Shown here: positions 1 through 64,000 of the stretch, in pieces
Layout of the letters: each line of letters opens with the position of its first letter
Numbering within the stretch: position 1 is the first letter of the stretch
DNA from: Dehalococcoidia bacterium
Lineage (GTDB): Bacteria; Chloroflexota; Dehalococcoidia; Lucifugimonadales; UBA3495
DNA length: 64,000 nt
Assembly: GCA_965115955.1 (NCBI GenBank)
Contig: OZ220473.1
Coordinates: 2,389,463 to 2,453,462 of the forward strand
Direction of reading: 5' to 3'
The notes under the pieces: model-generated
What the model saw: only the letters and a program-made list of their open reading frames with translations
Told to the model about the DNA's origin: nothing
Database searches by the model: none
Program-made: the position numbers and the translations under genes

Positions 1-95
1 GCCTGGTGCGAGACCGGGACGTAGACGACCGGACGCAATGGGTGGAGCGCATACCCGACGCAACCGGCTGACAGCAGACACGACAGGAGCAGGTC

Positions 96-620
96 ATGGC
101 AACGGAACCTCATCAGGCCGGTCAGGAGGCCAGCGCCAGTTTCTGCAACTGGCACCCCGATACTGAGACCCGGTTGCATTGCAGTCAATGTGGCAGGAGT
201 ATCTGCACCCTGTGCCTGGTGCAGGTGCCGGTGGGCATTCGCTGCCGCGAGTGCGGACGCCCTGAAAAACTGCCTACTTACGATGTGCAGCCGATGTATC
301 TCCTTCGCGCCGTAGGAGCAGCCGTGGCAATCGCTCTTGTTGGAGGCGTGATCTGGGGAGTAGTGGGCAAGGCTCTCAATGTGATACCCTTCGTTTCCTT
401 CCTGATCGGTTTTGGCGTTGGCTATGGCGCATCGGAACTAATCAGCATGTCTGCCAATCGCAAGCGAGGCGCGCCGCTGACATGGATAGCCGCCGGGGCC
501 GTGGGCGTCGCCGGCATTATTCACCTGTTCTTCCTTGGTCCACTCAGTGCGACAGGTGTGATCCTGAATCTGGTGATCGTCGGCCTTGCTATGTTCATAG
601 CATGGTCCAGGCTGCGCTGA
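96..620 (+). CDS. membrane protein with N-terminal B-box/zinc-ribbon-like domain and about 4 TM helices
   Basis: 174-aa ORF. Cys pattern CNWH..CSQCG..CTLC..CRECG is followed by G/A/V/I/L-rich hydrophobic segments. Function unknown. Confidence 0.55.
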   Translation: MATEPHQAGQEASASFCNWHPDTETRLHCSQCGRSICTLCLVQVPVGIRCRECGRPEKLPTYDVQPMYLLRAVGAAVAIALVGGVIWGVVGKALNVIPFVSFLIGFGVGYGASELISMSANRKRGAPLTWIAAGAVGVAGIIHLFFLGPLSATGVILNLVIVGLAMFIAWSRLR

Positions 621-685
621 TCTTATCCCCGCGACTGCGCAGAACAGGCCGGGGCGGTTCACTGGAAAGCCGGCGTCAGGGGCGC

Positions 686-1231
686 CTACAGGCTGATTGT
701 CGTCCGGTCCGGTTCATCCGTATTGATGTCGGAAACACCCAGTTCTCCTTGAAGCTGCTCCACGGTTCGCCGTATAACACCGGGATTGAAACCTCTCCGC
801 TCCAGATATGAGCCCACTCTGCGGCCGAAGGCTGCGCGATCGCTGCTCGACTGTCGGGAAGCGTAACGGATGGCGGACCGGTAGGCGGCGGCGTAGGAGT
901 CGAAGCCTTCCAGCGCTTGGCTGATTATTTCCGCCGCTACGCCGCGCTGTTTGAGTTCCTGCGCGATCATGCCGGGGCTGCGGGGTTTTCGTCGTTCCCT
1001 GCTTTCCCGCCATTGCCTGGCAAAGTCCTTATCGTTCAATAACCCCTCGGCTTGCAGCTTGCTCACGGTTTGCTCCGCCGCCGTGTCGCTGAATCGGCGG
1101 CGCAGGCGCTCGCGCATCTCGGCCGCTGTTCTGGGTCTCAAGGCCAGCAGGCGTAGAGCTGCGTTGCGCGCTCTGGCTGATTCCTCCCGCCCCGAAGGGC
1201 GATGCGGATTGTCAATAGGTTCTTCGAACAT
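686..1231 (-). CDS. recX: recombination regulator RecX
   Basis: 181-aa ORF immediately downstream of recA on the same strand. RecX-like helical repeats (ALRLLALRPRTAAEMRERLRRR.., FARQWRESRERRKPRSPGMIAQELKQRGV). Confidence 0.8.
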   Translation of the reverse strand: MFEEPIDNPHRPSGREESARARNAALRLLALRPRTAAEMRERLRRRFSDTAAEQTVSKLQAEGLLNDKDFARQWRESRERRKPRSPGMIAQELKQRGVAAEIISQALEGFDSYAAAYRSAIRYASRQSSSDRAAFGRRVGSYLERRGFNPGVIRRTVEQLQGELGVSDINTDEPDRTTISL

Positions 1232-1306
1232 GGGTCAACCCCGGAAGAACAGAATAAAAGCCTGCCCTGAGGTGGGACGGGTTAAGGGCAGGCTTAGGCG
1301 GTGGGA

Positions 1307-2410
1307 TTAGTCTGGTGAGACAGGTTCTGAACCGTTGAGGGAAGGCGCTCCGCTGTAGGGCAGTGCGTCGTCTTCTTCCATCTGTGGTTCGGGGCCGGTG
1401 GCTGTCGGGTCGCTGCCGGCCCGGATGCGGCTCTCCACCGATGCGGCAATTTCAGGGTGCTGCTGGAGGAATTCCTTTGCGTTCTCCCGGCCTTGTCCCA
1501 AGCGGGTGTCGCCGTAGGAGTAGAAGGCGCCGGACTTCTTGACGATTCCCCTGGCTGTGCCGATCTCCAGCAGATCGCCCATCCTGCTGATGCCCTGGTT
1601 GAACATGATGTCGAATTCTGCGACCCGGAAGGGAGCAGCCACTTTGTTCTTGACGACGCGGGCCCGAACCCGGTTTCCGATTACTTCAGAACCCTGCTTG
1701 ATGGACTCGACACGGCGCAGGTCGATGCGAACGGAGCTATAGAACTTGAGGGCCCGTCCACCGGGTGTTACCTCCGGGCTGCCATAGGTCACTCCCACCT
1801 TGTCCCGGAGCTGGTTGATGAAGACCACCGCGGTCTTTGACTTGTGAATGGTGCCGGTGAGTTTGCGGAGAGCCTGAGACATCAGGCGGGCTTGGAGACC
1901 AACGTGAGTGTCGCCCATGTCGCCTTCGATTTCCGCCTGCGGAACGAGTGCAGCGACGCTGTCTACCACTATTGCGTCTATGGCTCCGCTGCGCACCAGT
2001 TGTTCGGTGATGTCCAGGGCTTGCTCTGCGCTGTCCGGCTGGGCGATGAGCAATTCGTTCAGGTCCAGCCCGCAGTTGCCAGCGTATGTAGGGTCCAACG
2101 CATGCTCGACGTCGATATAAGCGGCGACGCCCCCGGCCTTCTGGGTTTCAGACATCAGGTGAATGGCGAGGGTGGATTTGCCGGCCGACTCTGCGCCGTA
2201 GATTTCGGTCACGCGGCCACGCGGGATACCCCCGGCGCCCAGCGCCAGGTCTACGGCCAGGGATCCCGTTGAAATAGACTCGGTGGTCAAGCTGTCGCTG
2301 AGTTGCCCCAGGCGCATGACGGCGCCCTTGCCGTGATCCTTCTCGATACTGTTCAGGGCTATATCCAGCGCCGCTTTCTTGTCGTTCTCTATCTTTTCCT
2401 TTTTCATCAC
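1307..2410 (-). CDS. recA: recombinase RecA
   Basis: 367 aa. Walker [12 protein letters not shown], plus [19 protein letters not shown] and [11 protein letters not shown] motifs. Confidence 0.97.
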
Positions 2411-2444
2411 CCGGCACGTGCCTCCCGTTTGAATGATGACAGCC

Positions 2445-2458
2445 TAACATTTGTTCTA
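2445..2458 (-). promoter_or_regulatory. candidate LexA/SOS (Cheo-type) box in the recA promoter region
   Basis: Minus-strand TAGAACAAATGTTA is GAAC-N4-GTTA, one mismatch from GAAC-N4-GTTC. It lies about 40 nt upstream of the recA start, next to a GATAAT -10-like hexamer. Confidence 0.4.
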
Positions 2459-2561
2459 TTATCAAAACAACGGGCAACTGTCAGGAATTCAGAATTCCCG
2501 GAATTCGCCTGCTGACGGGCTAACAGGCGGCAGGGGCAGCCATGGGAAAGCCAGGGATTGA

Positions 2562-2583
2562 GCGGTCGAGCCAACCGGCCCGC
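2562..2583 (-). promoter_or_regulatory. SECIS-like hairpin after the Grx-like UGA
   Basis: mRNA sense GCGG-GCC-GGUU-GGC-UCGA-CCGC. The apical GGUU loop starts 18 nt after the UGA. Confidence 0.45.
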
Positions 2584-2585
2584 AG

Positions 2586-2846
2586 CTAAAACTCTCAAGT
2601 GCCTCCCTTAAACCCGATGGTGACCGTGCCGCCCTCTACGATTACCGGCGTTACACGCTCGCCGTTGGTCAGGGCCAGCAGTTCAGGAATCCGGTCTTCC
2701 TGCCGGGACAGATCGACTTCTTCATAGGCGACCTTGCGCTTGCGGTAGTCCATTTTGGCCGCCGACGAAAATGCGCAGTCGGGATGAGTGTAGAGGATGA
2801 CATAACTGGCTTGCGTCACGTTCTGCTCCTGCCGGCCGCCCTGCAC
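2586..2846 (-). CDS. glutaredoxin-like protein, probable selenoprotein ending Sec-Glu-Phe-stop (Uxx-star type)
   Basis: The ORF track stops at TGA 2595-2597. Reading through gives ..GFKGGT-U-E-F-TAG (TAG at 2586-2588). Grx fold signature YVILYTHPDCAFS (CxxS) and TPVIVEGG. A SECIS-like hairpin follows. GTG start at 2846 is uncertain. Confidence 0.6.
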
Positions 2847-3002
2847 GGCAACCCGGCCAGTAGTTGTGCTTGTGCAGATTGTACGCGTCCTTGATGGTTA
2901 GTTCAACGCGGATGGTTAGTTCAACGCGCCCCCGGTTTGTCCTGGAAACCGCAGCAGCGTCGCACGGATGTTATGCTAGTGTTGCGATACCTCTGAAGAG
3001 GC

Positions 3003-4199
3003 GTGCTTTCTATGGACTCAGCCGACAATCAACCGGTCATCAATACAGTGGCCGCGCTTCTTGAAGAATTTTCTGTAGGTGTGGGCCGCATCACGCCGGG
3101 CCCTCGCGGTTCGCGGCTTGGCGGCGAACCCAGGGCGCTGCTGGAGGCGGCCGTCGGGTCGCTGACCGGTGAGGAAATAGACCGTTCTGCGCTGGTATAC
3201 GGCAACGCCTGCTATGCCTTGGGCCGGCACGAAGATGCTTCATCGGCGTACCGCAGAGTCTTGGAGCGCGACCCTGCCTGCGTCGAGGCGCGCTTCAACC
3301 TGGGTCTGGCCCAGCTTCGCCTCCGGAGGCCGGAGGAGGCGGCGCTGGAATTCACCGAGACCCTCGTGCGCTCCCCGCAACTGGCCGAGGCCTACTACCA
3401 GAGAGGCAACGCCCACGACGATCTGGGTGACGTGGAGCGGGCCCTGTCCGATTACTCCCGCGCCATAGACCTGGCTCCAGGCTACATACAGCCGATGTAC
3501 AATCGGGGGATTGTGCTGTCCGGCGCAGGCCGGCACCAGGAGGCAGTCGCCCAGTTTGAGCGTGTAATCGCTTTGCGGCCAGACATCGGCAACGCTCACC
3601 TGAACCGCGGAGCCTCTCTGGATGAGCTGGGACTGCACGAAGAGGCCATAGGCAGCTATACGCGCGCTGCTGAGTTGAATAGTGATGACCCAAGGCCACT
3701 GTTCAATCGCGCCCGCACCTGCTACTATCTGGGCCGTTTGCAGGAAGCTCTGATCGACTATACGGAAGTGCTGCGCCTGGACCCGGACGACGCAGAGGCC
3801 TACAACAATCGCGGGTTGACCTATGATGCCATGGGAGATTATGAGTCTGCCGTTGCTGATTATGAGCAGGCTCTGGCGGCCCGGCCGGGTTTTGCAGAGG
3901 CTCACAGCAACCGGGGCGCAGTCCTGGAAGCGCAAGGCGAAGTCGAAGCCGCCCTGGAAGCCTATCATGCCGCCCTGGAAGACAGCCCCGGCCTGGCGTC
4001 GGCACACTATAACGCGGCGAGAGTCTATTCCCAGATGGGGGAGGTGGATGCTTGCCTGCGTCATCTGGACAGCTTGCTGACCCTGGCGCCGGAACTGGCG
4101 GAAGACGCCGCCCAGGACGAGCATTTGGCATGGGCGTTGCGTCTACGGGAGATGAGGGCGTCGCGGTCCCCTGATGATACTCCGGATTTGGCGCTCTAG
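3003..4199 (+). CDS. tetratricopeptide (TPR) repeat protein
   Basis: 398 aa with about 9 consecutive 34-aa repeats (A..Y.rGna..dLGd.e.Al.dY..Al.l.P). Start is GTG 3003 or ATG 3012. Confidence 0.85.
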   Translation: MLSMDSADNQPVINTVAALLEEFSVGVGRITPGPRGSRLGGEPRALLEAAVGSLTGEEIDRSALVYGNACYALGRHEDASSAYRRVLERDPACVEARFNLGLAQLRLRRPEEAALEFTETLVRSPQLAEAYYQRGNAHDDLGDVERALSDYSRAIDLAPGYIQPMYNRGIVLSGAGRHQEAVAQFERVIALRPDIGNAHLNRGASLDELGLHEEAIGSYTRAAELNSDDPRPLFNRARTCYYLGRLQEALIDYTEVLRLDPDDAEAYNNRGLTYDAMGDYESAVADYEQALAARPGFAEAHSNRGAVLEAQGEVEAALEAYHAALEDSPGLASAHYNAARVYSQMGEVDACLRHLDSLLTLAPELAEDAAQDEHLAWALRLREMRASRSPDDTPDLAL

Positions 4200-4864
4200 C
4201 CTCTTCTGGAGATTTCCTGCGGCAGATCAGACTCCGCGTCCATTTCACCCTCGCCGCTTAGCGAGTCGGTGGCGTTGATTCTGCGGCGAACAATCATGCT
4301 TCGCAACAGAACCGAGCCGGCCAGCACTGCCAGTCCCGAGATGAGTTCGACTTCGTGGCGGTATGCAAGGCTGATGCCCAGCATCAGCGTAAAGGCGGCG
4401 CAGATGCCCCAGGACGACCGCAGGTAGTGGTTGCGCATCAGGAGAACCGTAGCGAACCCTACAACTACGGCCAGGGCGGTCAGTTCGGGAACAAGGGCGG
4501 CGCTCACTCCAATCAGAGGAGTCATGGCGTCGCCGCCACGGAAGGAAGAGAAAACCGAGGCCCAATGGCCCACTATGGCGGACGCTGCGGCGATCAGCGT
4601 CAGCGGCGCATCAATGCCCAGCGCCCAGGCCACTGCCACGGCCGCCGAACCCTTGCCCACGTCTCCGGCGAACACGAGCATCGCACTGCGCCGCCCCACG
4701 TTCCAGAACACGTTGGCTGTTCCGGCCAGGGTGCTGCCGGTGCTGAATATGTCTACGCCCTTGATGCAGCGGCTGATCCACTGAGCAAAAGGCAATGCCC
4801 CCAGCAGGTACCCAATCACCCCTGAGGCGACGAGTTGCAGTATTTCCATCTGACCGTCGGGCAT
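4196..4864 (-). CDS. plsY: glycerol-3-phosphate acyltransferase PlsY family
   Basis: 222 aa, polytopic. GYLLGALPFAQWI..G.D....GS...GTANVFWNVGRR..AGDVGKG resembles PlsY motifs. Confidence 0.65.
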   Translation of the reverse strand: MPDGQMEILQLVASGVIGYLLGALPFAQWISRCIKGVDIFSTGSTLAGTANVFWNVGRRSAMLVFAGDVGKGSAAVAVAWALGIDAPLTLIAAASAIVGHWASVFSSFRGGDAMTPLIGVSAALVPELTALAVVVGFATVLLMRNHYLRSSWGICAAFTLMLGISLAYRHEVELISGLAVLAGSVLLRSMIVRRRINATDSLSGEGEMDAESDLPQEISRRG

Positions 4865-5083
4865 CCTCTTGCGCCGGCCCAGAAGCCGGGTTCAGTTCCT
4901 GAAACCCAAATATAGCAGTCGGCAGGCTGTGGTGGTAGCGGAGGCGAGGCCTCTTGACCCATTGGCGATTCTCTGCAACCTGCGGCGAATCGCCGACGAG
5001 GGTATACTTGGAATGTTGCCGGCCCTCGGTAGATTGCTGTGCCGGGAGGCGCTGAATTTGCGGCTCCGGCGAGGTTGGAAGCT

Positions 5084-6316
5084 ATGACCGCACTCAGTCC
5101 CGCTGGCCCCCTGGCTGGCATGGTTACCCTGGACTTGACGCAAATTCTGGCAGGGCCCATGTGCACCATGGTTCTTGCCGACATGGGCGCCGATGTAATC
5201 AAAGTTGAGAAGCCCAACGGCGGCGACGATAACCGCCGTATGGGGCCGCCCTTCATCAAGGACTGGTCGGCCGGTTTCCTTGCCGTTAATCGCAACAAGC
5301 GCAGCCTTGCCCTGGACTTGCGCAGCGATGCCGGGCGCCGTGTTTTCCTGCGGCTGGTGGAATATGCCGACGTGGTGGTGGAGAATTTCCGCCCCGGTGT
5401 TATGCAGCGGCTGGGCTTGGCCTACGAACAACTTGCGGCAATCAAGCCCAGTCTCGTCTACTGCGCTATTTCGGGTTTCGGCAGCACGGGCCCGGCCCGT
5501 AACCGAGGCGGCTTCGACCTGGTCGCCCAGGGTGTCAGCGGCCTGATGAGCATCACCGGCCATCCCGATTCGCCGCCGGCAAAAGTGGGAGTGCCCATAA
5601 CCGACCTGACCGCCGGGTTGTTCGCTGCCAACGGAATAATGGCCGCCTACATCCACGCTCTCAAGAACGGGGAGGGCCAGATGGTCGATACTTCGCTTTT
5701 GGAGGCGGGGGTCGCGTATACCGTCTGGGAGTCGTCGGTTTACTTCGCGGAAGGGGAAATTCCCGGCCCCCTGGGATCGGCGCATCGCGTCTCGGCGCCC
5801 TACCAGGCCCTGCGCACCAGGGATGGCCACCTTAACCTGGGCGCTGCAACCCAGCCTACCTGGGAGCAGTTGTGCCGGGCCATAGGGCGCGAGGATCTGT
5901 TGGAAGACGACCGCTTCCGCGCCCCCTGGGACCGCAAGGCGAGAGAGGAAGAGCTGGCCGCCCTGCTGGAAGAGACGTTTTCCACAGATAGCACCGCCCA
6001 CTGGCTGCAATTGCTGGATGCCGCCGGTGTGGTTGCCGGCCCGATCAACAATATGGAGCAGGTCTATCGCGACCCTCAGGTGCTGGCCCGAGAGATGCTG
6101 GTGAACACTGAAGACCCAGTGTTAGGCACCGTACATAATATCGGAATACCCGTGAAATTGTCGGCTACCCCTGGGGGTATCCGCCGCCGCGCCCCGGCTC
6201 TGGGCGAACACTCGGCGGAAGTGCTGCTGGAAAGAGGGTTCACTCAGGAAGAGGTGGATGCCCTGATGGGCGAGGGAACGATTCTGGGCAACCAGGGCAG
6301 CGGCAGCAGGCGATAA
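5084..6316 (+). CDS. CaiB/BaiF family III CoA-transferase
   Basis: LDLTQILAGPMCTMVLADMGADVIKVEKPNGGDDNR is a typical N-terminus. ATG 5084 is preferred over the track start 5039. Confidence 0.85.
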   Translation: MTALSPAGPLAGMVTLDLTQILAGPMCTMVLADMGADVIKVEKPNGGDDNRRMGPPFIKDWSAGFLAVNRNKRSLALDLRSDAGRRVFLRLVEYADVVVENFRPGVMQRLGLAYEQLAAIKPSLVYCAISGFGSTGPARNRGGFDLVAQGVSGLMSITGHPDSPPAKVGVPITDLTAGLFAANGIMAAYIHALKNGEGQMVDTSLLEAGVAYTVWESSVYFAEGEIPGPLGSAHRVSAPYQALRTRDGHLNLGAATQPTWEQLCRAIGREDLLEDDRFRAPWDRKAREEELAALLEETFSTDSTAHWLQLLDAAGVVAGPINNMEQVYRDPQVLAREMLVNTEDPVLGTVHNIGIPVKLSATPGGIRRRAPALGEHSAEVLLERGFTQEEVDALMGEGTILGNQGSGSRR

Positions 6317-6324
6317 AGAGCCTG

Positions 6325-7587
6325 TTATTCCTCGCCGAAGAAGCGGCGTCGGTCATACTCTTTCAGCAGGTCGCCCGGGCCGCTGAGGAAGGTGTCGGGG
6401 TTTCGGGTGCGGTCTTCCCGCCAGCTCCGCATCGCTCTGGCGCGAATGGCGTCGGCCTCCGGCCCTGTATTCATCAGCAGTTGAGTCTGCCAGTTCTCCA
6501 TAGCGTGAATTACAGAGAAATAGCGTTTCCTTTCCACTGAGTAGGCCCTCCCGGCCTCGTCCCAGTCGCTGCAGGATAGCAGAAGTTCCTTCAGTATTCG
6601 GGCATCTCTAAAGGCCATCGAGAGGCCCTGGCCCCACGTGGGGTCTGTGTTGGCGGCGGCATCACCCACCAGAGCCACGCCGTTTCGGTAGGCCGATTCC
6701 ACCCACGTCGTTCGCCCGTCGAAAGTAGCCAGCGGCCCCGCAGGGCTGGCGTTGGCGTATACTTCGGACGGTACGCCCGCTTCGATGCACTGGGCGAGCG
6801 CTTCCGCGATATCGTCGTGGCCGCCGTACCGTCTGGCGCTCCCTGCGGCATAGCACAGGTAGACCCTCGCTCTTCCCTGCCCTTGGGGAAAGTGCAAGAT
6901 GAAGCGGCCCTTTGTCGTGTCCAGCCAGGAATGGGTCGCGTCGCCAGACAGAGCTAATCCGTCCAACAGAACACCCGATACCAGGTTGCGTTCGGGATCC
7001 TGCCTCACGCTGAAGCCGGCCCAGCTTCGGGCGAGGGAACGACGGCCGTCTGCTCCCACAACCAGGCGAGCCGAAACGCGAAGCGATGTTCCGTTTCGTT
7101 CCACCGACACGGCAGGGCCTGATGAGCCAGTGAAACTGTCGAGGCCTTGCACCCTGGTTCCCCTCCAGACTTCCGCTCCTGCATCCTCTGCGCACTGCAA
7201 CAGCGCGGACTGGAGGTTCGGGTGATAGCAGGCCATCACCGGCTCCTGGACTCTTGTTGTGCGAGTCAGGTCCCGGTGCCCTGATCTGTCGGCGCCCTGG
7301 TAGGAGTCCCAGAAGGGCAGCGGGTTGGCGACGGCCCGTTTCAGGTGGCTCTCCAATCCCAGCATGCGGACTTCGGCAACCCCCCAAGGCATCACGGCTT
7401 CCCCCCGCACCCGGTCTCGGAATGTCGCCTCGGCTTCCAGCACCAGCGTGCGCGCCCCTGCGGCGGCCATGCTGGCGGCCAGAGCGGCTCCGCCGACTCC
7501 TCCGCCGATGACGATCAGTTCGTACTCCCCGTTCGGCAATAGCTCCCCTTTCTCGCCTCTCCTTGAAACTATGCGGCAGTGCGCCAC
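6325..7587 (-). CDS. FAD-dependent monooxygenase/oxidoreductase
   Basis: 420 aa. Rossmann dinucleotide motif YELIVIGGGVGGAALAASMAAAGARTLVLE and GDAA motif (VALVGDAAANTDP). Confidence 0.8.
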   Translation of the reverse strand: MAHCRIVSRRGEKGELLPNGEYELIVIGGGVGGAALAASMAAAGARTLVLEAEATFRDRVRGEAVMPWGVAEVRMLGLESHLKRAVANPLPFWDSYQGADRSGHRDLTRTTRVQEPVMACYHPNLQSALLQCAEDAGAEVWRGTRVQGLDSFTGSSGPAVSVERNGTSLRVSARLVVGADGRRSLARSWAGFSVRQDPERNLVSGVLLDGLALSGDATHSWLDTTKGRFILHFPQGQGRARVYLCYAAGSARRYGGHDDIAEALAQCIEAGVPSEVYANASPAGPLATFDGRTTWVESAYRNGVALVGDAAANTDPTWGQGLSMAFRDARILKELLLSCSDWDEAGRAYSVERKRYFSVIHAMENWQTQLLMNTGPEADAIRARAMRSWREDRTRNPDTFLSGPGDLLKEYDRRRFFGEE

Positions 7588-8399
7588 GGGAGGCCGTTGG
7601 TTGCAGCGAGGAATCCGTCGATCAAGGCTGGACTGGAGCAGATGACGCTGGGGCTGAACAGGCCGGCTTCATTGCCCTGCCGGTCTACGATGCGGCCTCC
7701 GGCTTCCTGGGCCAGGATCAGCCCGGCGGCGATGTCCCATGGCGACAGAGAGTGATGGAAGAACAGGTCTACTCTTCCCGATGCGGCATAGGCCACGCCC
7801 AGGCCGGCGGAACCCATCAGCCTCACGCTGTACATCCCCGGCCAAAGGGAGCGGAGCATGTCCAGAGCCAGCCCCGCCTTTTCGTCTACGTAGCCAAGGT
7901 CGCAACTGAGCAGGCAGCGGGACAGATTGGTGGTCCGGGAAACCTCGATCGGTTCCCCGTTCAGAAAGGCGCCCTGTCCCTGCGCTGCGGTGAATGTCTC
8001 CTCCCGCACTGGGTCATAAATAACCCCCGCGATGATTTCGTCGCCCTTCGCCAACGCCGCAATGGTGCAGAAGTGGGGGATGCTATGGGCGTAGTTGCGG
8101 GTGCCGTCCAGAGGGTCCACGATCCAGCGATAAGGGGACAATCCGGCCACCGGTTGCGATTCCTCAGCCAGAATGCCGAATTCGGGGAAGGCTCCAGTAA
8201 GAATTTCCAGCACGGCCTTCTCCGCAGCCACGTCGATGTCGGTGACGATGTCGGCGCGGCCTTTGAAGGTTATCTGTTTGTCCGAGTTCCACCCGTTGCG
8301 GATGATCTCGCCCGCCGTGCGGGTCGCCTCCAGAGCGATGTCCATTGCGCTCCGCCCGTCGGCTGTAGTGGGCAGAGCGCTGGCTGATTGTTCGGTCAT
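7569..8399 (-). CDS. inositol monophosphatase family protein
   Basis: 276 aa. ILAEES and WIVDPLDGTRNYAHSIP motifs. The overlapping plus-strand ORF 7563-8387 is antisense noise. Confidence 0.85.
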   Translation of the reverse strand: MTEQSASALPTTADGRSAMDIALEATRTAGEIIRNGWNSDKQITFKGRADIVTDIDVAAEKAVLEILTGAFPEFGILAEESQPVAGLSPYRWIVDPLDGTRNYAHSIPHFCTIAALAKGDEIIAGVIYDPVREETFTAAQGQGAFLNGEPIEVSRTTNLSRCLLSCDLGYVDEKAGLALDMLRSLWPGMYSVRLMGSAGLGVAYAASGRVDLFFHHSLSPWDIAAGLILAQEAGGRIVDRQGNEAGLFSPSVICSSPALIDGFLAATNGLPWRTAA

Positions 8400-8491
8400 G
8401 TTTCCTTAATCTTCCTTGCTGCGAGAGAGTACAGCTGCTGAGCTGATTGATCTTAAAGTGGATTGACCTCGATTTTCCGGGGCGTTTTCAG

Positions 8492-9019
8492 CTATCTCCA
8501 GAAAATTGGATTAACTCCCTTGTAAAGGGTTACTATCTGGCCATTCAGTTCTACGGTCTGGTTTTCAGCTACACGGATCGAGTAAATCTGGCCTGATACC
8601 AATTGGGTCAGCTCGCCAATTTCCGATGCCGACGGCGCCTCGCGCCCGGGCGGCAGAGCCTGCTCCACAGAGAAAGTCCCCATGGGGTCGTAAGTAGACA
8701 GACGCTGGAGCTCATTGTCGATATGTAACACCCACAGCAGGTTATCTCCCAAAGGTTCCAGGGCCAATGCTATGGGCTGCCCGGACTCTGGAGCGGGGGA
8801 GAGTTCCGACGTTGACTCTGGTTCGAGCGTGGGGGAAAGCTCCGAAGTTGACTCTGGTTCGAGCGTGGGGGAAAGCTCCGAAGTTGGCTCTGGTTCGGGC
8901 GTAGGGGAAAACCCCGGCGCCGGCTCAGGTTCGGGCGTAGGCGTTGGAGTGTCCGATCCGCAGGCGAAGAGGCCGGCGGCGATCAAGGCAATTAAAAGGA
9001 ACGAGGCGAAAATTCTCAT
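8492..9019 (-). CDS. lipoprotein with Pro/Glu/Thr-rich repeat linker and a diverged copy of the paralog-family C-terminal domain
   Basis: Signal peptide plus lipobox (LIAAGLFACGSD), PTPEPEP/SPTLEPESTSEL repeats, then ..LGDNLLWVLH...YDP....LTQLVSGQIYSIRVAENQTVELNGQIVTLYKGVNPIFWR. This aligns with ..[50 protein letters not shown] of the six-gene family. Confidence 0.7.
   Translation of the reverse strand: MRIFASFLLIALIAAGLFACGSDTPTPTPEPEPAPGFSPTPEPEPTSELSPTLEPESTSELSPTLEPESTSELSPAPESGQPIALALEPLGDNLLWVLHIDNELQRLSTYDPMGTFSVEQALPPGREAPSASEIGELTQLVSGQIYSIRVAENQTVELNGQIVTLYKGVNPIFWR
8801..8908. repeat. 3 x 36-nt in-frame tandem repeat (SPTLEPESTSEL unit)
   Basis: Direct reading gives units 8801-8836, 8837-8872 and 8873-8908 with few substitutions. 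Confidence 0.85.
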
Positions 9020-9037
9020 ATCACCCAGCGATTTTGG

Positions 9038-10084
9038 CTAGACTGAAAGGCTGCTGGTCTGGTGATGGGCCAATCCCATTTTCTCGTAGACTTCCTCGAT
9101 GGTGCGCACGGCGATTTCTCGTGCCCGCCTGCCGCCGTCTTCGAGAACTTCCCGAACGTAGCCGCGCTGGGTCTCGTATTTCTGCCGGCGTTCCCGCAGA
9201 GGCTCCAGAAAATCGTTAATGCTGCCTGCCAACTGTCGTTTGCAGTCCACGCAGCCCCGGGCGGCTGTCGCACACTCTTCGTAAATTGCTCCCAATGAGT
9301 TTCCAGGGCTGAACATCTTGTGCATGGAATAGACGTTGCACATCTCGGGTCTGCCGGGAATATTGCGGGTGGTGCGCTGAGGATCAGTGAAGGCGGTCAT
9401 CACCCGCCTGGTCGTGTCGTCCGGGGTTGCCGCCAGATCCAGGTGGTTGTCCAGGGACTTGGACATCTTGGCCTGGCCGTCCAGCCCCAGCAGCAGAGGC
9501 GATTCGGTGAGTTTCACCTGCGGTTCGGGGAAGGTGTCGCCAAAGATGTTGTTGAATCTGCGGGCGATTTCCCGCGACAGCTCTATGTGGGGAATCTGGT
9601 CGCGGCCTACGGGAACCGTGTCTGCCTTGTAGAGTATGATGTCGGCGGTTTGTAGAACCGGATAACCCACCAGCCCATAGTTGACCGTGTCCTCAGTCTC
9701 GTCCATCTGGCGCACCTTTTCCTTGAAGGTGGGCACACGGGTAAGCCAGCCCAGCGGCGTTACCATGCTTAGAAGCGTGTGCAGCGTCATAACCTCCGGC
9801 ACGTGCGACTGTACGAAGATTATGCTGCGATCAGGGTCGATCCCTGCCGCCAGCCAGTCCAGGATCATGTCTTCGATGTTGGACTGAATCGATGCTGTAT
9901 CTTCCCGGGACTCCACCGTGGTGAGCGCGTGGATGTCAACGGCGCAATAGATGCAGTCGTACTCATCCTGCAGCGCCGTCCAGTTTTGCAGCGCGCCTAT
10001 GTAATTGCCCAAGTGCAGCAGCCCCGTGGGACGCATCCCGGAGAATATGACTCCCTTCTTGCCGCCGTTGCTTGCAGTGGTCAT
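9038..10084 (-). CDS. trpS: tryptophan--tRNA ligase
   Basis: 348 aa. GMRPTGLLHLGNYIGAL (HIGH-type) and KMSKS (AKMSKSLDN). Confidence 0.93.
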   Translation of the reverse strand: MTTASNGGKKGVIFSGMRPTGLLHLGNYIGALQNWTALQDEYDCIYCAVDIHALTTVESREDTASIQSNIEDMILDWLAAGIDPDRSIIFVQSHVPEVMTLHTLLSMVTPLGWLTRVPTFKEKVRQMDETEDTVNYGLVGYPVLQTADIILYKADTVPVGRDQIPHIELSREIARRFNNIFGDTFPEPQVKLTESPLLLGLDGQAKMSKSLDNHLDLAATPDDTTRRVMTAFTDPQRTTRNIPGRPEMCNVYSMHKMFSPGNSLGAIYEECATAARGCVDCKRQLAGSINDFLEPLRERRQKYETQRGYVREVLEDGGRRAREIAVRTIEEVYEKMGLAHHQTSSLSV

Positions 10085-10262
10085 TTTCGCAGTCCAATGG
10101 GGCGGATAGGTGAATTTCGACGCTGATTCAATCTATCACCGGGCGGCGGCAGGCGCAATCGCGGCAGCCGACCTGGAATGTAACTGCCCTGGATTTTACC
10201 TTTTCCCGCGGCGCGTTCACGCGCGCAGGGTCATCGGGAATCATATAAGAAGCGGACTGGAA

Positions 10263-10886
10263 TCAGGCATCGCTTGTTCCCCTTGTCGCCAGCCCTTCGA
10301 GCAGGCCACCGCTGTACCAGGAATCCTCCAGGCCCCGCTGCATACCCCGCAGATATGCGACCTGTCCGCCGTGCTGGTTGAACTCCCACAGGAGCTGCTG
10401 GCACATATTTGCGAGGGTCATGCTTCCGCCGCGGGGATTGGCCACGTTCATTTCATCGAAGTCTGCGTCGCTTCTGGCGTCCAGGTAGTCCCGCGCCGCG
10501 CTGTATGCCGCTGCGGCGTATTCCAGGAGGTTACGGGCGTCTGGAGGCTGAAAGGCTTGCAAACGCTCCGGGCTGTAGCCGTAGCCCGTGTCGCTGGGGT
10601 CGGACGCCGTGTGGCCGAGGCGTTCGGCCCAACCCTGTTCCCACAATTGCGGAGTGTTCTGCAATCGGGAGTGAATCCACCGGTCCAGAGTCCGCGCATA
10701 GTGCCAGAGCAGGAAGCCGATAGACGAGCACTGCGGCGTTGGCATCCAGCGCATTTCATCCACGGTCAAGCCATCGGCTGATCGGAGCAAAGCGTTGTAG
10801 TGCTGTTCCAGGCAACCGTTTACGAATTCACTTAGCCGCAACTCCGGCCTCCTGCAAACGGAATCCGGGGGATGTTCCCCGGTCAA
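10263..10886 (-). CDS. DinB-family (four-helix bundle) protein
   Basis: 207 aa. His-containing DinB-like helices (FLLWHYARTLDRWIH, LLWEFNQHGGQVAYLRG). The overlapping plus-strand ORF is rejected. Confidence 0.7.
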   Translation of the reverse strand: MTGEHPPDSVCRRPELRLSEFVNGCLEQHYNALLRSADGLTVDEMRWMPTPQCSSIGFLLWHYARTLDRWIHSRLQNTPQLWEQGWAERLGHTASDPSDTGYGYSPERLQAFQPPDARNLLEYAAAAYSAARDYLDARSDADFDEMNVANPRGGSMTLANMCQQLLWEFNQHGGQVAYLRGMQRGLEDSWYSGGLLEGLATRGTSDA

Positions 10887-10951
10887 ACGGAACGGCCACG
10901 CCTGGATGAGCGTGGCCGGGATTTCCCTGGTTACGCGTTTGGACTGCGTGT

Positions 10952-11875
10952 CTATTTGTCGTCCTGATCGGATTCGTTTTCGAGGCGGTCTCCCAGCTCG
11001 CTGAGAAACGCTTCGATCTCCGGGGATAGCGCAGGGGGAGGGCTGCCCTCCCCTGAGGATGACGCCGCGCTTTCGGCGGCCAACTGCGAGTCGTAATACT
11101 GTTCCATTTGCTGGATCAGCGTTTTCAATTCCGAGTTGCGGTCTACCGTGGCGTTCAACTCACGGTATTGCCGCTGCCCACGGCGCACGGGCGCCAGGTC
11201 CGGAGGGATGTTCTCGTAGACCGACGAGATTACTTCGATCATGCGGGAAGTGCCCGCGTAGTCCTCTTCCAGTTGAACGTACTGCGGCAGGTGGACCATG
11301 AAGTTGATGGTCTCGATCTGATCCCGCTCGATGCCCTCCGAGAGGAGATTCATTATAGTGGTCGGCCCCTGGTAGGTGCTCTGCTGCAGCTTGAAGTTGG
11401 GGACGGGCCGCTTCTGCTCTACCGACCCCAGCGAGCCGGTGACCAGCAGCGGGCGGGTGTGTGGAACCGCATCGTACATCGCGCCGACCCGGCAGTAGCG
11501 CTTGACGCCGAAGTAACGCACTAATTCGAGGATGGAGTCGGTGTAATCCTCGCCGTTGGAATGCGGCTCAAGGAGGTGAAAGAACAGATAGTCCGGGCCT
11601 GCCTCGGTGGTAGCGTAGCGGACGGTGCTGTTGGGAATCTTCACCTGGCGCGCCCCGTCTACGAAGCGCATATTGGGACGATACCTGGTGAAATCGAAGA
11701 ACGTTCCAGGACGATGCAGGCGCCCCAGTTCTTTCGATCCCATGAACCGCTCCAGGCGATTCAATGTCAAAGTGCCCACGCTTCCCACATCCACCCATGG
11801 GCGGATCATGGCGAAAGCGTGAGGATCCTTCAGATCGGGAACGGGTTCGTGGATTTCAAATGCCCCTACTCTCAT
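10952..11875 (-). CDS. PAC2 (proteasome assembly chaperone-like) family protein
   Basis: 307 aa. The N-terminus ..PHAFAMIRPWVDVGSVGTLTLNRLE.. and overall layout resemble the bacterial PAC2 family. Confidence 0.7.
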   Translation of the reverse strand: MRVGAFEIHEPVPDLKDPHAFAMIRPWVDVGSVGTLTLNRLERFMGSKELGRLHRPGTFFDFTRYRPNMRFVDGARQVKIPNSTVRYATTEAGPDYLFFHLLEPHSNGEDYTDSILELVRYFGVKRYCRVGAMYDAVPHTRPLLVTGSLGSVEQKRPVPNFKLQQSTYQGPTTIMNLLSEGIERDQIETINFMVHLPQYVQLEEDYAGTSRMIEVISSVYENIPPDLAPVRRGQRQYRELNATVDRNSELKTLIQQMEQYYDSQLAAESAASSSGEGSPPPALSPEIEAFLSELGDRLENESDQDDK

Positions 11876-11920
11876 GGCCTTATGTTGCCAGAACGCTTGT
11901 CGATTTTCAAGTGCCGGCGG

Positions 11921-12709
11921 TCATCCGCTGATGTCTGGAAGCCTTTCTTGCTGTTGGTTCAGGAGCGAGTCTGCTGACCCCAGCCCCTCCAGCGCCAGCC
12001 CGTAGCCCAGCAGATCCTGCATCAGGCGCTTGATGTATTGGGTGGTTGCCACCCTGGTGTAGCGCAGCACCAGGTCGGACTTCCGGGCCACCTGTTCCGC
12101 CAGTTCCCAGGCCCTTGGCAGCAGCGCGTCGGGCGTCAGCACCTCGCCCACCAGCCCCAGGGTAAGGGCCTCCCGGGCGCTGATGGACTGCCCGGTGAGC
12201 AGGAAGTAGCGCCCGCGGTTGGCTCCCAGCAGCATGGGATAAACAACGTGTACGCCGTCGCCAGGCACCAGATTGCTCATGAAGTGTCCGGAGTCCTGGA
12301 AAGCGGCGGTGTCTGCGGCCAGCACGATGTCGCAAAGCAGAGGGATTTCTGAATGCCGCAGCGCCGGGCCGTTGACCGCGGCAATCATCGGGACTTCAAT
12401 GTCCAGAAGATTGCCCAGAAGTTTCTTGCCTTCCCAGTAGGTTTTATCCCATTCCGCGGGTGCGCGTTTGGGCGCCCCGGCGGCTGTGCCTTGCGGGCCG
12501 GAGAACGCATCGCCGCTTCCGGTAACGATGATGACCCGGTTTTCCCGGTCGCCCCCAACGTCGGCGAAGGCCCGCGGAAATTCCTCGTGCGGGACGGAAC
12601 CCCATTGCAGCGGCCCGCCGTTGGTATGGAATGTCATCTGCAGGATGCCGCCCCGCCGCTCGAACCGGATGTTGTCGTAATTGTCTTTGTATTGTTGCAG
12701 AGAAGCCAC
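11921..12709 (-). CDS. enoyl-CoA hydratase/isomerase (crotonase) family protein
   Basis: 262 aa. VIIVTGSGDAFSG.., IAAVNGPA and a crotonase-like fold pattern. Confidence 0.8.
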   Translation of the reverse strand: MASLQQYKDNYDNIRFERRGGILQMTFHTNGGPLQWGSVPHEEFPRAFADVGGDRENRVIIVTGSGDAFSGPQGTAAGAPKRAPAEWDKTYWEGKKLLGNLLDIEVPMIAAVNGPALRHSEIPLLCDIVLAADTAAFQDSGHFMSNLVPGDGVHVVYPMLLGANRGRYFLLTGQSISAREALTLGLVGEVLTPDALLPRAWELAEQVARKSDLVLRYTRVATTQYIKRLMQDLLGYGLALEGLGSADSLLNQQQERLPDISG

Positions 12710-12933
12710 GGATGCCTCCCGCTTTTGGGTTGGCTAGAGCTGTATCCCGCCGCAGTATGGGTCGATGTCTGCGGGCCTCTTCTGCCGGGGCAGGGGCTTG
12801 CGGAAATGAACCGCCCGGACCCTGCCGGTAGACATAAGAGACCGCCTGCGCTGAAGCGGGGCGTCTGGACCGAAGCCCATTCGGTCCAGACGCCCGATCC
12901 TTGCCGATGATCCTAGATGATCCTGGCGGAAGG

Positions 12934-13605
12934 TTATTCGGCTGCAGCCATCTCAGGCTCTTCGCTGGGAAGGGGCTGCGATTCTCTGGCGACTACTGTG
13001 TTCTTCAGGAAAGTAGCCGGCTTCTGCGCGGTGCTCTCCCTGGCGTTGATGTGGTCCATCACGAAACTGGAAACGTCGCGATGGAGGGCGTCGCTCGTGT
13101 TGCAGTTGCGGAGCAGGTCGAATCCCGGGTCCATGTCCTCCAGCAACTGTTTGACCTTGCTTTCGCCGTGCCGGGCGGCCAGGGCGTAGGCCAGGCCGCG
13201 GGGATCCCGGTCGTACTGCCGCTGTTCTTCGCCAACCTCTTCCAGCTCCACTTCGTAATCGACGCGGTCGACGATGGCCAGGGCTTCAGTAGCCCGCTTG
13301 CGGCGAGTGTTCACGTCCTTCATGGCGGCGAAGAGAGCTGCGACGGCATTGGAGGCGTTGTCCAGGAGCGCAGGAATCTCGACCTGACGCACGCTGGCTG
13401 CTTCCACCTGCTGCTTGGCCTCAATCAGGGCCTGGTCCCGGCGCCGCAGGCTTTCCTCGAACTTGGCGGCCCGTTCCTGTTTCACTCGAAGGTACGCAGC
13501 TTCGGAGGCGAGGGGCTGCAGGCGCGCCAGTTCCCGCTCCGCCATCTCGGCCTGCTTGAGCCGCTGTTGCATTGATTCGTTGAATTCTATGGGCATGGCA
13601 AACAC
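12934..13605 (-). CDS. hypothetical protein, charged and helical (coiled-coil-like)
   Basis: 223-aa ORF with natural-looking composition. The opposite-strand ORF 12901-13575 looks antisense. No recognisable family. Confidence 0.5.
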   Translation of the reverse strand: MFAMPIEFNESMQQRLKQAEMAERELARLQPLASEAAYLRVKQERAAKFEESLRRRDQALIEAKQQVEAASVRQVEIPALLDNASNAVAALFAAMKDVNTRRKRATEALAIVDRVDYEVELEEVGEEQRQYDRDPRGLAYALAARHGESKVKQLLEDMDPGFDLLRNCNTSDALHRDVSSFVMDHINARESTAQKPATFLKNTVVARESQPLPSEEPEMAAAE

Positions 13606-14122
13606 TCCTCAGACTAAGATGATTACGGAAGGCGCACTATTCAGTTCATTGGCAAGAAAGAATGAATAAAAGCCAAAGTCTGAAAGGTCCCGGGCTCGGT
13701 TTAATCGTTAGGCAGGATGCTGTCGAGCCTGGATAAAGGCGCGGCCCGGTACCGCAGTTGGCGCAAACCCCCGTGCATTTATTGAAGCCCCGGCCTGGGT
13801 CAAGCCTTTGGGGCAAGTTGGGCCGATATCCGGCGATTCGGCGCGTTTCCTGTTCCGCCAGGCAGGAAATACTGCATAACGGTTTCCCGCTGCGTCGTCT
13901 ACTATAACCCGGCTGCTCTTGATGCTGCCGTGTATCTGAGATGCGAATTTTGCGGATTTTCTCGTTTTATCCCGGCAGACGCAGCCGGTCCGCTTCAGTT
14001 GGTCAGGGGAATGCAGCCCTGCTCCCTCAAGGCCATGAATGGGTGTGTATGCCTGGGCGGCTTTTTCGCCGCAGCGCGCCGTTACGCTCGTCCGCCGAAG
14101 CCCCCGTAACGCAAGCACAAGT

Positions 14123-14152
14123 CAAAGGGGCGGCCCGGATGCCGCCCCTTTG
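14123..14152 (-). terminator. conserved GC hairpin of the family 3' unit (copy A)
   Basis: CAAAGGGGCGGC-CCGGAT-GCCGCCCCTTTG with perfect 12-bp arms. There is no clear U-tract. Confidence 0.5.
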
Positions 14153-14276
14153 ATTTGCCAGCGAACCGGCTTTAACGCTTTATCAACGGGGGAACGCTCC
14201 CGCCGCGCCCCGGCTCTATGATCCCGCTTCAGCTACCTCTGCGGGAGTGGGAGAACGCTCCCGCCGCGCCCCGGCT

Positions 14277-15413
14277 CTATTCGAGGAACACCAGGTTCAT
14301 GCCCGGATACAGCGTTACGCCCCGAAACTCGACCGGCGTTTCCCCGCTGATGATGATCACCACTATCTGGCCGGCGGAAACCCTGTCCAGCGTGTTCAGC
14401 CCCTCGCCCTTCAGCTCCGGGTCGTAGAACCGCCACGTCTGGGCTGCCGATGCCAGATGCCAGACCCGCGCCAGCCGCGGCCCCAACACGCCGAACACCG
14501 CCGACGGCTCGCCGAACGGCGCGGCTGTCGGCGTCGGAGTGACCGCCGGCGCAGCCGTCGGCATCGACGTGGCTGTCGGAGCGCCGACGGGCAGCAGCGT
14601 CGGCGTCGGCCCCCTGTCCGCCCTCGACGAACCTGTCCGCGTCGGCGTGTTCGTGTTCGGCGGCGTGGTGGCAGCGGCCGCGCTCGACGAACCTGCCGGT
14701 GTGGCCGTGTTCGTGTTCGGCGGCGTGGTCGCCGTTGGCGTGTTCGACGGCATCGGCGAACCTGCCGGCGCCGGCGTATGTGTTGGCGTAGGCGTGGCTG
14801 TCGGCGTATGCGTCGGCGTCGGCGTGGCCGTCGGCGTGTTCGTCGGCGCCGGTGTGTTCGTGGGCGTGTTCGTCGGCGCCGGTGTGTTCGTGGGCGTGTT
14901 GGTCGGCCCGGGGGTGTTGGTCGGCCCGGGCGTGTTGGTGGCCGTGGGCGCTGGCGACGCCTGCACAACTACTGTTATGCTGTAGCTTGCGCTTCCGGGT
15001 GTAGTACCGGCGAGGGTGTGTGAACCGACCGTCAGCGTTTCGTCTCGGACTGGTTCGCCATAATCTGTCGGCGTAAATTGCAGGCGCACCCTGACGGAGG
15101 AGACGCCATACGGCACGGTGATGGTTGCCTTGCTCATTGAATTCCGGACGGCGGAGTAACCGGAGACGCTCCGGAAATTGGCGCGTGGGTCACGGTTTGG
15201 TATTGAAACTACGCTCGCGGAAGTCTTCCCAACGCTAATAAGTACCTGCGGACTGAAGCCTGGCACCGGCGTATAGGTGTTCCCCGGCTGCGCGCTCACG
15301 GCCTGGGGCGACGCCGATTCATGGAAAAGGAAGACGGCGACAAACGCCATCGCGGCGATGGCGGCCAGGGCGATGCCAATCGGCTTGCGGTTGATACGCC
15401 GCAGGGCGCTCAT
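14277..15413 (-). CDS. paralog family member A: secreted protein with one beta-rich module, PT-rich stalk and conserved C-terminal domain
   Basis: 378 aa. Signal/anchor [24 protein letters not shown].., [12 protein letters not shown] and 2x [10 protein letters not shown] repeats, C-terminus ..[61 protein letters not shown]. The upstream leader ATG is out of frame in this copy. Confidence 0.85.
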
Positions 15414-15511
15414 CAGCGCAGCGCCAAACCCGGAATGCTGCCGGGGGGGGGGGGGGGGGTACTCCCTCTGGATCTGTTACCGTTACTCGTGCGGAGCTTG
15501 TCTGGCATCAT
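15413..15511 (-). other. leader ORF of member A (32 codons) carrying the poly-C tract, with stop overlapping the main ATG
   Basis: ATGATGCCAGACAAG.. preceded by GGAGATGGTGAAAG. It reads [35 protein letters not shown]. The A of that TGA (15413) is the A of the main ATG. Confidence 0.5.
15443..15459 (-). repeat. homopolymeric tract G17 (C17 on the coding strand)
   Basis: Counted directly. 18 nt lie between the conserved GGAGTA and GCAGCATT flanks. Confidence 0.95.
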
Positions 15512-15619
15512 TAACTTTCACCATCTCCGAATTTCAGCCCCCGGCCAGGGAATGCCTGGAATAAGGATGCCTGATGCAGCGGTCGCAGACGCCCTGGCCC
15601 GACGCCTGTGACTGGAGCC

Positions 15620-15648
15620 AGTATATTACCTCATAGGCCAGCAGTCAA
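15620..15648 (-). promoter_or_regulatory. sigma70-type promoter of member A (TTGACT-17-TATACT)
   Basis: Minus-strand -35 at 15643-15648 and -10 at 15620-15625. Conserved in 5 of 6 copies. Palindrome CAACATCC-N9-GGATGTTG abuts the -35. Confidence 0.6.
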
Positions 15649-15753
15649 CATCCTATGCCGCCGGATGTTGCGAACGGAAGACGCGGCCGGAAGAGCGCCA
15701 TGCAGGTCAACGGCGTCGAGCAGACGGCCGAAGCCCCCGTAAGGCAAGCGCAA

Positions 15754-15787
15754 GTTGAAGGGGCGGCCCGGATGCCGCCCCTTCAAC
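15754..15787 (-). terminator. conserved GC hairpin of the family 3' unit (copy B)
   Basis: GTTGAAGGGGCGGC-CCGGAT-GCCGCCCCTTCAAC with 14-bp arms. Confidence 0.5.
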
Positions 15788-15848
15788 CTGCCAGCGAACC
15801 GGCTTTAACGCTTTATCAACGGGGGAACGCTCCCGCCGCGCTCCGGCT

Positions 15849-18062
15849 CTATTCGAGGAACACCAGGTTCATGCCCGGATACAGCGTTACGCCCCGAAAC
15901 TCGACCGGCGTTTCCCCGCTGATGATGATCACCACTATCTGGCCGGCGGAAACCCTGTCCAGCGTGTTCAGCCCCTCGCCCTTCAGCTCCGGGTCGTAGA
16001 ACCGCCACGTCTGGGTTGCCGATTCCAGATGCCAGACCCTCACCAGCCGCGGCCCCAGCCCCCCGAACACTGCCGACGGCGAGCCGAACGGCGCGGCTGT
16101 CGGCGTCGGCGTGACCGCCGGCGCAGCCGTCGGCATCGACGTGGCTGTCGGCGCGCCGACGGACAGCAGCGTCGGCGTCGGCCCCCTGTCCGCCCTCGAC
16201 GAACCTGTCCGCGTCGGCGTGTTCGTGTTCGGCGGCGTGGTGGCAGCGGCCGCGCTCGACGAACCTGCCGGTGTGGCCGTGTTCGTGTTCGGCGGCGTGG
16301 TGGCCGTTGGCGTGTTCGACGGCACAGGCGAACCTGTCGGCGCCGGCGTATGCGTTGGCGTCGGAGTGGCCGTCGGCGTGTGCGTTGGCGTCGGAGTGGC
16401 CGTCGGCGTGTGCGTCGGCGTCGGAGTGGCCGTCGGCGTATGCGTCGGAGTCGGAGTGGCCGTCGGCGTGTGCGTTGGCGTCGGAGTGGCCGTCGGCGTA
16501 TGCGTCGGAGTCGGAGTGGCCGTCGGCGTGTGCGTTGGCGTCGGAGTGGCTGTCGGCGTATGCGTCGGCGTCGGAGTGGCTGTCGGCGTATGCGTCGGCG
16601 TCGGAGTGGCTGTCGGCGTATGCGTCGGCGTCGGAGTGGCCGTCGGCGTGTTGCTGGGCGCGTTCGTTGGCGCCGGGGTGTTGGTGTTGGTCGGCGCTGG
16701 GGTATTGGTGGGCGCCGGGGTGTTCGTCGGCGCTGGCGTATTGGTTGGCTCTGGCGTATTGGTTGGCTCTGGCGTGTTCGTGGGCGCTGGGGTATTGGTG
16801 GGCGCCGGGGTGTTAGTCGGCGCTGGGGTGCTGGTGGGCGCCGGGGTGTGCGTGCTGGTGGGCGCCGGCGGCGGCGTGTTGGTGGGCGTTGGCGTGTTGG
16901 GCGACGCTTGCACAACTACCGTTATGCTGTAGTTCTCGCCTTGGGGTTTAGCGTCGGTGGCGGGCGTTTTGCCGGAGACGGTGTTCTCGCCGACATTCAG
17001 TGTTACGTCCCGGGGTATGTCGCCCGCCGCTACCGGCGTCCAACGCAGGCGCACCCGCACGGAGGATACCCCATACGGCACGGTGATGGTTACCTTGTCA
17101 CGGTTATTCCGGACGCCGCTGAAATTGTCGGCTAACTCACGTGATGGTATCGCAACTGCGCTGCCGGTGTGTTTCCCAACGCTGATAACCACCTTGGGAG
17201 CGTTCGCCGCCGTCTGCACAGCTACCACTATGCTGTAGTTTCCGCCTGGCAGTTTGCCGGTGAGGGTGTGCTCGCCGACCGCCAGTGTTACGTCCCGGGG
17301 CGTGTCGCCCGGCGCTGCCGGCGTCCATTTCAGGCGCACCCGCGCAGAGGAGACCCCATCCGGCAGAGTGATGGTTACCCTGTTTCCGTTGGGACGGGGG
17401 GCCTGGGCGGCCTTGAAATTATCTGATGCTACCGCATTTACTACACTGGCGGTGTCTTTCCTAACGTTGATAACCACCTGGGGAGTTGGCGCTGGCGTGG
17501 CCGTTGGCGCTGGCGTGGAGGTGATTGTCGTTCCGGCTGTGGCTGTGAAGAAGAATTCTGTATCAACATTCCCGCAGCCGCTGGCTCGAATCCTGAGCCT
17601 GTATCTTTTGCCTGCGGTCAACCCCGGCGCGGTGAAACTTCCAGGGCTCGAGTACAGGCCCTGCCCAGGGGAGGCTCCGTTCAAATCAATGACGGGTTGA
17701 GCAACGGAGTCTTCATACAATGCGCTGAAATGAGTATCGGACGAGCAGCCCGGCCCTTTCTGCCAGGTTATGGTCGCTGCGGTGCCGGCGCCGTTGATGA
17801 CCACCTTGGTGACGATCGCATTCCTGGAGGCCTGAGCGCTCACGGGCTGTGGCGACGCTGATTCATGGATCAGCAGGACAGAGACGAGCGTCAGCGCCAC
17901 GGCGGCGGCGGCCAGGGCGGTCCCGATCAGCTTGCGGTCGATGCCGCGCAGGATGCCCATCATCGCAGCGCCAGCCCTGGAATGCTGCGGGAGGGGGGGG
18001 GGGGGGGTGCTCCCTGGGGATTTGTCAGCTCTACGCGGGCGGAACTTGTCTGGCATCATCAA
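15849..18062 (-). CDS. paralog family member B: FN3-like N-domain, 2 beta-rich modules, long PT-repeat stalk, conserved C-terminal domain
   Basis: 737 aa. The leader ATG is fused in frame through the poly-Pro tract ([45 protein letters not shown]..). An alternative internal start lies at 17963. Two about 95-aa modules (..[29 protein letters not shown]). Confidence 0.85.
16345..16644. repeat. 10 x 30-nt in-frame tandem repeat ([10 protein letters not shown] unit)
   Basis: Unit GGCGT[A/G]TGCGT[T/C]GG[C/A]GTCGGAGTGGC[C/T]GTC repeated head-to-tail. There are no spacers. Confidence 0.9.
17993..18007 (-). repeat. homopolymeric tract G15 (C15 then TCCC on the coding strand, 19 nt between conserved flanks)
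   Basis: Counted directly. Confidence 0.95.
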
Positions 18063-18166
18063 CTTTCACCATCTCCGAATTTCAGCCCCCGGCCAGGGAA
18101 TGCCTGGAATAAGGATGCCTGATGCAGCGGTCGCAGACGCCCTGGCCCGACGCCCAAGACTGGCAT

Positions 18167-18195
18167 AGTATATTACCTCATAGGCCAGCAGTCAA
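18167..18195 (-). promoter_or_regulatory. promoter of member B (TTGACT-17-TATACT)
   Basis: Minus-strand -35 at 18190-18195 and -10 at 18167-18172. The same unit as in A, E and F. Confidence 0.6.
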
Positions 18196-18313
18196 CATCC
18201 TCTGCCGCCGGATGTTGCGAACGGAAGACGCGGCCGGAAGTTACCGCCGGAAGAGCGCCATGCAGGTCAACGGCGTCGAGCAGGCGGCCGAAGCCCCCGT
18301 AAGGCAAGCGCAA

Positions 18314-18347
18314 GTTGAAGGGGCGGCATCCGGGCCGCCCCTTCAAC
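18314..18347 (-). terminator. conserved GC hairpin of the family 3' unit (copy C), loop inverted relative to A and B
   Basis: GTTGAAGGGGCGGC-ATCCGG-GCCGCCCCTTCAAC. Confidence 0.5.
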
Positions 18348-18408
18348 TTGCCAGCGAACCGGCTTTAACGCTTTATCAACGGGGGAACGCTCCCGCCGCG
18401 CCCCGGCT

Positions 18409-19914
18409 CTATTCGAGGAACAACAGGTTCAGGCCCGGATACAGCGTTACGCCCCGAAACTCGACCGGCGTTTCCCCGCTGATGATGATCACCACTATCT
18501 GGCCGGCGGAAACCCCGGTCAGCGTGTTCATCCCCTCGCCTCGCAGCTCCGGGTCGTAGAACAGCCACGTCTGGGTTGCCGATTCCAGATGCCAGACCCG
18601 CACCAGCCGCGGCTCCAGCCCGCCGAACACTGCCGACGGCTCGCCGTCCGGCGTGACCGTCGGCGTTGGCGTAGCCTTTGGCATCGGCGTAGCTGTCGGC
18701 GCCGGTGTGCTGGCGGGCAGCAGCGTCGGCGTCGCTTCCCCCGTGGCAGGCCGCGACAAACCTATAGGCGTGGGCGTGTTCGTCGGCATAGTGGCCATGG
18801 GTGCGTTGGCGGGCGCCGTGGCGGCAGGGGGTGCGTTGGTCGGCATCGGCGTGCTGGTGGGCGCCGTTGTGGGGGTGGAGCTTTGCTCTGTGGGGGCGGC
18901 TCCATAGCCGGCGGGGTTGACGGCGCGGACCTGGAAAGCATACGCCGTGCCGTTGGTGAGGCCGGTGACTTCGTGGGAGGCGGTGTCTTTGTCGGAGCTG
19001 GGGATGTTTGTCCAGTCTCCGTAGGTTCGTCCGCCCCGCTTGCTGCGGTACTGCCAGCGGGTGATGGTATCGTCCCCGGGGTCGGTCCATCTGAGGGTTA
19101 CTTTGCCGGCGCCGGCGGTGGCGGAGAAGCCGGCGGGAGCGGCGGGGGCTGCCGTGGGGCTGGGCGACGAGGCTGAGACGAAGAACTGGATGTTGTTCGA
19201 AAATGCCCGCCAGCCTGGCCTTACGAAGCCGCCCAAAGCGTTGGGCTCTATATTGAGGCTAGATGTATATGTGCGCTCGTTGGTGAGGCCCGTCTGTATA
19301 TATGATCTCGTGGCGAAGTTTGTTGCGCCAGAGGGTATGAGAGTCCTTGCGCCCCAGTTTTCGCTTCCTCTCTTGAAGGCGATGCTCCAACTCTCGAACG
19401 CAGGAGAGGGGGCTGTGGGGCCGCTTAGCTCCCATCTGATGGTTGCCTGCCCGTTGCCGGCGGTTACGAAGAGGGTTATTAATGGGGCGGTAGGGGTTGC
19501 GGTTGCCTCTGCGGAGGCAACGCCGGCGCCGGTGGAGTTTCTAGCGCGAATCTTGAACCGGTGGGCAACGCCGGCGGCGAGGCCGGTTATCTCGACGCTG
19601 GTAGTGTCCTTGTGGGAGTTGGGAATCTCGGCCCAGGCACCGTAATCGGCGGTTCCCACTTTCTGCTGATATTCGTAGTAGTCGATGGTGTCGTTGTTGG
19701 GGTTGGTCCAGGCGAGGGTTGCCTTGCTGGGACCGGCGGTGGCGGTGAGCCCGGTTGGGGCAGCAGGGGTGGAGGCCTGGCCGGAGAGGGACGCAGGAAT
19801 GGATGCGCCGACTCGTCCAGAGGGGAAGAGGCTCATCGCGAGGATGAGGGCGATGAGAGCGGCGGCCAGGGGCATGCCGATCAGCTTGCGGTCGATGCTG
19901 CGCAGGATGCTCAT
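18409..19914 (-). CDS. paralog family member C: FN3-domain secreted protein with short PT stalk and conserved C-terminal domain
   Basis: 501 aa. [25 protein letters not shown].. anchor. FN3 signatures ([33 protein letters not shown]; [29 protein letters not shown]). C-terminus ..[61 protein letters not shown]. Confidence 0.85.
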   Translation of the reverse strand: MSILRSIDRKLIGMPLAAALIALILAMSLFPSGRVGASIPASLSGQASTPAAPTGLTATAGPSKATLAWTNPNNDTIDYYEYQQKVGTADYGAWAEIPNSHKDTTSVEITGLAAGVAHRFKIRARNSTGAGVASAEATATPTAPLITLFVTAGNGQATIRWELSGPTAPSPAFESWSIAFKRGSENWGARTLIPSGATNFATRSYIQTGLTNERTYTSSLNIEPNALGGFVRPGWRAFSNNIQFFVSASSPSPTAAPAAPAGFSATAGAGKVTLRWTDPGDDTITRWQYRSKRGGRTYGDWTNIPSSDKDTASHEVTGLTNGTAYAFQVRAVNPAGYGAAPTEQSSTPTTAPTSTPMPTNAPPAATAPANAPMATMPTNTPTPIGLSRPATGEATPTLLPASTPAPTATPMPKATPTPTVTPDGEPSAVFGGLEPRLVRVWHLESATQTWLFYDPELRGEGMNTLTGVSAGQIVVIIISGETPVEFRGVTLYPGLNLLFLE

Positions 19915-19943
19915 CAGCTAACCTCTATTCCGGAGAATCCTGC

Positions 19944-19958
19944 GGGGGGGGGGGGGGG
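19944..19958 (-). repeat. homopolymeric tract G15 (C15 on the coding strand) in the diverged leader of member C
   Basis: Counted directly. It lies inside an upstream ORF (..MKPHNIRSHRLSDTRESTPPPPRRILRNRG-TAG) that stops 3 nt before the main ATG. Confidence 0.95.
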
Positions 19959-20106
19959 TAGATTCTCTGGTATCTGATAACCGGTGCGAGCGGATGTTGT
20001 GTGGCTTCATTGCTTTTGCCCCTATGATGTCAGGATTACAGGCTTTGCCCATCCGATGCCTGGAAAGGGACGGTTGGCCGGCGCCCGCGCTGCCTGCTAC
20101 CAAATC

Positions 20107-20135
20107 AGTTTACTCCCGCAGGGGGCAGCAGTCAA
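20107..20135 (-). promoter_or_regulatory. promoter of member C (TTGACT-17-TAAACT)
   Basis: Minus-strand -35 at 20130-20135 and -10 at 20107-20112. A diverged version of the family promoter. Confidence 0.5.
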
Positions 20136-20232
20136 CGCCTGCGGACGGCGCAGATTTCCGTTTTTGCGGGATCGTTTTGCGGAATCGAAGGGGCGGCCCA
20201 CTCACGCCGCCCCCTGATGGTTTTCCGTCCGG

Positions 20233-20427
20233 TTATGCGGCCGCAGGCAACTGCTCGTTCTCCTCAAGCCAGACCGGGGCCGCCGGCCTGGGCCTGGCGG
20301 GCGTCGCAGGCTTGCTCTCCACGTCGCGCATCAGCCCGCACTGGAGGCAGCTCAAGAAGCTCCCGTAGCTGTCGCGGCTCAGCATAACGTCGCCCTGGCA
20401 CTTGGGACACGCGCCGAAGTATATCAT
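20233..20427 (-). CDS. small zinc-ribbon protein
   Basis: 64 aa. CPKC..17 aa..CLQC. Strong [14 protein letters not shown] 5 nt upstream of the ATG. Confidence 0.6.
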   Translation of the reverse strand: MIYFGACPKCQGDVMLSRDSYGSFLSCLQCGLMRDVESKPATPARPRPAAPVWLEENEQLPAAA

Positions 20428-20631
20428 AGAACACCTCCTCTCCCTGCGCGCTGGCGGCGCCGGGAGCCGCTCCTGGCGGTTTTATCCCCGCCTATCCCTG
20501 AAATCCGGCGGCCTTGAGCAGGTTTCCGCATTGAACGGAATCCCGGCGAAATGGACTGCCGCCGCTTTCATTCCCAATTGCTACGCCGGCTGAGTGATAT
20601 TGGATTCTTAATCTGCCGCGCCCCATACAGC

Positions 20632-20660
20632 TTGACACTTCATGTATCAAACCCTATCAT
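20632..20660 (+). promoter_or_regulatory. promoter of hspR-grpE-dnaK (TTGACA-17-TATCAT) with overlapping imperfect inverted repeat
   Basis: -35 at 20632-20637 and -10 at 20655-20660. TTGACAC-N5-GTATCAA (20632-20650) is a possible HspR operator with only a weak match to the HAIR consensus. Confidence 0.55.
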
Positions 20661-20700
20661 ATACATCAGAACAGGTCAATAGATTCAGAGGATATGAAGC

Positions 20701-21192
20701 ATGGCCCAGCAACGGCGTGTCCAGACGAAGCAGCAGACGGCGCGGGAGACCATTCCCGAGGGAGAAACGCCATCCCGCCCTGCGGACACGTCGATAATGC
20801 CTGCCGACCAGGGGCAGCGCCCAGGCAGGGAAGACGACGCCTTGATTGCGATGGAAGGCGTCTACATCATCAGCGTGGCCGCCCGGATTCTGGACATGCA
20901 CCCCCAAACGCTGCGGAAGTATGAGCGTCTGGGGCTTGTGAGGCCCGGCAGAACCCTGGGTATGCTCCGGCTGTACTCCAGAGAAGACATCCGGAAGCTG
21001 CGTCTCATCCGCCGCCTGTCCGACGAGATGGGGCTCAACCTCGCGGGGGTGGAGTTCGCCCTCGCCACGGTGCAGAATCTCCTCACGATGAAGCAGAGGC
21101 TGGCAGCCCGGATGGGGCCGGAAGCCGCCGAAGCGGTGGCCGAGGAACTGACTCTGCTTTTCCAAAGCCTTAACCTTCCCGTTGACCAGTGA
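20701..21192 (+). CDS. hspR: MerR-family heat-shock regulator (HspR-like)
   Basis: 163 aa. MerR HTH (YIISVAARILDMHPQTLRKYERLGLVRPGRT..RLYSREDIRKLRLIRRL). Directly upstream of grpE-dnaK. Confidence 0.65.
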   Translation: MAQQRRVQTKQQTARETIPEGETPSRPADTSIMPADQGQRPGREDDALIAMEGVYIISVAARILDMHPQTLRKYERLGLVRPGRTLGMLRLYSREDIRKLRLIRRLSDEMGLNLAGVEFALATVQNLLTMKQRLAARMGPEAAEAVAEELTLLFQSLNLPVDQ

Positions 21193-21235
21193 AATCCCCA
21201 CGGGGCAATCAGGAATTTTTCGAAGGAACAATTTG

Positions 21236-21862
21236 ATGTCCGACAAACAAGAACCGGGACCGGAACTGGGTCCAAAGGACGACAGCGCCCTGGGAAAGGC
21301 GGGCGAAACCGGGAATGGAGGCGCCGCGCCCGACGATGCGGCGGGTTTCGAGGAACTGACGCCGGAACTGAAAGCGGCGGCTTTGACGGAACGGGTTTTG
21401 ACGGAAAGACTGGAAGCCGCCGAAGCGGAAGCCGAAAAGTTCCGCAAAGAGGTCCAGTACAAGGAGGCCGAGCTGCAGACCCAGCGGCGCCGCTTTGCCG
21501 AGGAGCGCGCCGCCGCCGCCAGATACCGGGACGAAGACCTCCTCATCGACCTGCTCCCGGTCATTGAAGGGCTGGAACTGGCCCTGAATGCGGACTTCTC
21601 AGACCAGTGGGGCAAGGGCGTCAGGCTGGCCGTCCGGGAAATGAAGCGCTGCCTAGAAAGGCGGGGCGTGAGCCTGATCGACGATGCGGTCGGCCAGCCC
21701 TTTGACCCCAATGAACACGAGGCCCTGGCCCGGCAGGAGTCGGCGGAGCAGCCGCCAGACCACGTGATACAGCTGATCAGACCCGGCTACAGGCTGCATG
21801 ACCGCCTTCTTCGGGCCGCCCAGGTGATTGTGGCCCGCCCGCCGGAAAGCGGAGCAGCCTGA
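21236..21862 (+). CDS. grpE: nucleotide exchange factor GrpE
   Basis: Coiled-coil N-terminus followed by ..LLPVIEGLELAL.. and ..FDPNEHEAL..GYRLHDRLLRAAQVIV. ATG 21236 is preferred over the track start 21182. Confidence 0.88.
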   Translation: MSDKQEPGPELGPKDDSALGKAGETGNGGAAPDDAAGFEELTPELKAAALTERVLTERLEAAEAEAEKFRKEVQYKEAELQTQRRRFAEERAAAARYRDEDLLIDLLPVIEGLELALNADFSDQWGKGVRLAVREMKRCLERRGVSLIDDAVGQPFDPNEHEALARQESAEQPPDHVIQLIRPGYRLHDRLLRAAQVIVARPPESGAA

Positions 21863-21944
21863 ACACCCGGCCGGATGCCCCCGCAGGAATTCAGGAACCA
21901 TACTGCACAGTTGGACCAGATTATCATCTTAAGGAGAAGCAGAG

Positions 21945-23849
21945 ATGCCTAAAGTATTGGGCATAGACCTGGGAACCACCAACTCAGTCGCCGCCGTAAT
22001 AGAAGCAGGAGAACCGGGCGTTGTGGATAACGCAGAGGGCGCGCGTCTTACGCCGTCGGTGGTGGCGCTGAACACCCGCACCGGAGAGCGGTACGTAGGC
22101 CAGGTAGCCAAGCGCCAGGCGGTAACCAACCCGGAGAACACGCTGTTCTCCGTCAAGCGGCTGATGGGCCGCCGCTACGACGAGCCCGAGGTGCAGAGCG
22201 CCGCCGCCAAGCTCCCGTACCAGGTAGTGCCGGCGGCCAACGGCGACGCCCACGTCAAGATGGGGGAAGACATCTATGCCCCCCCGCAGATTTCATCCTT
22301 CATTCTGGCCAAAATCAGGCAGGACGCCGAAGCCAGGCTGGGAGAGCGCGTTACCCAGGCGGTCATCACTGTTCCCGCGTATTTCAACGACTCGCAGCGT
22401 CAGGCCACCAAGGACGCCGGCACCATCGCCGGCCTGGAAGTGCTGCGCATCATCAACGAGCCTACAGCCTCGTCCCTGGCCTATGGGCTGGACAAAACCC
22501 GCACCGACGCCAACATCGCCGTGTTCGACCTGGGCGGCGGCACCTTCGACATCACCATCCTGCAAATGGGCGAGGGCGTGTTCGAGGTCAAATCCACCAA
22601 CGGAGACACCTTCCTGGGGGGCGACGACTTCGATCAGGCCGTTCTGGACTGGCTGATCACAGAATTCCGCCGCGAGACGGGAATCGACCTTTCCGCGGAT
22701 CGCATGGCCCTGCAGCGCTTGCGCGACGCCGCAGAACGGGCCAAGGTGGAGCTCTCCAGCGTGGTCGAGACCGAGATCAACCTGCCGTTCATCACCGCCG
22801 ACGCCAGCGGGCCGCAGCACCTGGTGAAGTCGCTCACCAGAGGCCGGTTCGAGCAACTGGTCAGCCCTCTGATAGAACGCACCGCCGGGCCGTGCCAGCG
22901 GGCGCTGGCCGATTCAGGCCTGCCCGCCAGCCAGATCGACGAAGTAATCATGGTGGGCGGCATGTCCCGGATGCCGGCGGTGCAGGAGAAGGTCAAGCAG
23001 ATCTTCGGCAGGGAACCCAACCGCAACGTTAACCCCGACGAAGCAGTGGCTCTGGGAGCCGCGATCCAGGCCGGAGTGCTGGCCGGCGAAGTCGGCGATA
23101 TCGTGCTGCTGGACGTGACCCCCCTGACGCTGGGGCTGGAGACGCTGGGCAGCGTGATGACCACGCTCATCCCGCGCAATACCACCATACCGACGAAGGC
23201 GAACGAGACCTTCACGACTGCCGCCGACAGCCAGACGACCGTGGACATCCACGTGCTGCAGGGCGAGCGGAGCATGGCCGGAGACAACAAATCCATAGGG
23301 CGTTTCATGCTGGACGGCATCCTTCCGGCGCCCAGAGGCATCCCCCAGATCGACGTGACCTTCGACATAGACGCCAACGGCATCCTGAGCGTTTCCGCCC
23401 AGGACAAGGGCACCGGCAAGGAACAGCGCATCGTCATCCAGTCCGGTTCCGGCATGGATAAGACGGACATCGACCGGATGGTGGAGGAAGCCCGCCAGTA
23501 TGAGGCGGAAGACGTGAAGCGGCGGGCCGAGGTGGATACCCGCAACCAGGCCGACTCCATGGTGTATCAGGCCGAAAAGATGCTGAACGACAACGCCGAA
23601 AGCGTGCCGCAGGACCTGCGCTCGGACGTCCAGAGCAGGATCGACGCGCTTAAGGCCGCATCGGCTTCCGGCAGCGTGCCCGAGATGCAGACGGCCATCA
23701 ACGAGCTGAATGCTGCGCTGCAGCGTCTGGGCGAGGTTGTCTACAGCCGGAACACAGCCCAGAGCTCCGGCGCCCCCAGCCCCGGCGCCGGCGAAGCCGA
23801 ACCGCCCGACGACGCTGGCACCGTGGAGGGCGAATTCCGCGAAGTCTGA
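21945..23849 (+). CDS. dnaK: molecular chaperone DnaK (Hsp70)
   Basis: 634 aa. [17 protein letters not shown] and the full Hsp70 layout. Confidence 0.98.
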
Positions 23850-24103
23850 CCCTCTGCCGCACTGGGGCGGCCTTCAGCGGCAGTCCCCGAAAACGAACCG
23901 AAAACGAAACGGAGGGGCGCAAGTCCAATACCGGCTTGTTTCCCTTCCTTCCCCCAGGGTACTTCCTCCAGGATAATTCGTTCAGGAGAAGGTTAAATAA
24001 ACCGGGGGCGGCTTCCCAGACCAATTCCGAACGGAGCTATTCTTTGGTACAATGAGGCACAGGATTTGGGCGCAGCTTCAGGAACAACTGGGCGCACCCT
24101 CGG

Positions 24104-24445
24104 TTGAAAACGGACGGTGAACTCATGAATGCGCAGCCAGAACGAGCAGACAGAGAAGTATTGGGAGATGAGGGCGACTTCGCGCCTTCCATCGTCAACC
24201 CCGCAGTAAATCAGTGGCGGGTGGAAGGCGTAGACCTCGACCTTACCCCCCTGCAGCATCACTATCTGAGCCTGATGAAGCGCCTTATTGCGCTGAAGGA
24301 ACAGTATCAGGCCGACCCGGACGGCGAAGACTGGATGACGGCAGCCATCAGCAAGTCGATATTCTCGACCCTCCGGGACTGCATCGAGGCCAATGTGGGC
24401 GAGGAAGCCAAAGATCTGCTCAACCCCAGGCAACGGGTCGACTGA
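24104..24445 (+). CDS. hypothetical acidic protein
   Basis: 113-aa ORF. Extended -10 TGGTACAAT about 60 nt upstream. No family recognised. The start could be ATG 24125. Confidence 0.4.
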   Translation: MKTDGELMNAQPERADREVLGDEGDFAPSIVNPAVNQWRVEGVDLDLTPLQHHYLSLMKRLIALKEQYQADPDGEDWMTAAISKSIFSTLRDCIEANVGEEAKDLLNPRQRVD

Positions 24446-24492
24446 CTCGCTGCCGGAGTGTCCCTGAATCAGTCGGCCCCGGCCACAGGATG

Positions 24493-24521
24493 TTGACTGC
24501 TGGCCTCTGCGGTAATATACT
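24493..24521 (+). promoter_or_regulatory. promoter of member D (TTGACT-17-TATACT)
   Basis: -35 at 24493-24498 and -10 at 24516-24521. The left palindrome arm is absent in this copy. Confidence 0.6.
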
Positions 24522-24626
24522 GTCCCAGTCTTGGGAGTCGGGCCAGAGCTCCTGCGACTGCTGCATCAGGCATCCTTTCCAGGCATTCCCTGGCCGGGGG
24601 CTGAAATTCGGAGATGGTGAAAGTTA

Positions 24627-26915
24627 ATGACGCCAGACAAGTTCCGCCGGAGTAGAGCCGACAAATCCCCAGGGAGTACCCCCCCCCCCCCCCCGCAGCA
24701 TTACGGGCCCGGCGCTGCGATGATGGGCATCCTGCGCGGCATCGACCGCAAGCTGATCGGGATGGCCCTGGCCGCCGCCCTCATCTCCGCCCTCATCCTC
24801 GCGATGAGCCTCCTCCCCTCTGGGCGAGTCGGCGCATCCATTCCTGCTTCCCTCTCCAGCCAGGCCTCCACTCCCGCCGCCCCAACCGGCTTCACCGCCT
24901 CTGCCGGCCAAAGCAGAGTAAACCTCGCCTGGACCAACCCCGGCAACGCCACCATCGACTACTGGGAATACCAGCAGAAAGTGGGAGACGCCAACTACGG
25001 CTCCTGGGCCGAGATCCCCAACTCCCACAAAGACACCACCTGGGCCGAGATAACCGGCCTCGCCGCCGGCGTCGCCCACAAGTTCAAAATCCGCGCCAGG
25101 AACTCCGCCGGCAATGGCGCCGCGTCCGCAGAAGCGACCGCAACCCCCTCCGCACCGTCCCTGAGGCTCTTCGCAACCGCCGGCAACGGACAGGTAACCC
25201 TCAAATGGGAACTCTCCGGCCCCTACGCAGTGATTACGACGTGGAAAACTTGGGAATACAGCCTCTTTGAAGGTAACTCGTGGTCCAACCCGCTAAAGAT
25301 ATGCAGACAAGTTGAAAGTGGATCATGCCCCGGCGTCAGAACACATACCGTGTCCGGCCTCACCAACGGAAAAGAGTACCAGGTTGAAGTCAGCCTGACC
25401 CCCACCAGCCTCGCCAATGGGCTTGGAGACTTCGACGGGTTTTCAAACGCAGTGACATTCACCCCTTCGGCTTCGGCGCCCGTACCGGCGGGAACCCCCG
25501 CCGCCCCCGCCGGCTTTACCGCCAACGCCGGCGGCAGCAAAGTAACTCTCAGCTGGACCGACCCCGGCGACGAAACCATCGAAAACTGGCAGTACCGCAG
25601 CAAGCGAGGCGGACGCACCTACGGAGACTGGATAGAGATATCCAGCTCCGACAAAGACACCACCAGCCACGAAGTCACCGCTCTCACCAACGGCACGGCG
25701 TATGCTTTCCAGGTTCGCGCGGTCAACGGCGCCGGCTACGGAGCCGCCCCTGCAGAACAGAGCGCCACCCCAGCCCTCCCGCCAACCAGCACACCAACGC
25801 TGACACCAACCAACACCCCAATGCCAACATCGACCAACACGCCGGAGCCGACCAACACCAGCACGCCCACGCCAACATCGACCAACACGCCGGAGCCGAC
25901 CAACACCAGCACGCCCACGCCAACATCGACCAACACGCCGGAGCCGACCAACACCAGCACGCCCACGCCAACATCGACCAACACGCCGGAGCCGACCAAC
26001 ACGCCCACGCCAACATCGACCAACACGCCGGAGCCGACCAACACGCCCACGCCAACATCGACCAACACGCCGGAGCCGACCAACACGCCCACGCCAACAT
26101 CGACCAACACGCCGGAGCCGACCAACACGCCCACGCCAACATCGACCAACACGCCAGCGCCAACGAACGCGCCCTCCAACACGCCGGAGCCGACCAACAC
26201 GCCCACGCCAACATCGACCAACACGCCGGAGCCGACCAACACGCCGACGGCCACTCCGACTCCGACGCATACGCCGACAGCCACGCCGACGCCGACGCAT
26301 ACGCCGACGGCCACTCCAACGCCGACGCACACGCCGACAGCCACTCCGACGCCGACGCACACGCCGACAGCCACTCCGACGCCAACGCATACGCCGGCGC
26401 CGGCAGGTTCGCCGATGCCGTCGAACACGCCAACGGCGACCACGCCGCCGAACACGAACACGGCCACACCGGCAGGTTCGTCGAGCGCGGCCGCTGCCAC
26501 CACGCCGCCGAACACGAACACGCCGACGCGGACAGGTTCGTCGAGGGCGGACAGGGGGCCGACGCCGACGCTGCTGTCCGTCGGCGCGCCGACAGCCACG
26601 CCGATGCCAACGGCTGCGCCGATGCCGACGGCTGCGCCGGCGCCGGCGGACACGCCGATGCCGACGGTCACGCCGGACGGCGAGCCGTCGGCGGTGTTCG
26701 GGGGGCTGGGGCCGCGGCTGGCGAGGGTCTGGCATCTGGAATCGGCAACCCAGACGTGGCGGTTCTACGACCCGGAGCTGCGAGGCGAGGGGCTGAACAC
26801 GCTGACCGGGGTTTCCGCCGGCCAGATAGTGGTGATCATCATCAGCGGGGAAACGCCGGTCGAGTTTCGGGGCGTAACGCTGTATCCGGGCATGAACCTG
26901 GTGTTCCTCGAATAG
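24627..26915 (+). CDS. paralog family member D: FN3-domain secreted protein with long PT-repeat stalk and conserved C-terminal domain
   Basis: 762 aa. Leader ATG fused in frame ([43 protein letters not shown]..). Alternative start at 24720. The N-terminal about 150 aa are roughly 85% identical to member C. Confidence 0.85.
24679..24694 (+). repeat. homopolymeric tract C16
   Basis: Counted directly. Confidence 0.95.
25824..26390. repeat. composite in-frame tandem repeats: 48-nt units, then 42-nt units, then 5 x 30-nt units (26241-26390)
   Basis: Encodes [16 protein letters not shown] x3, [14 protein letters not shown] x4 or more, and [10 protein letters not shown] x5. Confidence 0.85.
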
Positions 26916-26990
26916 AGCGGGGCTGCGACTGGAGCGTTCCCGTTGATAAATTCCCCCGTTGATAAAGAAGTAAAGCCGGTTCGCTGGCAG

Positions 26991-27024
26991 GTTGAAGGGG
27001 CGGCATCCGGGCCGCCCCTTCAAC
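26991..27024 (+). terminator. conserved GC hairpin of the family 3' unit (copy D)
   Basis: GTTGAAGGGGCGGC-ATCCGG-GCCGCCCCTTCAAC. Confidence 0.5.
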
Positions 27025-27143
27025 TTGCGCTTGCCTTACGGGGGCTTCGGCCGTCTGCTCGACGCCGTTGACTTGCATGGCGCTCTTCCGGCGGTAACTC
27101 CCGGCCGCGTCTTCCATTTCGCAACATCCGGCGGCATAGGATG

Positions 27144-27172
27144 TTGACTGCTGGCCTATGAGGTAATATACT
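27144..27172 (+). promoter_or_regulatory. promoter of member E (TTGACT-17-TATACT) with CAACATCC-N9-GGATGTTG palindrome (27122-27146) overlapping the -35
   Basis: Direct reading. Confidence 0.6.
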
Positions 27173-27279
27173 ATGCCAGTCTTGGGCGTCGGGCCAGGGC
27201 GTCTGCGACCGCTGCATCAGGCATCCTTATCCCAGGCATTCCCTGGCCGGGGGCTGAAATTCGGAGATGGTGAAAGTTA

Positions 27280-29214
27280 ATGATGCCAGACAAGTTCCGC
27301 CCGCGTAGAACTGACAAATCCCCAGGGAGTACCCCCCCCCCCCCCCCCCCGCAGCATTCCAGGGCCGGCGCGGCGATGATGGGCATCCTGCGCGGCATCG
27401 ACCGCAAGCTGATCGGGACGGCCCTGGCCGCCGCCGTGGCGCTGACGCTCGTCGCTGTCCTGCTGATCTACGAATCAGCGTCGCCACGGCCCGTGAGCGC
27501 TCAGGCCTCCAGGAATGCGATCGTCACCAAGGTGGTCATCAACGGCGCCGGCACCGCAGCGACCATAACCTGGCAGAAAGGGCCGGGCTGCTCGTCCGAT
27601 ACTCATTTCAGCACAGTGCATGAAGACTCCCTTGCTCAACCCGTCATTGATTTGAACGGAGCCTCCCTTGGGCAGGGCCTGTACTCGACCCCTGGAAGTT
27701 TCACCGCGCCGGGGTTGACCCCAGGCAAAAGATACAGGCTCACGATAAAAGCCACCGGCTGCGGGAGGGTTGATACACGCTTCTTCTTCACAGCCACAGC
27801 CGGAACGACAATCACCTCCACGCCAGCGCCAACGGCCACGCCAGCGCCAGCTCCCCAGGTGGTTATCACCATCAGTAAGGACGCCGGCAGTGCCGGCAGT
27901 ATAGTGACTGCGTTGGCATCAGATAATTTCAAGGTCGCCCAGGCCCCCCGTCCCAACGGAAACAGGGTAACCATCACTCTGCCGGATGGGGTCTCCTCTG
28001 TGCGGGTGCGCCTGAGATGGACCCCGGCAGCGTCGGGCGACACGCCCCGGAACGAAACACTGGCGGTCGGCGAGCACACCCTCACCGGCACAACGCCCGC
28101 CACCAGCACTAATCCCGATGGCGTAGACTACAGCATAGCGGTAGCTGTGCAGACGGCGGCGAACGCTCCCAAGGTGGTTATCAGCGTTGGGAAACACACC
28201 GGCAGCGCAGTTGCGATACCATCACGTGAGTTAGCCGACAATTTCAGCGGCGTCCGGAATAACCGTGACAAGGTAACCATCACCGCGCCGTATGGGGTAT
28301 CCTCCGTTCGGGTGCGCCTGCAATGGACGCCGGTAGCGGCGGGCGACATACCCCGGGACGTAACACTGAATATCGGCGAGAACACCGTCTCCGGCAAAAC
28401 GCCCGCCACCGACGCTAAACCCCAAGGCGAGAACTACAGCATAACGGTAGTTGTGCAAGCGTCGCCCAACACGCCAACGCCCACCAACACGCCGCCGCCG
28501 GCGCCCACCAGCACGCACACGCCAGCGCCCACCAGCACCCCAGCGCCGACCAACACCAACACCCCGGCGCCGACCAATACGCCAGCGCCCACGAACACCA
28601 ACACGCCGGCGCCCACCAATACCCCAGCGCCAACCAGCACGCCGGCGCCCACCAATACCCCAGCGCCAACCAGCACGCCAGCGCCGACCAACACGCCAGC
28701 GCCAACCAGCACGCCGGCGCCCACCAATACGCCAGCGCCGACGAACACCCCGGCGCCCACCAACACGCTTACACCGACAGGTTCGCCGATGCCGTCGAAC
28801 ACGCCAACGGCCACCACGCCGCCGAACACGAACACGGCCACACCGACAGGTTCGCCGATGCCGTCGAACACGCCAACGGCCACCACGCCGCCGAACACGA
28901 ACACGGCTACACCGACAGGTTCGCCGGCGGCTACGTCGGCGCCGGCAGTCACGCCGACGCCGACAGCCGCGCCGTCCGGCTCGCCGTCGGCGGTGTTCGG
29001 CGTGTTGGGGCCGCGGCTGGCGAGGGTCTGGCATCTGGCATCGGCAACCCAGACGTGGCGGTTCTACGACCCGGAACTGAGCATCGAGGGGATGAACACG
29101 CTGGACAGGGTTTCCGCCGGCCAGATAGTGGTGATCATCATCAGCGGGGAAACCCCGGTCGAGTTTCGGGGCGTAACGCTGTATCCGGGCCTGAACCTGG
29201 TGTTCCTCGAATAG
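27280..29214 (+). CDS. paralog family member E: FN3-like N-domain, 2 beta-rich modules, PT stalk, conserved C-terminal domain
   Basis: 644 aa. Leader fused in frame. Alternative start at 27376. The N-terminal about 470 aa are near-identical to F and similar to B. Contains a duplicated [23 protein letters not shown] block. Confidence 0.85.
   Translation: MMPDKFRPRRTDKSPGSTPPPPPPQHSRAGAAMMGILRGIDRKLIGTALAAAVALTLVAVLLIYESASPRPVSAQASRNAIVTKVVINGAGTAATITWQKGPGCSSDTHFSTVHEDSLAQPVIDLNGASLGQGLYSTPGSFTAPGLTPGKRYRLTIKATGCGRVDTRFFFTATAGTTITSTPAPTATPAPAPQVVITISKDAGSAGSIVTALASDNFKVAQAPRPNGNRVTITLPDGVSSVRVRLRWTPAASGDTPRNETLAVGEHTLTGTTPATSTNPDGVDYSIAVAVQTAANAPKVVISVGKHTGSAVAIPSRELADNFSGVRNNRDKVTITAPYGVSSVRVRLQWTPVAAGDIPRDVTLNIGENTVSGKTPATDAKPQGENYSITVVVQASPNTPTPTNTPPPAPTSTHTPAPTSTPAPTNTNTPAPTNTPAPTNTNTPAPTNTPAPTSTPAPTNTPAPTSTPAPTNTPAPTSTPAPTNTPAPTNTPAPTNTLTPTGSPMPSNTPTATTPPNTNTATPTGSPMPSNTPTATTPPNTNTATPTGSPAATSAPAVTPTPTAAPSGSPSAVFGVLGPRLARVWHLASATQTWRFYDPELSIEGMNTLDRVSAGQIVVIIISGETPVEFRGVTLYPGLNLVFLE
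27332..27350 (+). repeat. homopolymeric tract C19
   Basis: Counted directly. Confidence 0.95.
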
Positions 29215-29278
29215 AGCCGGGGCGCGGCGGGAGCGTTCCCCCGTTGATAAAGCGTTAAAGCCGGTTCGCTGGCAAATC

Positions 29279-29306
29279 AGAGGGGCGGCCCGGATGCCGC
29301 CCCTTC
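29279..29306 (+). terminator. conserved GC hairpin of the family 3' unit (copy E)
   Basis: GAGGGGCGGC-CCGGAT-GCCGCCCCTTC. Confidence 0.5.
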
Positions 29307-29427
29307 AACTTGCGCTTGCCTTACGGGGGCTTCCGCCGTCTGCTCGACGCCGTTGACCTGCATGGCGCTCTTCCGGCGGTAACTTCCGGCCGCGTCTTCC
29401 GTTCGCAACATCCGGCGGCATAGGATG

Positions 29428-29456
29428 TTGACTGCTGGCCTCTGCGGTAATATACT
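29428..29456 (+). promoter_or_regulatory. promoter of member F (TTGACT-17-TATACT) with upstream palindrome
   Basis: -35 at 29428-29433 and -10 at 29451-29456. Confidence 0.6.
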
Positions 29457-29561
29457 GGCTCCAGTCACAGGCGTCGGGCCAGGGCGTCTGCGACTGCTGC
29501 ATCAGGCATCCTTATTCCAGGCATTCCCTGGCCGGGGGCTGAAATTCGGAGATGGTGAAAG

Positions 29562-32933
<3,372 letters not shown>

Positions 32934-32997
32934 AGCCGGAGCGCGGCGGGAGCGTTCCCCCGTTGATAAAGAGGTAAAGCCGGTTCGCTGGCAAATC

Positions 32998-33026
32998 AAA
33001 GGGGCGGCCCGGATGCCGCCCCTTTA
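32998..33026 (+). terminator. conserved GC hairpin of the family 3' unit (copy F)
   Basis: AAAGGGGCGGC-CCGGAT-GCCGCCCCTTT. Confidence 0.5.
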
Positions 33027-33040
33027 ACCCGCAGCCTGCG

Positions 33041-33661
33041 TTACGGGGTGTATCGGGTCAGCTCAGGCCAGAAGCGCTCCTCTTTCCATGGGTCGCCGTT
33101 GTTGTGGTAGCCGCGCTGCTCCCAGAAGCCGGGAGCGTCTTCGGCCATCAGCTCGATGCCGTTGACCCACTTGGCGCTCTTCCAGCCGTAGAGGCTGGGG
33201 ACTATCAGGCGAAGGGGCCAGCCATGGCTCTTTCCCAAGGGCTGCCCTCCCTGCTTGTGGGCCAGTAATCCTTCGTCCAGCGCAAGGCCCAGCGGCAGAT
33301 TGGCGCTGTAGCCGCCGAAGCAGTGAGCCATGATGTATTTGCTTTGAGGCGAAACTCCCGCCAGGGATAACAGGTCGGCCAGCGCCGCGCCTTCCCAGGT
33401 CTGGTCCAGCGCGCTCCACTGGGTTACGCAGTGGAAGTCTGCGTCCAGCGTCTGCCAGGGCAGTTCGGTGAATTCCCGCCAGTCGAGGGTTACTTCCTTT
33501 TCCACCAGGCCGAATACCTTGATCCGCCAGGCGCTGATGTCGATCTCCGGCTCCGGGCCGTAGGTGAGCACCGGGAACCTGCTGGTTACGAACTGGCCGG
33601 GCGGCACCCGCTGGCCGTAGCCCTGGTCGGGCGCTTTCTTTACCTGGTCCGGGCGCTTCAT
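33041..33661 (-). CDS. small sulfite-oxidase-fold molybdopterin oxidoreductase (YedY/MsrP-like catalytic domain)
   Basis: About 206 aa from ATG 33661 (SD GGGAGG). FHCVTQWS (Mo-ligand Cys context), GWPLRLIVP and YGWKSAKWV motifs. No obvious signal peptide. Confidence 0.75.
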   Translation of the reverse strand: MKRPDQVKKAPDQGYGQRVPPGQFVTSRFPVLTYGPEPEIDISAWRIKVFGLVEKEVTLDWREFTELPWQTLDADFHCVTQWSALDQTWEGAALADLLSLAGVSPQSKYIMAHCFGGYSANLPLGLALDEGLLAHKQGGQPLGKSHGWPLRLIVPSLYGWKSAKWVNGIELMAEDAPGFWEQRGYHNNGDPWKEERFWPELTRYTP

Positions 33662-33707
33662 GCGCTGCCTCCCAATGAGAAAATATGGGCAGAGAAGATT
33701 GGCCGGC

Positions 33708-34754
33708 CTAGGGCAGCGCCCTGATGCGTCCCGGGTCTCCGCCGGTAATGGAGCCAATCTCTGCGCGGGTGGCTACTCCGCGCGCTTCAAGAGCGTTCAG
33801 CAGCAGGGAAAGGCGCTCTCGCGGCGCCGAAATCAGCAGCCCTCCAGAGGTCTGGGCGTCGCAGAGCAGCAGGCGGTCGCTGGCGGTCAGGGATTCGTCC
33901 CAATCGACGCATTCTTCCACGCCGGCCTGGTTCCGGTGGGTGCCGCCGGGCGCGACGCCCTGGTCCAGCAGTTCTGCCGTTCCGGGGAGAGCGGGTATCG
34001 CCGAGGCGCTGATAACGGCGCTTGCCCGGCTGGCCTGGAGCATTCCCGCCAGATGCCCCATCAGGCCGAAGCCGGTGATGTCGGTGCAGGCGTTGACCCC
34101 GACCTCCATCATGGACTCGGAGGCGGCGCGGTTGAGAGCGGACATGGCGCTCACAGCCGCTTCCACCGATCCGGGCGGGGCAACGCCCGCCTTGAGGCCG
34201 GTGGTGACGATGCCGGTGCCGATGGGCTTGGTGAGCACAAGAACGTCTCCGGGCCGGGCGCCGGCGTTGGACACCTGGCGTCCCGGCTCCACCAGCCCGA
34301 CCACCGACAGGCCGTATTTGGGTTCGCTGTCGTCGATAGTGTGTCCGCCGACGATGAGGCAGTTGGCCTCGGCGGCTTTATCGTAACCGCCGCGAAGCAC
34401 GTCGCCCAGCATATCGCCGGCGAGCGCGGCGGGGAAGCCGACCACGTTCAGGGCAACGAGAGGCTTGCCGCCCATGGCGTATATGTCGCTCAGCGAGTTG
34501 GCGGCGGCGACCGAGCCGAACTCGTAGGGGTCGTCGGTGATGGGCGTGAAGAAGTCCACCGTCACCACCAGGGCGGTCTTATCGTCCAGCCGGTAGACGG
34601 CGGCGTCGTCGCCTGTGGCCGAACCCACCAGCAGGTCGGGATGGTCAGTAACGGGCAGTTTGCTTAGAACCTGAACCAGGTCCTTCCGGCTAAGCTTGGC
34701 CGCTCAACCGGCACAGTGTGACAGATCGGTCAGGCGGACGGGAACATCGACCAT
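33708..34754 (-). CDS. selD: selenide, water dikinase SelD, itself a selenoprotein (Sec at codon 17)
   Basis: The track ORF 33708-34628 lacks the N-terminus. Upstream reading from ATG 34754 (SD AAGGAG, TATAAT further upstream) gives MVDVPVRLTDLSHCAG-U-AAKLSRKDLVQVLSKLPVTDHPDLLVGSATGDDAAVY.., with TGA at 34704-34706 in the position of E. coli Cys17. AIR-synthase-like body (DFFTPI, GGHTIDD). Confidence 0.85.
34662..34695 (-). promoter_or_regulatory. SECIS-like hairpin of selD
   Basis: mRNA sense GCUUAG-CCGGAAG-GACCUG-GUU-CAGGUU-CUAAGC. The apical loop lies 27 nt after the UGA. Confidence 0.55.
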
Positions 34755-34900
34755 CGCCGCGCTCCTTGCATGGTGGATTTCCCGCCATTATACCGCAGCG
34801 CGGGAAGGGGCGGGCGATACAGGATGTGGCTTTATATTGCCTGGAATGATACAGTAGCGCATTACCCTTGATTATTCCGCTTGATTCTCCGGGGGGCTGG

Positions 34901-36421
34901 ATGCCGGGATTCATCGCCAACTACAAGGCAGTCGTCAATACGGTGGAACGCAGGCAGGTTCTGACGGCGATGACCGGGGGGCAGCTTCTGGTGCAGCTCT
35001 CCAGCCTGCCGGTAACGCTGGCCCTGCCCAGCATCGCCCGCGACTTCGGCTATTCGGTTGACGATGCGGCCTGGATAGTTATCGCCAACCTCCTGGTGCT
35101 GGGCAGCACGGTGTTTCTGGGGGCGCGCCTCGGCGACCGGTTTGGTCACCCCAAAGTTTTCTTCCTGGGAACCATCATTATCACCGTTGGCGCGGTGGGA
35201 ATCGTCGCCGCCCAGGAACTCTCGCACGTGATTGTATTGCGGGGGATTCAAGGGCTCGGGGCCGGGCTGATACACGGCAACGGCAACGCCATGCTGGCTT
35301 TCGCCTTCCCTTCCGATGAGCGCGGCCGGGCCTACGCTTTCCCCATCACCGGGTCGCGCATCGGCACGTTCATCGGCGTGGGCTTCTTCGGGGTATTGCT
35401 CCAGTTCGCCAACTGGGACTCCTTTGCCGGCTGGCGGCTGGTGTTCCTGACCATGCTGCCCATCGGACTGGTTGTGATCAAATCGTGTCTGCCGGTGGTT
35501 CGGCGCAACGGCGAAGCCATCATCGACAAAGAAAGGCCGATAGACTACGTTGGGGCGATTCTGCTGGTGTCGCTCTCGGCGGCGTTCATTCTATCGGGCA
35601 GCCATCTGCACGGCGGTGAGGAATCATACACTTCGGCTGATGCCCTCTCGTATCACCTGCCGATGCATGGGCTGACCATTGCGCTGCTGGCGGCGTTCAT
35701 ATTCGTTGAGCGGCGCATCGAGCATCCTTTCGTGGAGTTCCAACACTTCCGGCAGAAGTATTTCACGCTGGCGATAGTATCCAATGCGATGTTCCACCTA
35801 TCGATGATGGCGACTATGGTCCTGGTGCCGATTATGATTGAGGAAGGGCTGGGGAAGTCGCCGATATTTGTTACGGCAGTGCTGCTGCCGCATCAGTCGT
35901 TCGGTATCTGGCTGCCGGCCATCGCCGGGTTCATCCACGACAAGTTCAACCCGAGGCTGCTGCGAACGGCCTGTATGCTGTCGATTGCGTCGGGGTTCGT
36001 TCTTTTGGCCCTGTTCGCCGGGACGGTGCCCTTCTGGGGGCTTCCTTTCCTGCTGTTCCCCATATCCGTAGGCACCAATATATTCAACACGGTGAATAAC
36101 GCCACGGTGATGAGCACGCTGCCGACGGAGAACCGCGGCTTCGCCTCTGGTATGCTGGAAACTACGCGCGATATGGGGCATGCTACGGGCGCCACCATTT
36201 CCTCGTTCATAATGGCGCTGATCGTTCCAGCGACTATAGGACTGATGCTGCCGTCAGAGGCTCAGAAGCTGCACCTGGAAGGCTTCCAGATTTCGGCGCT
36301 GACGGTGGTGGGCATTATGACGGCAGGGGCTGTTATTGCTGCCTTCCACCGCCCGTACCGTCCGCCGGCAGCCCCCGCCGCCGGAGGGCGGAAAGCCCAG
36401 GCAGGAGCGGCGGCAGACTGA
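34901..36421 (+). CDS. MFS transporter (14-TM drug/H+ antiporter-like)
   Basis: About 506 aa, many TM helices, LGDRFGHPKVF motif. ATG 34901 is preferred over TTG 34868. Confidence 0.75.
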   Translation: MPGFIANYKAVVNTVERRQVLTAMTGGQLLVQLSSLPVTLALPSIARDFGYSVDDAAWIVIANLLVLGSTVFLGARLGDRFGHPKVFFLGTIIITVGAVGIVAAQELSHVIVLRGIQGLGAGLIHGNGNAMLAFAFPSDERGRAYAFPITGSRIGTFIGVGFFGVLLQFANWDSFAGWRLVFLTMLPIGLVVIKSCLPVVRRNGEAIIDKERPIDYVGAILLVSLSAAFILSGSHLHGGEESYTSADALSYHLPMHGLTIALLAAFIFVERRIEHPFVEFQHFRQKYFTLAIVSNAMFHLSMMATMVLVPIMIEEGLGKSPIFVTAVLLPHQSFGIWLPAIAGFIHDKFNPRLLRTACMLSIASGFVLLALFAGTVPFWGLPFLLFPISVGTNIFNTVNNATVMSTLPTENRGFASGMLETTRDMGHATGATISSFIMALIVPATIGLMLPSEAQKLHLEGFQISALTVVGIMTAGAVIAAFHRPYRPPAAPAAGGRKAQAGAAAD

Positions 36422-36567
36422 CGGGAAGCCGGGTTGCGAGCGCATAGAGATGCGGGGGCTTCCACATGAGCCCCCGCTATGGCGCGCGATGACAGCCGCC
36501 GTTCATCCTGATTCTTGCCTGCCGCGGTTTTGACGCAGTTCAGGATGAGCGCGCTCCGGTCAACCGG

Positions 36568-37443
36568 TCAGCCTTCCCGGATGTACTTGTCGATGGCGTC
36601 GGGAACGCCGGCGAGGTAGATGTCGCCATGCGAATCGATCCAGCTTCCGTGTCCGGACCCCCGGCAGTCGAAGCGTGCCAGCACGCCGCCCGACGGGTCC
36701 AGGATGCTGATGCGGGCGGAGCTGCCGTCCACCTGGCCTTCACTGACCAGGAAGTTGCCCTCGGGGTCTCGGGATATGTCCATTGGGCGCTGGATGTCGT
36801 TCCAGAACTCGATGAACTCGCCGTTCAGGGTGAACAATTGGATGCGGTGGTTCTCCCGGTCGCAGACGATGATGCGGTCGCCGTCGATGATCAGGCTGTG
36901 GGGCAGGTGGAAATGGTTTGCCTCGACCTTGCCCGGCTCTCCCCACGACTGCACCAGTTGCCCCTCTGCGGTGAAGCGGTGGACCCGCGAGTTCCGGTAG
37001 CCGTCGGCAACGTACAGCTCGCCTGAAGGCGACGGCACCAGCTCGGCGGGATAGTTGAACGGCCCGGCGGCGCGCGGCACCAGGTCTCCCGGGTTCTCGC
37101 AGCCGGTGTCGGAATGGCGCCCGTGGCGTCCCAGCATCTGTATCGGCTTGCCGTCGAGGGTATACATAATGCAGGTGGAGGCGTCGCGGTCGGTAACGTA
37201 GACCACGTCGCCCTCGATGTAGAAACCGTGGGCGAAGAGGAAGGAGCCGTTGCCCCAGGAATCTTGCAGGTTGCCGTCGCGGTCGAAGATGAGAACGGGC
37301 GGCTCCTTGCGCTGGAAGGCGTAGACGCGGTCCTGGGAGTCGGTGGCGATGGCGCTGACCATGGCAAATGTCTCGCCCTCGGGCAGCCTGGCCCAGTTTT
37401 CCTCCAGGGTATAGGTATAGCGGCCGGAACCCAGCGTGGTCAT
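36568..37443 (-). CDS. NHL-repeat beta-propeller protein
   Basis: 291 aa. Repeated ..P.g...d..G..yV.D..n.Ri..f.. blades (VYVTDRDAS, LYVADGYRNSRVHRF, IIVCDRENHRIQLF). Confidence 0.75.
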   Translation of the reverse strand: MTTLGSGRYTYTLEENWARLPEGETFAMVSAIATDSQDRVYAFQRKEPPVLIFDRDGNLQDSWGNGSFLFAHGFYIEGDVVYVTDRDASTCIMYTLDGKPIQMLGRHGRHSDTGCENPGDLVPRAAGPFNYPAELVPSPSGELYVADGYRNSRVHRFTAEGQLVQSWGEPGKVEANHFHLPHSLIIDGDRIIVCDRENHRIQLFTLNGEFIEFWNDIQRPMDISRDPEGNFLVSEGQVDGSSARISILDPSGGVLARFDCRGSGHGSWIDSHGDIYLAGVPDAIDKYIREG

Positions 37444-37631
37444 GTTAGCCTCCTTTCGGGGTTTGGCAGGTGTGGCAAGCTATTGTACATCGTAGCTCCA
37501 ACTGCTGCTGGAGCGCATGATGCGAAGGTGGGTTAGCAGCGGCTCCTCGGGCAGGCCGAGGGCGGCTATGTGAAGACGGTCAATTTCCGCAATCAGGTCG
37601 GGCTTCCGGTGTATCACCATCGTGAATCTGA

Positions 37632-38375
37632 CTATATGTGCCCGTCCTGTCGCAGTTGCTCTATGACCATCCCCACTATTCCGGAGTATTCACAGGATTG
37701 TTGAGTGAAGTAATCAGCGAAAGCCGGTCGGTCCACTGGCGCCAGCGATAAAAGCCCTTTTGCAAAGTCGGTCATCAAGTGGAAGCGATCATACATTACA
37801 TCCAGTTTGTTCAATCCCAAGTCTTTGATAGTTTGCCATGCTCTCTGGCGGGCGTCTCCTGTCAGGCCAGGTTTCGGGATAATCTCTCCGGTGGCCGCAT
37901 CATAGTCAAAATATCGATCAGGGCACTCTGCAACTTCTGCGGCGGCCGGGTCGACGTACCCCAGATGAGGCCAGTTGTCCTTTTTGTTTTCTACGTTGCA
38001 CCGTCGGCAACTGAAAGCCCAGTTAGACCACTCATAAGCTAACTTCGGGAAACGGCTGAGGGGCCGGAAGTGGTCAACCGTGGGCGCCCGCCCGCCGGTT
38101 TCGGCATCGCATTGCCGCTCACAATACCAGCACATATGGCCGCTTCGGCTGGCCAGAGCCGGCCGGAATTTCGACCACTCAAAATCGGAAGGCCGCTCGC
38201 CGGTTCTGTTCTGAAAGTAATTCGCCCAGCCCTGCGTATACAGCCGGCGTAATCCTGCAACCCTGAGGGCCGCCTCGCCGGTTCTGTTCTGAAAGTAATC
38301 CACCCAGCCCTGGGTATACAGTTGTCGTAATCCGGCAACCTCCGCAGGTTCCGGCCCCCGGTCAATACAGCGCAA
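37632..38375 (-). CDS. ptuB: HNH endonuclease, PtuB-like (Septu defence partner)
   Basis: 247 aa. CWYCERQC..VDHFRP..WSNWAFSCRRCNVENK HNH core. Starts 6 nt after the stop of the upstream ATPase. The N-terminus carries a 26-aa tandem duplication. Confidence 0.6.
   Translation of the reverse strand: MRCIDRGPEPAEVAGLRQLYTQGWVDYFQNRTGEAALRVAGLRRLYTQGWANYFQNRTGERPSDFEWSKFRPALASRSGHMCWYCERQCDAETGGRAPTVDHFRPLSRFPKLAYEWSNWAFSCRRCNVENKKDNWPHLGYVDPAAAEVAECPDRYFDYDAATGEIIPKPGLTGDARQRAWQTIKDLGLNKLDVMYDRFHLMTDFAKGLLSLAPVDRPAFADYFTQQSCEYSGIVGMVIEQLRQDGHI
38196..38351. repeat. 2 x 78-nt in-frame tandem duplication inside the HNH gene
   Basis: Encodes VAGLRQLYTQGWVDYFQNRTGEAALR / VAGLRRLYTQGWANYFQNRTGERPSD. 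Roughly 88% nucleotide identity by eye. Confidence 0.85.
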
Positions 38376-38380
38376 CCCGA

Positions 38381-39586
38381 TTATCCTCCGTCTTGGGACA
38401 AGTCGGATTGCCGGGAAAGGAGGAAACGCTGCATCAAGCCTGCGTAGCGTTCCTGCTGAGCCTCCAGCGGGCCGCTTTTGTTTAGGAAGGTTTGATTTAC
38501 CTGATAGCGCAACTCGTTCAGTTCGTCCTCTTCCCCGGTAGTCAGCGTTTCCTTTTCGCGGAGCTGCCGCAATCGCTCGGCCCGGTCTACGGTGAGCTGG
38601 TCGGTAGGCTCGTCCACGCCCATCATTGTGCGCAGGATTTCGTCGGCGGTCCAGCCGATGATGTCCTCGGTGTTGGCGGTGGCGGTGACGACGCCGTTCT
38701 CGTCGCGGTTCAGCAGGTGCACCTGCCCTGCCTTCAGCCCGGCGACGACGAAGGGCGAGTGAGTAGTGGCGAAGATCTGCAAGCGGGGGAAATGCTCCAG
38801 CAGCGCCGGGATTACGCGGCGCTGCCAGGTGGGGTGCAGGTGGTTCTCGATTTCGTCTATGAGGAGGATGGCGGGCATGTCAAACAGATCGAAATTGTAA
38901 TGACCTGCCATTTCAATAGCCAGAGCGTAAATCCACAAAAGGGTGCTTTGGGTACCCGAACTCAGTACGCCAGCGTGTAACGGCTCTCCACGAGCATCGT
39001 CAATAGTGCCTATCCCCATAGCGTGGTGAAGGTCCACAAACCGCCCTCGTTTTTCGTTATAGCCGGTTTCGATATGAGGGTGAGGCCCGTCTTGTATAAT
39101 CTCACGGCAGATGCTCTGGGCGCATCTGAATCCGTGGTTCAAAGCGGACTCCATGTCCGACCCACGAACCTCGTCGAGATGCAGCGCGTCTATAGCTCTT
39201 TGAATATATGTGCCATTCAGGACTTCTGAATAGCTTATGGTAAAGGGTGGCCTGAAGTCGCTGATGTAGTCGTCGTTAGGCACAAGCCCGATGTTTATGC
39301 GGGTGGCGGGTATGTAGGTCAGGGGTGCCGGATACGAGGTCGACCAAATGGCTACTTGCCCGACGTTGCCGTTTATTTCCACCTCGGTCATACGGCCAGT
39401 TGAACCAAGTTCGTCTCTTGCGACCTCGCCGTTCCACTCCGTGGAATAAAACTCCTTTATACTGCGAAGGATGGTGCTCTTGCCGGTCCCGTTCGGCCCT
39501 ACGAACAGATTTACCCGTTCGTTGCAATGAACCAGAATTTTCTTTATGGGCGGCAGCTCCTGTATGGAAAACCCTGTAATGGGCAT
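38381..39586 (-). CDS. ptuA: AAA/ABC-type ATPase, PtuA-like (Septu defence partner)
   Basis: Walker A GPNGTGKST, Walker B ILLIDEIENHLHP, FATTHSPFVV. ATG 39586 (MPITGFSIQEL..) is preferred. The track start 39835 adds 83 unlikely residues. Confidence 0.6.
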   Translation of the reverse strand: MPITGFSIQELPPIKKILVHCNERVNLFVGPNGTGKSTILRSIKEFYSTEWNGEVARDELGSTGRMTEVEINGNVGQVAIWSTSYPAPLTYIPATRINIGLVPNDDYISDFRPPFTISYSEVLNGTYIQRAIDALHLDEVRGSDMESALNHGFRCAQSICREIIQDGPHPHIETGYNEKRGRFVDLHHAMGIGTIDDARGEPLHAGVLSSGTQSTLLWIYALAIEMAGHYNFDLFDMPAILLIDEIENHLHPTWQRRVIPALLEHFPRLQIFATTHSPFVVAGLKAGQVHLLNRDENGVVTATANTEDIIGWTADEILRTMMGVDEPTDQLTVDRAERLRQLREKETLTTGEEDELNELRYQVNQTFLNKSGPLEAQQERYAGLMQRFLLSRQSDLSQDGG

Positions 39587-39969
39587 AACCACAGACCCCA
39601 GCCTGTTAAACTCCCTGGCCGCGCCATGATACCCCAACGTCAATGGAGCGGCAACGATGCCCCGCAGCCTCCCGGAGTCCGCCCTGTGGCCGACTCCAGA
39701 CCTTTGAGCGGTTGGCGCGGCGATGAATGGAAACAGAAATGCCCCCGCTGCGCTGGCGTCGATCAGACAGCGAAACGTCCGGCATACGGGAGCATCATTA
39801 TCATGGGCCAGCAGGTCTTGCCTCGGCTGCTGCAAAGGCCCGATAGTGGTTTGTAGTGCCGGTTATGGAGCCGCGATCTGCCGCCGGCGCGAAGATCCCA
39901 TCGGGACTCCCGAGGGGAAAGGGATTCGTTAGTAACCCTGATATTGAGTGCGCGCTTGCCTGGCAGCGC

Positions 39970-40428
39970 CTAGACGCCGCCCTGCGAGTCGGTCGGCGCG
40001 CCCGGCGGCGACTCGACCAGCTCGTACAGGGTACTGCGGGCCCGGATCTGCTCATCCCAGCCACGGACGCGAAGGTCGATCATCAAACCGTCTGGGCCTT
40101 TGTACTTGCGGTTGGCTCGGCTGCTGCCCGGACACTCGCTAGCGCCGTGCTCCACGACGGTCGAGACGGCATCCTCTAGGTCGTCGACGTAGAAGCCGAT
40201 GTGATGGACGCCCTTGACTGTGGAAGGGCCCTCACCCAGATTTGGGGCGTCTTCCGAGCCTATTTTCAGGATGGCGAAATAGATATAGCCGTCGGTGAGC
40301 CAGACGCCCTCGGCGCCGTTGTCAGGCGAGCGGCGCAGTTCGTCGAGGCCGAAACAGGTTTTGTACCACTCGGCGGTGGCCGCCGGGTCTTCCGTATGCA
40401 GTGCAATGTGTTTGATTCGGGGGGCCAT
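39970..40428 (-). CDS. VOC (glyoxalase/bleomycin-resistance/dioxygenase) family protein
   Basis: 152 aa. IKHIALHT.. and HHIGFYVDDLE motifs. Confidence 0.75.
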   Translation of the reverse strand: MAPRIKHIALHTEDPAATAEWYKTCFGLDELRRSPDNGAEGVWLTDGYIYFAILKIGSEDAPNLGEGPSTVKGVHHIGFYVDDLEDAVSTVVEHGASECPGSSRANRKYKGPDGLMIDLRVRGWDEQIRARSTLYELVESPPGAPTDSQGGV

Positions 40429-40457
40429 CGTTTTACTCCCCTGTTTATGTCGTGGGT

Positions 40458-41390
40458 TTATGTCTTGCCTGCCAGAGATTTCAGGGCCTCGTAGGCGCGC
40501 TGGCCGGAATCCGGCTCGCCCGGCACTTCGAAGATGTTGGCGATAAAGTCGGTGGCGCCTCCCTCGGCAAAGGCCTCCAACTGTCGCTTTATCGACTCTT
40601 CATTGCCTATTACCGCCACCTCGGCCGGACTCTCCACCCCTTCAATGTCCAGCATCCGGCGGTAGTTGACCAGCTCGCCGTAGCGCGAATACGACTCGGC
40701 AGCCTTCCGGCGTCCGGCGCCTTCTTCGTCGGTGACGGCCATGGGCAGGCCGACGCAGACGCGGGGAGCTTCGCGTCCGCTGTTCTCCGCCGCTCGGCGG
40801 ATTCGGGGCGTGATGTGCGACTCGATGGCGCGGGGGCCGACCATCCATGTGACTGTGCCATCGGCCATCTGCCCGGCCAATTTGAGCATCTGAGGGGCAA
40901 GCGCCGAAACGAGGATGGGGCAGGCAGGGCGCTCCAGGGCGGCCAGTTCCAGGTTTACGTTGAAGAATTCGCCTTGAAACTGAATGGCTCCTTCTTCCAG
41001 CAGCGGGCGCATTACCGACAGATACTCGCGCGTGTGGAGAGCCGGGCGGTCGTAGGGTATGCCGAATCCCTCCTCCATTCCGGGGCGATGGGACGGGCCA
41101 ATGCCGAGGACGAACCGTCCGTTGGCGGCCGTGGCGGTGGTGAGGGCCTGCTGCGCCAGGGCCGCCGGGTGCCGCGGGTAGGTCGGAACAACCCCAACGC
41201 CCAGCTCGATGCGGCTGGTCTGCATCCCGGCCATCGCCAGCACGGTGAGAGCGTCGTAGCCTCGGGTGGAAATATGGGGTATCCAGAAACTGTCGAACCC
41301 GTCGTCCTCGGCCTGCTTGATGCAGGCCAGCAATCCGTCGAGGGTCATCAGGTCGGCGACCGACGCGCCGACGAATACTCCTATTCGCAT
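40458..41390 (-). CDS. LLM-class flavin/F420-dependent oxidoreductase
   Basis: 310 aa. Luciferase-like TIM barrel pattern (AEDDGFDSFWIPH, RFVLGIGPSH). Confidence 0.8.
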   Translation of the reverse strand: MRIGVFVGASVADLMTLDGLLACIKQAEDDGFDSFWIPHISTRGYDALTVLAMAGMQTSRIELGVGVVPTYPRHPAALAQQALTTATAANGRFVLGIGPSHRPGMEEGFGIPYDRPALHTREYLSVMRPLLEEGAIQFQGEFFNVNLELAALERPACPILVSALAPQMLKLAGQMADGTVTWMVGPRAIESHITPRIRRAAENSGREAPRVCVGLPMAVTDEEGAGRRKAAESYSRYGELVNYRRMLDIEGVESPAEVAVIGNEESIKRQLEAFAEGGATDFIANIFEVPGEPDSGQRAYEALKSLAGKT

Positions 41391-41461
41391 GGGCGGCTCC
41401 AGCGTCGAATTCTCATCCCCTGTCGAAGGGGGGTCAAAGGGCTGCGGGAACGGGACGGGCG

Positions 41462-41869
41462 CTAGATGCCCATGGCGTCCAGCCCAACGCGGGACAGGTC
41501 TTCGTCGGACTGGCCGCTGGGGTAGCCGCCAACGCCGATACCGCCCAGGATTACGCCGTCCTTCATAATCACCAGACCGCCTTGGCCGTGGGTCATCATG
41601 GGGTCGCCCTGTTCGGCGATGCTGCGGCCCTGGCTGTGCAGCCGCTGGGCGTTCTCTCCCGAATTCAGGCCCATCATGGCCGAGGTATAGGCCTTGCGAA
41701 TGGCGTGCCGCCGGCTGAAGATGCGCAGGTTGTCCATGGTCTGGTAGGCCAGCAAGTTGCCGGCGCTGTCTACGATGGCCATCGCCACCGGCTCGCCGGG
41801 GGTCTCCATCGCCTTGTTGATCATTGCAGACATCGCGGCCTGCACTTGCGCCATAGTGGGAGCAGACAT
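41462..41869 (-). CDS. GlcG/HbpS-like heme-binding (DUF336) protein
   Basis: About 135 aa from ATG 41869 (SD AGGAGG). VAMAIVDSAGNLLA.., GGLVIMKDGVILGGIGVGG. Confidence 0.7.
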   Translation of the reverse strand: MSAPTMAQVQAAMSAMINKAMETPGEPVAMAIVDSAGNLLAYQTMDNLRIFSRRHAIRKAYTSAMMGLNSGENAQRLHSQGRSIAEQGDPMMTHGQGGLVIMKDGVILGGIGVGGYPSGQSDEDLSRVGLDAMGI

Positions 41870-42035
41870 ATCGCCTCCTGTCGTTGCAGTGGTGGTTTGC
41901 CGTCGCGCGGCAGGAAGATTATACATAAGATTGCCGGGCCGGGTTTGAGCGAGGCCCGTTTTCATAGTAGCCTAGCGTCGTCTGGCGGCCTGATACGCAG
42001 AGTAGACGGGAAACGGCAACGCGAAGGAGTTTGAG

Positions 42036-43043
42036 ATGACGACGCGGCTGGATTCGTGGCTGGCGCTTACTGAGGAAGAGCCGATTGAGCCTGATATGCC
42101 CATCCTGGACCCACATCATCATTTCTGGGAGCGTCCAGGCGACATTTACTTGCTGGACAACCTTCTGGATGACATTGGCTCGGGACACAGGGTAGCCCAG
42201 ACTGTATTTGTGGAGTGCCGCTCCATGTATCGCACCAGCGGGCCGCCGGAGATGCGCTCTGTGGGCGAGGTGGAGTTCGTGGGGGGCATTGCGGCAGCCA
42301 ATGTCGCCGCCGGAGGGGAGACTGCGGTTGCCGCAGGGATTGTCGGCAACGCCGACCTGATGATGGGCGATACCGTGGAGCCGGTGCTGGAGGCCCTGGC
42401 CGAAGCCGGCAGAGGACGCTTCCGGGGGATCCGCTGCACTGCGGCGTGGGACGCCAGCTCCAAGATAAACGCGGCCCGCGCCAGCTCTCCCGGGATGCTG
42501 GCCGACGCTGACTTTCGTCGCGGCCTGGCTTGCCTGGAACGCATGGGCATGACCTTCGACTGCATCGTCTACCACCCGCAGCTACAGGAAGTGGCAGACA
42601 TGGCCAGGGCGTTCCCCGACCTGACCGTCATCCTGAACCACGTTGGGCGACCTTTGGGCATCGGGCCTTATGCAGGACGGCGTGAGGAATTGATGCCGGA
42701 GTGGCGCAAGGGCGTTGACGCTGTTTCCGAGTGTCCCAACGTGATGGTCAAGGTCGGCGGTCTGGGGAATCCCATCAGCGGATTCGATTGGCACCAAAGG
42801 CCTTTCCCGCCGGGTTCCAGGGAGATAGCGGCCTCCACCGCTCCCTATTACCTGCACTGCATCGAGAAATTCGGCGCCAGCCGATGCATGTTCGAAAGCA
42901 ACTTCCCGGTAGACAAGCAATCTTGCTCGTACACGGTTTGCTGGAATGCCTTCAAGCGACTTTCCCGGGGCTTCTCGGCAACGGAGCAGGCCGACCTGTT
43001 CCACAACACCGCGGCAAGGACCTATAGGCTGCCTGAGGTGTAG
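42036..43043 (+). CDS. amidohydrolase-2 family metal-dependent hydrolase
   Basis: 335 aa. ILDPHHHFW N-terminal metal motif, LNHVGRP, FESNFPVDK. Confidence 0.8.
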   Translation: MTTRLDSWLALTEEEPIEPDMPILDPHHHFWERPGDIYLLDNLLDDIGSGHRVAQTVFVECRSMYRTSGPPEMRSVGEVEFVGGIAAANVAAGGETAVAAGIVGNADLMMGDTVEPVLEALAEAGRGRFRGIRCTAAWDASSKINAARASSPGMLADADFRRGLACLERMGMTFDCIVYHPQLQEVADMARAFPDLTVILNHVGRPLGIGPYAGRREELMPEWRKGVDAVSECPNVMVKVGGLGNPISGFDWHQRPFPPGSREIAASTAPYYLHCIEKFGASRCMFESNFPVDKQSCSYTVCWNAFKRLSRGFSATEQADLFHNTAARTYRLPEV

Positions 43044-43080
43044 TGCCTGAGGTATGGTGGGGAACAGGTGCAGGGAAATG

Positions 43081-43155
43081 GTGGCAACGACTGGGTTCGA
43101 ACCAGTGACCTAGCGCTTATGAAGCGCCCGCTCTGCCGCTGAGCTACGTTGCCAC
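43081..43155 (-). tRNA. tRNA with CAT anticodon (elongator Met, or Ile2 if lysidine-modified), CCA encoded
   Basis: A cloverleaf could be folded by hand. Acceptor GGCAACG/CGTTGCC, D arm GCTC-AGCGGCA-GAGC, anticodon arm GGCGC-TTCATAA-GCGCT, T arm ACTGG-TTCGAAC-CCAGT, A73, CCA. Not initiator-like (G1-C72 paired, no GGG/CCC in the anticodon stem). Confidence 0.85.
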
Positions 43156-43486
43156 CTGAAGGGCCATCCGGCCAGCCGCCTGGATGTAACCCGCTGCTTC
43201 CATGTTAGCCACAGGCAGCCAGCCATGTCAATCGCCGTCCGACCCCGCTCTGGCCGACTCCCGGCGCAGATCGTGAATCGTCAGTTGGTGTCCGGCCTGA
43301 ATCATGTTGGCGGCCATGGGTTCCCCATGTTGACAACGCCAATAAACCCAGCTTTCATATCGCTCTCGTCTCTGTTGAAATGCGCCGGCGCAGTCGGCCC
43401 GGTGCAAGCGCCGGCATTACAGCGCCGGACGATACAGCCTTGCTGCTGCGTCCGCTGTCGCAGAACCCGGCCGGAACGAGAGCTGC

Positions 43487-44380
43487 TCAGCGTTTGCCGT
43501 GCACAGTCCTAGGGTCAAGCAAATCCCTCAATCCATCGCCCAGCAGGTTGAACCCCAGCACGGCCATAAAAATGGCCATGCCCGGCGGCAGCAGCAGGCG
43601 CGGAGCGGTTTGCAGATGTGGACGGGCATCATTGAGCATCGCTCCCCATTCCGGCGTCGGTGGTTGCGCCCCCAAGCCCAGAAAGTTCAGGCCGGCTATA
43701 CCAAGAATTATCCATCCGACGTCGAGGGAAGCTATGACGATGATCGGCCCGAGTATATTGGGCGCAATATGACGCGCAATAATGCGGAGGCTGCCGGCTC
43801 CCGCTGCGCGCGCCGCCGTCACGTACTCCTGTTGACGGTCTGCCAGGGTCACCCCTCGGATGATGCGGGCATGACCGACCCACCAGACGGCTCCCGCGGC
43901 CAGCAGGACGTTGAACAGCCCCGGCCCCAATGCGCCGGCCACGGCCAGCGCCAGAATCAGCGAAGGGAAAGCCAGCAGCAAGTCAACAATGCCCATCAGC
44001 GCCGTATCCGGCCAGCCGCCGTAATAGCCGGAAAAAATGCCCACGACCAACGCCAGCGCCATACTCAGGGCCAGAGTAGAGGCCACGGCCAGCATAGTAA
44101 TGCGCGCTCCGTGTACGATGCGACTAAAGGTGTCCCGTCCCAGGTGGTCGCTTCCCAGAAGGTGCTCGAGCGTCGGAGGCGCCAAACGGTTGGGTATGTT
44201 TATTTCCTTTGGGTCGGCCAGCGGAAGCCAGGGCGCCAGCAACCCCGTCAGCAGCAGGGACGCCACCAGGAATATGCCCAGCGCAGTCCCGGGGTCGCGC
44301 AGCATACCCGCCCACCGCCGGCGTCGGCGCGCGGCAACGCCAGCGCTGAGGCCTTCCGAACGTTCTATGATAGCCGGCAT
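43487..44380 (-). CDS. ABC transporter permease (DppC/OppC-like)
   Basis: 297 aa. HLLGSDHLGRD N-terminal motif, EAA-like loop (AARAAGAGSLRIIARHIAPN). Confidence 0.85.
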   Translation of the reverse strand: MPAIIERSEGLSAGVAARRRRRWAGMLRDPGTALGIFLVASLLLTGLLAPWLPLADPKEINIPNRLAPPTLEHLLGSDHLGRDTFSRIVHGARITMLAVASTLALSMALALVVGIFSGYYGGWPDTALMGIVDLLLAFPSLILALAVAGALGPGLFNVLLAAGAVWWVGHARIIRGVTLADRQQEYVTAARAAGAGSLRIIARHIAPNILGPIIVIASLDVGWIILGIAGLNFLGLGAQPPTPEWGAMLNDARPHLQTAPRLLLPPGMAIFMAVLGFNLLGDGLRDLLDPRTVHGKR

Positions 44381-44386
44381 CGGCCG

Positions 44387-45334
44387 CTACGTTTCTTCTC
44401 GCACGAAGCGGAGACGAGGATCGGCGATGCGTAAGGCGACGTCAGCCGCCAGGTTGGCCAGCAACGTCACTACTCCCATGTAGGCGACGAATCCTTGCAC
44501 CATTGGATAGTCCCGAGCGAGAGCCGCGCTCACTATCAACTGACCCAACCCCGGCAAACTGAATATAGTCTCAACAATGACGGCACCGCTTAAGAGATAG
44601 CTGAGATTGACGCCCATTGCGCCAATGGCCGGCAGCATCGCGTTGCGCAGCGCGTGCCGGACCGAAACCGCGCGCTCCGACAATCCTTTGGCCCTCGCCG
44701 TTCGTATGTAATCCTGGCCCAAGGTTTCCAGCATACTGGCGCGTATCAGCCGCATCAGCTGAGCCATCGGCGCGAGGGACAATGTAACGGCTGGCGGCAG
44801 AACCTGGGACGGGGAGCCGTAACCCAGGGCTGGCAGCCAGGACAATCTGACGGCGAACAGTATAATCAGCCCATACGCCAGGGCGTAGGATGGCGCCGCC
44901 GCTCCTATCAGCGCCGTCAGGCGCGCCGCCAGGTCCAAACTGCTTCCGCGCCTGCGGGCCGACAGTATGCCCATCGGCGCCGCTATCAAGAGCGCCAGCC
45001 CCAGCGCAGCCGCAGTCAGCAATGCCGTTGGGCCCGTCCGGCGCGCCAGTTGCGCTGCTACCGGCTGTTCGGTTACGTAAGACCGACCCAAGTCTCCCGT
45101 GCTGGCCCGGCCTATCCAGCGGACGTATCGGACGGCCAGAGAAGCGTCCAACCCCAGATCTGCCCGCATCGCCGCCACCGCTGCCGGGCTGGGTAGTTGG
45201 CCCGGACTGCGTTGGCGCAGCACAATATCAGCCGGGTCCCCCGGCGCCAGGTTCAAGAGAATGAAGCTGACGCCCGAGATGCCCAGCAGCAGCAGCGGCA
45301 GCGTGGCCAGCCGGCGGGCCAGGTACGCACTCAT
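44387..45334 (-). CDS. ABC transporter permease (DppB/OppB-like)
   Basis: 315 aa. YIRTARAKGLSERAVSVRHALRNA EAA motif. Confidence 0.85.
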   Translation of the reverse strand: MSAYLARRLATLPLLLLGISGVSFILLNLAPGDPADIVLRQRSPGQLPSPAAVAAMRADLGLDASLAVRYVRWIGRASTGDLGRSYVTEQPVAAQLARRTGPTALLTAAALGLALLIAAPMGILSARRRGSSLDLAARLTALIGAAAPSYALAYGLIILFAVRLSWLPALGYGSPSQVLPPAVTLSLAPMAQLMRLIRASMLETLGQDYIRTARAKGLSERAVSVRHALRNAMLPAIGAMGVNLSYLLSGAVIVETIFSLPGLGQLIVSAALARDYPMVQGFVAYMGVVTLLANLAADVALRIADPRLRFVREET

Positions 45335-45371
45335 GCCGCTTCACGCACGCTATCGGCTCATGGCCGGTTTC

Positions 45372-47078
45372 TCACTCGGAAAGCCCTATGAGGTGGTCGA
45401 AGATATAAAGTCGGTGCGGGTGCGGCTCAAATCCGGCAATCCGCTCACTAATGCCATACACCATATGCGCGTGCGCCACCGGCAAAAGCGCGCTTTCGTC
45501 GGCAACCACGGCCATGGCCTCGCACGCAATTTGCTGCCGCTGCTGAATGTCCGACACATCCCCCGCCTGCTTTATGATGTCCACCAGCCCCGGATTGGAG
45601 TAATGTCCATAGTTGTTGGCTCCGCTGTCACTGCCGTCGGCGTGGTGTCCGAGGAACTTGCTGACGTTCAAAACCGGGTCTCCGGCGTCCACTACGTTGT
45701 TGTACCATCCGAAGAGGTCCCAGACCGGCTCCTTTACCACCGACCATTCGGCGATGCGTACCTGGGCCCGGATGCCCACGTCGGACAGCATGGCCTGGGC
45801 CGCCTAGGCCATAATGGGCAACTGGAACCGTTCCGGATAACCGCCGATGACTATTTCCAGATCCTGCCCGTCCTTGTCCACATACCCGTCGCCGTCGCTG
45901 TCGGCGTAGCCGGCCTCCGCCAGCAAATCTCTGGCGCGCTGCGGATTGTAATTCGGCCCGGCCACTCCGGGGCAGGATGCTAGCGCCTCCGGCAGCAAAA
46001 GGCTCGCAAATGAACCCGTTCCCGCCGGCGCCACCAGCCCAGCGATGCTTTCCCGGTCGATGGCATGGCTTACGGCTTGCCGCACCAGCGGATCGGCTAA
46101 CGTTTCCCGCTCGAAATTGACCCACCACATCACCACCGAAGCGCCGACGCCGTCGGTCAGGCTGCGCAGCCCGGGCAGGGCATCTATACGCTCTGCCCCT
46201 TCCGGGGATATGTTGATGGCAAAGTCAATATCGCCGGCTTGCAGGGCCAGTTCCCGGCTGTTGGTATCCGGGATGGCGATGTGCTCAATGCCGGCCAATG
46301 GCGGAGCTCCTCCCCAGTAATCGTCGTTGGCTACGCTGCTCAAACGCTCTTTGAGGATGTACTCCGTGGGGATGTACGGGCCGGTCAGCGCTCCCGCAGC
46401 GAGGAAACCATCCTCGCCGGCAGCGTCAGCCGACGCCGCGTCCACAATTGCCATGTTAGATGTGGTCAATAACCCCGGCAGTGTGGGGCGCGGCTCCATA
46501 GTAGTGACGATGATAGTCTGATCGTCCTTTACTTCCACGCTTTCAACCGCCAGCCTCTCCGCGGCAGCCGGCGACAACCGGACGGTCCTTTCCAATGACG
46601 CTTTGACCGCTTGAGCGTCCATCACCGCGCCGTTGTGAAACCTGACGCCGGAACGCAGCCCAATCTCCCAGGTCATCTGGTCCAACTGTTCAGCCCCTGT
46701 GGCCAGCCACGGCTCGGGGCTGAGATTGGTCGCAGACAGGCGGAACAGGTTCTCCGACATACCTGATTGACTGGATACCCATGACCCCTCCACCGGGTCC
46801 AGCAGGCCGTCCAGCCAGATAACTCCGGCTTTCAGCGTTGGCCGTTCCTCCTGAACGGCGGCTGTCGGCGCTGTTTGCTCCGGCTCCTCGGTAGGCGCTG
46901 TCGTTGGATCGGATGCGGCGGGGACTGTGGCGGATTGCTCCGGCGCATCCGCAGTTCCGGCTGCAGCAGGCATTGCAGTCTCGGCAGGCTCGTTCGTCGC
47001 CCCGCACGCCACTGCAAGCAGGACGAGCAGGCTCGCCGCTACCGCCATAATGATACGTTGTACCAATAAAGTCGACAT
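45372..47078 (-). pseudogene. family-5 (peptide/nickel) ABC substrate-binding lipoprotein interrupted by one in-frame TAG
   Basis: ORFs 45804-47078 and 45372-45791 are in the same frame, separated only by TAG (45804-45806) plus 4 codons: ..RFQLPIMA-TAG-AAQAMLSDVGIRAQV... Lipobox LLAVACG at the N-terminus. Confidence 0.7.
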
Positions 47079-47479
47079 AAAACCACTCCCCTTTGATTTG
47101 CGATGGATTTCAACGAACCCCTGACCCCAAAATCGCCGCGCCGGCCAAAGATCAGGTTCACCAACGGGTGTCGGTCGGTTCGTTGGTTAACGCAAATAAC
47201 CTCACAGAGCAAATCGCCCTGGTCAATTTGTCAAGTGCCCATTATCCGAGTAGCGAATAGCGAAATCGCCTGGCCGCAGGATCGTGAAAAAATGGGGTTC
47301 GAGAGACCGCCCAGGCTACGGCCTGGACGCGTATTTAGTGTGTCGTAGCCCTTATTAACCGTGCACAATTCTATTTTTGGACGCGGCAACTTGGATATGG
47401 CTCAATTGGTGAGCCCTCGGTGATTCCACCGAGGGCTTGGCGCCTTTGGCTGGTGCTGGTTTGGTTTATCCGCCAGGCT

Positions 47480-48218
47480 GGCTCCAGGTGACGCGGCAAG
47501 CCTGTGACCAGTTGCCGCATTCCATGGAGTAGCTGCGCACGACCATGATGTGCTTCTGTCAGGCGGTCAGTCCGTTCAGGGTAACTCCGGACTGTGCCGT
47601 TCCGGTCGCTTCCGCCGGCTTTGTGCTTCCTTATCGCGGCCCATACCTTGTACTGGTGCTGTCCAGGCTGGGCAGGGGCACACCATCCTCCGACGTTGCG
47701 GGAGTCCTTCCAGGAAACGCTGGTAGCTCCCTCGGCGGTGGGCTCTGCCTTCAGGCCCCGTACTCTGGGGGCCTTGCGCTTCTCAGCCTCGTCCGGCGGG
47801 CTCGGACGGGTGGAGGGGACTGCCGCCTTCTTCGGGACGGAGAATGTTTCCGACCAGGGGCCGTTGCCGTGAGCATTGAATGCCCTGACTCAGTACTCGT
47901 AGGCTGTGCCGTAACGGAGGGTGTGGTAAGCGAAGGCCTGCACCTTCGGGCTGAGCCTGGTGTACTTACTGTACGGAGGGGGCTCACATGGGAGTTTGGT
48001 CAATCCTATGAGTCCTTTCCTGCCTGGCGCACTTTGATTTCGTACCCGGTTGCCGAATCGTCGTCGACCAGGGGCCAGATGACCGTGACGGCTTTGTAAT
48101 GCCTGTCGTCCCTGAACTGGATGGAGCGCAGGATCGTCGGCGCCTGCGTCGGAGTACCGTCTACCTCGGCTTGGTCCTGGGCCTGTACGGCGGTTCCCGA
48201 CGTTGCGGTTATTGACAC
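47480..48218 (-). pseudogene. decayed FN3-repeat gene relic (5'-truncated, frameshifts and in-frame TGAs)
   Basis: Hand translation gives ..VTVIWPLVDDDSATGYEIKVRQAGKDS-stop, then in another frame ..YSKYTRLSPKVQAFAYHTLRYGTAYEY-TGA-VRAFNAHGNGPWSETFSV.., then ..GATSVSWKD.., then a further shift to ..GVTLNGLTA-TGA-QKHIMVVRSYSMECGNWS... A terminator-like hairpin lies at 47411-47436. Confidence 0.55.
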
Positions 48219-48319
48219 CGCTTTCCGTTACGGACGCACCGAAATTCGAGTAGCGAAATCGCTTGGATTGTGCGTCTGATTGTTGGCGAATCGCGACGAT
48301 TCATCTAGAATACGCTCCG

Positions 48320-48688
48320 ATGTGTTCGACCGATCGCAATCCCGGTGTCCTGACGGAACTTGCCGCCGCTCAGCTGCGGGAGGTTGTGGCGGAGCTTGCC
48401 GCCAGGCTGCGACCCTTCCCTGCTTTCCTGGGAATGAGCTCGTTGCAGGCTATCGAGGTGGAACCGCCCCCGGACTCCAGGGACGATTGGGGCTGCGTCG
48501 TAGTGCTGCCCGACGGAGAGATTTGCGGGCTGGAACTGGAGGTCATCCCGGGGCCTGCCGGGCCGGCGGACGTGGACCAGATTGACCGATACAGGCCGAT
48601 GGAGCTGTCTGCCGAAGATTACATTTACTTCGCCGCCGCCGCCGTTCGGCTGATGTCCAGAGAGCTGTCCAAACGAGGCATTCGCTGA
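48320..48688 (+). CDS. hypothetical protein
   Basis: ORF 48263-48688 with first ATG at 48320. No family recognised. Confidence 0.4.
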   Translation: MCSTDRNPGVLTELAAAQLREVVAELAARLRPFPAFLGMSSLQAIEVEPPPDSRDDWGCVVVLPDGEICGLELEVIPGPAGPADVDQIDRYRPMELSAEDYIYFAAAAVRLMSRELSKRGIR

Positions 48689-48991
48689 CTGGCTGCGAAC
48701 GAGGCGGATGCTGACCCGAAAGCGTTGCGGTTCAATGAGCCGGCTGCAATTACTCGCTGTTGCGGAGCGACCGGCCGGCGCTGCCTCCAGGCTTTCCGTC
48801 CGATACTTCCGGCCGATTCGCCCGCGATGCGTTGCTGCGCAGGGCCAGCGGCCAGGAGGCGCGCTTCAGCGCCGCCAGCCCCGGCAGGTTTGGGGCCTCT
48901 TCGCGTACGTAAAGAGGCGGGAGCAGGGAAGGTGTGCCGCCCTTCGAGACGAATCGCTGTGTCGCAGGCTGGGTATTCGACCTTTTTCCGG

Positions 48992-49507
48992 CTAGTCGTC
49001 ATCAAGCCCGATGTCGCCGCTGCGGCCGCCGCGCTTGCGCACCAGGCGCACGCCTTCGATGCATATGCCCCGGTCGACAGCTTTGCACATGTCGTAGAGC
49101 GTCAGGGCGGCAACGGAGACGGCGGTCAGCGCTTCCATCTCGACCCCGGTGCGGGCCGAGGTGCTGGCGGTGGCGGTTACGTCGATACGGCTGAGTTCTT
49201 CGTCCAATTTCAGGTCAACGGTCACATTATCCAGCGGCAGCGGGTGGCACAGAGGAATCAGTTCTGCGGTCTTCTTGGCGGCCATGATGCCGGCTACCTG
49301 GGCCACGGTCAGCACATCGCCCTTCTTCATCAGCCCTTCCCGGATGAGCCTTGCCGTTTCCGGCTGGATGGAAACGCTGCCCTGGGCCACGGCTTCGCGG
49401 CTGGTGATGTCCTTCTCGCCGACATCCACCATTCGCGCCCGTCCATGTTCGTCCAAGTGGGAAAGAGCCGGGTGGGAAAGGGACTGCTGCTGGTGTGGAG
49501 TTGTCAT
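48992..49507 (-). CDS. moaC: cyclic pyranopterin monophosphate synthase MoaC
   Basis: [24 protein letters not shown] and [22 protein letters not shown] motifs. ATG 49507 overlaps the rnhA stop (ATGA). Confidence 0.9.
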
Positions 49508-50013
49508 AACTGTCCTATTCGCTGATTCTCGAACCCGTCGTCTCTCGCCAGGTTGTCTCTGCCGGCCGCAGCAACTGCCAGCCTGTCGGCCCGCACATTG
49601 CCAGTGTTGCCGACGTGTCCACGCACCCACTTGAACTCGGCGTCGTGCTGCTCCAGAGCGGCAAGCAGCCTATCCCAAAGGTCAGGGTTAGCGGCCCGTT
49701 CCCGTCTGTTGCGCATCCAGCCGTTGGTTTTCCACTTCTTGGCCCAGCCCTTCTCAATCGCGTCTACAACGTAGCTGGAATCGCTGTACACTGTGACTGT
49801 GCAAGGCTGTTTCAATGCTTCGATCCCAGCGATGGCGGCGAGGATTTCCATACGGTTGTTGGTGGTGTGCCGAAAACCTCCGGAGATTTCCTTCTCCTGT
49901 CCCTGGTATTCCAGGATCGCGGCGTAACCCCCTGGCCCGGGATTGCCCAGGCACGAGCCGTCGGTATAAATGGTTACGCGATCATGGACTGCGTTTCTAG
50001 TCGTTTCTATCAT
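49504..50013 (-). CDS. rnhA: ribonuclease HI
   Basis: 169 aa. [46 protein letters not shown]. Confidence 0.9.
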
Positions 50014-50014
50014 G

Positions 50015-51049
50015 TTACCCGCCGATCTGATACATTTCGACTTTGGCTGGGCGGGGCATATCCGGAGTGGCGGCGCGCTCCTCCGAATAACGGTCGGTGC
50101 GCCTGGTCCAGATGCCTGCGATGGCCCGGCGCAGTTCGTCGTCGGTTGCGCCGTTGCGCATGGGGTCGCGAAGGCTGGCGCCGCGAATGGCGAACAGGCA
50201 GGTGAAGACCTGGCCGTCGGTAGACAGCCGCAACCGCGTGCAGGCCCCGCAGAAGGGACGGGTTACTGACGCAATCACCCCGATTTCGCCGCTGCCGTCG
50301 CGGTAGCGATAGCGATTAGCCACTTCGCCTTCGTAGTTGCCGGGCGCCGGCTCCAGGGGCATCTCGGCGTCGATGCGGGCGATGATTTCATCGGCGGATA
50401 CAACTTCGTCCAGTTTCCAGCCGTTGCGGTTGCCTACGTCCATGTACTCGATAAATCGCACAATATGGCCTGTACCCTTGAAGTAACGGGCCAGGGTGAC
50501 GATGGTGTGGTCGTTCACGCCTCGCTGCACCACTGCGTTAATCTTGATGGGAGCCAGTCCGACTTCGGCGGCCCTGTCGATGGCGCGGAGCACGCGGCGG
50601 GCGCCGAATCCCCTGCCGTTCATCTGCCTGAAGACTTCGTCGTCGATGCTGTCGAGGCTGACGGTGATGCGATGCAGCCCTGCGTCCTTCAGTTCCTGGG
50701 CCTGCTGGGTCAGCAGGTAGCCGTTGGTCGTTAGGGCTACGTCGTTGATGCCTTCAATGGCGGAGATATGCGAAATCAGTCGCGGCAGGTCTGTGCGCAG
50801 CAGTGGCTCGCCCCCGGTGATGCGTGCCTTGGTTACGCCGAACTCCGCGAACAGGGCGGTAAGGCGGGCGATTTCCTCGAAGGTAAGGATTTCTTCGCGG
50901 GGCAGAAACTGGTAAGCCTCGCCGAATATCTCGGCTGGCATACAGTAAGGGCAGCGAAAATTGCACCGGTCGGTGACCGAAATGCGGATGTCCCTCATGG
51001 GACGGCCCATCGTATCAACTGCATTCAGGGACATAGACTCATCAGGCAT
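50015..51049 (-). CDS. moaA: GTP 3',8-cyclase MoaA (radical SAM)
   Basis: ISVTDRCNFRCPYCMP radical-SAM cluster motif and C-terminal CGACTRLRLSTDG. Start is ATG 51049 or TTG 51061. Confidence 0.9.
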   Translation of the reverse strand: MPDESMSLNAVDTMGRPMRDIRISVTDRCNFRCPYCMPAEIFGEAYQFLPREEILTFEEIARLTALFAEFGVTKARITGGEPLLRTDLPRLISHISAIEGINDVALTTNGYLLTQQAQELKDAGLHRITVSLDSIDDEVFRQMNGRGFGARRVLRAIDRAAEVGLAPIKINAVVQRGVNDHTIVTLARYFKGTGHIVRFIEYMDVGNRNGWKLDEVVSADEIIARIDAEMPLEPAPGNYEGEVANRYRYRDGSGEIGVIASVTRPFCGACTRLRLSTDGQVFTCLFAIRGASLRDPMRNGATDDELRRAIAGIWTRRTDRYSEERAATPDMPRPAKVEMYQIGG

Positions 51050-51057
51050 TAGGCATG

Positions 51058-51702
51058 TCAAATTTCACTGCGCTGGTCGGCCGCCAGCCGCGACAGCGCC
51101 TGCATTGCCCTGGCAGCGGCGCATCCGCGATGGCTGATCCGGTTCTTTTCTTCCAGGGTCAACTGGGCTACAGTTCGCTCGAATGATGGAAGGTATACGA
51201 CAGGATCGTAGCCGAAACCGTCGCTGCCTGCTGGCGTGTATTGTATCATTCCAGCCACCGATCCAACTACCGAAACCAGCATTCGCGGCGAAGCAGCGGA
51301 GGATGGCGGTGGGTGAGCCACGCTGATGACGCAGCGAAACCGGGCAGTGCGCCTGTCCCACCGTACACCTTCCATGTTCCGCAGCAGCAAGGCCGTGCGG
51401 TCGGCGTCGCTTCGGCAGGCATCGCCGCCGTAGCGGGCTGAGCGCACGCCGGGGTCGCCGCCGAGGGCATCGACTTCCAGTCCCGAATCGTCGGCAAGGG
51501 TCAGTGCGCCGCTCATGGCGGCGTAGCCCGACGCCTTGAGCCAGGCGTTCTCGGCGAAGGTTGAGCCGGTCTCTTCCACCTCGCTGGTTATGCCCGCCTC
51601 TTTCAGAGATACCAGCCTGTAGGGCGCTTCACGCAACAGGTCGGCGTATTCCCGCAGCTTGCCGGGATTGCCTGTGGCGATGAGTAAAGTTGTAGGAGAC
51701 AC
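51058..51702 (-). CDS. rdgB: XTP/dITP diphosphatase (RdgB/HAM1 family)
   Basis: 214 aa. LLIATGNPGKLREY, DDSGLEVDALGGDPGVRSARY, GFGYDPV. GTG start. Confidence 0.85.
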   Translation of the reverse strand: MSPTTLLIATGNPGKLREYADLLREAPYRLVSLKEAGITSEVEETGSTFAENAWLKASGYAAMSGALTLADDSGLEVDALGGDPGVRSARYGGDACRSDADRTALLLRNMEGVRWDRRTARFRCVISVAHPPPSSAASPRMLVSVVGSVAGMIQYTPAGSDGFGYDPVVYLPSFERTVAQLTLEEKNRISHRGCAAARAMQALSRLAADQRSEI

Positions 51703-51705
51703 AGA

Positions 51706-52923
51706 CTAGATAACCCCCCGCTCCGCCAGCCCGGCCAGTTCCGCATCGCCCAGCCCCAGCCACGAGCCGTAGACGGCGGCGTTGTGCTGGCCTACGGCAG
51801 GGCCGGCGTGTTCCACCGCGCCGGGCGTGTGGCTGAACTTGGGGACAATGCCCAGCATACGGGTCTGGCCCAGTTCAGGGTCGTAGATTTCGATAATGTC
51901 CTCGCGGGCCTGGTAGTGGGGGTCTTCCATGATACTGGCGGCGTCATATACCGGCCCGACAACGCCCCCTGCGGGTATCAGTTGTTCCAGAACCTCGTTC
52001 AGAGAGCGTTCCGACAGCCAGGCATTCAGTTCGTCGTTCAGTTCTTCGCGGTTTTCTATTCGGGCGGCGTTGTCGGCGAAAGCCGGGCGGTCTATCAGCT
52101 CCGGCATTCCCATAGCTCGGGCCAGGCCCTCGAAGGTGCTTTGGGAAGTGGCGGAAAGCCCCAGCCAGCGCTGGTCGCCGGTACTGTACAGGCTGCGGGG
52201 AGCGGCATCGGGAAAGTCGTTGCCCACGCGCTCCCGGTTGATGCCCAGCAGGTCGAACATGGTCACGTGGGGAATGCAGAGGCGGAACAGAGGTTCAAAC
52301 AGCGAAATGTCGATAACCTGCCCCTTGCCTCCGCCGGCATCGCGGTGATAGAGGGCCATCATGCCGGACATAGCCCCGAACACCCCGGCCACTTCGTCGG
52401 CCAGCGGCACCGGCGGCAGCACCGGCGGCGTGCCCTGGAATCCGGTCATGCCCACGTAGCCGCTTATGCACTCTGCGATGGTGCCGAAGCCCGGACGGTC
52501 TTTGTATGGGCCGGTTTGCCCGAAGCCCGAATAGCGAAGCATTACCAAGCCGGGGTTCACGTTCAGCAAAGCATCCGGCCCCAGCCCCCAGCGCTCCATA
52601 ACGCCGGGGCGGAACCCCTCGATCAGCACATCGGCGCAGGAAGCCATATCCTTCAGGATTCTCTGACCCTCGGCATTGCCCAGATTGAGGGTTACCGACT
52701 TCTTGTTCCTGGAATGCACCTTCCACCACAGCGAAACGCCGTTGGCGAAGGGCCCCCAGCTACGCAGAGGGTCTCCGCTTCCAGGGCGCTCTATCTTGAC
52801 TACCTCGGCGCCAAAGTCCGCCATCAGACTGCTGGCCGTCCCGCCGGCCACGATCATGGACAGGTCAAGGACGCGCAGCCCAATCAGGGGTCCCTTGCCT
52901 GCAGCCTGGTTCGCTTCCGTCAA
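51706..52923 (-). CDS. CaiB/BaiF family III CoA-transferase (second copy)
   Basis: 405 aa. LRVLDLSMIVAGGTASSLMADFGAEVVKIERPGSGDPLR. TTG start. Confidence 0.85.
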   Translation of the reverse strand: MTEANQAAGKGPLIGLRVLDLSMIVAGGTASSLMADFGAEVVKIERPGSGDPLRSWGPFANGVSLWWKVHSRNKKSVTLNLGNAEGQRILKDMASCADVLIEGFRPGVMERWGLGPDALLNVNPGLVMLRYSGFGQTGPYKDRPGFGTIAECISGYVGMTGFQGTPPVLPPVPLADEVAGVFGAMSGMMALYHRDAGGGKGQVIDISLFEPLFRLCIPHVTMFDLLGINRERVGNDFPDAAPRSLYSTGDQRWLGLSATSQSTFEGLARAMGMPELIDRPAFADNAARIENREELNDELNAWLSERSLNEVLEQLIPAGGVVGPVYDAASIMEDPHYQAREDIIEIYDPELGQTRMLGIVPKFSHTPGAVEHAGPAVGQHNAAVYGSWLGLGDAELAGLAERGVI

Positions 52924-53111
52924 ATCCAGCTCCCTTGCCCGATTGGATTTCCGGCTTCAATCTTACTCGGCTCCAATCTTACCAGCCGCTGCCCCCCGGT
53001 GCAGTCTCGCAGTCATACCGGAGCCGGGCAGTCCCGAAGGTAAGCCTCGCCGGACAGCCCCTTTGTTCCGCCGCTATGCCCCAGTGTAAGGGCGGAAAAA
53101 TCGGAACTTTC

Positions 53112-53120
53112 TGATATAAT
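53112..53120 (+). promoter_or_regulatory. extended -10 (TGATATAAT) placed 7 nt before the nuoA ATG, implying a leaderless nuo transcript
   Basis: TATAAT at 53115-53120 and ATG at 53128. No SD is possible in the gap. Confidence 0.5.
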
Positions 53121-53127
53121 CCCTGCG

Positions 53128-53514
53128 ATGTTTCTGGACGATTACTTCAGGCAGTATGGGCTGATAGCGATCTTCTGCGCCGTGGCCGTGGCTGTGCCGG
53201 TCAGTATGCTCGCGATGTCGTGGGTCGCGTCGCGCATTGGGCTGCGGCCGCGAAAGCCTACCGCCATCAAGTCCGAAACCTACGAGTGCGGGATGGAGGC
53301 AATCGGCGGAAAGTGGAACCTGTTTAACTTCCGCTACTATATGTTCGCCATTCTCTTCGTCATTTTTGATGTTGAGGTCATCTTCCTGTACCCCTGGGCC
53401 ACCAAGTTTCTGCGCCTGGAACTGTTCGCCCTCATCGAAATGGCGGTATTCGTGGGAATTCTCCTGATAGGCTGGGCCTACGCCTGGCGCAAGCGCGATC
53501 TTGAATGGGGATAG
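53128..53514 (+). CDS. nuoA: NADH-quinone oxidoreductase subunit A
   Basis: 128 aa, 3 TM. YECG.E motif ([10 protein letters not shown]), [12 protein letters not shown]. Confidence 0.92.
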
Positions 53515-54209
53515 GCCTTTCAGAGGCCTTCCAGGATAAGCGGATGATTCAGCCATCGCACAGCGGCGAACCGCTCCAGTTCCGCACCTGGGAACTTGAC
53601 CGGAACGAAGGCCGCGCCGTACAGGAACTGAAGGACAATTCGCCGGAGCCTCTGTCCGGGCCGATGATCGAAGTCCCCGAAGACCTGAAGAGCAATCTGA
53701 TGGTCACTTCGATAGACGCGCTGGTGAATTGGGGGCGCAAATCCTCGACCTGGCCTGTTACCTTCGGGCTGGCGTGCTGCGCCTTCGAGATGATCGCCAG
53801 CAGCATGGGACGGTTCGATATCGCCCGCTTCGGCATGGAAGCCTTCCGGGCGTCGCCCCGCCAGGCCGACCTGCTCATCATCGCCGGCACGGTTACCTGG
53901 AAGATGGCGCCCCCCATACGGCGCATCTACGACCAGATGGCCGAACCCAAGTGGGTTATTTCCATGGGCGTCTGCGCCACCAGCGGCGGCCCCTACTATG
54001 GCTCCTACAGCGTTGTGCCGGGCGTTGACCACATCATCCCGGTAGACGTCTACGTGCCGGGATGCCCTCCCCGTCCGGACGCCCTGCTGTATGGAATCAT
54101 GGAGCTTCACGAGAAGATCAAACGCTATCGCAACGTGCCGTCCGGCTCTGTGCGCGCGCTGTTGAGCGGCGCTCTTTCAACCGGCGCCAGGCCAGCGGGA
54201 GAGGCATAG
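53505..54209 (+). CDS. nuoB: NADH-quinone oxidoreductase subunit B
   Basis: [30 protein letters not shown]. Has an unusually long N-terminus. The start is uncertain (53505 or 53544). Confidence 0.9.
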
Positions 54210-54211
54210 CG

Positions 54212-54658
54212 ATGGCCCTGCTCCATCTCACCGGCGCCGGCCTGGCGCAGCGGGTGGATGAGGCCGTGCCGGCATCCGTGGACGATTGGAACGAAGCCGC
54301 TCTCTGGATTAACCCGCGCTCCATCGCAGACGTGGCCGCATTTCTTCAGCGCGACGGCGAGCTGGATTTCCAATACCTGAACGCCATTTCCGCCATTGAC
54401 TATATAGGCCACTTCGAACTGGTCTACCACCTGACGTCCTTCCGCAAGGGCCACAAGGCAACGGTCAAGGCGAGGCTGCCCGGAAGGAACGACCTGCGCG
54501 CGCCATCGGTCTACCACCTGTGGAGGGGGGCCGACTTCCAGGAGCGCGAGATCTGGGACCTGATGGGCATCCGCTTTGACGGGCACCCCAACATGAAGCG
54601 CATCATGCTCTGGGAGGGTTTCCATGGGCATCCCCTGCGCAAGGACTTCCCGGGATGA
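54212..54658 (+). CDS. nuoC: NADH-quinone oxidoreductase subunit C
   Basis: About 148 aa from ATG 54212. ADFQEREIWDLMGIRFDGHPNMKRI. Confidence 0.88.
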   Translation: MALLHLTGAGLAQRVDEAVPASVDDWNEAALWINPRSIADVAAFLQRDGELDFQYLNAISAIDYIGHFELVYHLTSFRKGHKATVKARLPGRNDLRAPSVYHLWRGADFQEREIWDLMGIRFDGHPNMKRIMLWEGFHGHPLRKDFPG

Positions 54659-55761
54659 CCATCCGCACCGAACCGATGACGGTCAACATAGGTCCCCAGC
54701 ACCCCAGCACTCACGGCGTGTTCAGGCTGCGTGTGACTTTTGACGGTGAGGAGATACTTCAGGTCGAGCCGATTTTTGGTTACCTTCACCGCGGCACCGA
54801 GAAACTGGCCGAGGAACGCAACTACACGCAGGTGGTGACCCTGACCGACCGGCTCGACTATGTGTCTTCCATGATTAACAACCAGGCCTACTGCCTTGCG
54901 GTGGAAAAGCTGCTGGGCGCCGAGGTGCCGCTGCGAGGGAAGTATCTGCGGACGCTGACGGCAGAGTTGCAGCGCATAGCCGCGCATCTGATGGGCATCG
55001 GCTTCATAATCCAGGACCTGGGCGCCCTGGGAACCCCGCTCATGTATTGCTTCCGTTCCAGGGAGCGCATTCTGGACCTGTTCGAAATGCTGTGCGGCGC
55101 GCGCATCACCGTCAGCTATATGCGCCCCGGCGGCGTCTACTTCGACGCGCCGCCCGAGTTCTGGCCGGCCCTGGAGCAGTTTCTGGCGGACTTCGAAGAG
55201 GAGTACAAGGAACTGGAGCGGCTTCTGCTGAGAAATGAGATTATCATGGTTCGCACCCGCGGAGTAAGCTATCTCCCTCTGGATGTTGCCGTTAACTGCT
55301 CGGTCAGCGGGCCGGTGCTGCGGGCAAGCGGGCTGGAGTGGGACTGGCGAAAGGCAGAGCCTTACGACGCCTATGACCTGGTCGAGTTCGATGTTCCCAC
55401 CGCCAGCGCAGGCGACAATTATGACCGTTTCTGGGTGCGGGTGCAGGAGATCTGGCAGAGCGTCCGGATTATCCGGCAGTGCATGGCGCAGATCGAGCCG
55501 GGGCCGGTGCGGGCCGACGTGCCTCTGGTGCTTCGCCCGGCGCCCGGCGCCGAAGCGTATGGTCGGGTGGAGGCCTCGAAGGGAGAGCTGGCCTTCTATC
55601 TGATAAGCGACGGCGGGATCAGCCCCTACCGATGCAAGATTCGATCTCCGTCTCTGCTGAATCTGACGGTCACCGAGCACCTGCTGGTAGGATGGAAGCT
55701 GGCTGATATGATCGTTACCCTGGGGAGCGTGGATATTAACATGGGTGAAGTTGACCGGTGA
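54655..55761 (+). CDS. nuoD: NADH-quinone oxidoreductase subunit D
   Basis: 368 aa. NIGPQHPSTHGV, HRGTEKL. ATGA overlap with nuoC. Confidence 0.95.
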   Translation: MTIRTEPMTVNIGPQHPSTHGVFRLRVTFDGEEILQVEPIFGYLHRGTEKLAEERNYTQVVTLTDRLDYVSSMINNQAYCLAVEKLLGAEVPLRGKYLRTLTAELQRIAAHLMGIGFIIQDLGALGTPLMYCFRSRERILDLFEMLCGARITVSYMRPGGVYFDAPPEFWPALEQFLADFEEEYKELERLLLRNEIIMVRTRGVSYLPLDVAVNCSVSGPVLRASGLEWDWRKAEPYDAYDLVEFDVPTASAGDNYDRFWVRVQEIWQSVRIIRQCMAQIEPGPVRADVPLVLRPAPGAEAYGRVEASKGELAFYLISDGGISPYRCKIRSPSLLNLTVTEHLLVGWKLADMIVTLGSVDINMGEVDR

Positions 55762-56981
55762 ACTGCGTCCTTGGCCCAGACAACATTCTCTACCATACCC
55801 CGCTGTTCCGCGAGGTGTACAACCTGGCCGGGACGGTGCTGCCCTGCTGGCTTTCCTACCTGGTGGCCGGGCTGGCCATTATTCTGATTTTGACCAATGC
55901 CGTGCTGCTGGGCGCGGCGGGATTTTCGTGGCTGGAGCGGCGGCTCATCGGCAAGTTCCAGAATCGGCTCGGCCCCAACCGATGGGGTCCCTTCGGCCTT
56001 TTGCAGCCCATAGCAGACTTGATAAAGCTGCTGTTCAAGGAAGACCTGACTCCCGGCGCCGCCGACAGGATCGTTTTCTTCCTGGTTCCGATTGGCATGG
56101 TTGCCCCGGTGTTGCTGGTGATGGCCGTAGTGCCTTTCGCCAGGAACACTGCCCTGGCGAACCTGAACGTCGGCGTGCTGTACATCCTGGCGGTTACTTC
56201 GGTAACCTCCATAGCAATCTTCATGGCGGGCTGGTCATCTCATAACCGCTTCGCCCTGTTCGGCGCGGCCCGGGGCGTCGCTGTGCTGATCAGCTACGAG
56301 GTGCCGGTGGTGATTTCGCTGCTGGGCGTGGTTATGCTTGCCGGTTCCATGTCGCTGGCCGACGTGGTCACTGCCCAGACTCTGCCTTTCATCGTAGTTC
56401 AGCCGCTGGCGTTCTTCGTGTTCGCGGCCGGAACGGCCGCAGAGCTGAACCGGACTCCCTTCGACATGGCGGAGGCCGAATCGGAGCTGATCTCCGGGTA
56501 TCACACAGAGTACAGCGGGATCAAGTTCGCGATGATCCAGGCAGCCGAGTTCGGCGGCGTAATGGTGGCTTCGGCAGTCATCACAACCCTGTTCCTCAGC
56601 GGATGGGAAGGGCCTGCGGAGGAGTGGCTGGGGTGGCTGTGGTTCCTGCTGAAGACGATAGCGGTCGCCTCGATTTTCATCTGGGTTCGCGCTACCTTCC
56701 CCCGGTTGCGCATCGATCAGCTGCTGACCTTTGCCTGGAAATTCCTGTTGCCCGCCAGCCTCATCAACCTGCTGGCGACATCGCTTCAAGTCTACTTCCT
56801 GCGAAGCGCGGAGGGCGAGCTGAGCCGGGGCGACCTTGGGATAATGACCGGCATCAACCTGGCGATTATGGCGGCCTGCATTTTCATCTTCGGAAATCTC
56901 GTGCGGGATAAAGTAAGGCCGGCGGTTCCGGGCCGCGCTCCGACTTTTCCGCCGGGCGCGACTGTCGCGGAGGGAGATTAG
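55758..56981 (+). CDS. nuoH: NADH-quinone oxidoreductase subunit H
   Basis: 407 aa. ERRLIGKFQNRLGPNRWGPFGLLQPIADLIKL. Follows nuoD directly (GTGA overlap). Confidence 0.93.
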   Translation: MNCVLGPDNILYHTPLFREVYNLAGTVLPCWLSYLVAGLAIILILTNAVLLGAAGFSWLERRLIGKFQNRLGPNRWGPFGLLQPIADLIKLLFKEDLTPGAADRIVFFLVPIGMVAPVLLVMAVVPFARNTALANLNVGVLYILAVTSVTSIAIFMAGWSSHNRFALFGAARGVAVLISYEVPVVISLLGVVMLAGSMSLADVVTAQTLPFIVVQPLAFFVFAAGTAAELNRTPFDMAEAESELISGYHTEYSGIKFAMIQAAEFGGVMVASAVITTLFLSGWEGPAEEWLGWLWFLLKTIAVASIFIWVRATFPRLRIDQLLTFAWKFLLPASLINLLATSLQVYFLRSAEGELSRGDLGIMTGINLAIMAACIFIFGNLVRDKVRPAVPGRAPTFPPGATVAEGD

Positions 56982-56983
56982 CC

Positions 56984-57580
56984 ATGTACGGGCTGGCGAT
57001 GGTGAAGGGGCTGATGGTAACCCTGAAGAACCTGACAAAGAAACCCTTTACCGTGCAGTATCCCGAGGAGCGCTTGAAACAGCATCCCCGCTTCCGGGGA
57101 GAGGAGTTTGTGTGGTATGAGGAGCGCTGCACCGGCTGCGCTTCCTGCGCCAAATACTGCCCGCTGGGAATTATCAAGATAGTGACCAGCCCCAGCGAAA
57201 CAGCCCCGTCCCAGGGAGACAAGTACCTCCTGGAGGTGTTCGATATCTCCATCCAGCGGTGCATGTTCTGCGGGCTGTGCGTTGAGGCGTGCCCCTATGA
57301 CGCCCTCTTCATGGGAAGCGGCTTTGAGCAGGGACGTTACTCGCGCCAGGACATGGTGATAACCATCGACGAGCTTCGCAACGCCGACAAGAACCCCAGC
57401 ACGTTCTTCCGCCCCCAGCTGGAGGCGCAGGGCTATGACCCACGCGCCGGCCGGCCGATGGACTGGCGGCAGGCGGGTCGGGAGTCATGGCAATGGCACC
57501 AGCGCGAAAAGGCCGGGATGCGCATCGGCTCCCGCCCCACCCCGGACTCCGCGGACGACAACGCAGGAGACGCGGCCTGA
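56984..57580 (+). CDS. nuoI: NADH-quinone oxidoreductase subunit I (2x[4Fe-4S]) with C-terminal extension
   Basis: CTGCASCAKYCP and CMFCGLCVEACP ferredoxin motifs. Confidence 0.92.
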   Translation: MYGLAMVKGLMVTLKNLTKKPFTVQYPEERLKQHPRFRGEEFVWYEERCTGCASCAKYCPLGIIKIVTSPSETAPSQGDKYLLEVFDISIQRCMFCGLCVEACPYDALFMGSGFEQGRYSRQDMVITIDELRNADKNPSTFFRPQLEAQGYDPRAGRPMDWRQAGRESWQWHQREKAGMRIGSRPTPDSADDNAGDAA

Positions 57581-57581
57581 A

Positions 57582-58208
57582 ATGCTGTTCCAGGACGTTG
57601 TTTTCTGGCTCCTTACGGTCGTAGCCGTGGGGTCGGCTCTGGGAGTAGTGCTTATCCAGGACCTGTTCCGCGCCGCTCTGCTGCTGGTTGCGGTATTCAT
57701 CGCCGTGGGCGGATACTTCGTTCTGCTCAGCGCCGAGTTCCTGGCTGTGGTGCAGGTGCTGATATACGCCGGGGCGATCGCGGTGCTCGTAATTTTCGCG
57801 GTAATGCTCACCCGCGACGTGCAAAGGGGCAATCCGCCCAACCGGCTTCAGATTCCTGCCGCGATCTTTGCCTCGCTGCTTCTGGCGGCCCTCGTGCTGG
57901 TCGCCGTGGACACGCAATGGAACCTCCTGCCCGAGGAAGACCGGGATAGAGTGGATCTGGTGCAGACCTCTGCCGTGGCCGACATTCCCGCCGAGGCCCT
58001 GGAAGAGGCGGGAGTTACCGGGGTTGCGGCCCAGGAGCCTGCACAGAGCGCCGGCCTGGCAGACTTGCTCATCGGCAAGTTCGTGCTGCCCTTCGAAGCG
58101 GTTTCCGTTCTTCTTCTGGCCGCGCTCATAGGCGCGCTGGCCTTGATGCGTCCCCGTCCTGATCCGGCGAGGTCCAACCCCGGCGGCTCCGGCCCGGATG
58201 CGGACTGA
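57582..58208 (+). CDS. nuoJ: NADH-quinone oxidoreductase subunit J
   Basis: ATG 57582 (MLFQDVVFWLL..) is preferred over the track start 57435, which overlaps nuoI. AEFLAVVQVLIYAGAI. Confidence 0.88.
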   Translation: MLFQDVVFWLLTVVAVGSALGVVLIQDLFRAALLLVAVFIAVGGYFVLLSAEFLAVVQVLIYAGAIAVLVIFAVMLTRDVQRGNPPNRLQIPAAIFASLLLAALVLVAVDTQWNLLPEEDRDRVDLVQTSAVADIPAEALEEAGVTGVAAQEPAQSAGLADLLIGKFVLPFEAVSVLLLAALIGALALMRPRPDPARSNPGGSGPDAD

Positions 58209-58214
58209 CCGGTC

Positions 58215-58544
58215 ATGTCTTTTGAAGCTTTCCTCATCGTCGCTGCGGCGCTGTTTTGTATCGGGTTGTATGGATCGCTCGCCCGTCGCAACGTGCTGGC
58301 AGTCCTGATGTCCATTGAGCTGATGTTCAACTCTGTGAACGTGACACTGGTGGCGATGGCGAAATACCTGGCCCCGGCAGAACTGCAGGAGAACATAGCA
58401 TCTGCCCTGACCGGGCAAGTGTTCGCGGTGTTTGTTATAACAGTGGCTGCGGCGGAAATAGCCCTCGGTTTGGCCATTGTTTTCGCCATGTACCGCACCA
58501 ACGAATCGGTGGACCTCACCGAGGCCGCCCAGATGAGGAACTAG
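58215..58544 (+). CDS. nuoK: NADH-quinone oxidoreductase subunit K
   Basis: 109 aa, 3 TM. SIELMFNSVN, AAAEIALGLAIV. Confidence 0.92.
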   Translation: MSFEAFLIVAAALFCIGLYGSLARRNVLAVLMSIELMFNSVNVTLVAMAKYLAPAELQENIASALTGQVFAVFVITVAAAEIALGLAIVFAMYRTNESVDLTEAAQMRN

Positions 58545-58555
58545 GGCGAGCCGCT

Positions 58556-58750
58556 ATGTGGGTAGAATTCAGGAAAGCGTCCAACCTGATGCTGGCCGAG
58601 ATGTGGAAAGAGGTTCTGGAAGGAGAAGGCCTGCCGGCCCGCATCCTGCCGGAGGGCGACATCCTGGACTGGAGCGAGCGGGCGTCCTTCAACATCTATG
58701 TGCCCAAGGGGCGTGAACACGTGGCCGAGGAGATTCTGAGGAAGCTGTAG
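58556..58750 (+). CDS. small DUF2007-like (putative signal-transducing, PII-like fold) protein inserted between nuoK and nuoL
   Basis: 64 aa: MWVEFRKASNLMLAEMWKEVLEGEGLPARILPEG....IYVPKGREHVAEEILRKL. The pattern resembles DUF2007. Tightly packed, with its stop abutting the nuoL ATG. Confidence 0.55.
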   Translation: MWVEFRKASNLMLAEMWKEVLEGEGLPARILPEGDILDWSERASFNIYVPKGREHVAEEILRKL

Positions 58751-60829
58751 ATGGTCACCGAAGCCGCCGTTTGGTCCATATTCCTGCTGCCCTTGGGGTC
58801 TTTCGTCCTGATTGCGCTGGTCATCCGGCCTTTCCTGAATCGCTGGCCGTTGCTGGCCGCCGCCAGCGCCATCGGCTCGCTGATAGCGGCAACTGTTCTC
58901 GCCGCAATTACGCTGAGTTCAGTCATCACCCACCACGAGGTTGTTTTCAATACCTGGGACTGGCTCTCCTTCTCCGGAGCCACAATCCAGATGGGGCTGC
59001 TGGTGGACCCGCTCACCGCGGTTATGCTCACAGTGGTGACATCCATCAGCCTGCTCATCCAGATCTACTCGCTGGGATACATGCGCGGCGATCCGGGATT
59101 CGCCCGGTACTTCGCATATATGTCTCTGTTCACCGCCTCGATGCTGGGGCTGACGCTGTCCAGCAATATCGTGCAGTTATACGCCTTCTGGGAACTGGTA
59201 GGCGTGTCTTCGTACCTGCTGATCGGTTTCTGGCACGAGCGCCCCTCTGCGGCGGCGGCCGCAAAAAAGGCGTTCATCATCACCCGCATCGGGGACGTAG
59301 GTTTCCTGATTGCAATCCTGTATCTCTTCCTGAAGGCTGATGATTTCGCCGCCGCCGGCCTGAACGCCTTCCACATCCCCGATATCTGGCAGGCAGCGCA
59401 GCCGGCAGCCGCCGGGGCGGCGGTGCTTGGCGGGGCCGCGCTGACCTGGACGGCGCTGGGCATCTTCGCCGGGGCGGCGGGCAAATCGGGCCAGTTCCCT
59501 CTCCACGCATGGCTGCCCGATGCCATGGAAGGCCCGACGCCAGTCAGCGCGCTGATCCACGCGGCAACCATGGTCGCCGCGGGCGTGTTCCTGGTTGCCC
59601 GCTTCTTCCCTGTGTTCCAGCAGTCGGACGACGCCATGATGGTCGTTGCCCTGACAGGCGCTTTCACTGCGCTGATGGCCGCCACTATGGGGCTGGTTAT
59701 GAACGACATAAAGCGGGTGATGGCCTATTCCACCGTTAGCCAGTTGGGTTACATGATGGCCGCGCTGGGCCTCGGGGCCTATGCGCCCGCCATCTTCCAC
59801 CTGGTTACGCACGCGGTGTTCAAGGCGCTTCTGTTCCTTGGAGCCGGAAGCGTCAATCACGCTTCCGGCTCCTTCGATATGCGCTATATGGGCGGGTTGC
59901 GGCGTTATATGCCGGCAACCTATCTGCTGGTGGTTATCGCCGCGATGAGCCTTATCGGAATCATTCCCCTGGCAGGGTTCTGGAGCAAGGACGAGATTCT
60001 GCTGGCCGCCTTCAACGGCAACAGCCATTTTGCGGATTGGATCAACATCCTCGTCTTCATCGGGCTTATTGCCGGGGTGTCGCTGACCGCTTTCTACACC
60101 GTCCGAATGGTCATGCTCACCTTCTACGGCGAGTTCCGGGGCGGCGCGGACGCGGAAGACGCAGACCTGAATCCCGCACAGCACGAGAATCCGCCCCTGG
60201 CGACCGCCCATGATTCTGATGACGAAGAAGGCGGTCATCACGGCGGCGCGCACCTGGCAGAGTCGCCGCTGGTAATGGTGGCGCCAATGGCCGTGCTTGG
60301 GGTGGGCGCAGTAACGGCTGGTTTCGTTATTAACCCGCAATGGATCGACTTTCTGGGTGTGCCGGTGCATTGGGTGACCGGTTTCGTGGCTGATGGTCTG
60401 CATATCGCAACCGGCGGCAGTGGTCATGCCGAACTGCCCGATTTCAGTTGGGCTATGGCCGGTGTCTCTACCGCCGCCGCCCTGGGCGGAGCTTTCGCAG
60501 GGCTGGCGGTCTACGGACTGCGCCGCGACCAGGCGCGTGAGCCGCTGCGAATCCTCGGTCCGGTGTATACGCTGCTGTCAGAGAAATACTACGTCGATTA
60601 TCTATACGAAGAACTGATCGTCCGCCGGGGCTTCTACCGGGTGTTCGCCGGAATAGCGAACTGGCTGGACCGGCGGATATTGGACGGGATAGTAGACCTG
60701 ATCGGGTGGTTCTTCCGCAATATAGGCTCGGCGGTGGTCCGGCTTCAAACCGGGCAGGCGCAGGCCTACGCAACGGCGGCGGCGCTGGGGGCGCTGCTGA
60801 TAATTCTCGGCTTTCTGCTGGCATCGTGA
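58751..60829 (+). CDS. nuoL: NADH-quinone oxidoreductase subunit L
   Basis: 692 aa. WELVGVSSYLLIGFW, SGQFPLHAWLPDAMEGPTPVSALIHAATMV. Confidence 0.95.
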   Translation: MVTEAAVWSIFLLPLGSFVLIALVIRPFLNRWPLLAAASAIGSLIAATVLAAITLSSVITHHEVVFNTWDWLSFSGATIQMGLLVDPLTAVMLTVVTSISLLIQIYSLGYMRGDPGFARYFAYMSLFTASMLGLTLSSNIVQLYAFWELVGVSSYLLIGFWHERPSAAAAAKKAFIITRIGDVGFLIAILYLFLKADDFAAAGLNAFHIPDIWQAAQPAAAGAAVLGGAALTWTALGIFAGAAGKSGQFPLHAWLPDAMEGPTPVSALIHAATMVAAGVFLVARFFPVFQQSDDAMMVVALTGAFTALMAATMGLVMNDIKRVMAYSTVSQLGYMMAALGLGAYAPAIFHLVTHAVFKALLFLGAGSVNHASGSFDMRYMGGLRRYMPATYLLVVIAAMSLIGIIPLAGFWSKDEILLAAFNGNSHFADWINILVFIGLIAGVSLTAFYTVRMVMLTFYGEFRGGADAEDADLNPAQHENPPLATAHDSDDEEGGHHGGAHLAESPLVMVAPMAVLGVGAVTAGFVINPQWIDFLGVPVHWVTGFVADGLHIATGGSGHAELPDFSWAMAGVSTAAALGGAFAGLAVYGLRRDQAREPLRILGPVYTLLSEKYYVDYLYEELIVRRGFYRVFAGIANWLDRRILDGIVDLIGWFFRNIGSAVVRLQTGQAQAYATAAALGALLIILGFLLAS

Positions 60830-60865
60830 GCAAGACAGACGCCGCGCGGAAAACAGCGTATTCAG

Positions 60866-62386
60866 ATGGCGACTGAGTTCAACGGACTGCTTACCGCTAC
60901 CGTGTTCCTGCCGGCGGCGGGGGCGCTGCTGCTGCTGCTGCTGCGCAGGGACAAGCTAATCCGCGGCGCGGCCGTGGCAGTGGCCGCGGCAGACCTGGTT
61001 CTGGCGCTGCTGGTTTTCTCCCTGTACGACAGGGGAGACGGCGCAGCGAAGTTCCAGTTCGTTGACCAGTTCGCCTGGATTCCCGACGTTGGTCTGAAGG
61101 CCTCATACCTGCTGGCCGTGGACGGACTCTCGGCGCCGCTGGTGGCGCTGACGGGCCTGCTGGGCCTATGCGCCGTGCTGGCGTCGTGGCATGTCGGCCT
61201 GCGGGTCAAGGAATACTTTTTCTGGCTGCTCATCCTTCAGGCGGCAGTGATGGGAGTGTTCACGTCGCTGGACCTGCTGCTCTTCTTCCTTTTCTGGGAG
61301 CTGGAGCTGGTGCCGATGTATATGCTCATCTCCATCTGGGGGACAGGGCGCAAAGAATACTCGGCGATGAAGTTCCTCATCTTCACCATCCTGGGCAGCG
61401 CGTTCATGCTGGTGGCTATCGTCGCAGTGTTCCTGACGCCCGGGGTTGGCACGTTCAACATAATCGAGCTGTCCGCTCCCGGCGCGGTTCTGGTTTCGGG
61501 CGCGACGCTGCTGCCGCTGGCCTGGCTCTTCTGGCTTTTCTTCGTCGCCTTTGCCGTGAAGCTGCCGACATGGCCGCTGCATACCTGGCTTCCCGACGCC
61601 CACACCGATGCTCCCACCGCCGCCAGCGTGATGTTGGCCGGAGTGCTGCTGAAGATGGGCGGCTACGGATTGCTGCGCATCAACGTGGGGCTGTTCCCCG
61701 GGCAGGCATGGGAGTTCGCCTGGGTGCTGGTGATACTGGGAGTGGTGAGCGTTCTTTACGGCGCAGTGGTGACTATGAGGCAGACCGACCTGAAACGACT
61801 CATCGCCTACTCCAGCGTCAGCCACATGGGGCTGGTGATGCTGGGCATCGGCTCCGTGGGCGCGGCCGGAGGCTCGCTTACCATAACCGGACTTAGCGGC
61901 GCGGCTATGCAGTTGTTCACCCACGGCACCATTACCGGCCTGCTGTTCCTGGCGGTGGGGCTGGTTTATGAGAAAGCGCACACCCGCTACATTCCTGATC
62001 TTGGCGGGCTGGCCGGGAGGATGCCCCTGGTGGCCGCCGCGATGCTGATTGCAGGGCTGGCCTCGCTGGGACTGCCGGGGCTGAGCGGGTTTGTGTCGGA
62101 ACTTCTGGTATTCCTCGGAGCATTCCGGGCCTATGACTGGCCAACGGCGCTGGCGGTAGTCGGCATTATTCTGGCCGCCGGGTACATTCTGTGGATGATG
62201 GAGCGAACCTTCTTCGGCCCGCGCAGAGAGCGGTTCGCAGACCTGACCGATGCCTCGCCGGTGGAAGCGGCGCCGCTGGCCCTGATGGCGGTCTGCATCA
62301 TCGGAGTGGGTGTGTACCCGGCGATTCTCACCGATATGTTTGACTCGGCCCTGGAGCCTATGATCCGGGCCATCAACGGCGGCTGA
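60866..62386 (+). CDS. nuoM: NADH-quinone oxidoreductase subunit M
   Basis: 506 aa. FAVKLPTWPLHTWLPDAHTDAPTAASVMLAGVLLKMGGYG. Confidence 0.95.
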   Translation: MATEFNGLLTATVFLPAAGALLLLLLRRDKLIRGAAVAVAAADLVLALLVFSLYDRGDGAAKFQFVDQFAWIPDVGLKASYLLAVDGLSAPLVALTGLLGLCAVLASWHVGLRVKEYFFWLLILQAAVMGVFTSLDLLLFFLFWELELVPMYMLISIWGTGRKEYSAMKFLIFTILGSAFMLVAIVAVFLTPGVGTFNIIELSAPGAVLVSGATLLPLAWLFWLFFVAFAVKLPTWPLHTWLPDAHTDAPTAASVMLAGVLLKMGGYGLLRINVGLFPGQAWEFAWVLVILGVVSVLYGAVVTMRQTDLKRLIAYSSVSHMGLVMLGIGSVGAAGGSLTITGLSGAAMQLFTHGTITGLLFLAVGLVYEKAHTRYIPDLGGLAGRMPLVAAAMLIAGLASLGLPGLSGFVSELLVFLGAFRAYDWPTALAVVGIILAAGYILWMMERTFFGPRRERFADLTDASPVEAAPLALMAVCIIGVGVYPAILTDMFDSALEPMIRAINGG

Positions 62387-62392
62387 CCGAGA

Positions 62393-63925
62393 ATGAACGC
62401 CCACGATGTGTACGTAGTTTCGCCCTATATTGCCATGGCCGGCGCGGCGATTCTTGTCATCATCTTCGACCTTGTCCTGCCCCGTCGCGCTGGAGGGATG
62501 CTGCCCTACCTGTCGCTCCTGCTTCTGGCCGGCCCCTTCGCGCTCAGTCTGTACCAGTTCTACGATCTGGGCCAGACAGGCAACCTGGTTCGCGGAGAAT
62601 CCTCCGGCTCTCCCAGTATCCTGCTGGGCAGCCTGTCGGTAGACCGATTTGCGCTGTTCTTCAACTTCCTGGTTACCGGGGCGGCGGCGTTGGTGGCGCT
62701 GGCCTCCGCCGACTACGTGCGGCTGATGCCGCGCTACCGGGGCGAGTATTTCGGGCTGCTGCTTTTTTCGGCTGCCGGCATGATGCTGCTTGCCGCCGCA
62801 ACGGAACTGATTACGATCTACGTGGCGCTGGAGCTTACAACGCTTCCATTGGCGGCATTGGCGGCGTTCCTGATGAACGGACGCTCCAGCGAGGCCGGGA
62901 TAAAGTTCCTCATCATTGGCGCTGTCAGCTCGGCCCTGATGCTCTACGGCATGGCCCTGGTGTTCGGCTTCACGGGGAGCACTCAGCTCTCCGACATCTC
63001 CGCTTCCGTTGGAAGGGCGGCGGGGAGCATTGCCTTCGGGAACTATGCTTTGCTGGTGGGCATTGTGCTGCTGGTGGCGGGTTTCGGCTTCAAGATTTCC
63101 GCCGCTCCCTTCCAGATGTGGGTGCCTGATGTATATGAAGGCGCGCCTACGCCTGTGGTCGCGTTTCTGTCTGTGGCCAGCAAGGCCGCCGGCTTCGCCG
63201 TGCTGTTCCGAGTGCTGTTTACCGGGTTCTTCGACGTTTCCCTCGACTGGGCGGTTCTGATGGCCGCTCTGGCTGCTGCGTCCATGACCATCGGCAACCT
63301 GGCGGCCTTCGCCCAGAGCAACATCCGCAGGCTTTTCGGATACAGCACCATCGCCCATGCCGGCTATCTGCTGGTAGGGGTGGCCGCCGGAGTGCAGTCG
63401 GGCCAAACCCTGCCGGACGCGCCGGTGTTCGCGCCCATCGGGCCAGACAGTGTGCTGTTCTACCTTGTGGCTTACACTGCGGCGAACCTGACGGCATTCT
63501 TCGCCATAGCCGCCATCAGCGAGAGGGTGAGCAGCGACCGTATCAATGACTACGCAGGGCTGTTCAGCCGCTCTCCTGCGTTGGCTGTAACGCTGGCGCT
63601 GGCTCTTATTGCCCTCATAGGCGTGCCGCCTACGGGCGTCTTCATCGCCAAGCTGTATGTGTTTACCGCCGCGGTAGACAGCGGGCTGGCGTGGCTGGCG
63701 ATAGTAGGAGTGGTCAATAGCGCGGTCTCGGCCTACTATTACATCCGGATTATCCGGGTAATGTTCCTACAGCAGGCGCCGGTCACATCCGGGGCTCCCC
63801 CATCGCGGAACCCTGCGCCGTGGGCCGCGCTGGCGCTGGCGTCGGCGGCGCTGCTTTTCCTGGGGGTGGCGCCCGGCTTCGTTATGGAGGCGGCCGGCGG
63901 AGCGGTGCGGGCGCTGGGAGTATAA
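62393..63925 (+). CDS. nuoN: NADH-quinone oxidoreductase subunit N
   Basis: 510 aa. GFKISAAPFQMWVPDVYEGAPTPVVAFLSVASKAAGF. Confidence 0.95.
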   Translation: MNAHDVYVVSPYIAMAGAAILVIIFDLVLPRRAGGMLPYLSLLLLAGPFALSLYQFYDLGQTGNLVRGESSGSPSILLGSLSVDRFALFFNFLVTGAAALVALASADYVRLMPRYRGEYFGLLLFSAAGMMLLAAATELITIYVALELTTLPLAALAAFLMNGRSSEAGIKFLIIGAVSSALMLYGMALVFGFTGSTQLSDISASVGRAAGSIAFGNYALLVGIVLLVAGFGFKISAAPFQMWVPDVYEGAPTPVVAFLSVASKAAGFAVLFRVLFTGFFDVSLDWAVLMAALAAASMTIGNLAAFAQSNIRRLFGYSTIAHAGYLLVGVAAGVQSGQTLPDAPVFAPIGPDSVLFYLVAYTAANLTAFFAIAAISERVSSDRINDYAGLFSRSPALAVTLALALIALIGVPPTGVFIAKLYVFTAAVDSGLAWLAIVGVVNSAVSAYYYIRIIRVMFLQQAPVTSGAPPSRNPAPWAALALASAALLFLGVAPGFVMEAAGGAVRALGV

Positions 63926-64000
63926 CCCGGCCTGGGAGTGTAACCCGGATCCTACTCGCAATAGGCGCCGTGCTATTATCAGTTGCCCGCCTGCGCTCGA

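Follow-up and report, generated by a model that had tools for sequence, protein, structure and literature searches.

Poly-C leader tracts as a putative three-position frame switch in six surface-protein genes of a Dehalococcoidia bacterium

The locus described here raises the question of whether a gene whose short leader ORF ends on the start codon of the main ORF is silent, weakly expressed, or simply one position of a switch. The gene, copy A, is one of six neighbouring surface-protein genes (A to F) within the 64-kb stretch of DNA that was analysed, referred to below as the window. Each of the six has a run of 15 to 19 C near its 5' end that sets the reading frame. Copies A, B, and C lie on the minus strand and copies D, E, and F on the plus strand, and both triplets flank dnaK.

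Anatomy of copy A and its five paralogues

The features of copy A and the extents of the remaining copies are as follows.

15620..15648, minus strand: promoter-like site of copy A, TTGACT, 17 nt, TATACT; the same site occurs in the six-copy alignment
15518..15528, minus strand: Shine-Dalgarno (SD)-like GGAGATGGTGA of copy A, 6 nt 5' of the leader ATG; anti-SD duplex of -8.3 kcal/mol
15413..15511, minus strand: leader ORF of copy A, 32 codons plus TGA
15443..15459, minus strand: homopolymer tract of copy A, C17 on the sense strand (G17 on the plus strand), supplying five CCC proline codons
15411..15415, minus strand: TGATG of copy A, a one-base overlap of the leader stop TGA and the main ATG
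14277..15413, minus strand: main ORF of copy A, 378 aa, with a signal/anchor, one Ig-like domain, a Pro/Thr linker, and a 79-aa C-terminal module
14122..14153, minus strand: terminator-like hairpin 3' of copy A
15849..18059, minus strand: copy B, fused as assembled; tract at 17993-18007, C15 then TCCC (C19 with one T interrupting)
18409..20010, minus strand: copy C, with leader ORF 19918-20010, tract C15 at 19944-19958, and main ORF 18409-19914 with its own SD, AGAGGT
24627..26915, plus strand: copy D, fused; tract C16 at 24679-24694
27280..29214, plus strand: copy E, fused; tract C19 at 27332-27350
29565..32933, plus strand: copy F, fused; tract C16 at 29617-29632

The leader ATG of copy A occupies 15511-15509 of the minus strand, and 17 codons stand ahead of an ACC, which is followed by five CCC codons (T-P-P-P-P-P), nine codons, and the TGA. 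The TGA (15415-15413) and the main ATG (15413-15411) have the A at 15413 in common, and the main ORF extends for 378 codons to 14277 without an internal stop or frameshift. An earlier note on this DNA had described copy A as frame-off, with a 32-codon leader whose TGA shares the A of the main ATG and with at least five consecutive prolines; the minus-strand sequence agrees on each of these points, with the C17 tract exact. C17 is the count in the assembly, and a homopolymer of 17 nt can be off by one even in a good long-read consensus. Leaders of the other copies hold four to seven consecutive prolines, again all encoded by CCC, and so every leader, if translated, carries a polyproline motif of at least three residues.

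A scan of the window for G or C runs of 15 to 19 nt returned six, and every other run was at most 7 nt in length. Based on composition (62.5% GC), about 0.002 runs of at least 15 C or G would be expected in 64 kb, and six are well outside what chance allows. All six long runs are held by the homologous site in the six paralogues, and their lengths (C17 in A, C15 to C19 across the copies) exceed the threshold of roughly 8 to 9 nt for a hypermutable homopolymer. An Illumina poly-G artefact was ruled out for these tracts, which are internal, occupy homologous sites, and are found on both strands. An exact 25-mer of the conserved 5' UTR had 0 matches in the genome and metagenome contig collections, and hence no independent assembly of the locus was recovered there. 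Elsewhere in the 64-kb window, no frameshift-broken genes were seen, and stop-to-stop ORF coverage was 90%, as for a clean consensus. An SBP_bac_5 gene at 45340-47078 (minus strand) is broken by an in-frame stop (QLPIMA*AAQAMLSD), after which the same frame continues for about 150 codons; it is nonsense-interrupted and not a homopolymer frameshift. In addition, the gene triplets form a quasi-palindrome around dnaK at 14234-33028 (C matching D, B matching E and F, and the 3' end of A matching F). The inverted arms reach 907 nt at 93% identity and are therefore a substrate for gene conversion or for inversion of the dnaK segment.

Every copy has a sigma-70-like promoter of its own, a 5' UTR of about 100 nt, and a terminator-like hairpin, and each is predicted to be its own transcription unit. 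The promoter-like TTGACT-17-TATACT is invariant in the six-copy alignment, save for TAAACT in copy C. An Rfam scan of the window returned only a tRNA and no family at the copies. An RNA structure involving the tract was ruled out: the tract is unpaired, native folds were worse than shuffles (z = +2.1), and almost no covariation was found. In E and C, the hairpin adjoining the main ATG is disrupted. A stretch of about 50 nt (CGGGGGCTTCGGCCGTCTGCTCGACGCCGTTGACCTGCATGG), located after the upstream terminator and before the promoter, is present at 15700-15790 and at equivalent positions 5' of B, E, and F. At 76-82% identity, it matches a segment some 2 kb 5' of dnaK in three related MAGs (L003 at 7949-7998, L004, and L005), and may be a remnant of an ancestral neighbour carried along in the duplications.

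The six products combine a basic and hydrophobic N-terminus with FN3 (E = 1e-23) or other Ig-like domains and long Pro/Thr linkers, and Pfam identified only fn3 and Ig-like domains. They are probably secreted or anchored surface proteins; by their domains, signal/anchor, and predicted localisation, they are the type of product encoded by phase-variable loci. The Pro/Thr linkers are built of in-frame tandem repeats whose copy number differs among the paralogues, and repeat number appears to add a second layer of length variation. Repeats of 30 bp, in frame, were located at 14772-14925, 16344-16649, 26241-26396, and 32163-32438, with unit numbers of about 2 (A), 10 (B), 5 (D), 9 (F), and 0 (E).

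Reading frame, start signals, and tract turnover

To follow the reading frame as a function of tract length, the 5' end of every copy was rebuilt in a simulation with C(n-2) to C(n+2). Three phases, identical in A, B, D, E, and F, were obtained: the leader is fused to the main ORF, its TGA overlaps the main ATG, or it overruns the main ATG out of frame. One C below the fused length, the leader TGA shares its A with the main ATG in all five copies, which is the state of copy A as assembled. One C above the fused length, the leader passes the main ATG by at least 92 nt in the wrong frame; in copy A, with C16 or C19, the leader is 63 to 64 aa long, and its 92-nt overrun of the main ATG is out of frame. 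Fusion of the copy A leader and main ORF was obtained with C18 and with C15, as expected from the earlier proposal that a change of +1 or -2 C would join them. A change of one unit in the repeat alters the frame of the product, with the repeat lying inside a region whose translation is indicated by the SD and ATG of the leader.

Copy C behaves differently. Stops are present in all three frames, 13, 6, or 2 nt 5' of its main ATG, and thus its leader and main ORF can never fuse. That copy C retains C15 although frame changes cannot switch the gene hints at a role for the tract or the poly-Pro run beyond frame selection.

The sums of tract and spacer are 47 nt in B, 44 nt in D, 47 nt in E, and 44 nt in F, versus 46 nt in A. 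B, D, E, and F are accordingly fused in their assembled frames, as the earlier note had stated. Of the five copies that can fuse, four are in frame, compared to an expectation of one in three (binomial P = 0.045, for copies that are not fully independent); this argues for the fused frame as an "on" state under selection and against noise as the source of the assembled lengths.

Anti-SD duplex energies were computed over the 17 nt 5' of each start and calibrated on random 17-mers of the window, which had a mean of -3.4 kcal/mol and of which 5% reached -8.3; the start of dnaK gave -8.2. The leader ATGs of A, B, D, E, and F, each behind GGAGATGGTGA, gave -8.3 kcal/mol. The main ATGs of the same copies gave only -3.5 to -4.9 kcal/mol, with copy A at -3.7, the background level. 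In copy C the order is reversed, with -5.6 kcal/mol at the leader ATG and -8.5 kcal/mol at the main ATG (AGAGGT). Given a strong SD at the leader and none at the main ATG, ribosomes should load at the leader in five copies, and the main ORF of copy A in the C17 state would hardly be reachable except by reinitiation.

It is this asymmetry that makes the TGA/ATG overlap of copy A meaningful. A one-base stop/start overlap together with an SD-less downstream start is the classic geometry of termination-reinitiation. Copy A has both elements, as the leader stop overlaps the downstream start (TGATG, 15415-15411) and a weak downstream ribosome-binding site (-3.7 kcal/mol) follows an efficient upstream one (-8.3 kcal/mol). 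Termination-reinitiation would thus be the only obvious route to copy A protein in the C17 state. Where the start has no SD, reinitiation can be of very low efficiency, and the "low" state may then amount to "off". The earlier contrast of low, coupled expression with high, fused expression is strengthened by the difference in SD strength, but it missed the overrun phase, the existence of which gives the switch three positions rather than two.

Substitution counts among the copies revealed no coding constraint on the leader peptide, the Pro run aside; between A and F, 9.5 non-synonymous and 0.5 synonymous differences were counted in 17 codons. As the leader amino acids are unconserved, the case for leader translation draws on the SD and ATG together with the frame statistics and not on coding constraint. 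An unconstrained peptide fits a spacer that would be cleaved off or tolerated ahead of the signal/anchor sequence.

Length variation of the repeat was found between near-identical paralogues. The flanks of B, E, and F differ by 0 to 12 substitutions in 310 nt, and their tracts are C15(+TCCC), C19, and C16, respectively; hence, the tract changes faster than its surroundings. The flanks of copy C are about 36% diverged, and its C15 is still uninterrupted. For copy A against its paralogues, dN/dS was 0.45-0.86, a range compatible with a functional as well as a decaying copy. Among the ectodomains of B, E, and F (aa ~33-400), dN/dS was 1.3-2.0 at low divergence and from small counts, values compatible with diversifying selection on the surface-exposed part.

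Overall, we consider it probable that the six genes are slipped-strand contingency loci and that copy A was captured in the coupled (low or off) phase. A miscount or a modal call in the assembly would instead make copy A mostly C18 (or C15) and fused, with the off state an artefact or a subpopulation. Base calling is at its hardest in homopolymers of 15 to 19 nt, the remaining copies are in frame in four cases out of five, and the nearest relatives are long-read MAGs; DnaK assigns the window to Dehalococcoidia, with whole-chromosome, long-read MAGs as the best matches at 88-91% aa identity. We nevertheless regard this explanation as unlikely, since the rest of the window is free of frameshift-broken genes and the six tracts differ in length in well-resolved contexts. 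An error of one C in either direction would also threaten the four in-frame copies equally, yet in-frame lengths are enriched. Even if a miscount had occurred, the state of copy A would change and the mechanism would not.

Origin of the leader and parallels in related genomes

The 79-aa C-terminal module is conserved across the six products and was used to find a wider family. A word-indexed search with the module returned the window's own protein alone, its back-translated patterns had no match in genomes, and a protein search with the leader plus the N-terminal 172 aa found no homologue. An exhaustive HMM search with the module recovered 258 clusters, in which it almost always forms the very C-terminal end of proteins 500 to 2700 aa long with TIG, cadherin, or FN3 domains. 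Genomic loci were collected for 24 family members, all from Dehalococcoidia/Chloroflexi MAGs; for two of them, sponge Poribacteria had been recovered from the same sample series.

The N-terminus of the wider family (MNSxIGKSTGIALLMAAALLAALFAMGVFS) aligns with the main ATG of the window copies and not with the leader. A canonical SD, GAAAGGAGA, is located 8 to 10 nt 5' of the start in 24 of 24 loci, and neither a tract nor a leader ORF was found in any of the 24. The main ATG is therefore the ancestral start of the family, and the leader and tract are a lineage-specific graft and not an old N-terminus. Alignment with the wider-family 5' UTR identified common blocks, CCAGGGAG and TTCCCAG; the poly-C occupies the site of a small GC hairpin in the relatives, and the SD-bearing segment is absent from the window copies. 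The alignment hints that the leader grew out of the wider family's 5' UTR, and copy C, with its native-type SD, looks like an evolutionary intermediate.

Two further elements were observed in the wider family. A conserved 5' UTR block (AACCAGGCTCCAGGGAGCAGCGGGCTCGAGTGGCCCC, then TTCCC) occurs at about -95 to -35 relative to the start codon in many Dehalococcoidia MAGs (L081-L103) and is a possible operator or uncharacterised regulatory RNA. At L095 (400-700), tandem units of 37 to 39 nt, GGTTCTGGATTCCCGCCTGCGCGGGAATGAC, are followed by G6 to G10, and the units also occur in the 5' UTRs of L092, L094, and L099-L102; the small palindrome TTCCCGC…GCGGGAA is scattered in these loci. The units look like a REP-like repeat element of these genomes.

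Searching the dnaK neighbourhoods of 80 related loci with the six proteins (tblastn) gave no match, and the array is thus not syntenic in relatives. Long tracts were found there at other genes of related Dehalococcoidia MAGs. In L001 (OY730490.1, 1709-2965, minus strand), an upstream ATG opens a leader with a C35 at 2846-2880, encoding 12 Pro; the leader shares its frame with a gene for a GT2 glycosyltransferase, the conserved core of which lies about 90 codons further downstream. By its sequence, this locus appears to have the same design as the window copies, namely an upstream start, poly-C, and a native gene. In L005 (OZ241328.1, 1-3475), a C23 at 1866-1888 splits an Eco57I/MmeI-type restriction-methylase into two frames, with the AVGSGAFLF motif before the C23 and PF07669 and NPPY after it; the gene is off as assembled and is a candidate phase-variable RM enzyme. 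A G18 that terminates a short-read contig (L015, 15803-15820) probably arose as a poly-G artefact of sequencing or assembly rather than as a biological tract.

With these parallels, it is conceivable, though on the doubtful side, that a modular poly-C leader cassette (a strong SD and a short unconstrained ORF with 15 to 35 C) has been grafted before the native starts of different genes as a three-position switch. Its targets in this Dehalococcoidia lineage would be the six surface proteins of the window and the GT2 glycosyltransferase of a relative. Where the native ATG has lost its own SD and carries the TGA overlap, such a cassette would act as a stochastic high/low/off switch and not a binary one, and its output may be sensitive to EF-P or proline-tRNA status.

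An ancestral main ATG also bears on a second explanation, that the leader is a regulatory upstream ORF. Under this proposal, stalling on the five to seven CCC prolines, relieved by EF-P, tunes use of the main ATG or the fate of the mRNA, tract length is incidental, and the native protein always begins at the main ATG. Stalling at polyproline and its rescue by EF-P are established biology. The main ATG is the family-wide start, the leader peptide is unconstrained apart from the Pro run, and copy C keeps its leader and tract but ends the leader 2 to 13 nt before an SD-bearing main ATG, with no frame switching. The tract retained by copy C is the strongest point in favour of this proposal, as pure frame switching does not account for it. 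Five of the six main ATGs are without an SD, however, and a pure upstream-ORF model does not predict that four of five leaders are fused in frame. It also lacks a conserved RNA structure for a stalled ribosome to remodel, the ATG hairpin being broken in E and C. We judge this explanation improbable.

Candidate mechanism, counterparts, and significance

Reading frame could also be chosen during decoding, by slippage of RNA polymerase or by ribosomal -1/+1 slippage of tRNA-Pro, such that frames are mixed and the frame in the DNA is minor. CCC is present in every frame of the tract, and copy A would be fused by a shift of -1 or by a single additional C in the transcript. Shifting of tRNA-Pro on CCC-C under limiting m1G37 or EF-P is known (for example, PMC7577736, PMC4519876). 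The reported +1 shift, however, would place copy A in the overrun phase and not in the fused phase, and free mixing of frames would not account for the in-frame state of four of the five copies; this makes slippage in decoding a quite improbable main cause. Least probable of all is that copy A is a pseudogene in the making rather than in a reversible off state, for although it is the shortest copy with a single Ig-like domain, has 10 non-synonymous changes in the leader relative to B, E, and F, and has a dN/dS of up to 0.86, its 378 codons are open despite a dS of ~0.5 from the nearest domain homologues, it retains an intact promoter, SD, tract, TGATG, and terminator, and its dN/dS is not above that of the fused copies (1.3-2.0 for B/E/F).

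For the slipped-strand contingency loci that we favour, the sequence of events would be as follows. Ribosomes would load at the strong SD before a short leader ORF holding the 15- to 19-nt poly-C, and slipped-strand mispairing in replication would alter the tract by one C in either direction, independently in each gene. In phase 1, the strongly initiated leader would be fused as a basic N-terminal extension of the signal/anchor, and expression would be high. In phase 2, with one C fewer, the TGA would overlap the SD-less main ATG, reached solely by termination-reinitiation, and expression would be low. In phase 3, with one C more, leader ribosomes would read on through the main ATG in the wrong frame for 92 nt or more, and expression would be off. 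Copy A, at C17 as assembled, would be in phase 2, a single C insertion from phase 1. We infer, rather than read from the DNA, a useful rate of slippage, high output in phase 1, low output by reinitiation in phase 2, and a need of the poly-Pro run for EF-P; the sequence itself shows the gene anatomy, a frame logic of three phases, the unequal SDs, the differences in tract length among paralogues, and the derived leader.

In host-adapted pathogens, phase variation by means of simple repeats is textbook knowledge. The opa genes of Neisseria are a multi-copy surface family with CTCTT repeats in the leader-peptide coding region, a promoter for each copy, and slipped-strand frame switching. The window copies likewise each have their own promoter and a repeat tract in an N-terminal leader coding region. 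In contrast to the CTCTT pentamer, their repeat is a homopolymer, and their products are Ig/FN3 proteins with PT-linkers instead of beta-barrels. Furthermore, the tract belongs to a grafted leader that precedes the ancestral start, and one of the off-phases ends exactly on the native ATG. Membership in the Opa family was rejected, as there is no beta-barrel homology and no CTCTT repeat, and the likeness is an analogy of mechanism only.

In lic1/licA of Haemophilus influenzae, a repeat (CAAT) between an upstream start and the gene body selects the in-frame start, as the tract of the window copies would. The repeat there is a tetranucleotide and the target an LPS-modification operon, whereas here the targets are a surface-protein family. 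Graded levels of licA expression arise from alternative upstream ATGs; in the window copies, grading would come from stop/start coupling at the downstream ATG. In coupled operon genes with ATGA or TGATG, the overlap is fixed, whereas the window copies arrive at it in a single tract phase out of three.

Campylobacter, Helicobacter, and Neisseria carry homopolymeric G/C tracts within the 5' coding regions of surface and modification genes (PMC6321876, PMC2823697, PMC5084427), with restriction-modification methylases and glycosyltransferases among the phase-variable genes. The C23 within a methylase and the C35 before a GT2 gene in the relatives fit these gene classes. Tracts of those phasomes are typically 8 to 13 nt in low-GC, host-associated Proteobacteria and Campylobacterota; here they are 15 to 35 nt in a metagenome-only Chloroflexota lineage of 62% GC. 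No report of phase variation in Dehalococcoidia or Chloroflexi was found in the literature searched. The interpretation appears sound at the level of sequence: a well-known kind of switch, in a phylum without a published case in that literature. If the leader cassette exists, it would give Chloroflexota their first described contingency-locus system, possibly one of sponge-associated symbionts.

If the switch is real, uncultured and probably host- or particle-associated Dehalococcoidia would vary their surface stochastically through six independent switches and PT-repeat linkers, and relatives would put a glycosyltransferase and a restriction-methylase under the same kind of control. In long-read MAGs, the lengths of homopolymers would then be biologically informative and should not be "polished" into frame. 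Finally, the stop-on-start geometry would offer a simple design for a switch that is graded rather than binary.

Follow-up and report, generated by a model that had tools for sequence, protein, structure and literature searches.

A selD gene of a Dehalococcoidia bacterium whose in-frame UGA almost certainly encodes selenocysteine at the catalytic position

Among prokaryotic selenoprotein families, SelD (selenide, water dikinase) ranks second in how widely it occurs, and UxxK is the form listed for the selenoprotein in a 2026 review (PMC13188914). SelD and FdhA have also been described as more widespread than any other bacterial selenoprotein (PMC1794560), and SelD is documented as frequently misannotated. 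The enzyme of E. coli (PDB 3u0o) is a cysteine form, with Cys17 and a second cysteine, Cys19, in the loop GAGCGCK. Members of the same family from Aquifex aeolicus and Acetomicrobium mobile (BSepDB) contain selenocysteine (Sec) in a G-U-A-A-K loop, and the crystals of the Aquifex protein (PDB 2yye/2zod) contain a form with Cys in place of Sec. In the known Sec-SelD genes the UGA takes the place of the codon for E. coli Cys17 and is followed, within the coding sequence, by a SECIS hairpin. The SECIS of E. coli fdhF, which serves as reference, likewise lies inside the open reading frame, as a stem-loop directly 3' of the UGA, and its small apical loop carries a G and then a U (consensus model, PMC13188914). 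Bacterial SECIS elements of different genes are generally dissimilar to each other (PMC13188914). Dehalococcoidia MAGs are among the most selenoprotein-rich bacteria in BSepDB, where a Sec user is a species with at least two Sec pathway genes; its list includes one MAG named in the UUID style that is common among the related loci analysed below.

The 64-kb stretch of Dehalococcoidia DNA analysed here (the window) contains a selD gene that shares this arrangement, with a UGA where E. coli has Cys17 and a candidate SECIS hairpin in the coding sequence right after it. We put the probability that it is a selenocysteine-containing, Sec-decoded selD at about 0.94. The full-length coding sequence, as defined by translation, profile matches and structure alignment, occupies 33708-34754 on the minus strand and consists of 348 codons including Sec17, closed by a TAG at 33710-33708. 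A single in-frame TGA is present in this frame, at codon 17 (34704-34706). The ATG at 34752-34754 is the only start codon of the frame upstream of the TGA; 5' of it the frame is closed after 12 codons and offers no other start. Sixteen sense codons lie between this ATG and the TGA (MVDVPVRLTDLSHCAG), and the same frame then continues to the TAG (AAKLSRKDLVQVLSKLP). Re-reading of the minus strand thus bears out the coordinates and the translation that had been proposed for selD in an initial annotation of this DNA. The mechanically called ORF (33708-34628, minus strand) starts at a GTG and encodes 306 aa; the ORF list confirms the earlier statement that this call, beginning at 34628, is without the catalytic N-terminal loop. 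A gene caller based on GC content by codon position was dropped, as it chose the antisense frame of selD.

A putative ribosome-binding site, AAGGAG, is located at 34762-34767 with a spacer of 7 nt to the ATG, which corrects the 8 nt given in the initial annotation while leaving the motif itself in place. In close relatives an ATG is likewise found 16 codons ahead of the selD TGA with a GGAG-like motif before it, and purine-rich motifs of this kind occur at the equivalent place in selD relatives. The hexamer TATAAT noted further upstream is present at 34787-34792 (minus strand). However, a consensus sigma-70 scan of the region upstream of selD gave no two-hexamer promoter, the TATAAT having no -35 partner, and the hexamer is listed here as a possible, unsupported -10 box.

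The 348-aa product, with X at codon 17, matches TIGR00476 (selenide, water dikinase SelD) with 372.5 bits, far above the cutoff of 125, from residue 7 to residue 313 of the product and over positions 1-309 of the 311 in the profile. It also scores 334.1 bits with NF002098 (cutoff 299), and the precomputed domain assignment of the truncated product in the window is PF00586 plus PF02769 (AIRS and AIRS_C), the PurM-like two-domain architecture. Alignment to E. coli SelD extends over residues 5-315 with 240 bits. The GDDAAVY, TVDFF, ANSLSD and TDITGFG motifs match the E. coli protein (3u0o) column by column, so that the two share DDAAVY, TxDFF, NxxSD and TDxTGFG together with the loop lysine, Lys20. 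By this alignment the acidic residues that bind ATP and metal, D51, D68, N87, D91 and D227 in the E. coli numbering, are conserved.

In the N-terminal glycine-rich loop, which reads SHCAG-TGA-AAK, X17 stands opposite E. coli Cys17 and K20 opposite K20, which gives the UxxK pattern. The aligned SelD of Aquifex aeolicus (2yye) has GCAAK at the same site. The upstream extension can therefore be recognised, from the alignment to the E. coli and Aquifex enzymes, as the catalytic loop of SelD. The claim that it is homologous to SelD N-termini holds, since the TIGR00476 match begins at profile position 1 and the 3u0o alignment at residue 5, and so does the placement of the TGA at the catalytic Cys17 position. 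The loops differ in their second cysteine. E. coli SelD combines Cys17 with Cys19, whereas the window SelD combines the UGA at 17 with Cys14 and has Ala19; this Cys three residues before Sec (C-A-G-U) is found neither in Aquifex (SSG-C/U-AAK) nor in Acetomicrobium (TSGUAAK).

A scan that retained one genome per species recovered 80 related loci, mostly from Dehalococcoidia/Chloroflexota MAGs and many with sponge-associated names, in which SelD identity ranges from 84% to 51%. The search patterns had been back-translated with Cys at the Sec position, and recovery of loci therefore did not favour TGA. The homologous codon is TGA in 74 of the 79 informative loci and TGT or TGC in the remaining 5 (the 80th locus is cut off), and this alternation of TGA with Cys codons agrees with the proposal that the in-frame TGA is a Sec codon. 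In the stretch of 11 codons that precedes the TGA, the entropy per column averages 0.79, 0.35 and 1.42 bits at codon positions 1, 2 and 3, respectively. Variation is thus mainly at third positions while the peptide RLTxLSHCAG is kept at the protein level, which shows that these 11 codons are translated. Coding-type conservation is seen on both flanks of the UGA, the downstream side being the SelD body. Translation of the upstream codons together with retention of the TGA leaves hardly any room for a pseudogene, a downstream start or a one-off base error.

The candidate SECIS apical hairpin is located at 34666-34684 (minus strand). Its 8-bp stem is formed by AGGACCUG and CAGGUUCU, and its GUU loop (34674-34676) begins 27 nt after the UGA. 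The published bSECIS model (PMC13188914) asks for a loop of 3-9 nt, a stem of 4-16 bp, a G in loop positions 1-2, a distance of 16-37 nt from UGA to loop and an MFE of -7.5 kcal/mol or lower. The hairpin lies within all of these limits, with its GUU loop, its 6-8 bp stem, its 27-nt spacing and an energy of -8.7 kcal/mol for the hairpin alone or -10.3 kcal/mol for a longer two-stem form. The bacterial SECIS geometry that had been suggested for this stem-loop is thus well founded. Among the relatives, the 19-nt hairpin alone reaches -7.5 kcal/mol or lower in 51 of 74. No sequence similarity exists between this predicted SECIS and that of E. coli fdhF, and the distance from the UGA to its apical loop, 27 nt, is greater than the 17 nt that we count in the printed Acetomicrobium example.

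Folding of 34640-34710, which the initial annotation had recommended, gives an MFE structure with two hairpins, one at 34687-34710 with the UGA in its 5' arm and the other at 34666-34684. The expected hairpin is therefore present, but the energy is only modestly unusual (-25.1 kcal/mol for the 71 nt, z = -1.86, with 9 of 200 shuffles folding equally well). Compared with synonymous recodings, the overall MFE of the window sequence is no better, as 22% of them fold as well. RNAalifold did not recover the hairpin from the 74-sequence alignment and returned a trivial 2-bp structure only, for which reason pairs were counted on explicit structures. Rfam gave no match at the hairpin site, whether gathering or permissive thresholds were applied. 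No Rfam family for bacterial selD SECIS elements is known to us, and the null result accordingly carries little weight.

Counted over the 74 aligned sequences, pairing is maintained in 89.9% of cells for the 8-bp stem and in 92.6% for its 6-bp core, and it falls to 20-50% when the partner strand is shifted by 1-3 columns. Compensatory changes are seen at 3 of the 8 stem pairs, two of them core pairs, and include switches from GAC/GUC to GAU/AUC in 4 sequences and from CUG/CAG to CUC/GAG in 4. Since the stem also encodes a conserved peptide, D-L-x-Q-V, synonymous sites were tested. The Val codon of the stem is a pairing GUC or GUU in 57 of 70 sequences (49% in the rest of these genes), the Leu codon is CUG or UUG in 62 of 74 (60% elsewhere) and the Gln codon is CAG in all 62 of 62 (75% elsewhere), with the reservation that p-values for this codon bias ignore shared ancestry. 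The loop opens with a G in 71 of 74 sequences, although the residue encoded there can be Ala, Val or Gly. The direction of the codon choice and the retained loop G are consistent with selection acting on the RNA.

The initial annotation had described a two-part stem, and its parts fare differently. The apical part (GACCUG/CAGGUU) is supported by the pairing described above. The two-stem form spans 34 nt (34662-34695, -10.3 kcal/mol), and its lower stem (GCUUAG/CUAAGC, 34690-34695 with 34662-34667) is less well supported, being paired in 80% of cells over the 74 sequences against 84% for a competing helix. This competitor is the 5' hairpin of the MFE fold (34688-34709, minus strand; GGUUGAGC/GCUUAGCC), whose 5' arm includes the UGA; it was counted with the extra pair 34687-34710. 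The two-stem form and the 5' hairpin are mutually exclusive, because GCUUAG at 34690-34695 (GCUNAG in relatives) has two possible partners, the UUGAGC that contains the UGA and the downstream CUAAGC (CURAGC). This double pairing may represent an alternative-structure arrangement around the Sec codon, and it could form a switch by which the lower stem of the SECIS becomes exposed only on arrival of the ribosome.

The TGA at codon 17 can be explained in other ways. Had a nonsense mutation inactivated selD, the gene would be expected to contain one in-frame stop and to be intact apart from it, as is seen here, and the window does contain one gene split by an in-frame TAG. However, the same TGA is found in 74 related genomes with SelD identity down to ~52%, in all of which the frame is intact and both flanks of the codon are under purifying selection, and it is replaced by Cys codons only; decay to a pseudogene is thus extremely improbable. 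The codon is also one base away from a Cys codon, as an assembly or sequencing error for TGC or TGT would have it, yet it recurs in 74 of 79 independent assemblies from many projects and is followed by a hairpin that appears to be under selection specific to Sec decoding, so that we give such an error a negligible chance. The short form could instead be the real protein, with translation starting after the TGA (at GTG 34628 or nearby) and the 16 upstream codons acting as a leader or small uORF. Downstream starts are indeed called in all of the best 120 database homologues, but the called starts differ among relatives (codon 27, 35 or 43) in the manner of an artefact, RLTxLSHCAG is conserved as protein and homologous to the N-terminal loop of SelD, and the resulting enzyme would be without the catalytic loop that holds Sec/Cys17 and Lys20. 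We regard this as very improbable.

It could further be argued that the UGA is read as something other than Sec, either by a near-cognate Cys or Trp tRNA or through a lineage-wide reassignment, since the Sec machinery was not directly observed in the 64-kb window and the 80 loci. ARAGORN found no tRNA-Sec in the window, whose sole tRNA is a tRNA-Met (43079-43153), and none in the 80 related loci, where selA, selB and tRNA-Sec are likewise missing within 6 kb of selD. Regular-expression scans for the SelA PLP-lysine motif and for the GHxDHGK motif of SelB/EF-type proteins returned nothing in the window or the loci, and family scans of 40 further window ORFs gave no selenium-related gene. These absences are uninformative because the window and the flanks make up a small part of the genome, the contig being ~2.9 Mb. 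Against a non-Sec reading, TGA terminates 8 of the 26 confident genes of the window, and UGA is therefore not reassigned genome-wide. Codon 17 is moreover where SelD proteins are known to have Sec or Cys, it is followed by a SECIS-type hairpin that has been kept together with the G of its loop, and the class has been reported to contain Sec users (BSepDB). Readthrough with another amino acid is accordingly a highly improbable explanation.

The in-frame UGA at the catalytic position thus almost certainly encodes selenocysteine. According to this selenocysteine reading, translation would begin at ATG 34754, Sec would be inserted as residue 17 within the glycine-rich catalytic loop SHCAG-U-AAK, and synthesis would run on to TAG 33708 to give a 348-residue enzyme, which is predicted from its sequence to make selenophosphate from selenide and ATP. 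The identity of the residue at codon 17 as Sec is what we infer from the codon, its position and its context, and by the same token SelB, SelA and tRNA-Sec presumably exist in the genome and act on the hairpin. The initial annotation went further in stating that the sequence context proves Sec decoding by the organism. The Sec reading is supported by our analysis, but proof is too strong a word with no selA, selB or selC in the 64-kb window.

It had also been suggested that other TGA-truncated ORFs deserve re-inspection, and none came to light in the window or in the ~1 Mb of flanks from the relatives. A crude codon-usage scan of all in-frame TGAs of the window left selD as the sole strongly coding case besides the nuo operon, where the results are adjacent genes in the same frame. 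Clustering of TGA-bridged peptides across ~1 Mb of the relatives' loci, also crude, returned only selD and out-of-frame shadows.

The cysteine that accompanies the Sec site follows a regular pattern among the relatives. Each of the 80 SelD N-termini (codons 14-20 in the window, 34695-34715) contains exactly one extra Cys, which is placed three residues before Sec (CxxU) in 69 and two residues after it (UxC/CxC) in 11, and none of the 80 has both or neither. This hints that the single partner Cys is an obligatory selenenylsulfide partner whose position has been switched. The one-partner rule is not universal, as both cysteines are missing from the SelD of Aquifex and Acetomicrobium.

Downstream of selD, 47 nt after its stop, is a gene for a 206-aa molybdopterin protein of the sulfite-oxidase fold (33041-33661, minus strand; PF00174, 139 bits, no equivalog name). 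It adjoins selD in 28 related loci (L001-L030, L054 and L081-L086 were examined). An obligate operon of selD and the molybdoenzyme gene was considered and is weakened, since the wider synteny (MerR-GrpE-DnaK) is conserved just as well and some relatives have RtcB/Archease genes, on the opposite strand, between the two genes. A selenium-related role of the molybdoenzyme is only a possibility. The combined proposal of a mechanistic variant of SelD in Dehalococcoidia, an RNA switch at the Sec codon and a selenium role of the molybdoenzyme appears doubtful as a whole. The window further contains moaA (50015-51061) and moaC (48992-49630).

The surroundings of selD show several other features. A Septu-type anti-phage pair is located at 37632-39835 (minus strand) and consists of an HNH nuclease (PtuB, best 75 bits) and an AAA ATPase (PtuA, best 129 bits); Septu-like genes were seen in only one of the related loci (L009). 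The gene split by an in-frame TAG encodes a family-5 ABC substrate-binding protein (45372-47078, minus strand; TAG at 45804-45806, reading ERFQLPIMA-stop-AAQAMLSDVGI) and is a pseudogene or contains a base error, with no Sec codon involved. Fibronectin type III (FN3) fragments at 47300-48320 (minus strand), in two frames and with several stops (GTAYEY-stop-VRAFNAHGNGPWSE), look like a decayed paralogue of large FN3 genes nearby. The latter encode paralogous proteins with FN3 domains and long Pro/Thr-rich repeats within 18409-32933 (18409-19914 on the minus strand, 24627-26915 and 29562-32933 on the plus strand), a cluster with strong strand-specific skew. The long ORFs near it (14277-15413, 15849-18062 and 27280-29214) gave no match in Pfam. 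In relatives, MerR-GrpE-DnaK is directly beside the molybdoenzyme gene in the interval of the FN3 cluster, which therefore looks inserted, and the dnaK operon of the window is inverted as compared to the relatives.

Annotation of this SelD has gone astray well beyond the window. The best 120 matches in a collection of 5.8 billion proteins are all 306-322 aa in length, with query coverage no higher than 93%, and the homologues fetched from among them have codon 27 or 35 as their start and thus begin past the site of the UGA. Since all of these best 120 matches are short and start past the UGA, the truncation is systematic. The NCBI assembly GCA_027624135.1 (L085, 2820-3866) has its homologue called through the TGA at 348 aa, and an ENA assembly (L086, 2922-3866) in which the genes around selD are arranged in the same way has it called at 314 aa. 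This pair shows the route by which truncated forms of SelD enter protein collections.

Sec-containing selD and its misannotation are already known, and what is reported here is the correct recognition of a known situation, which opens no new biological question. Its value lies in annotation, as the catalytic N-terminus of SelD is missing here and in the best 120 matches, and surveys at the protein level consequently under-describe the SelD of this clade. The selD gene flags this genome as a probable Sec decoder, so that TGA-terminated ORFs elsewhere in it deserve a check for Sec/Cys pairs. Protein surveys would otherwise miss the use of Sec by sponge- and marine-associated Dehalococcoidia.
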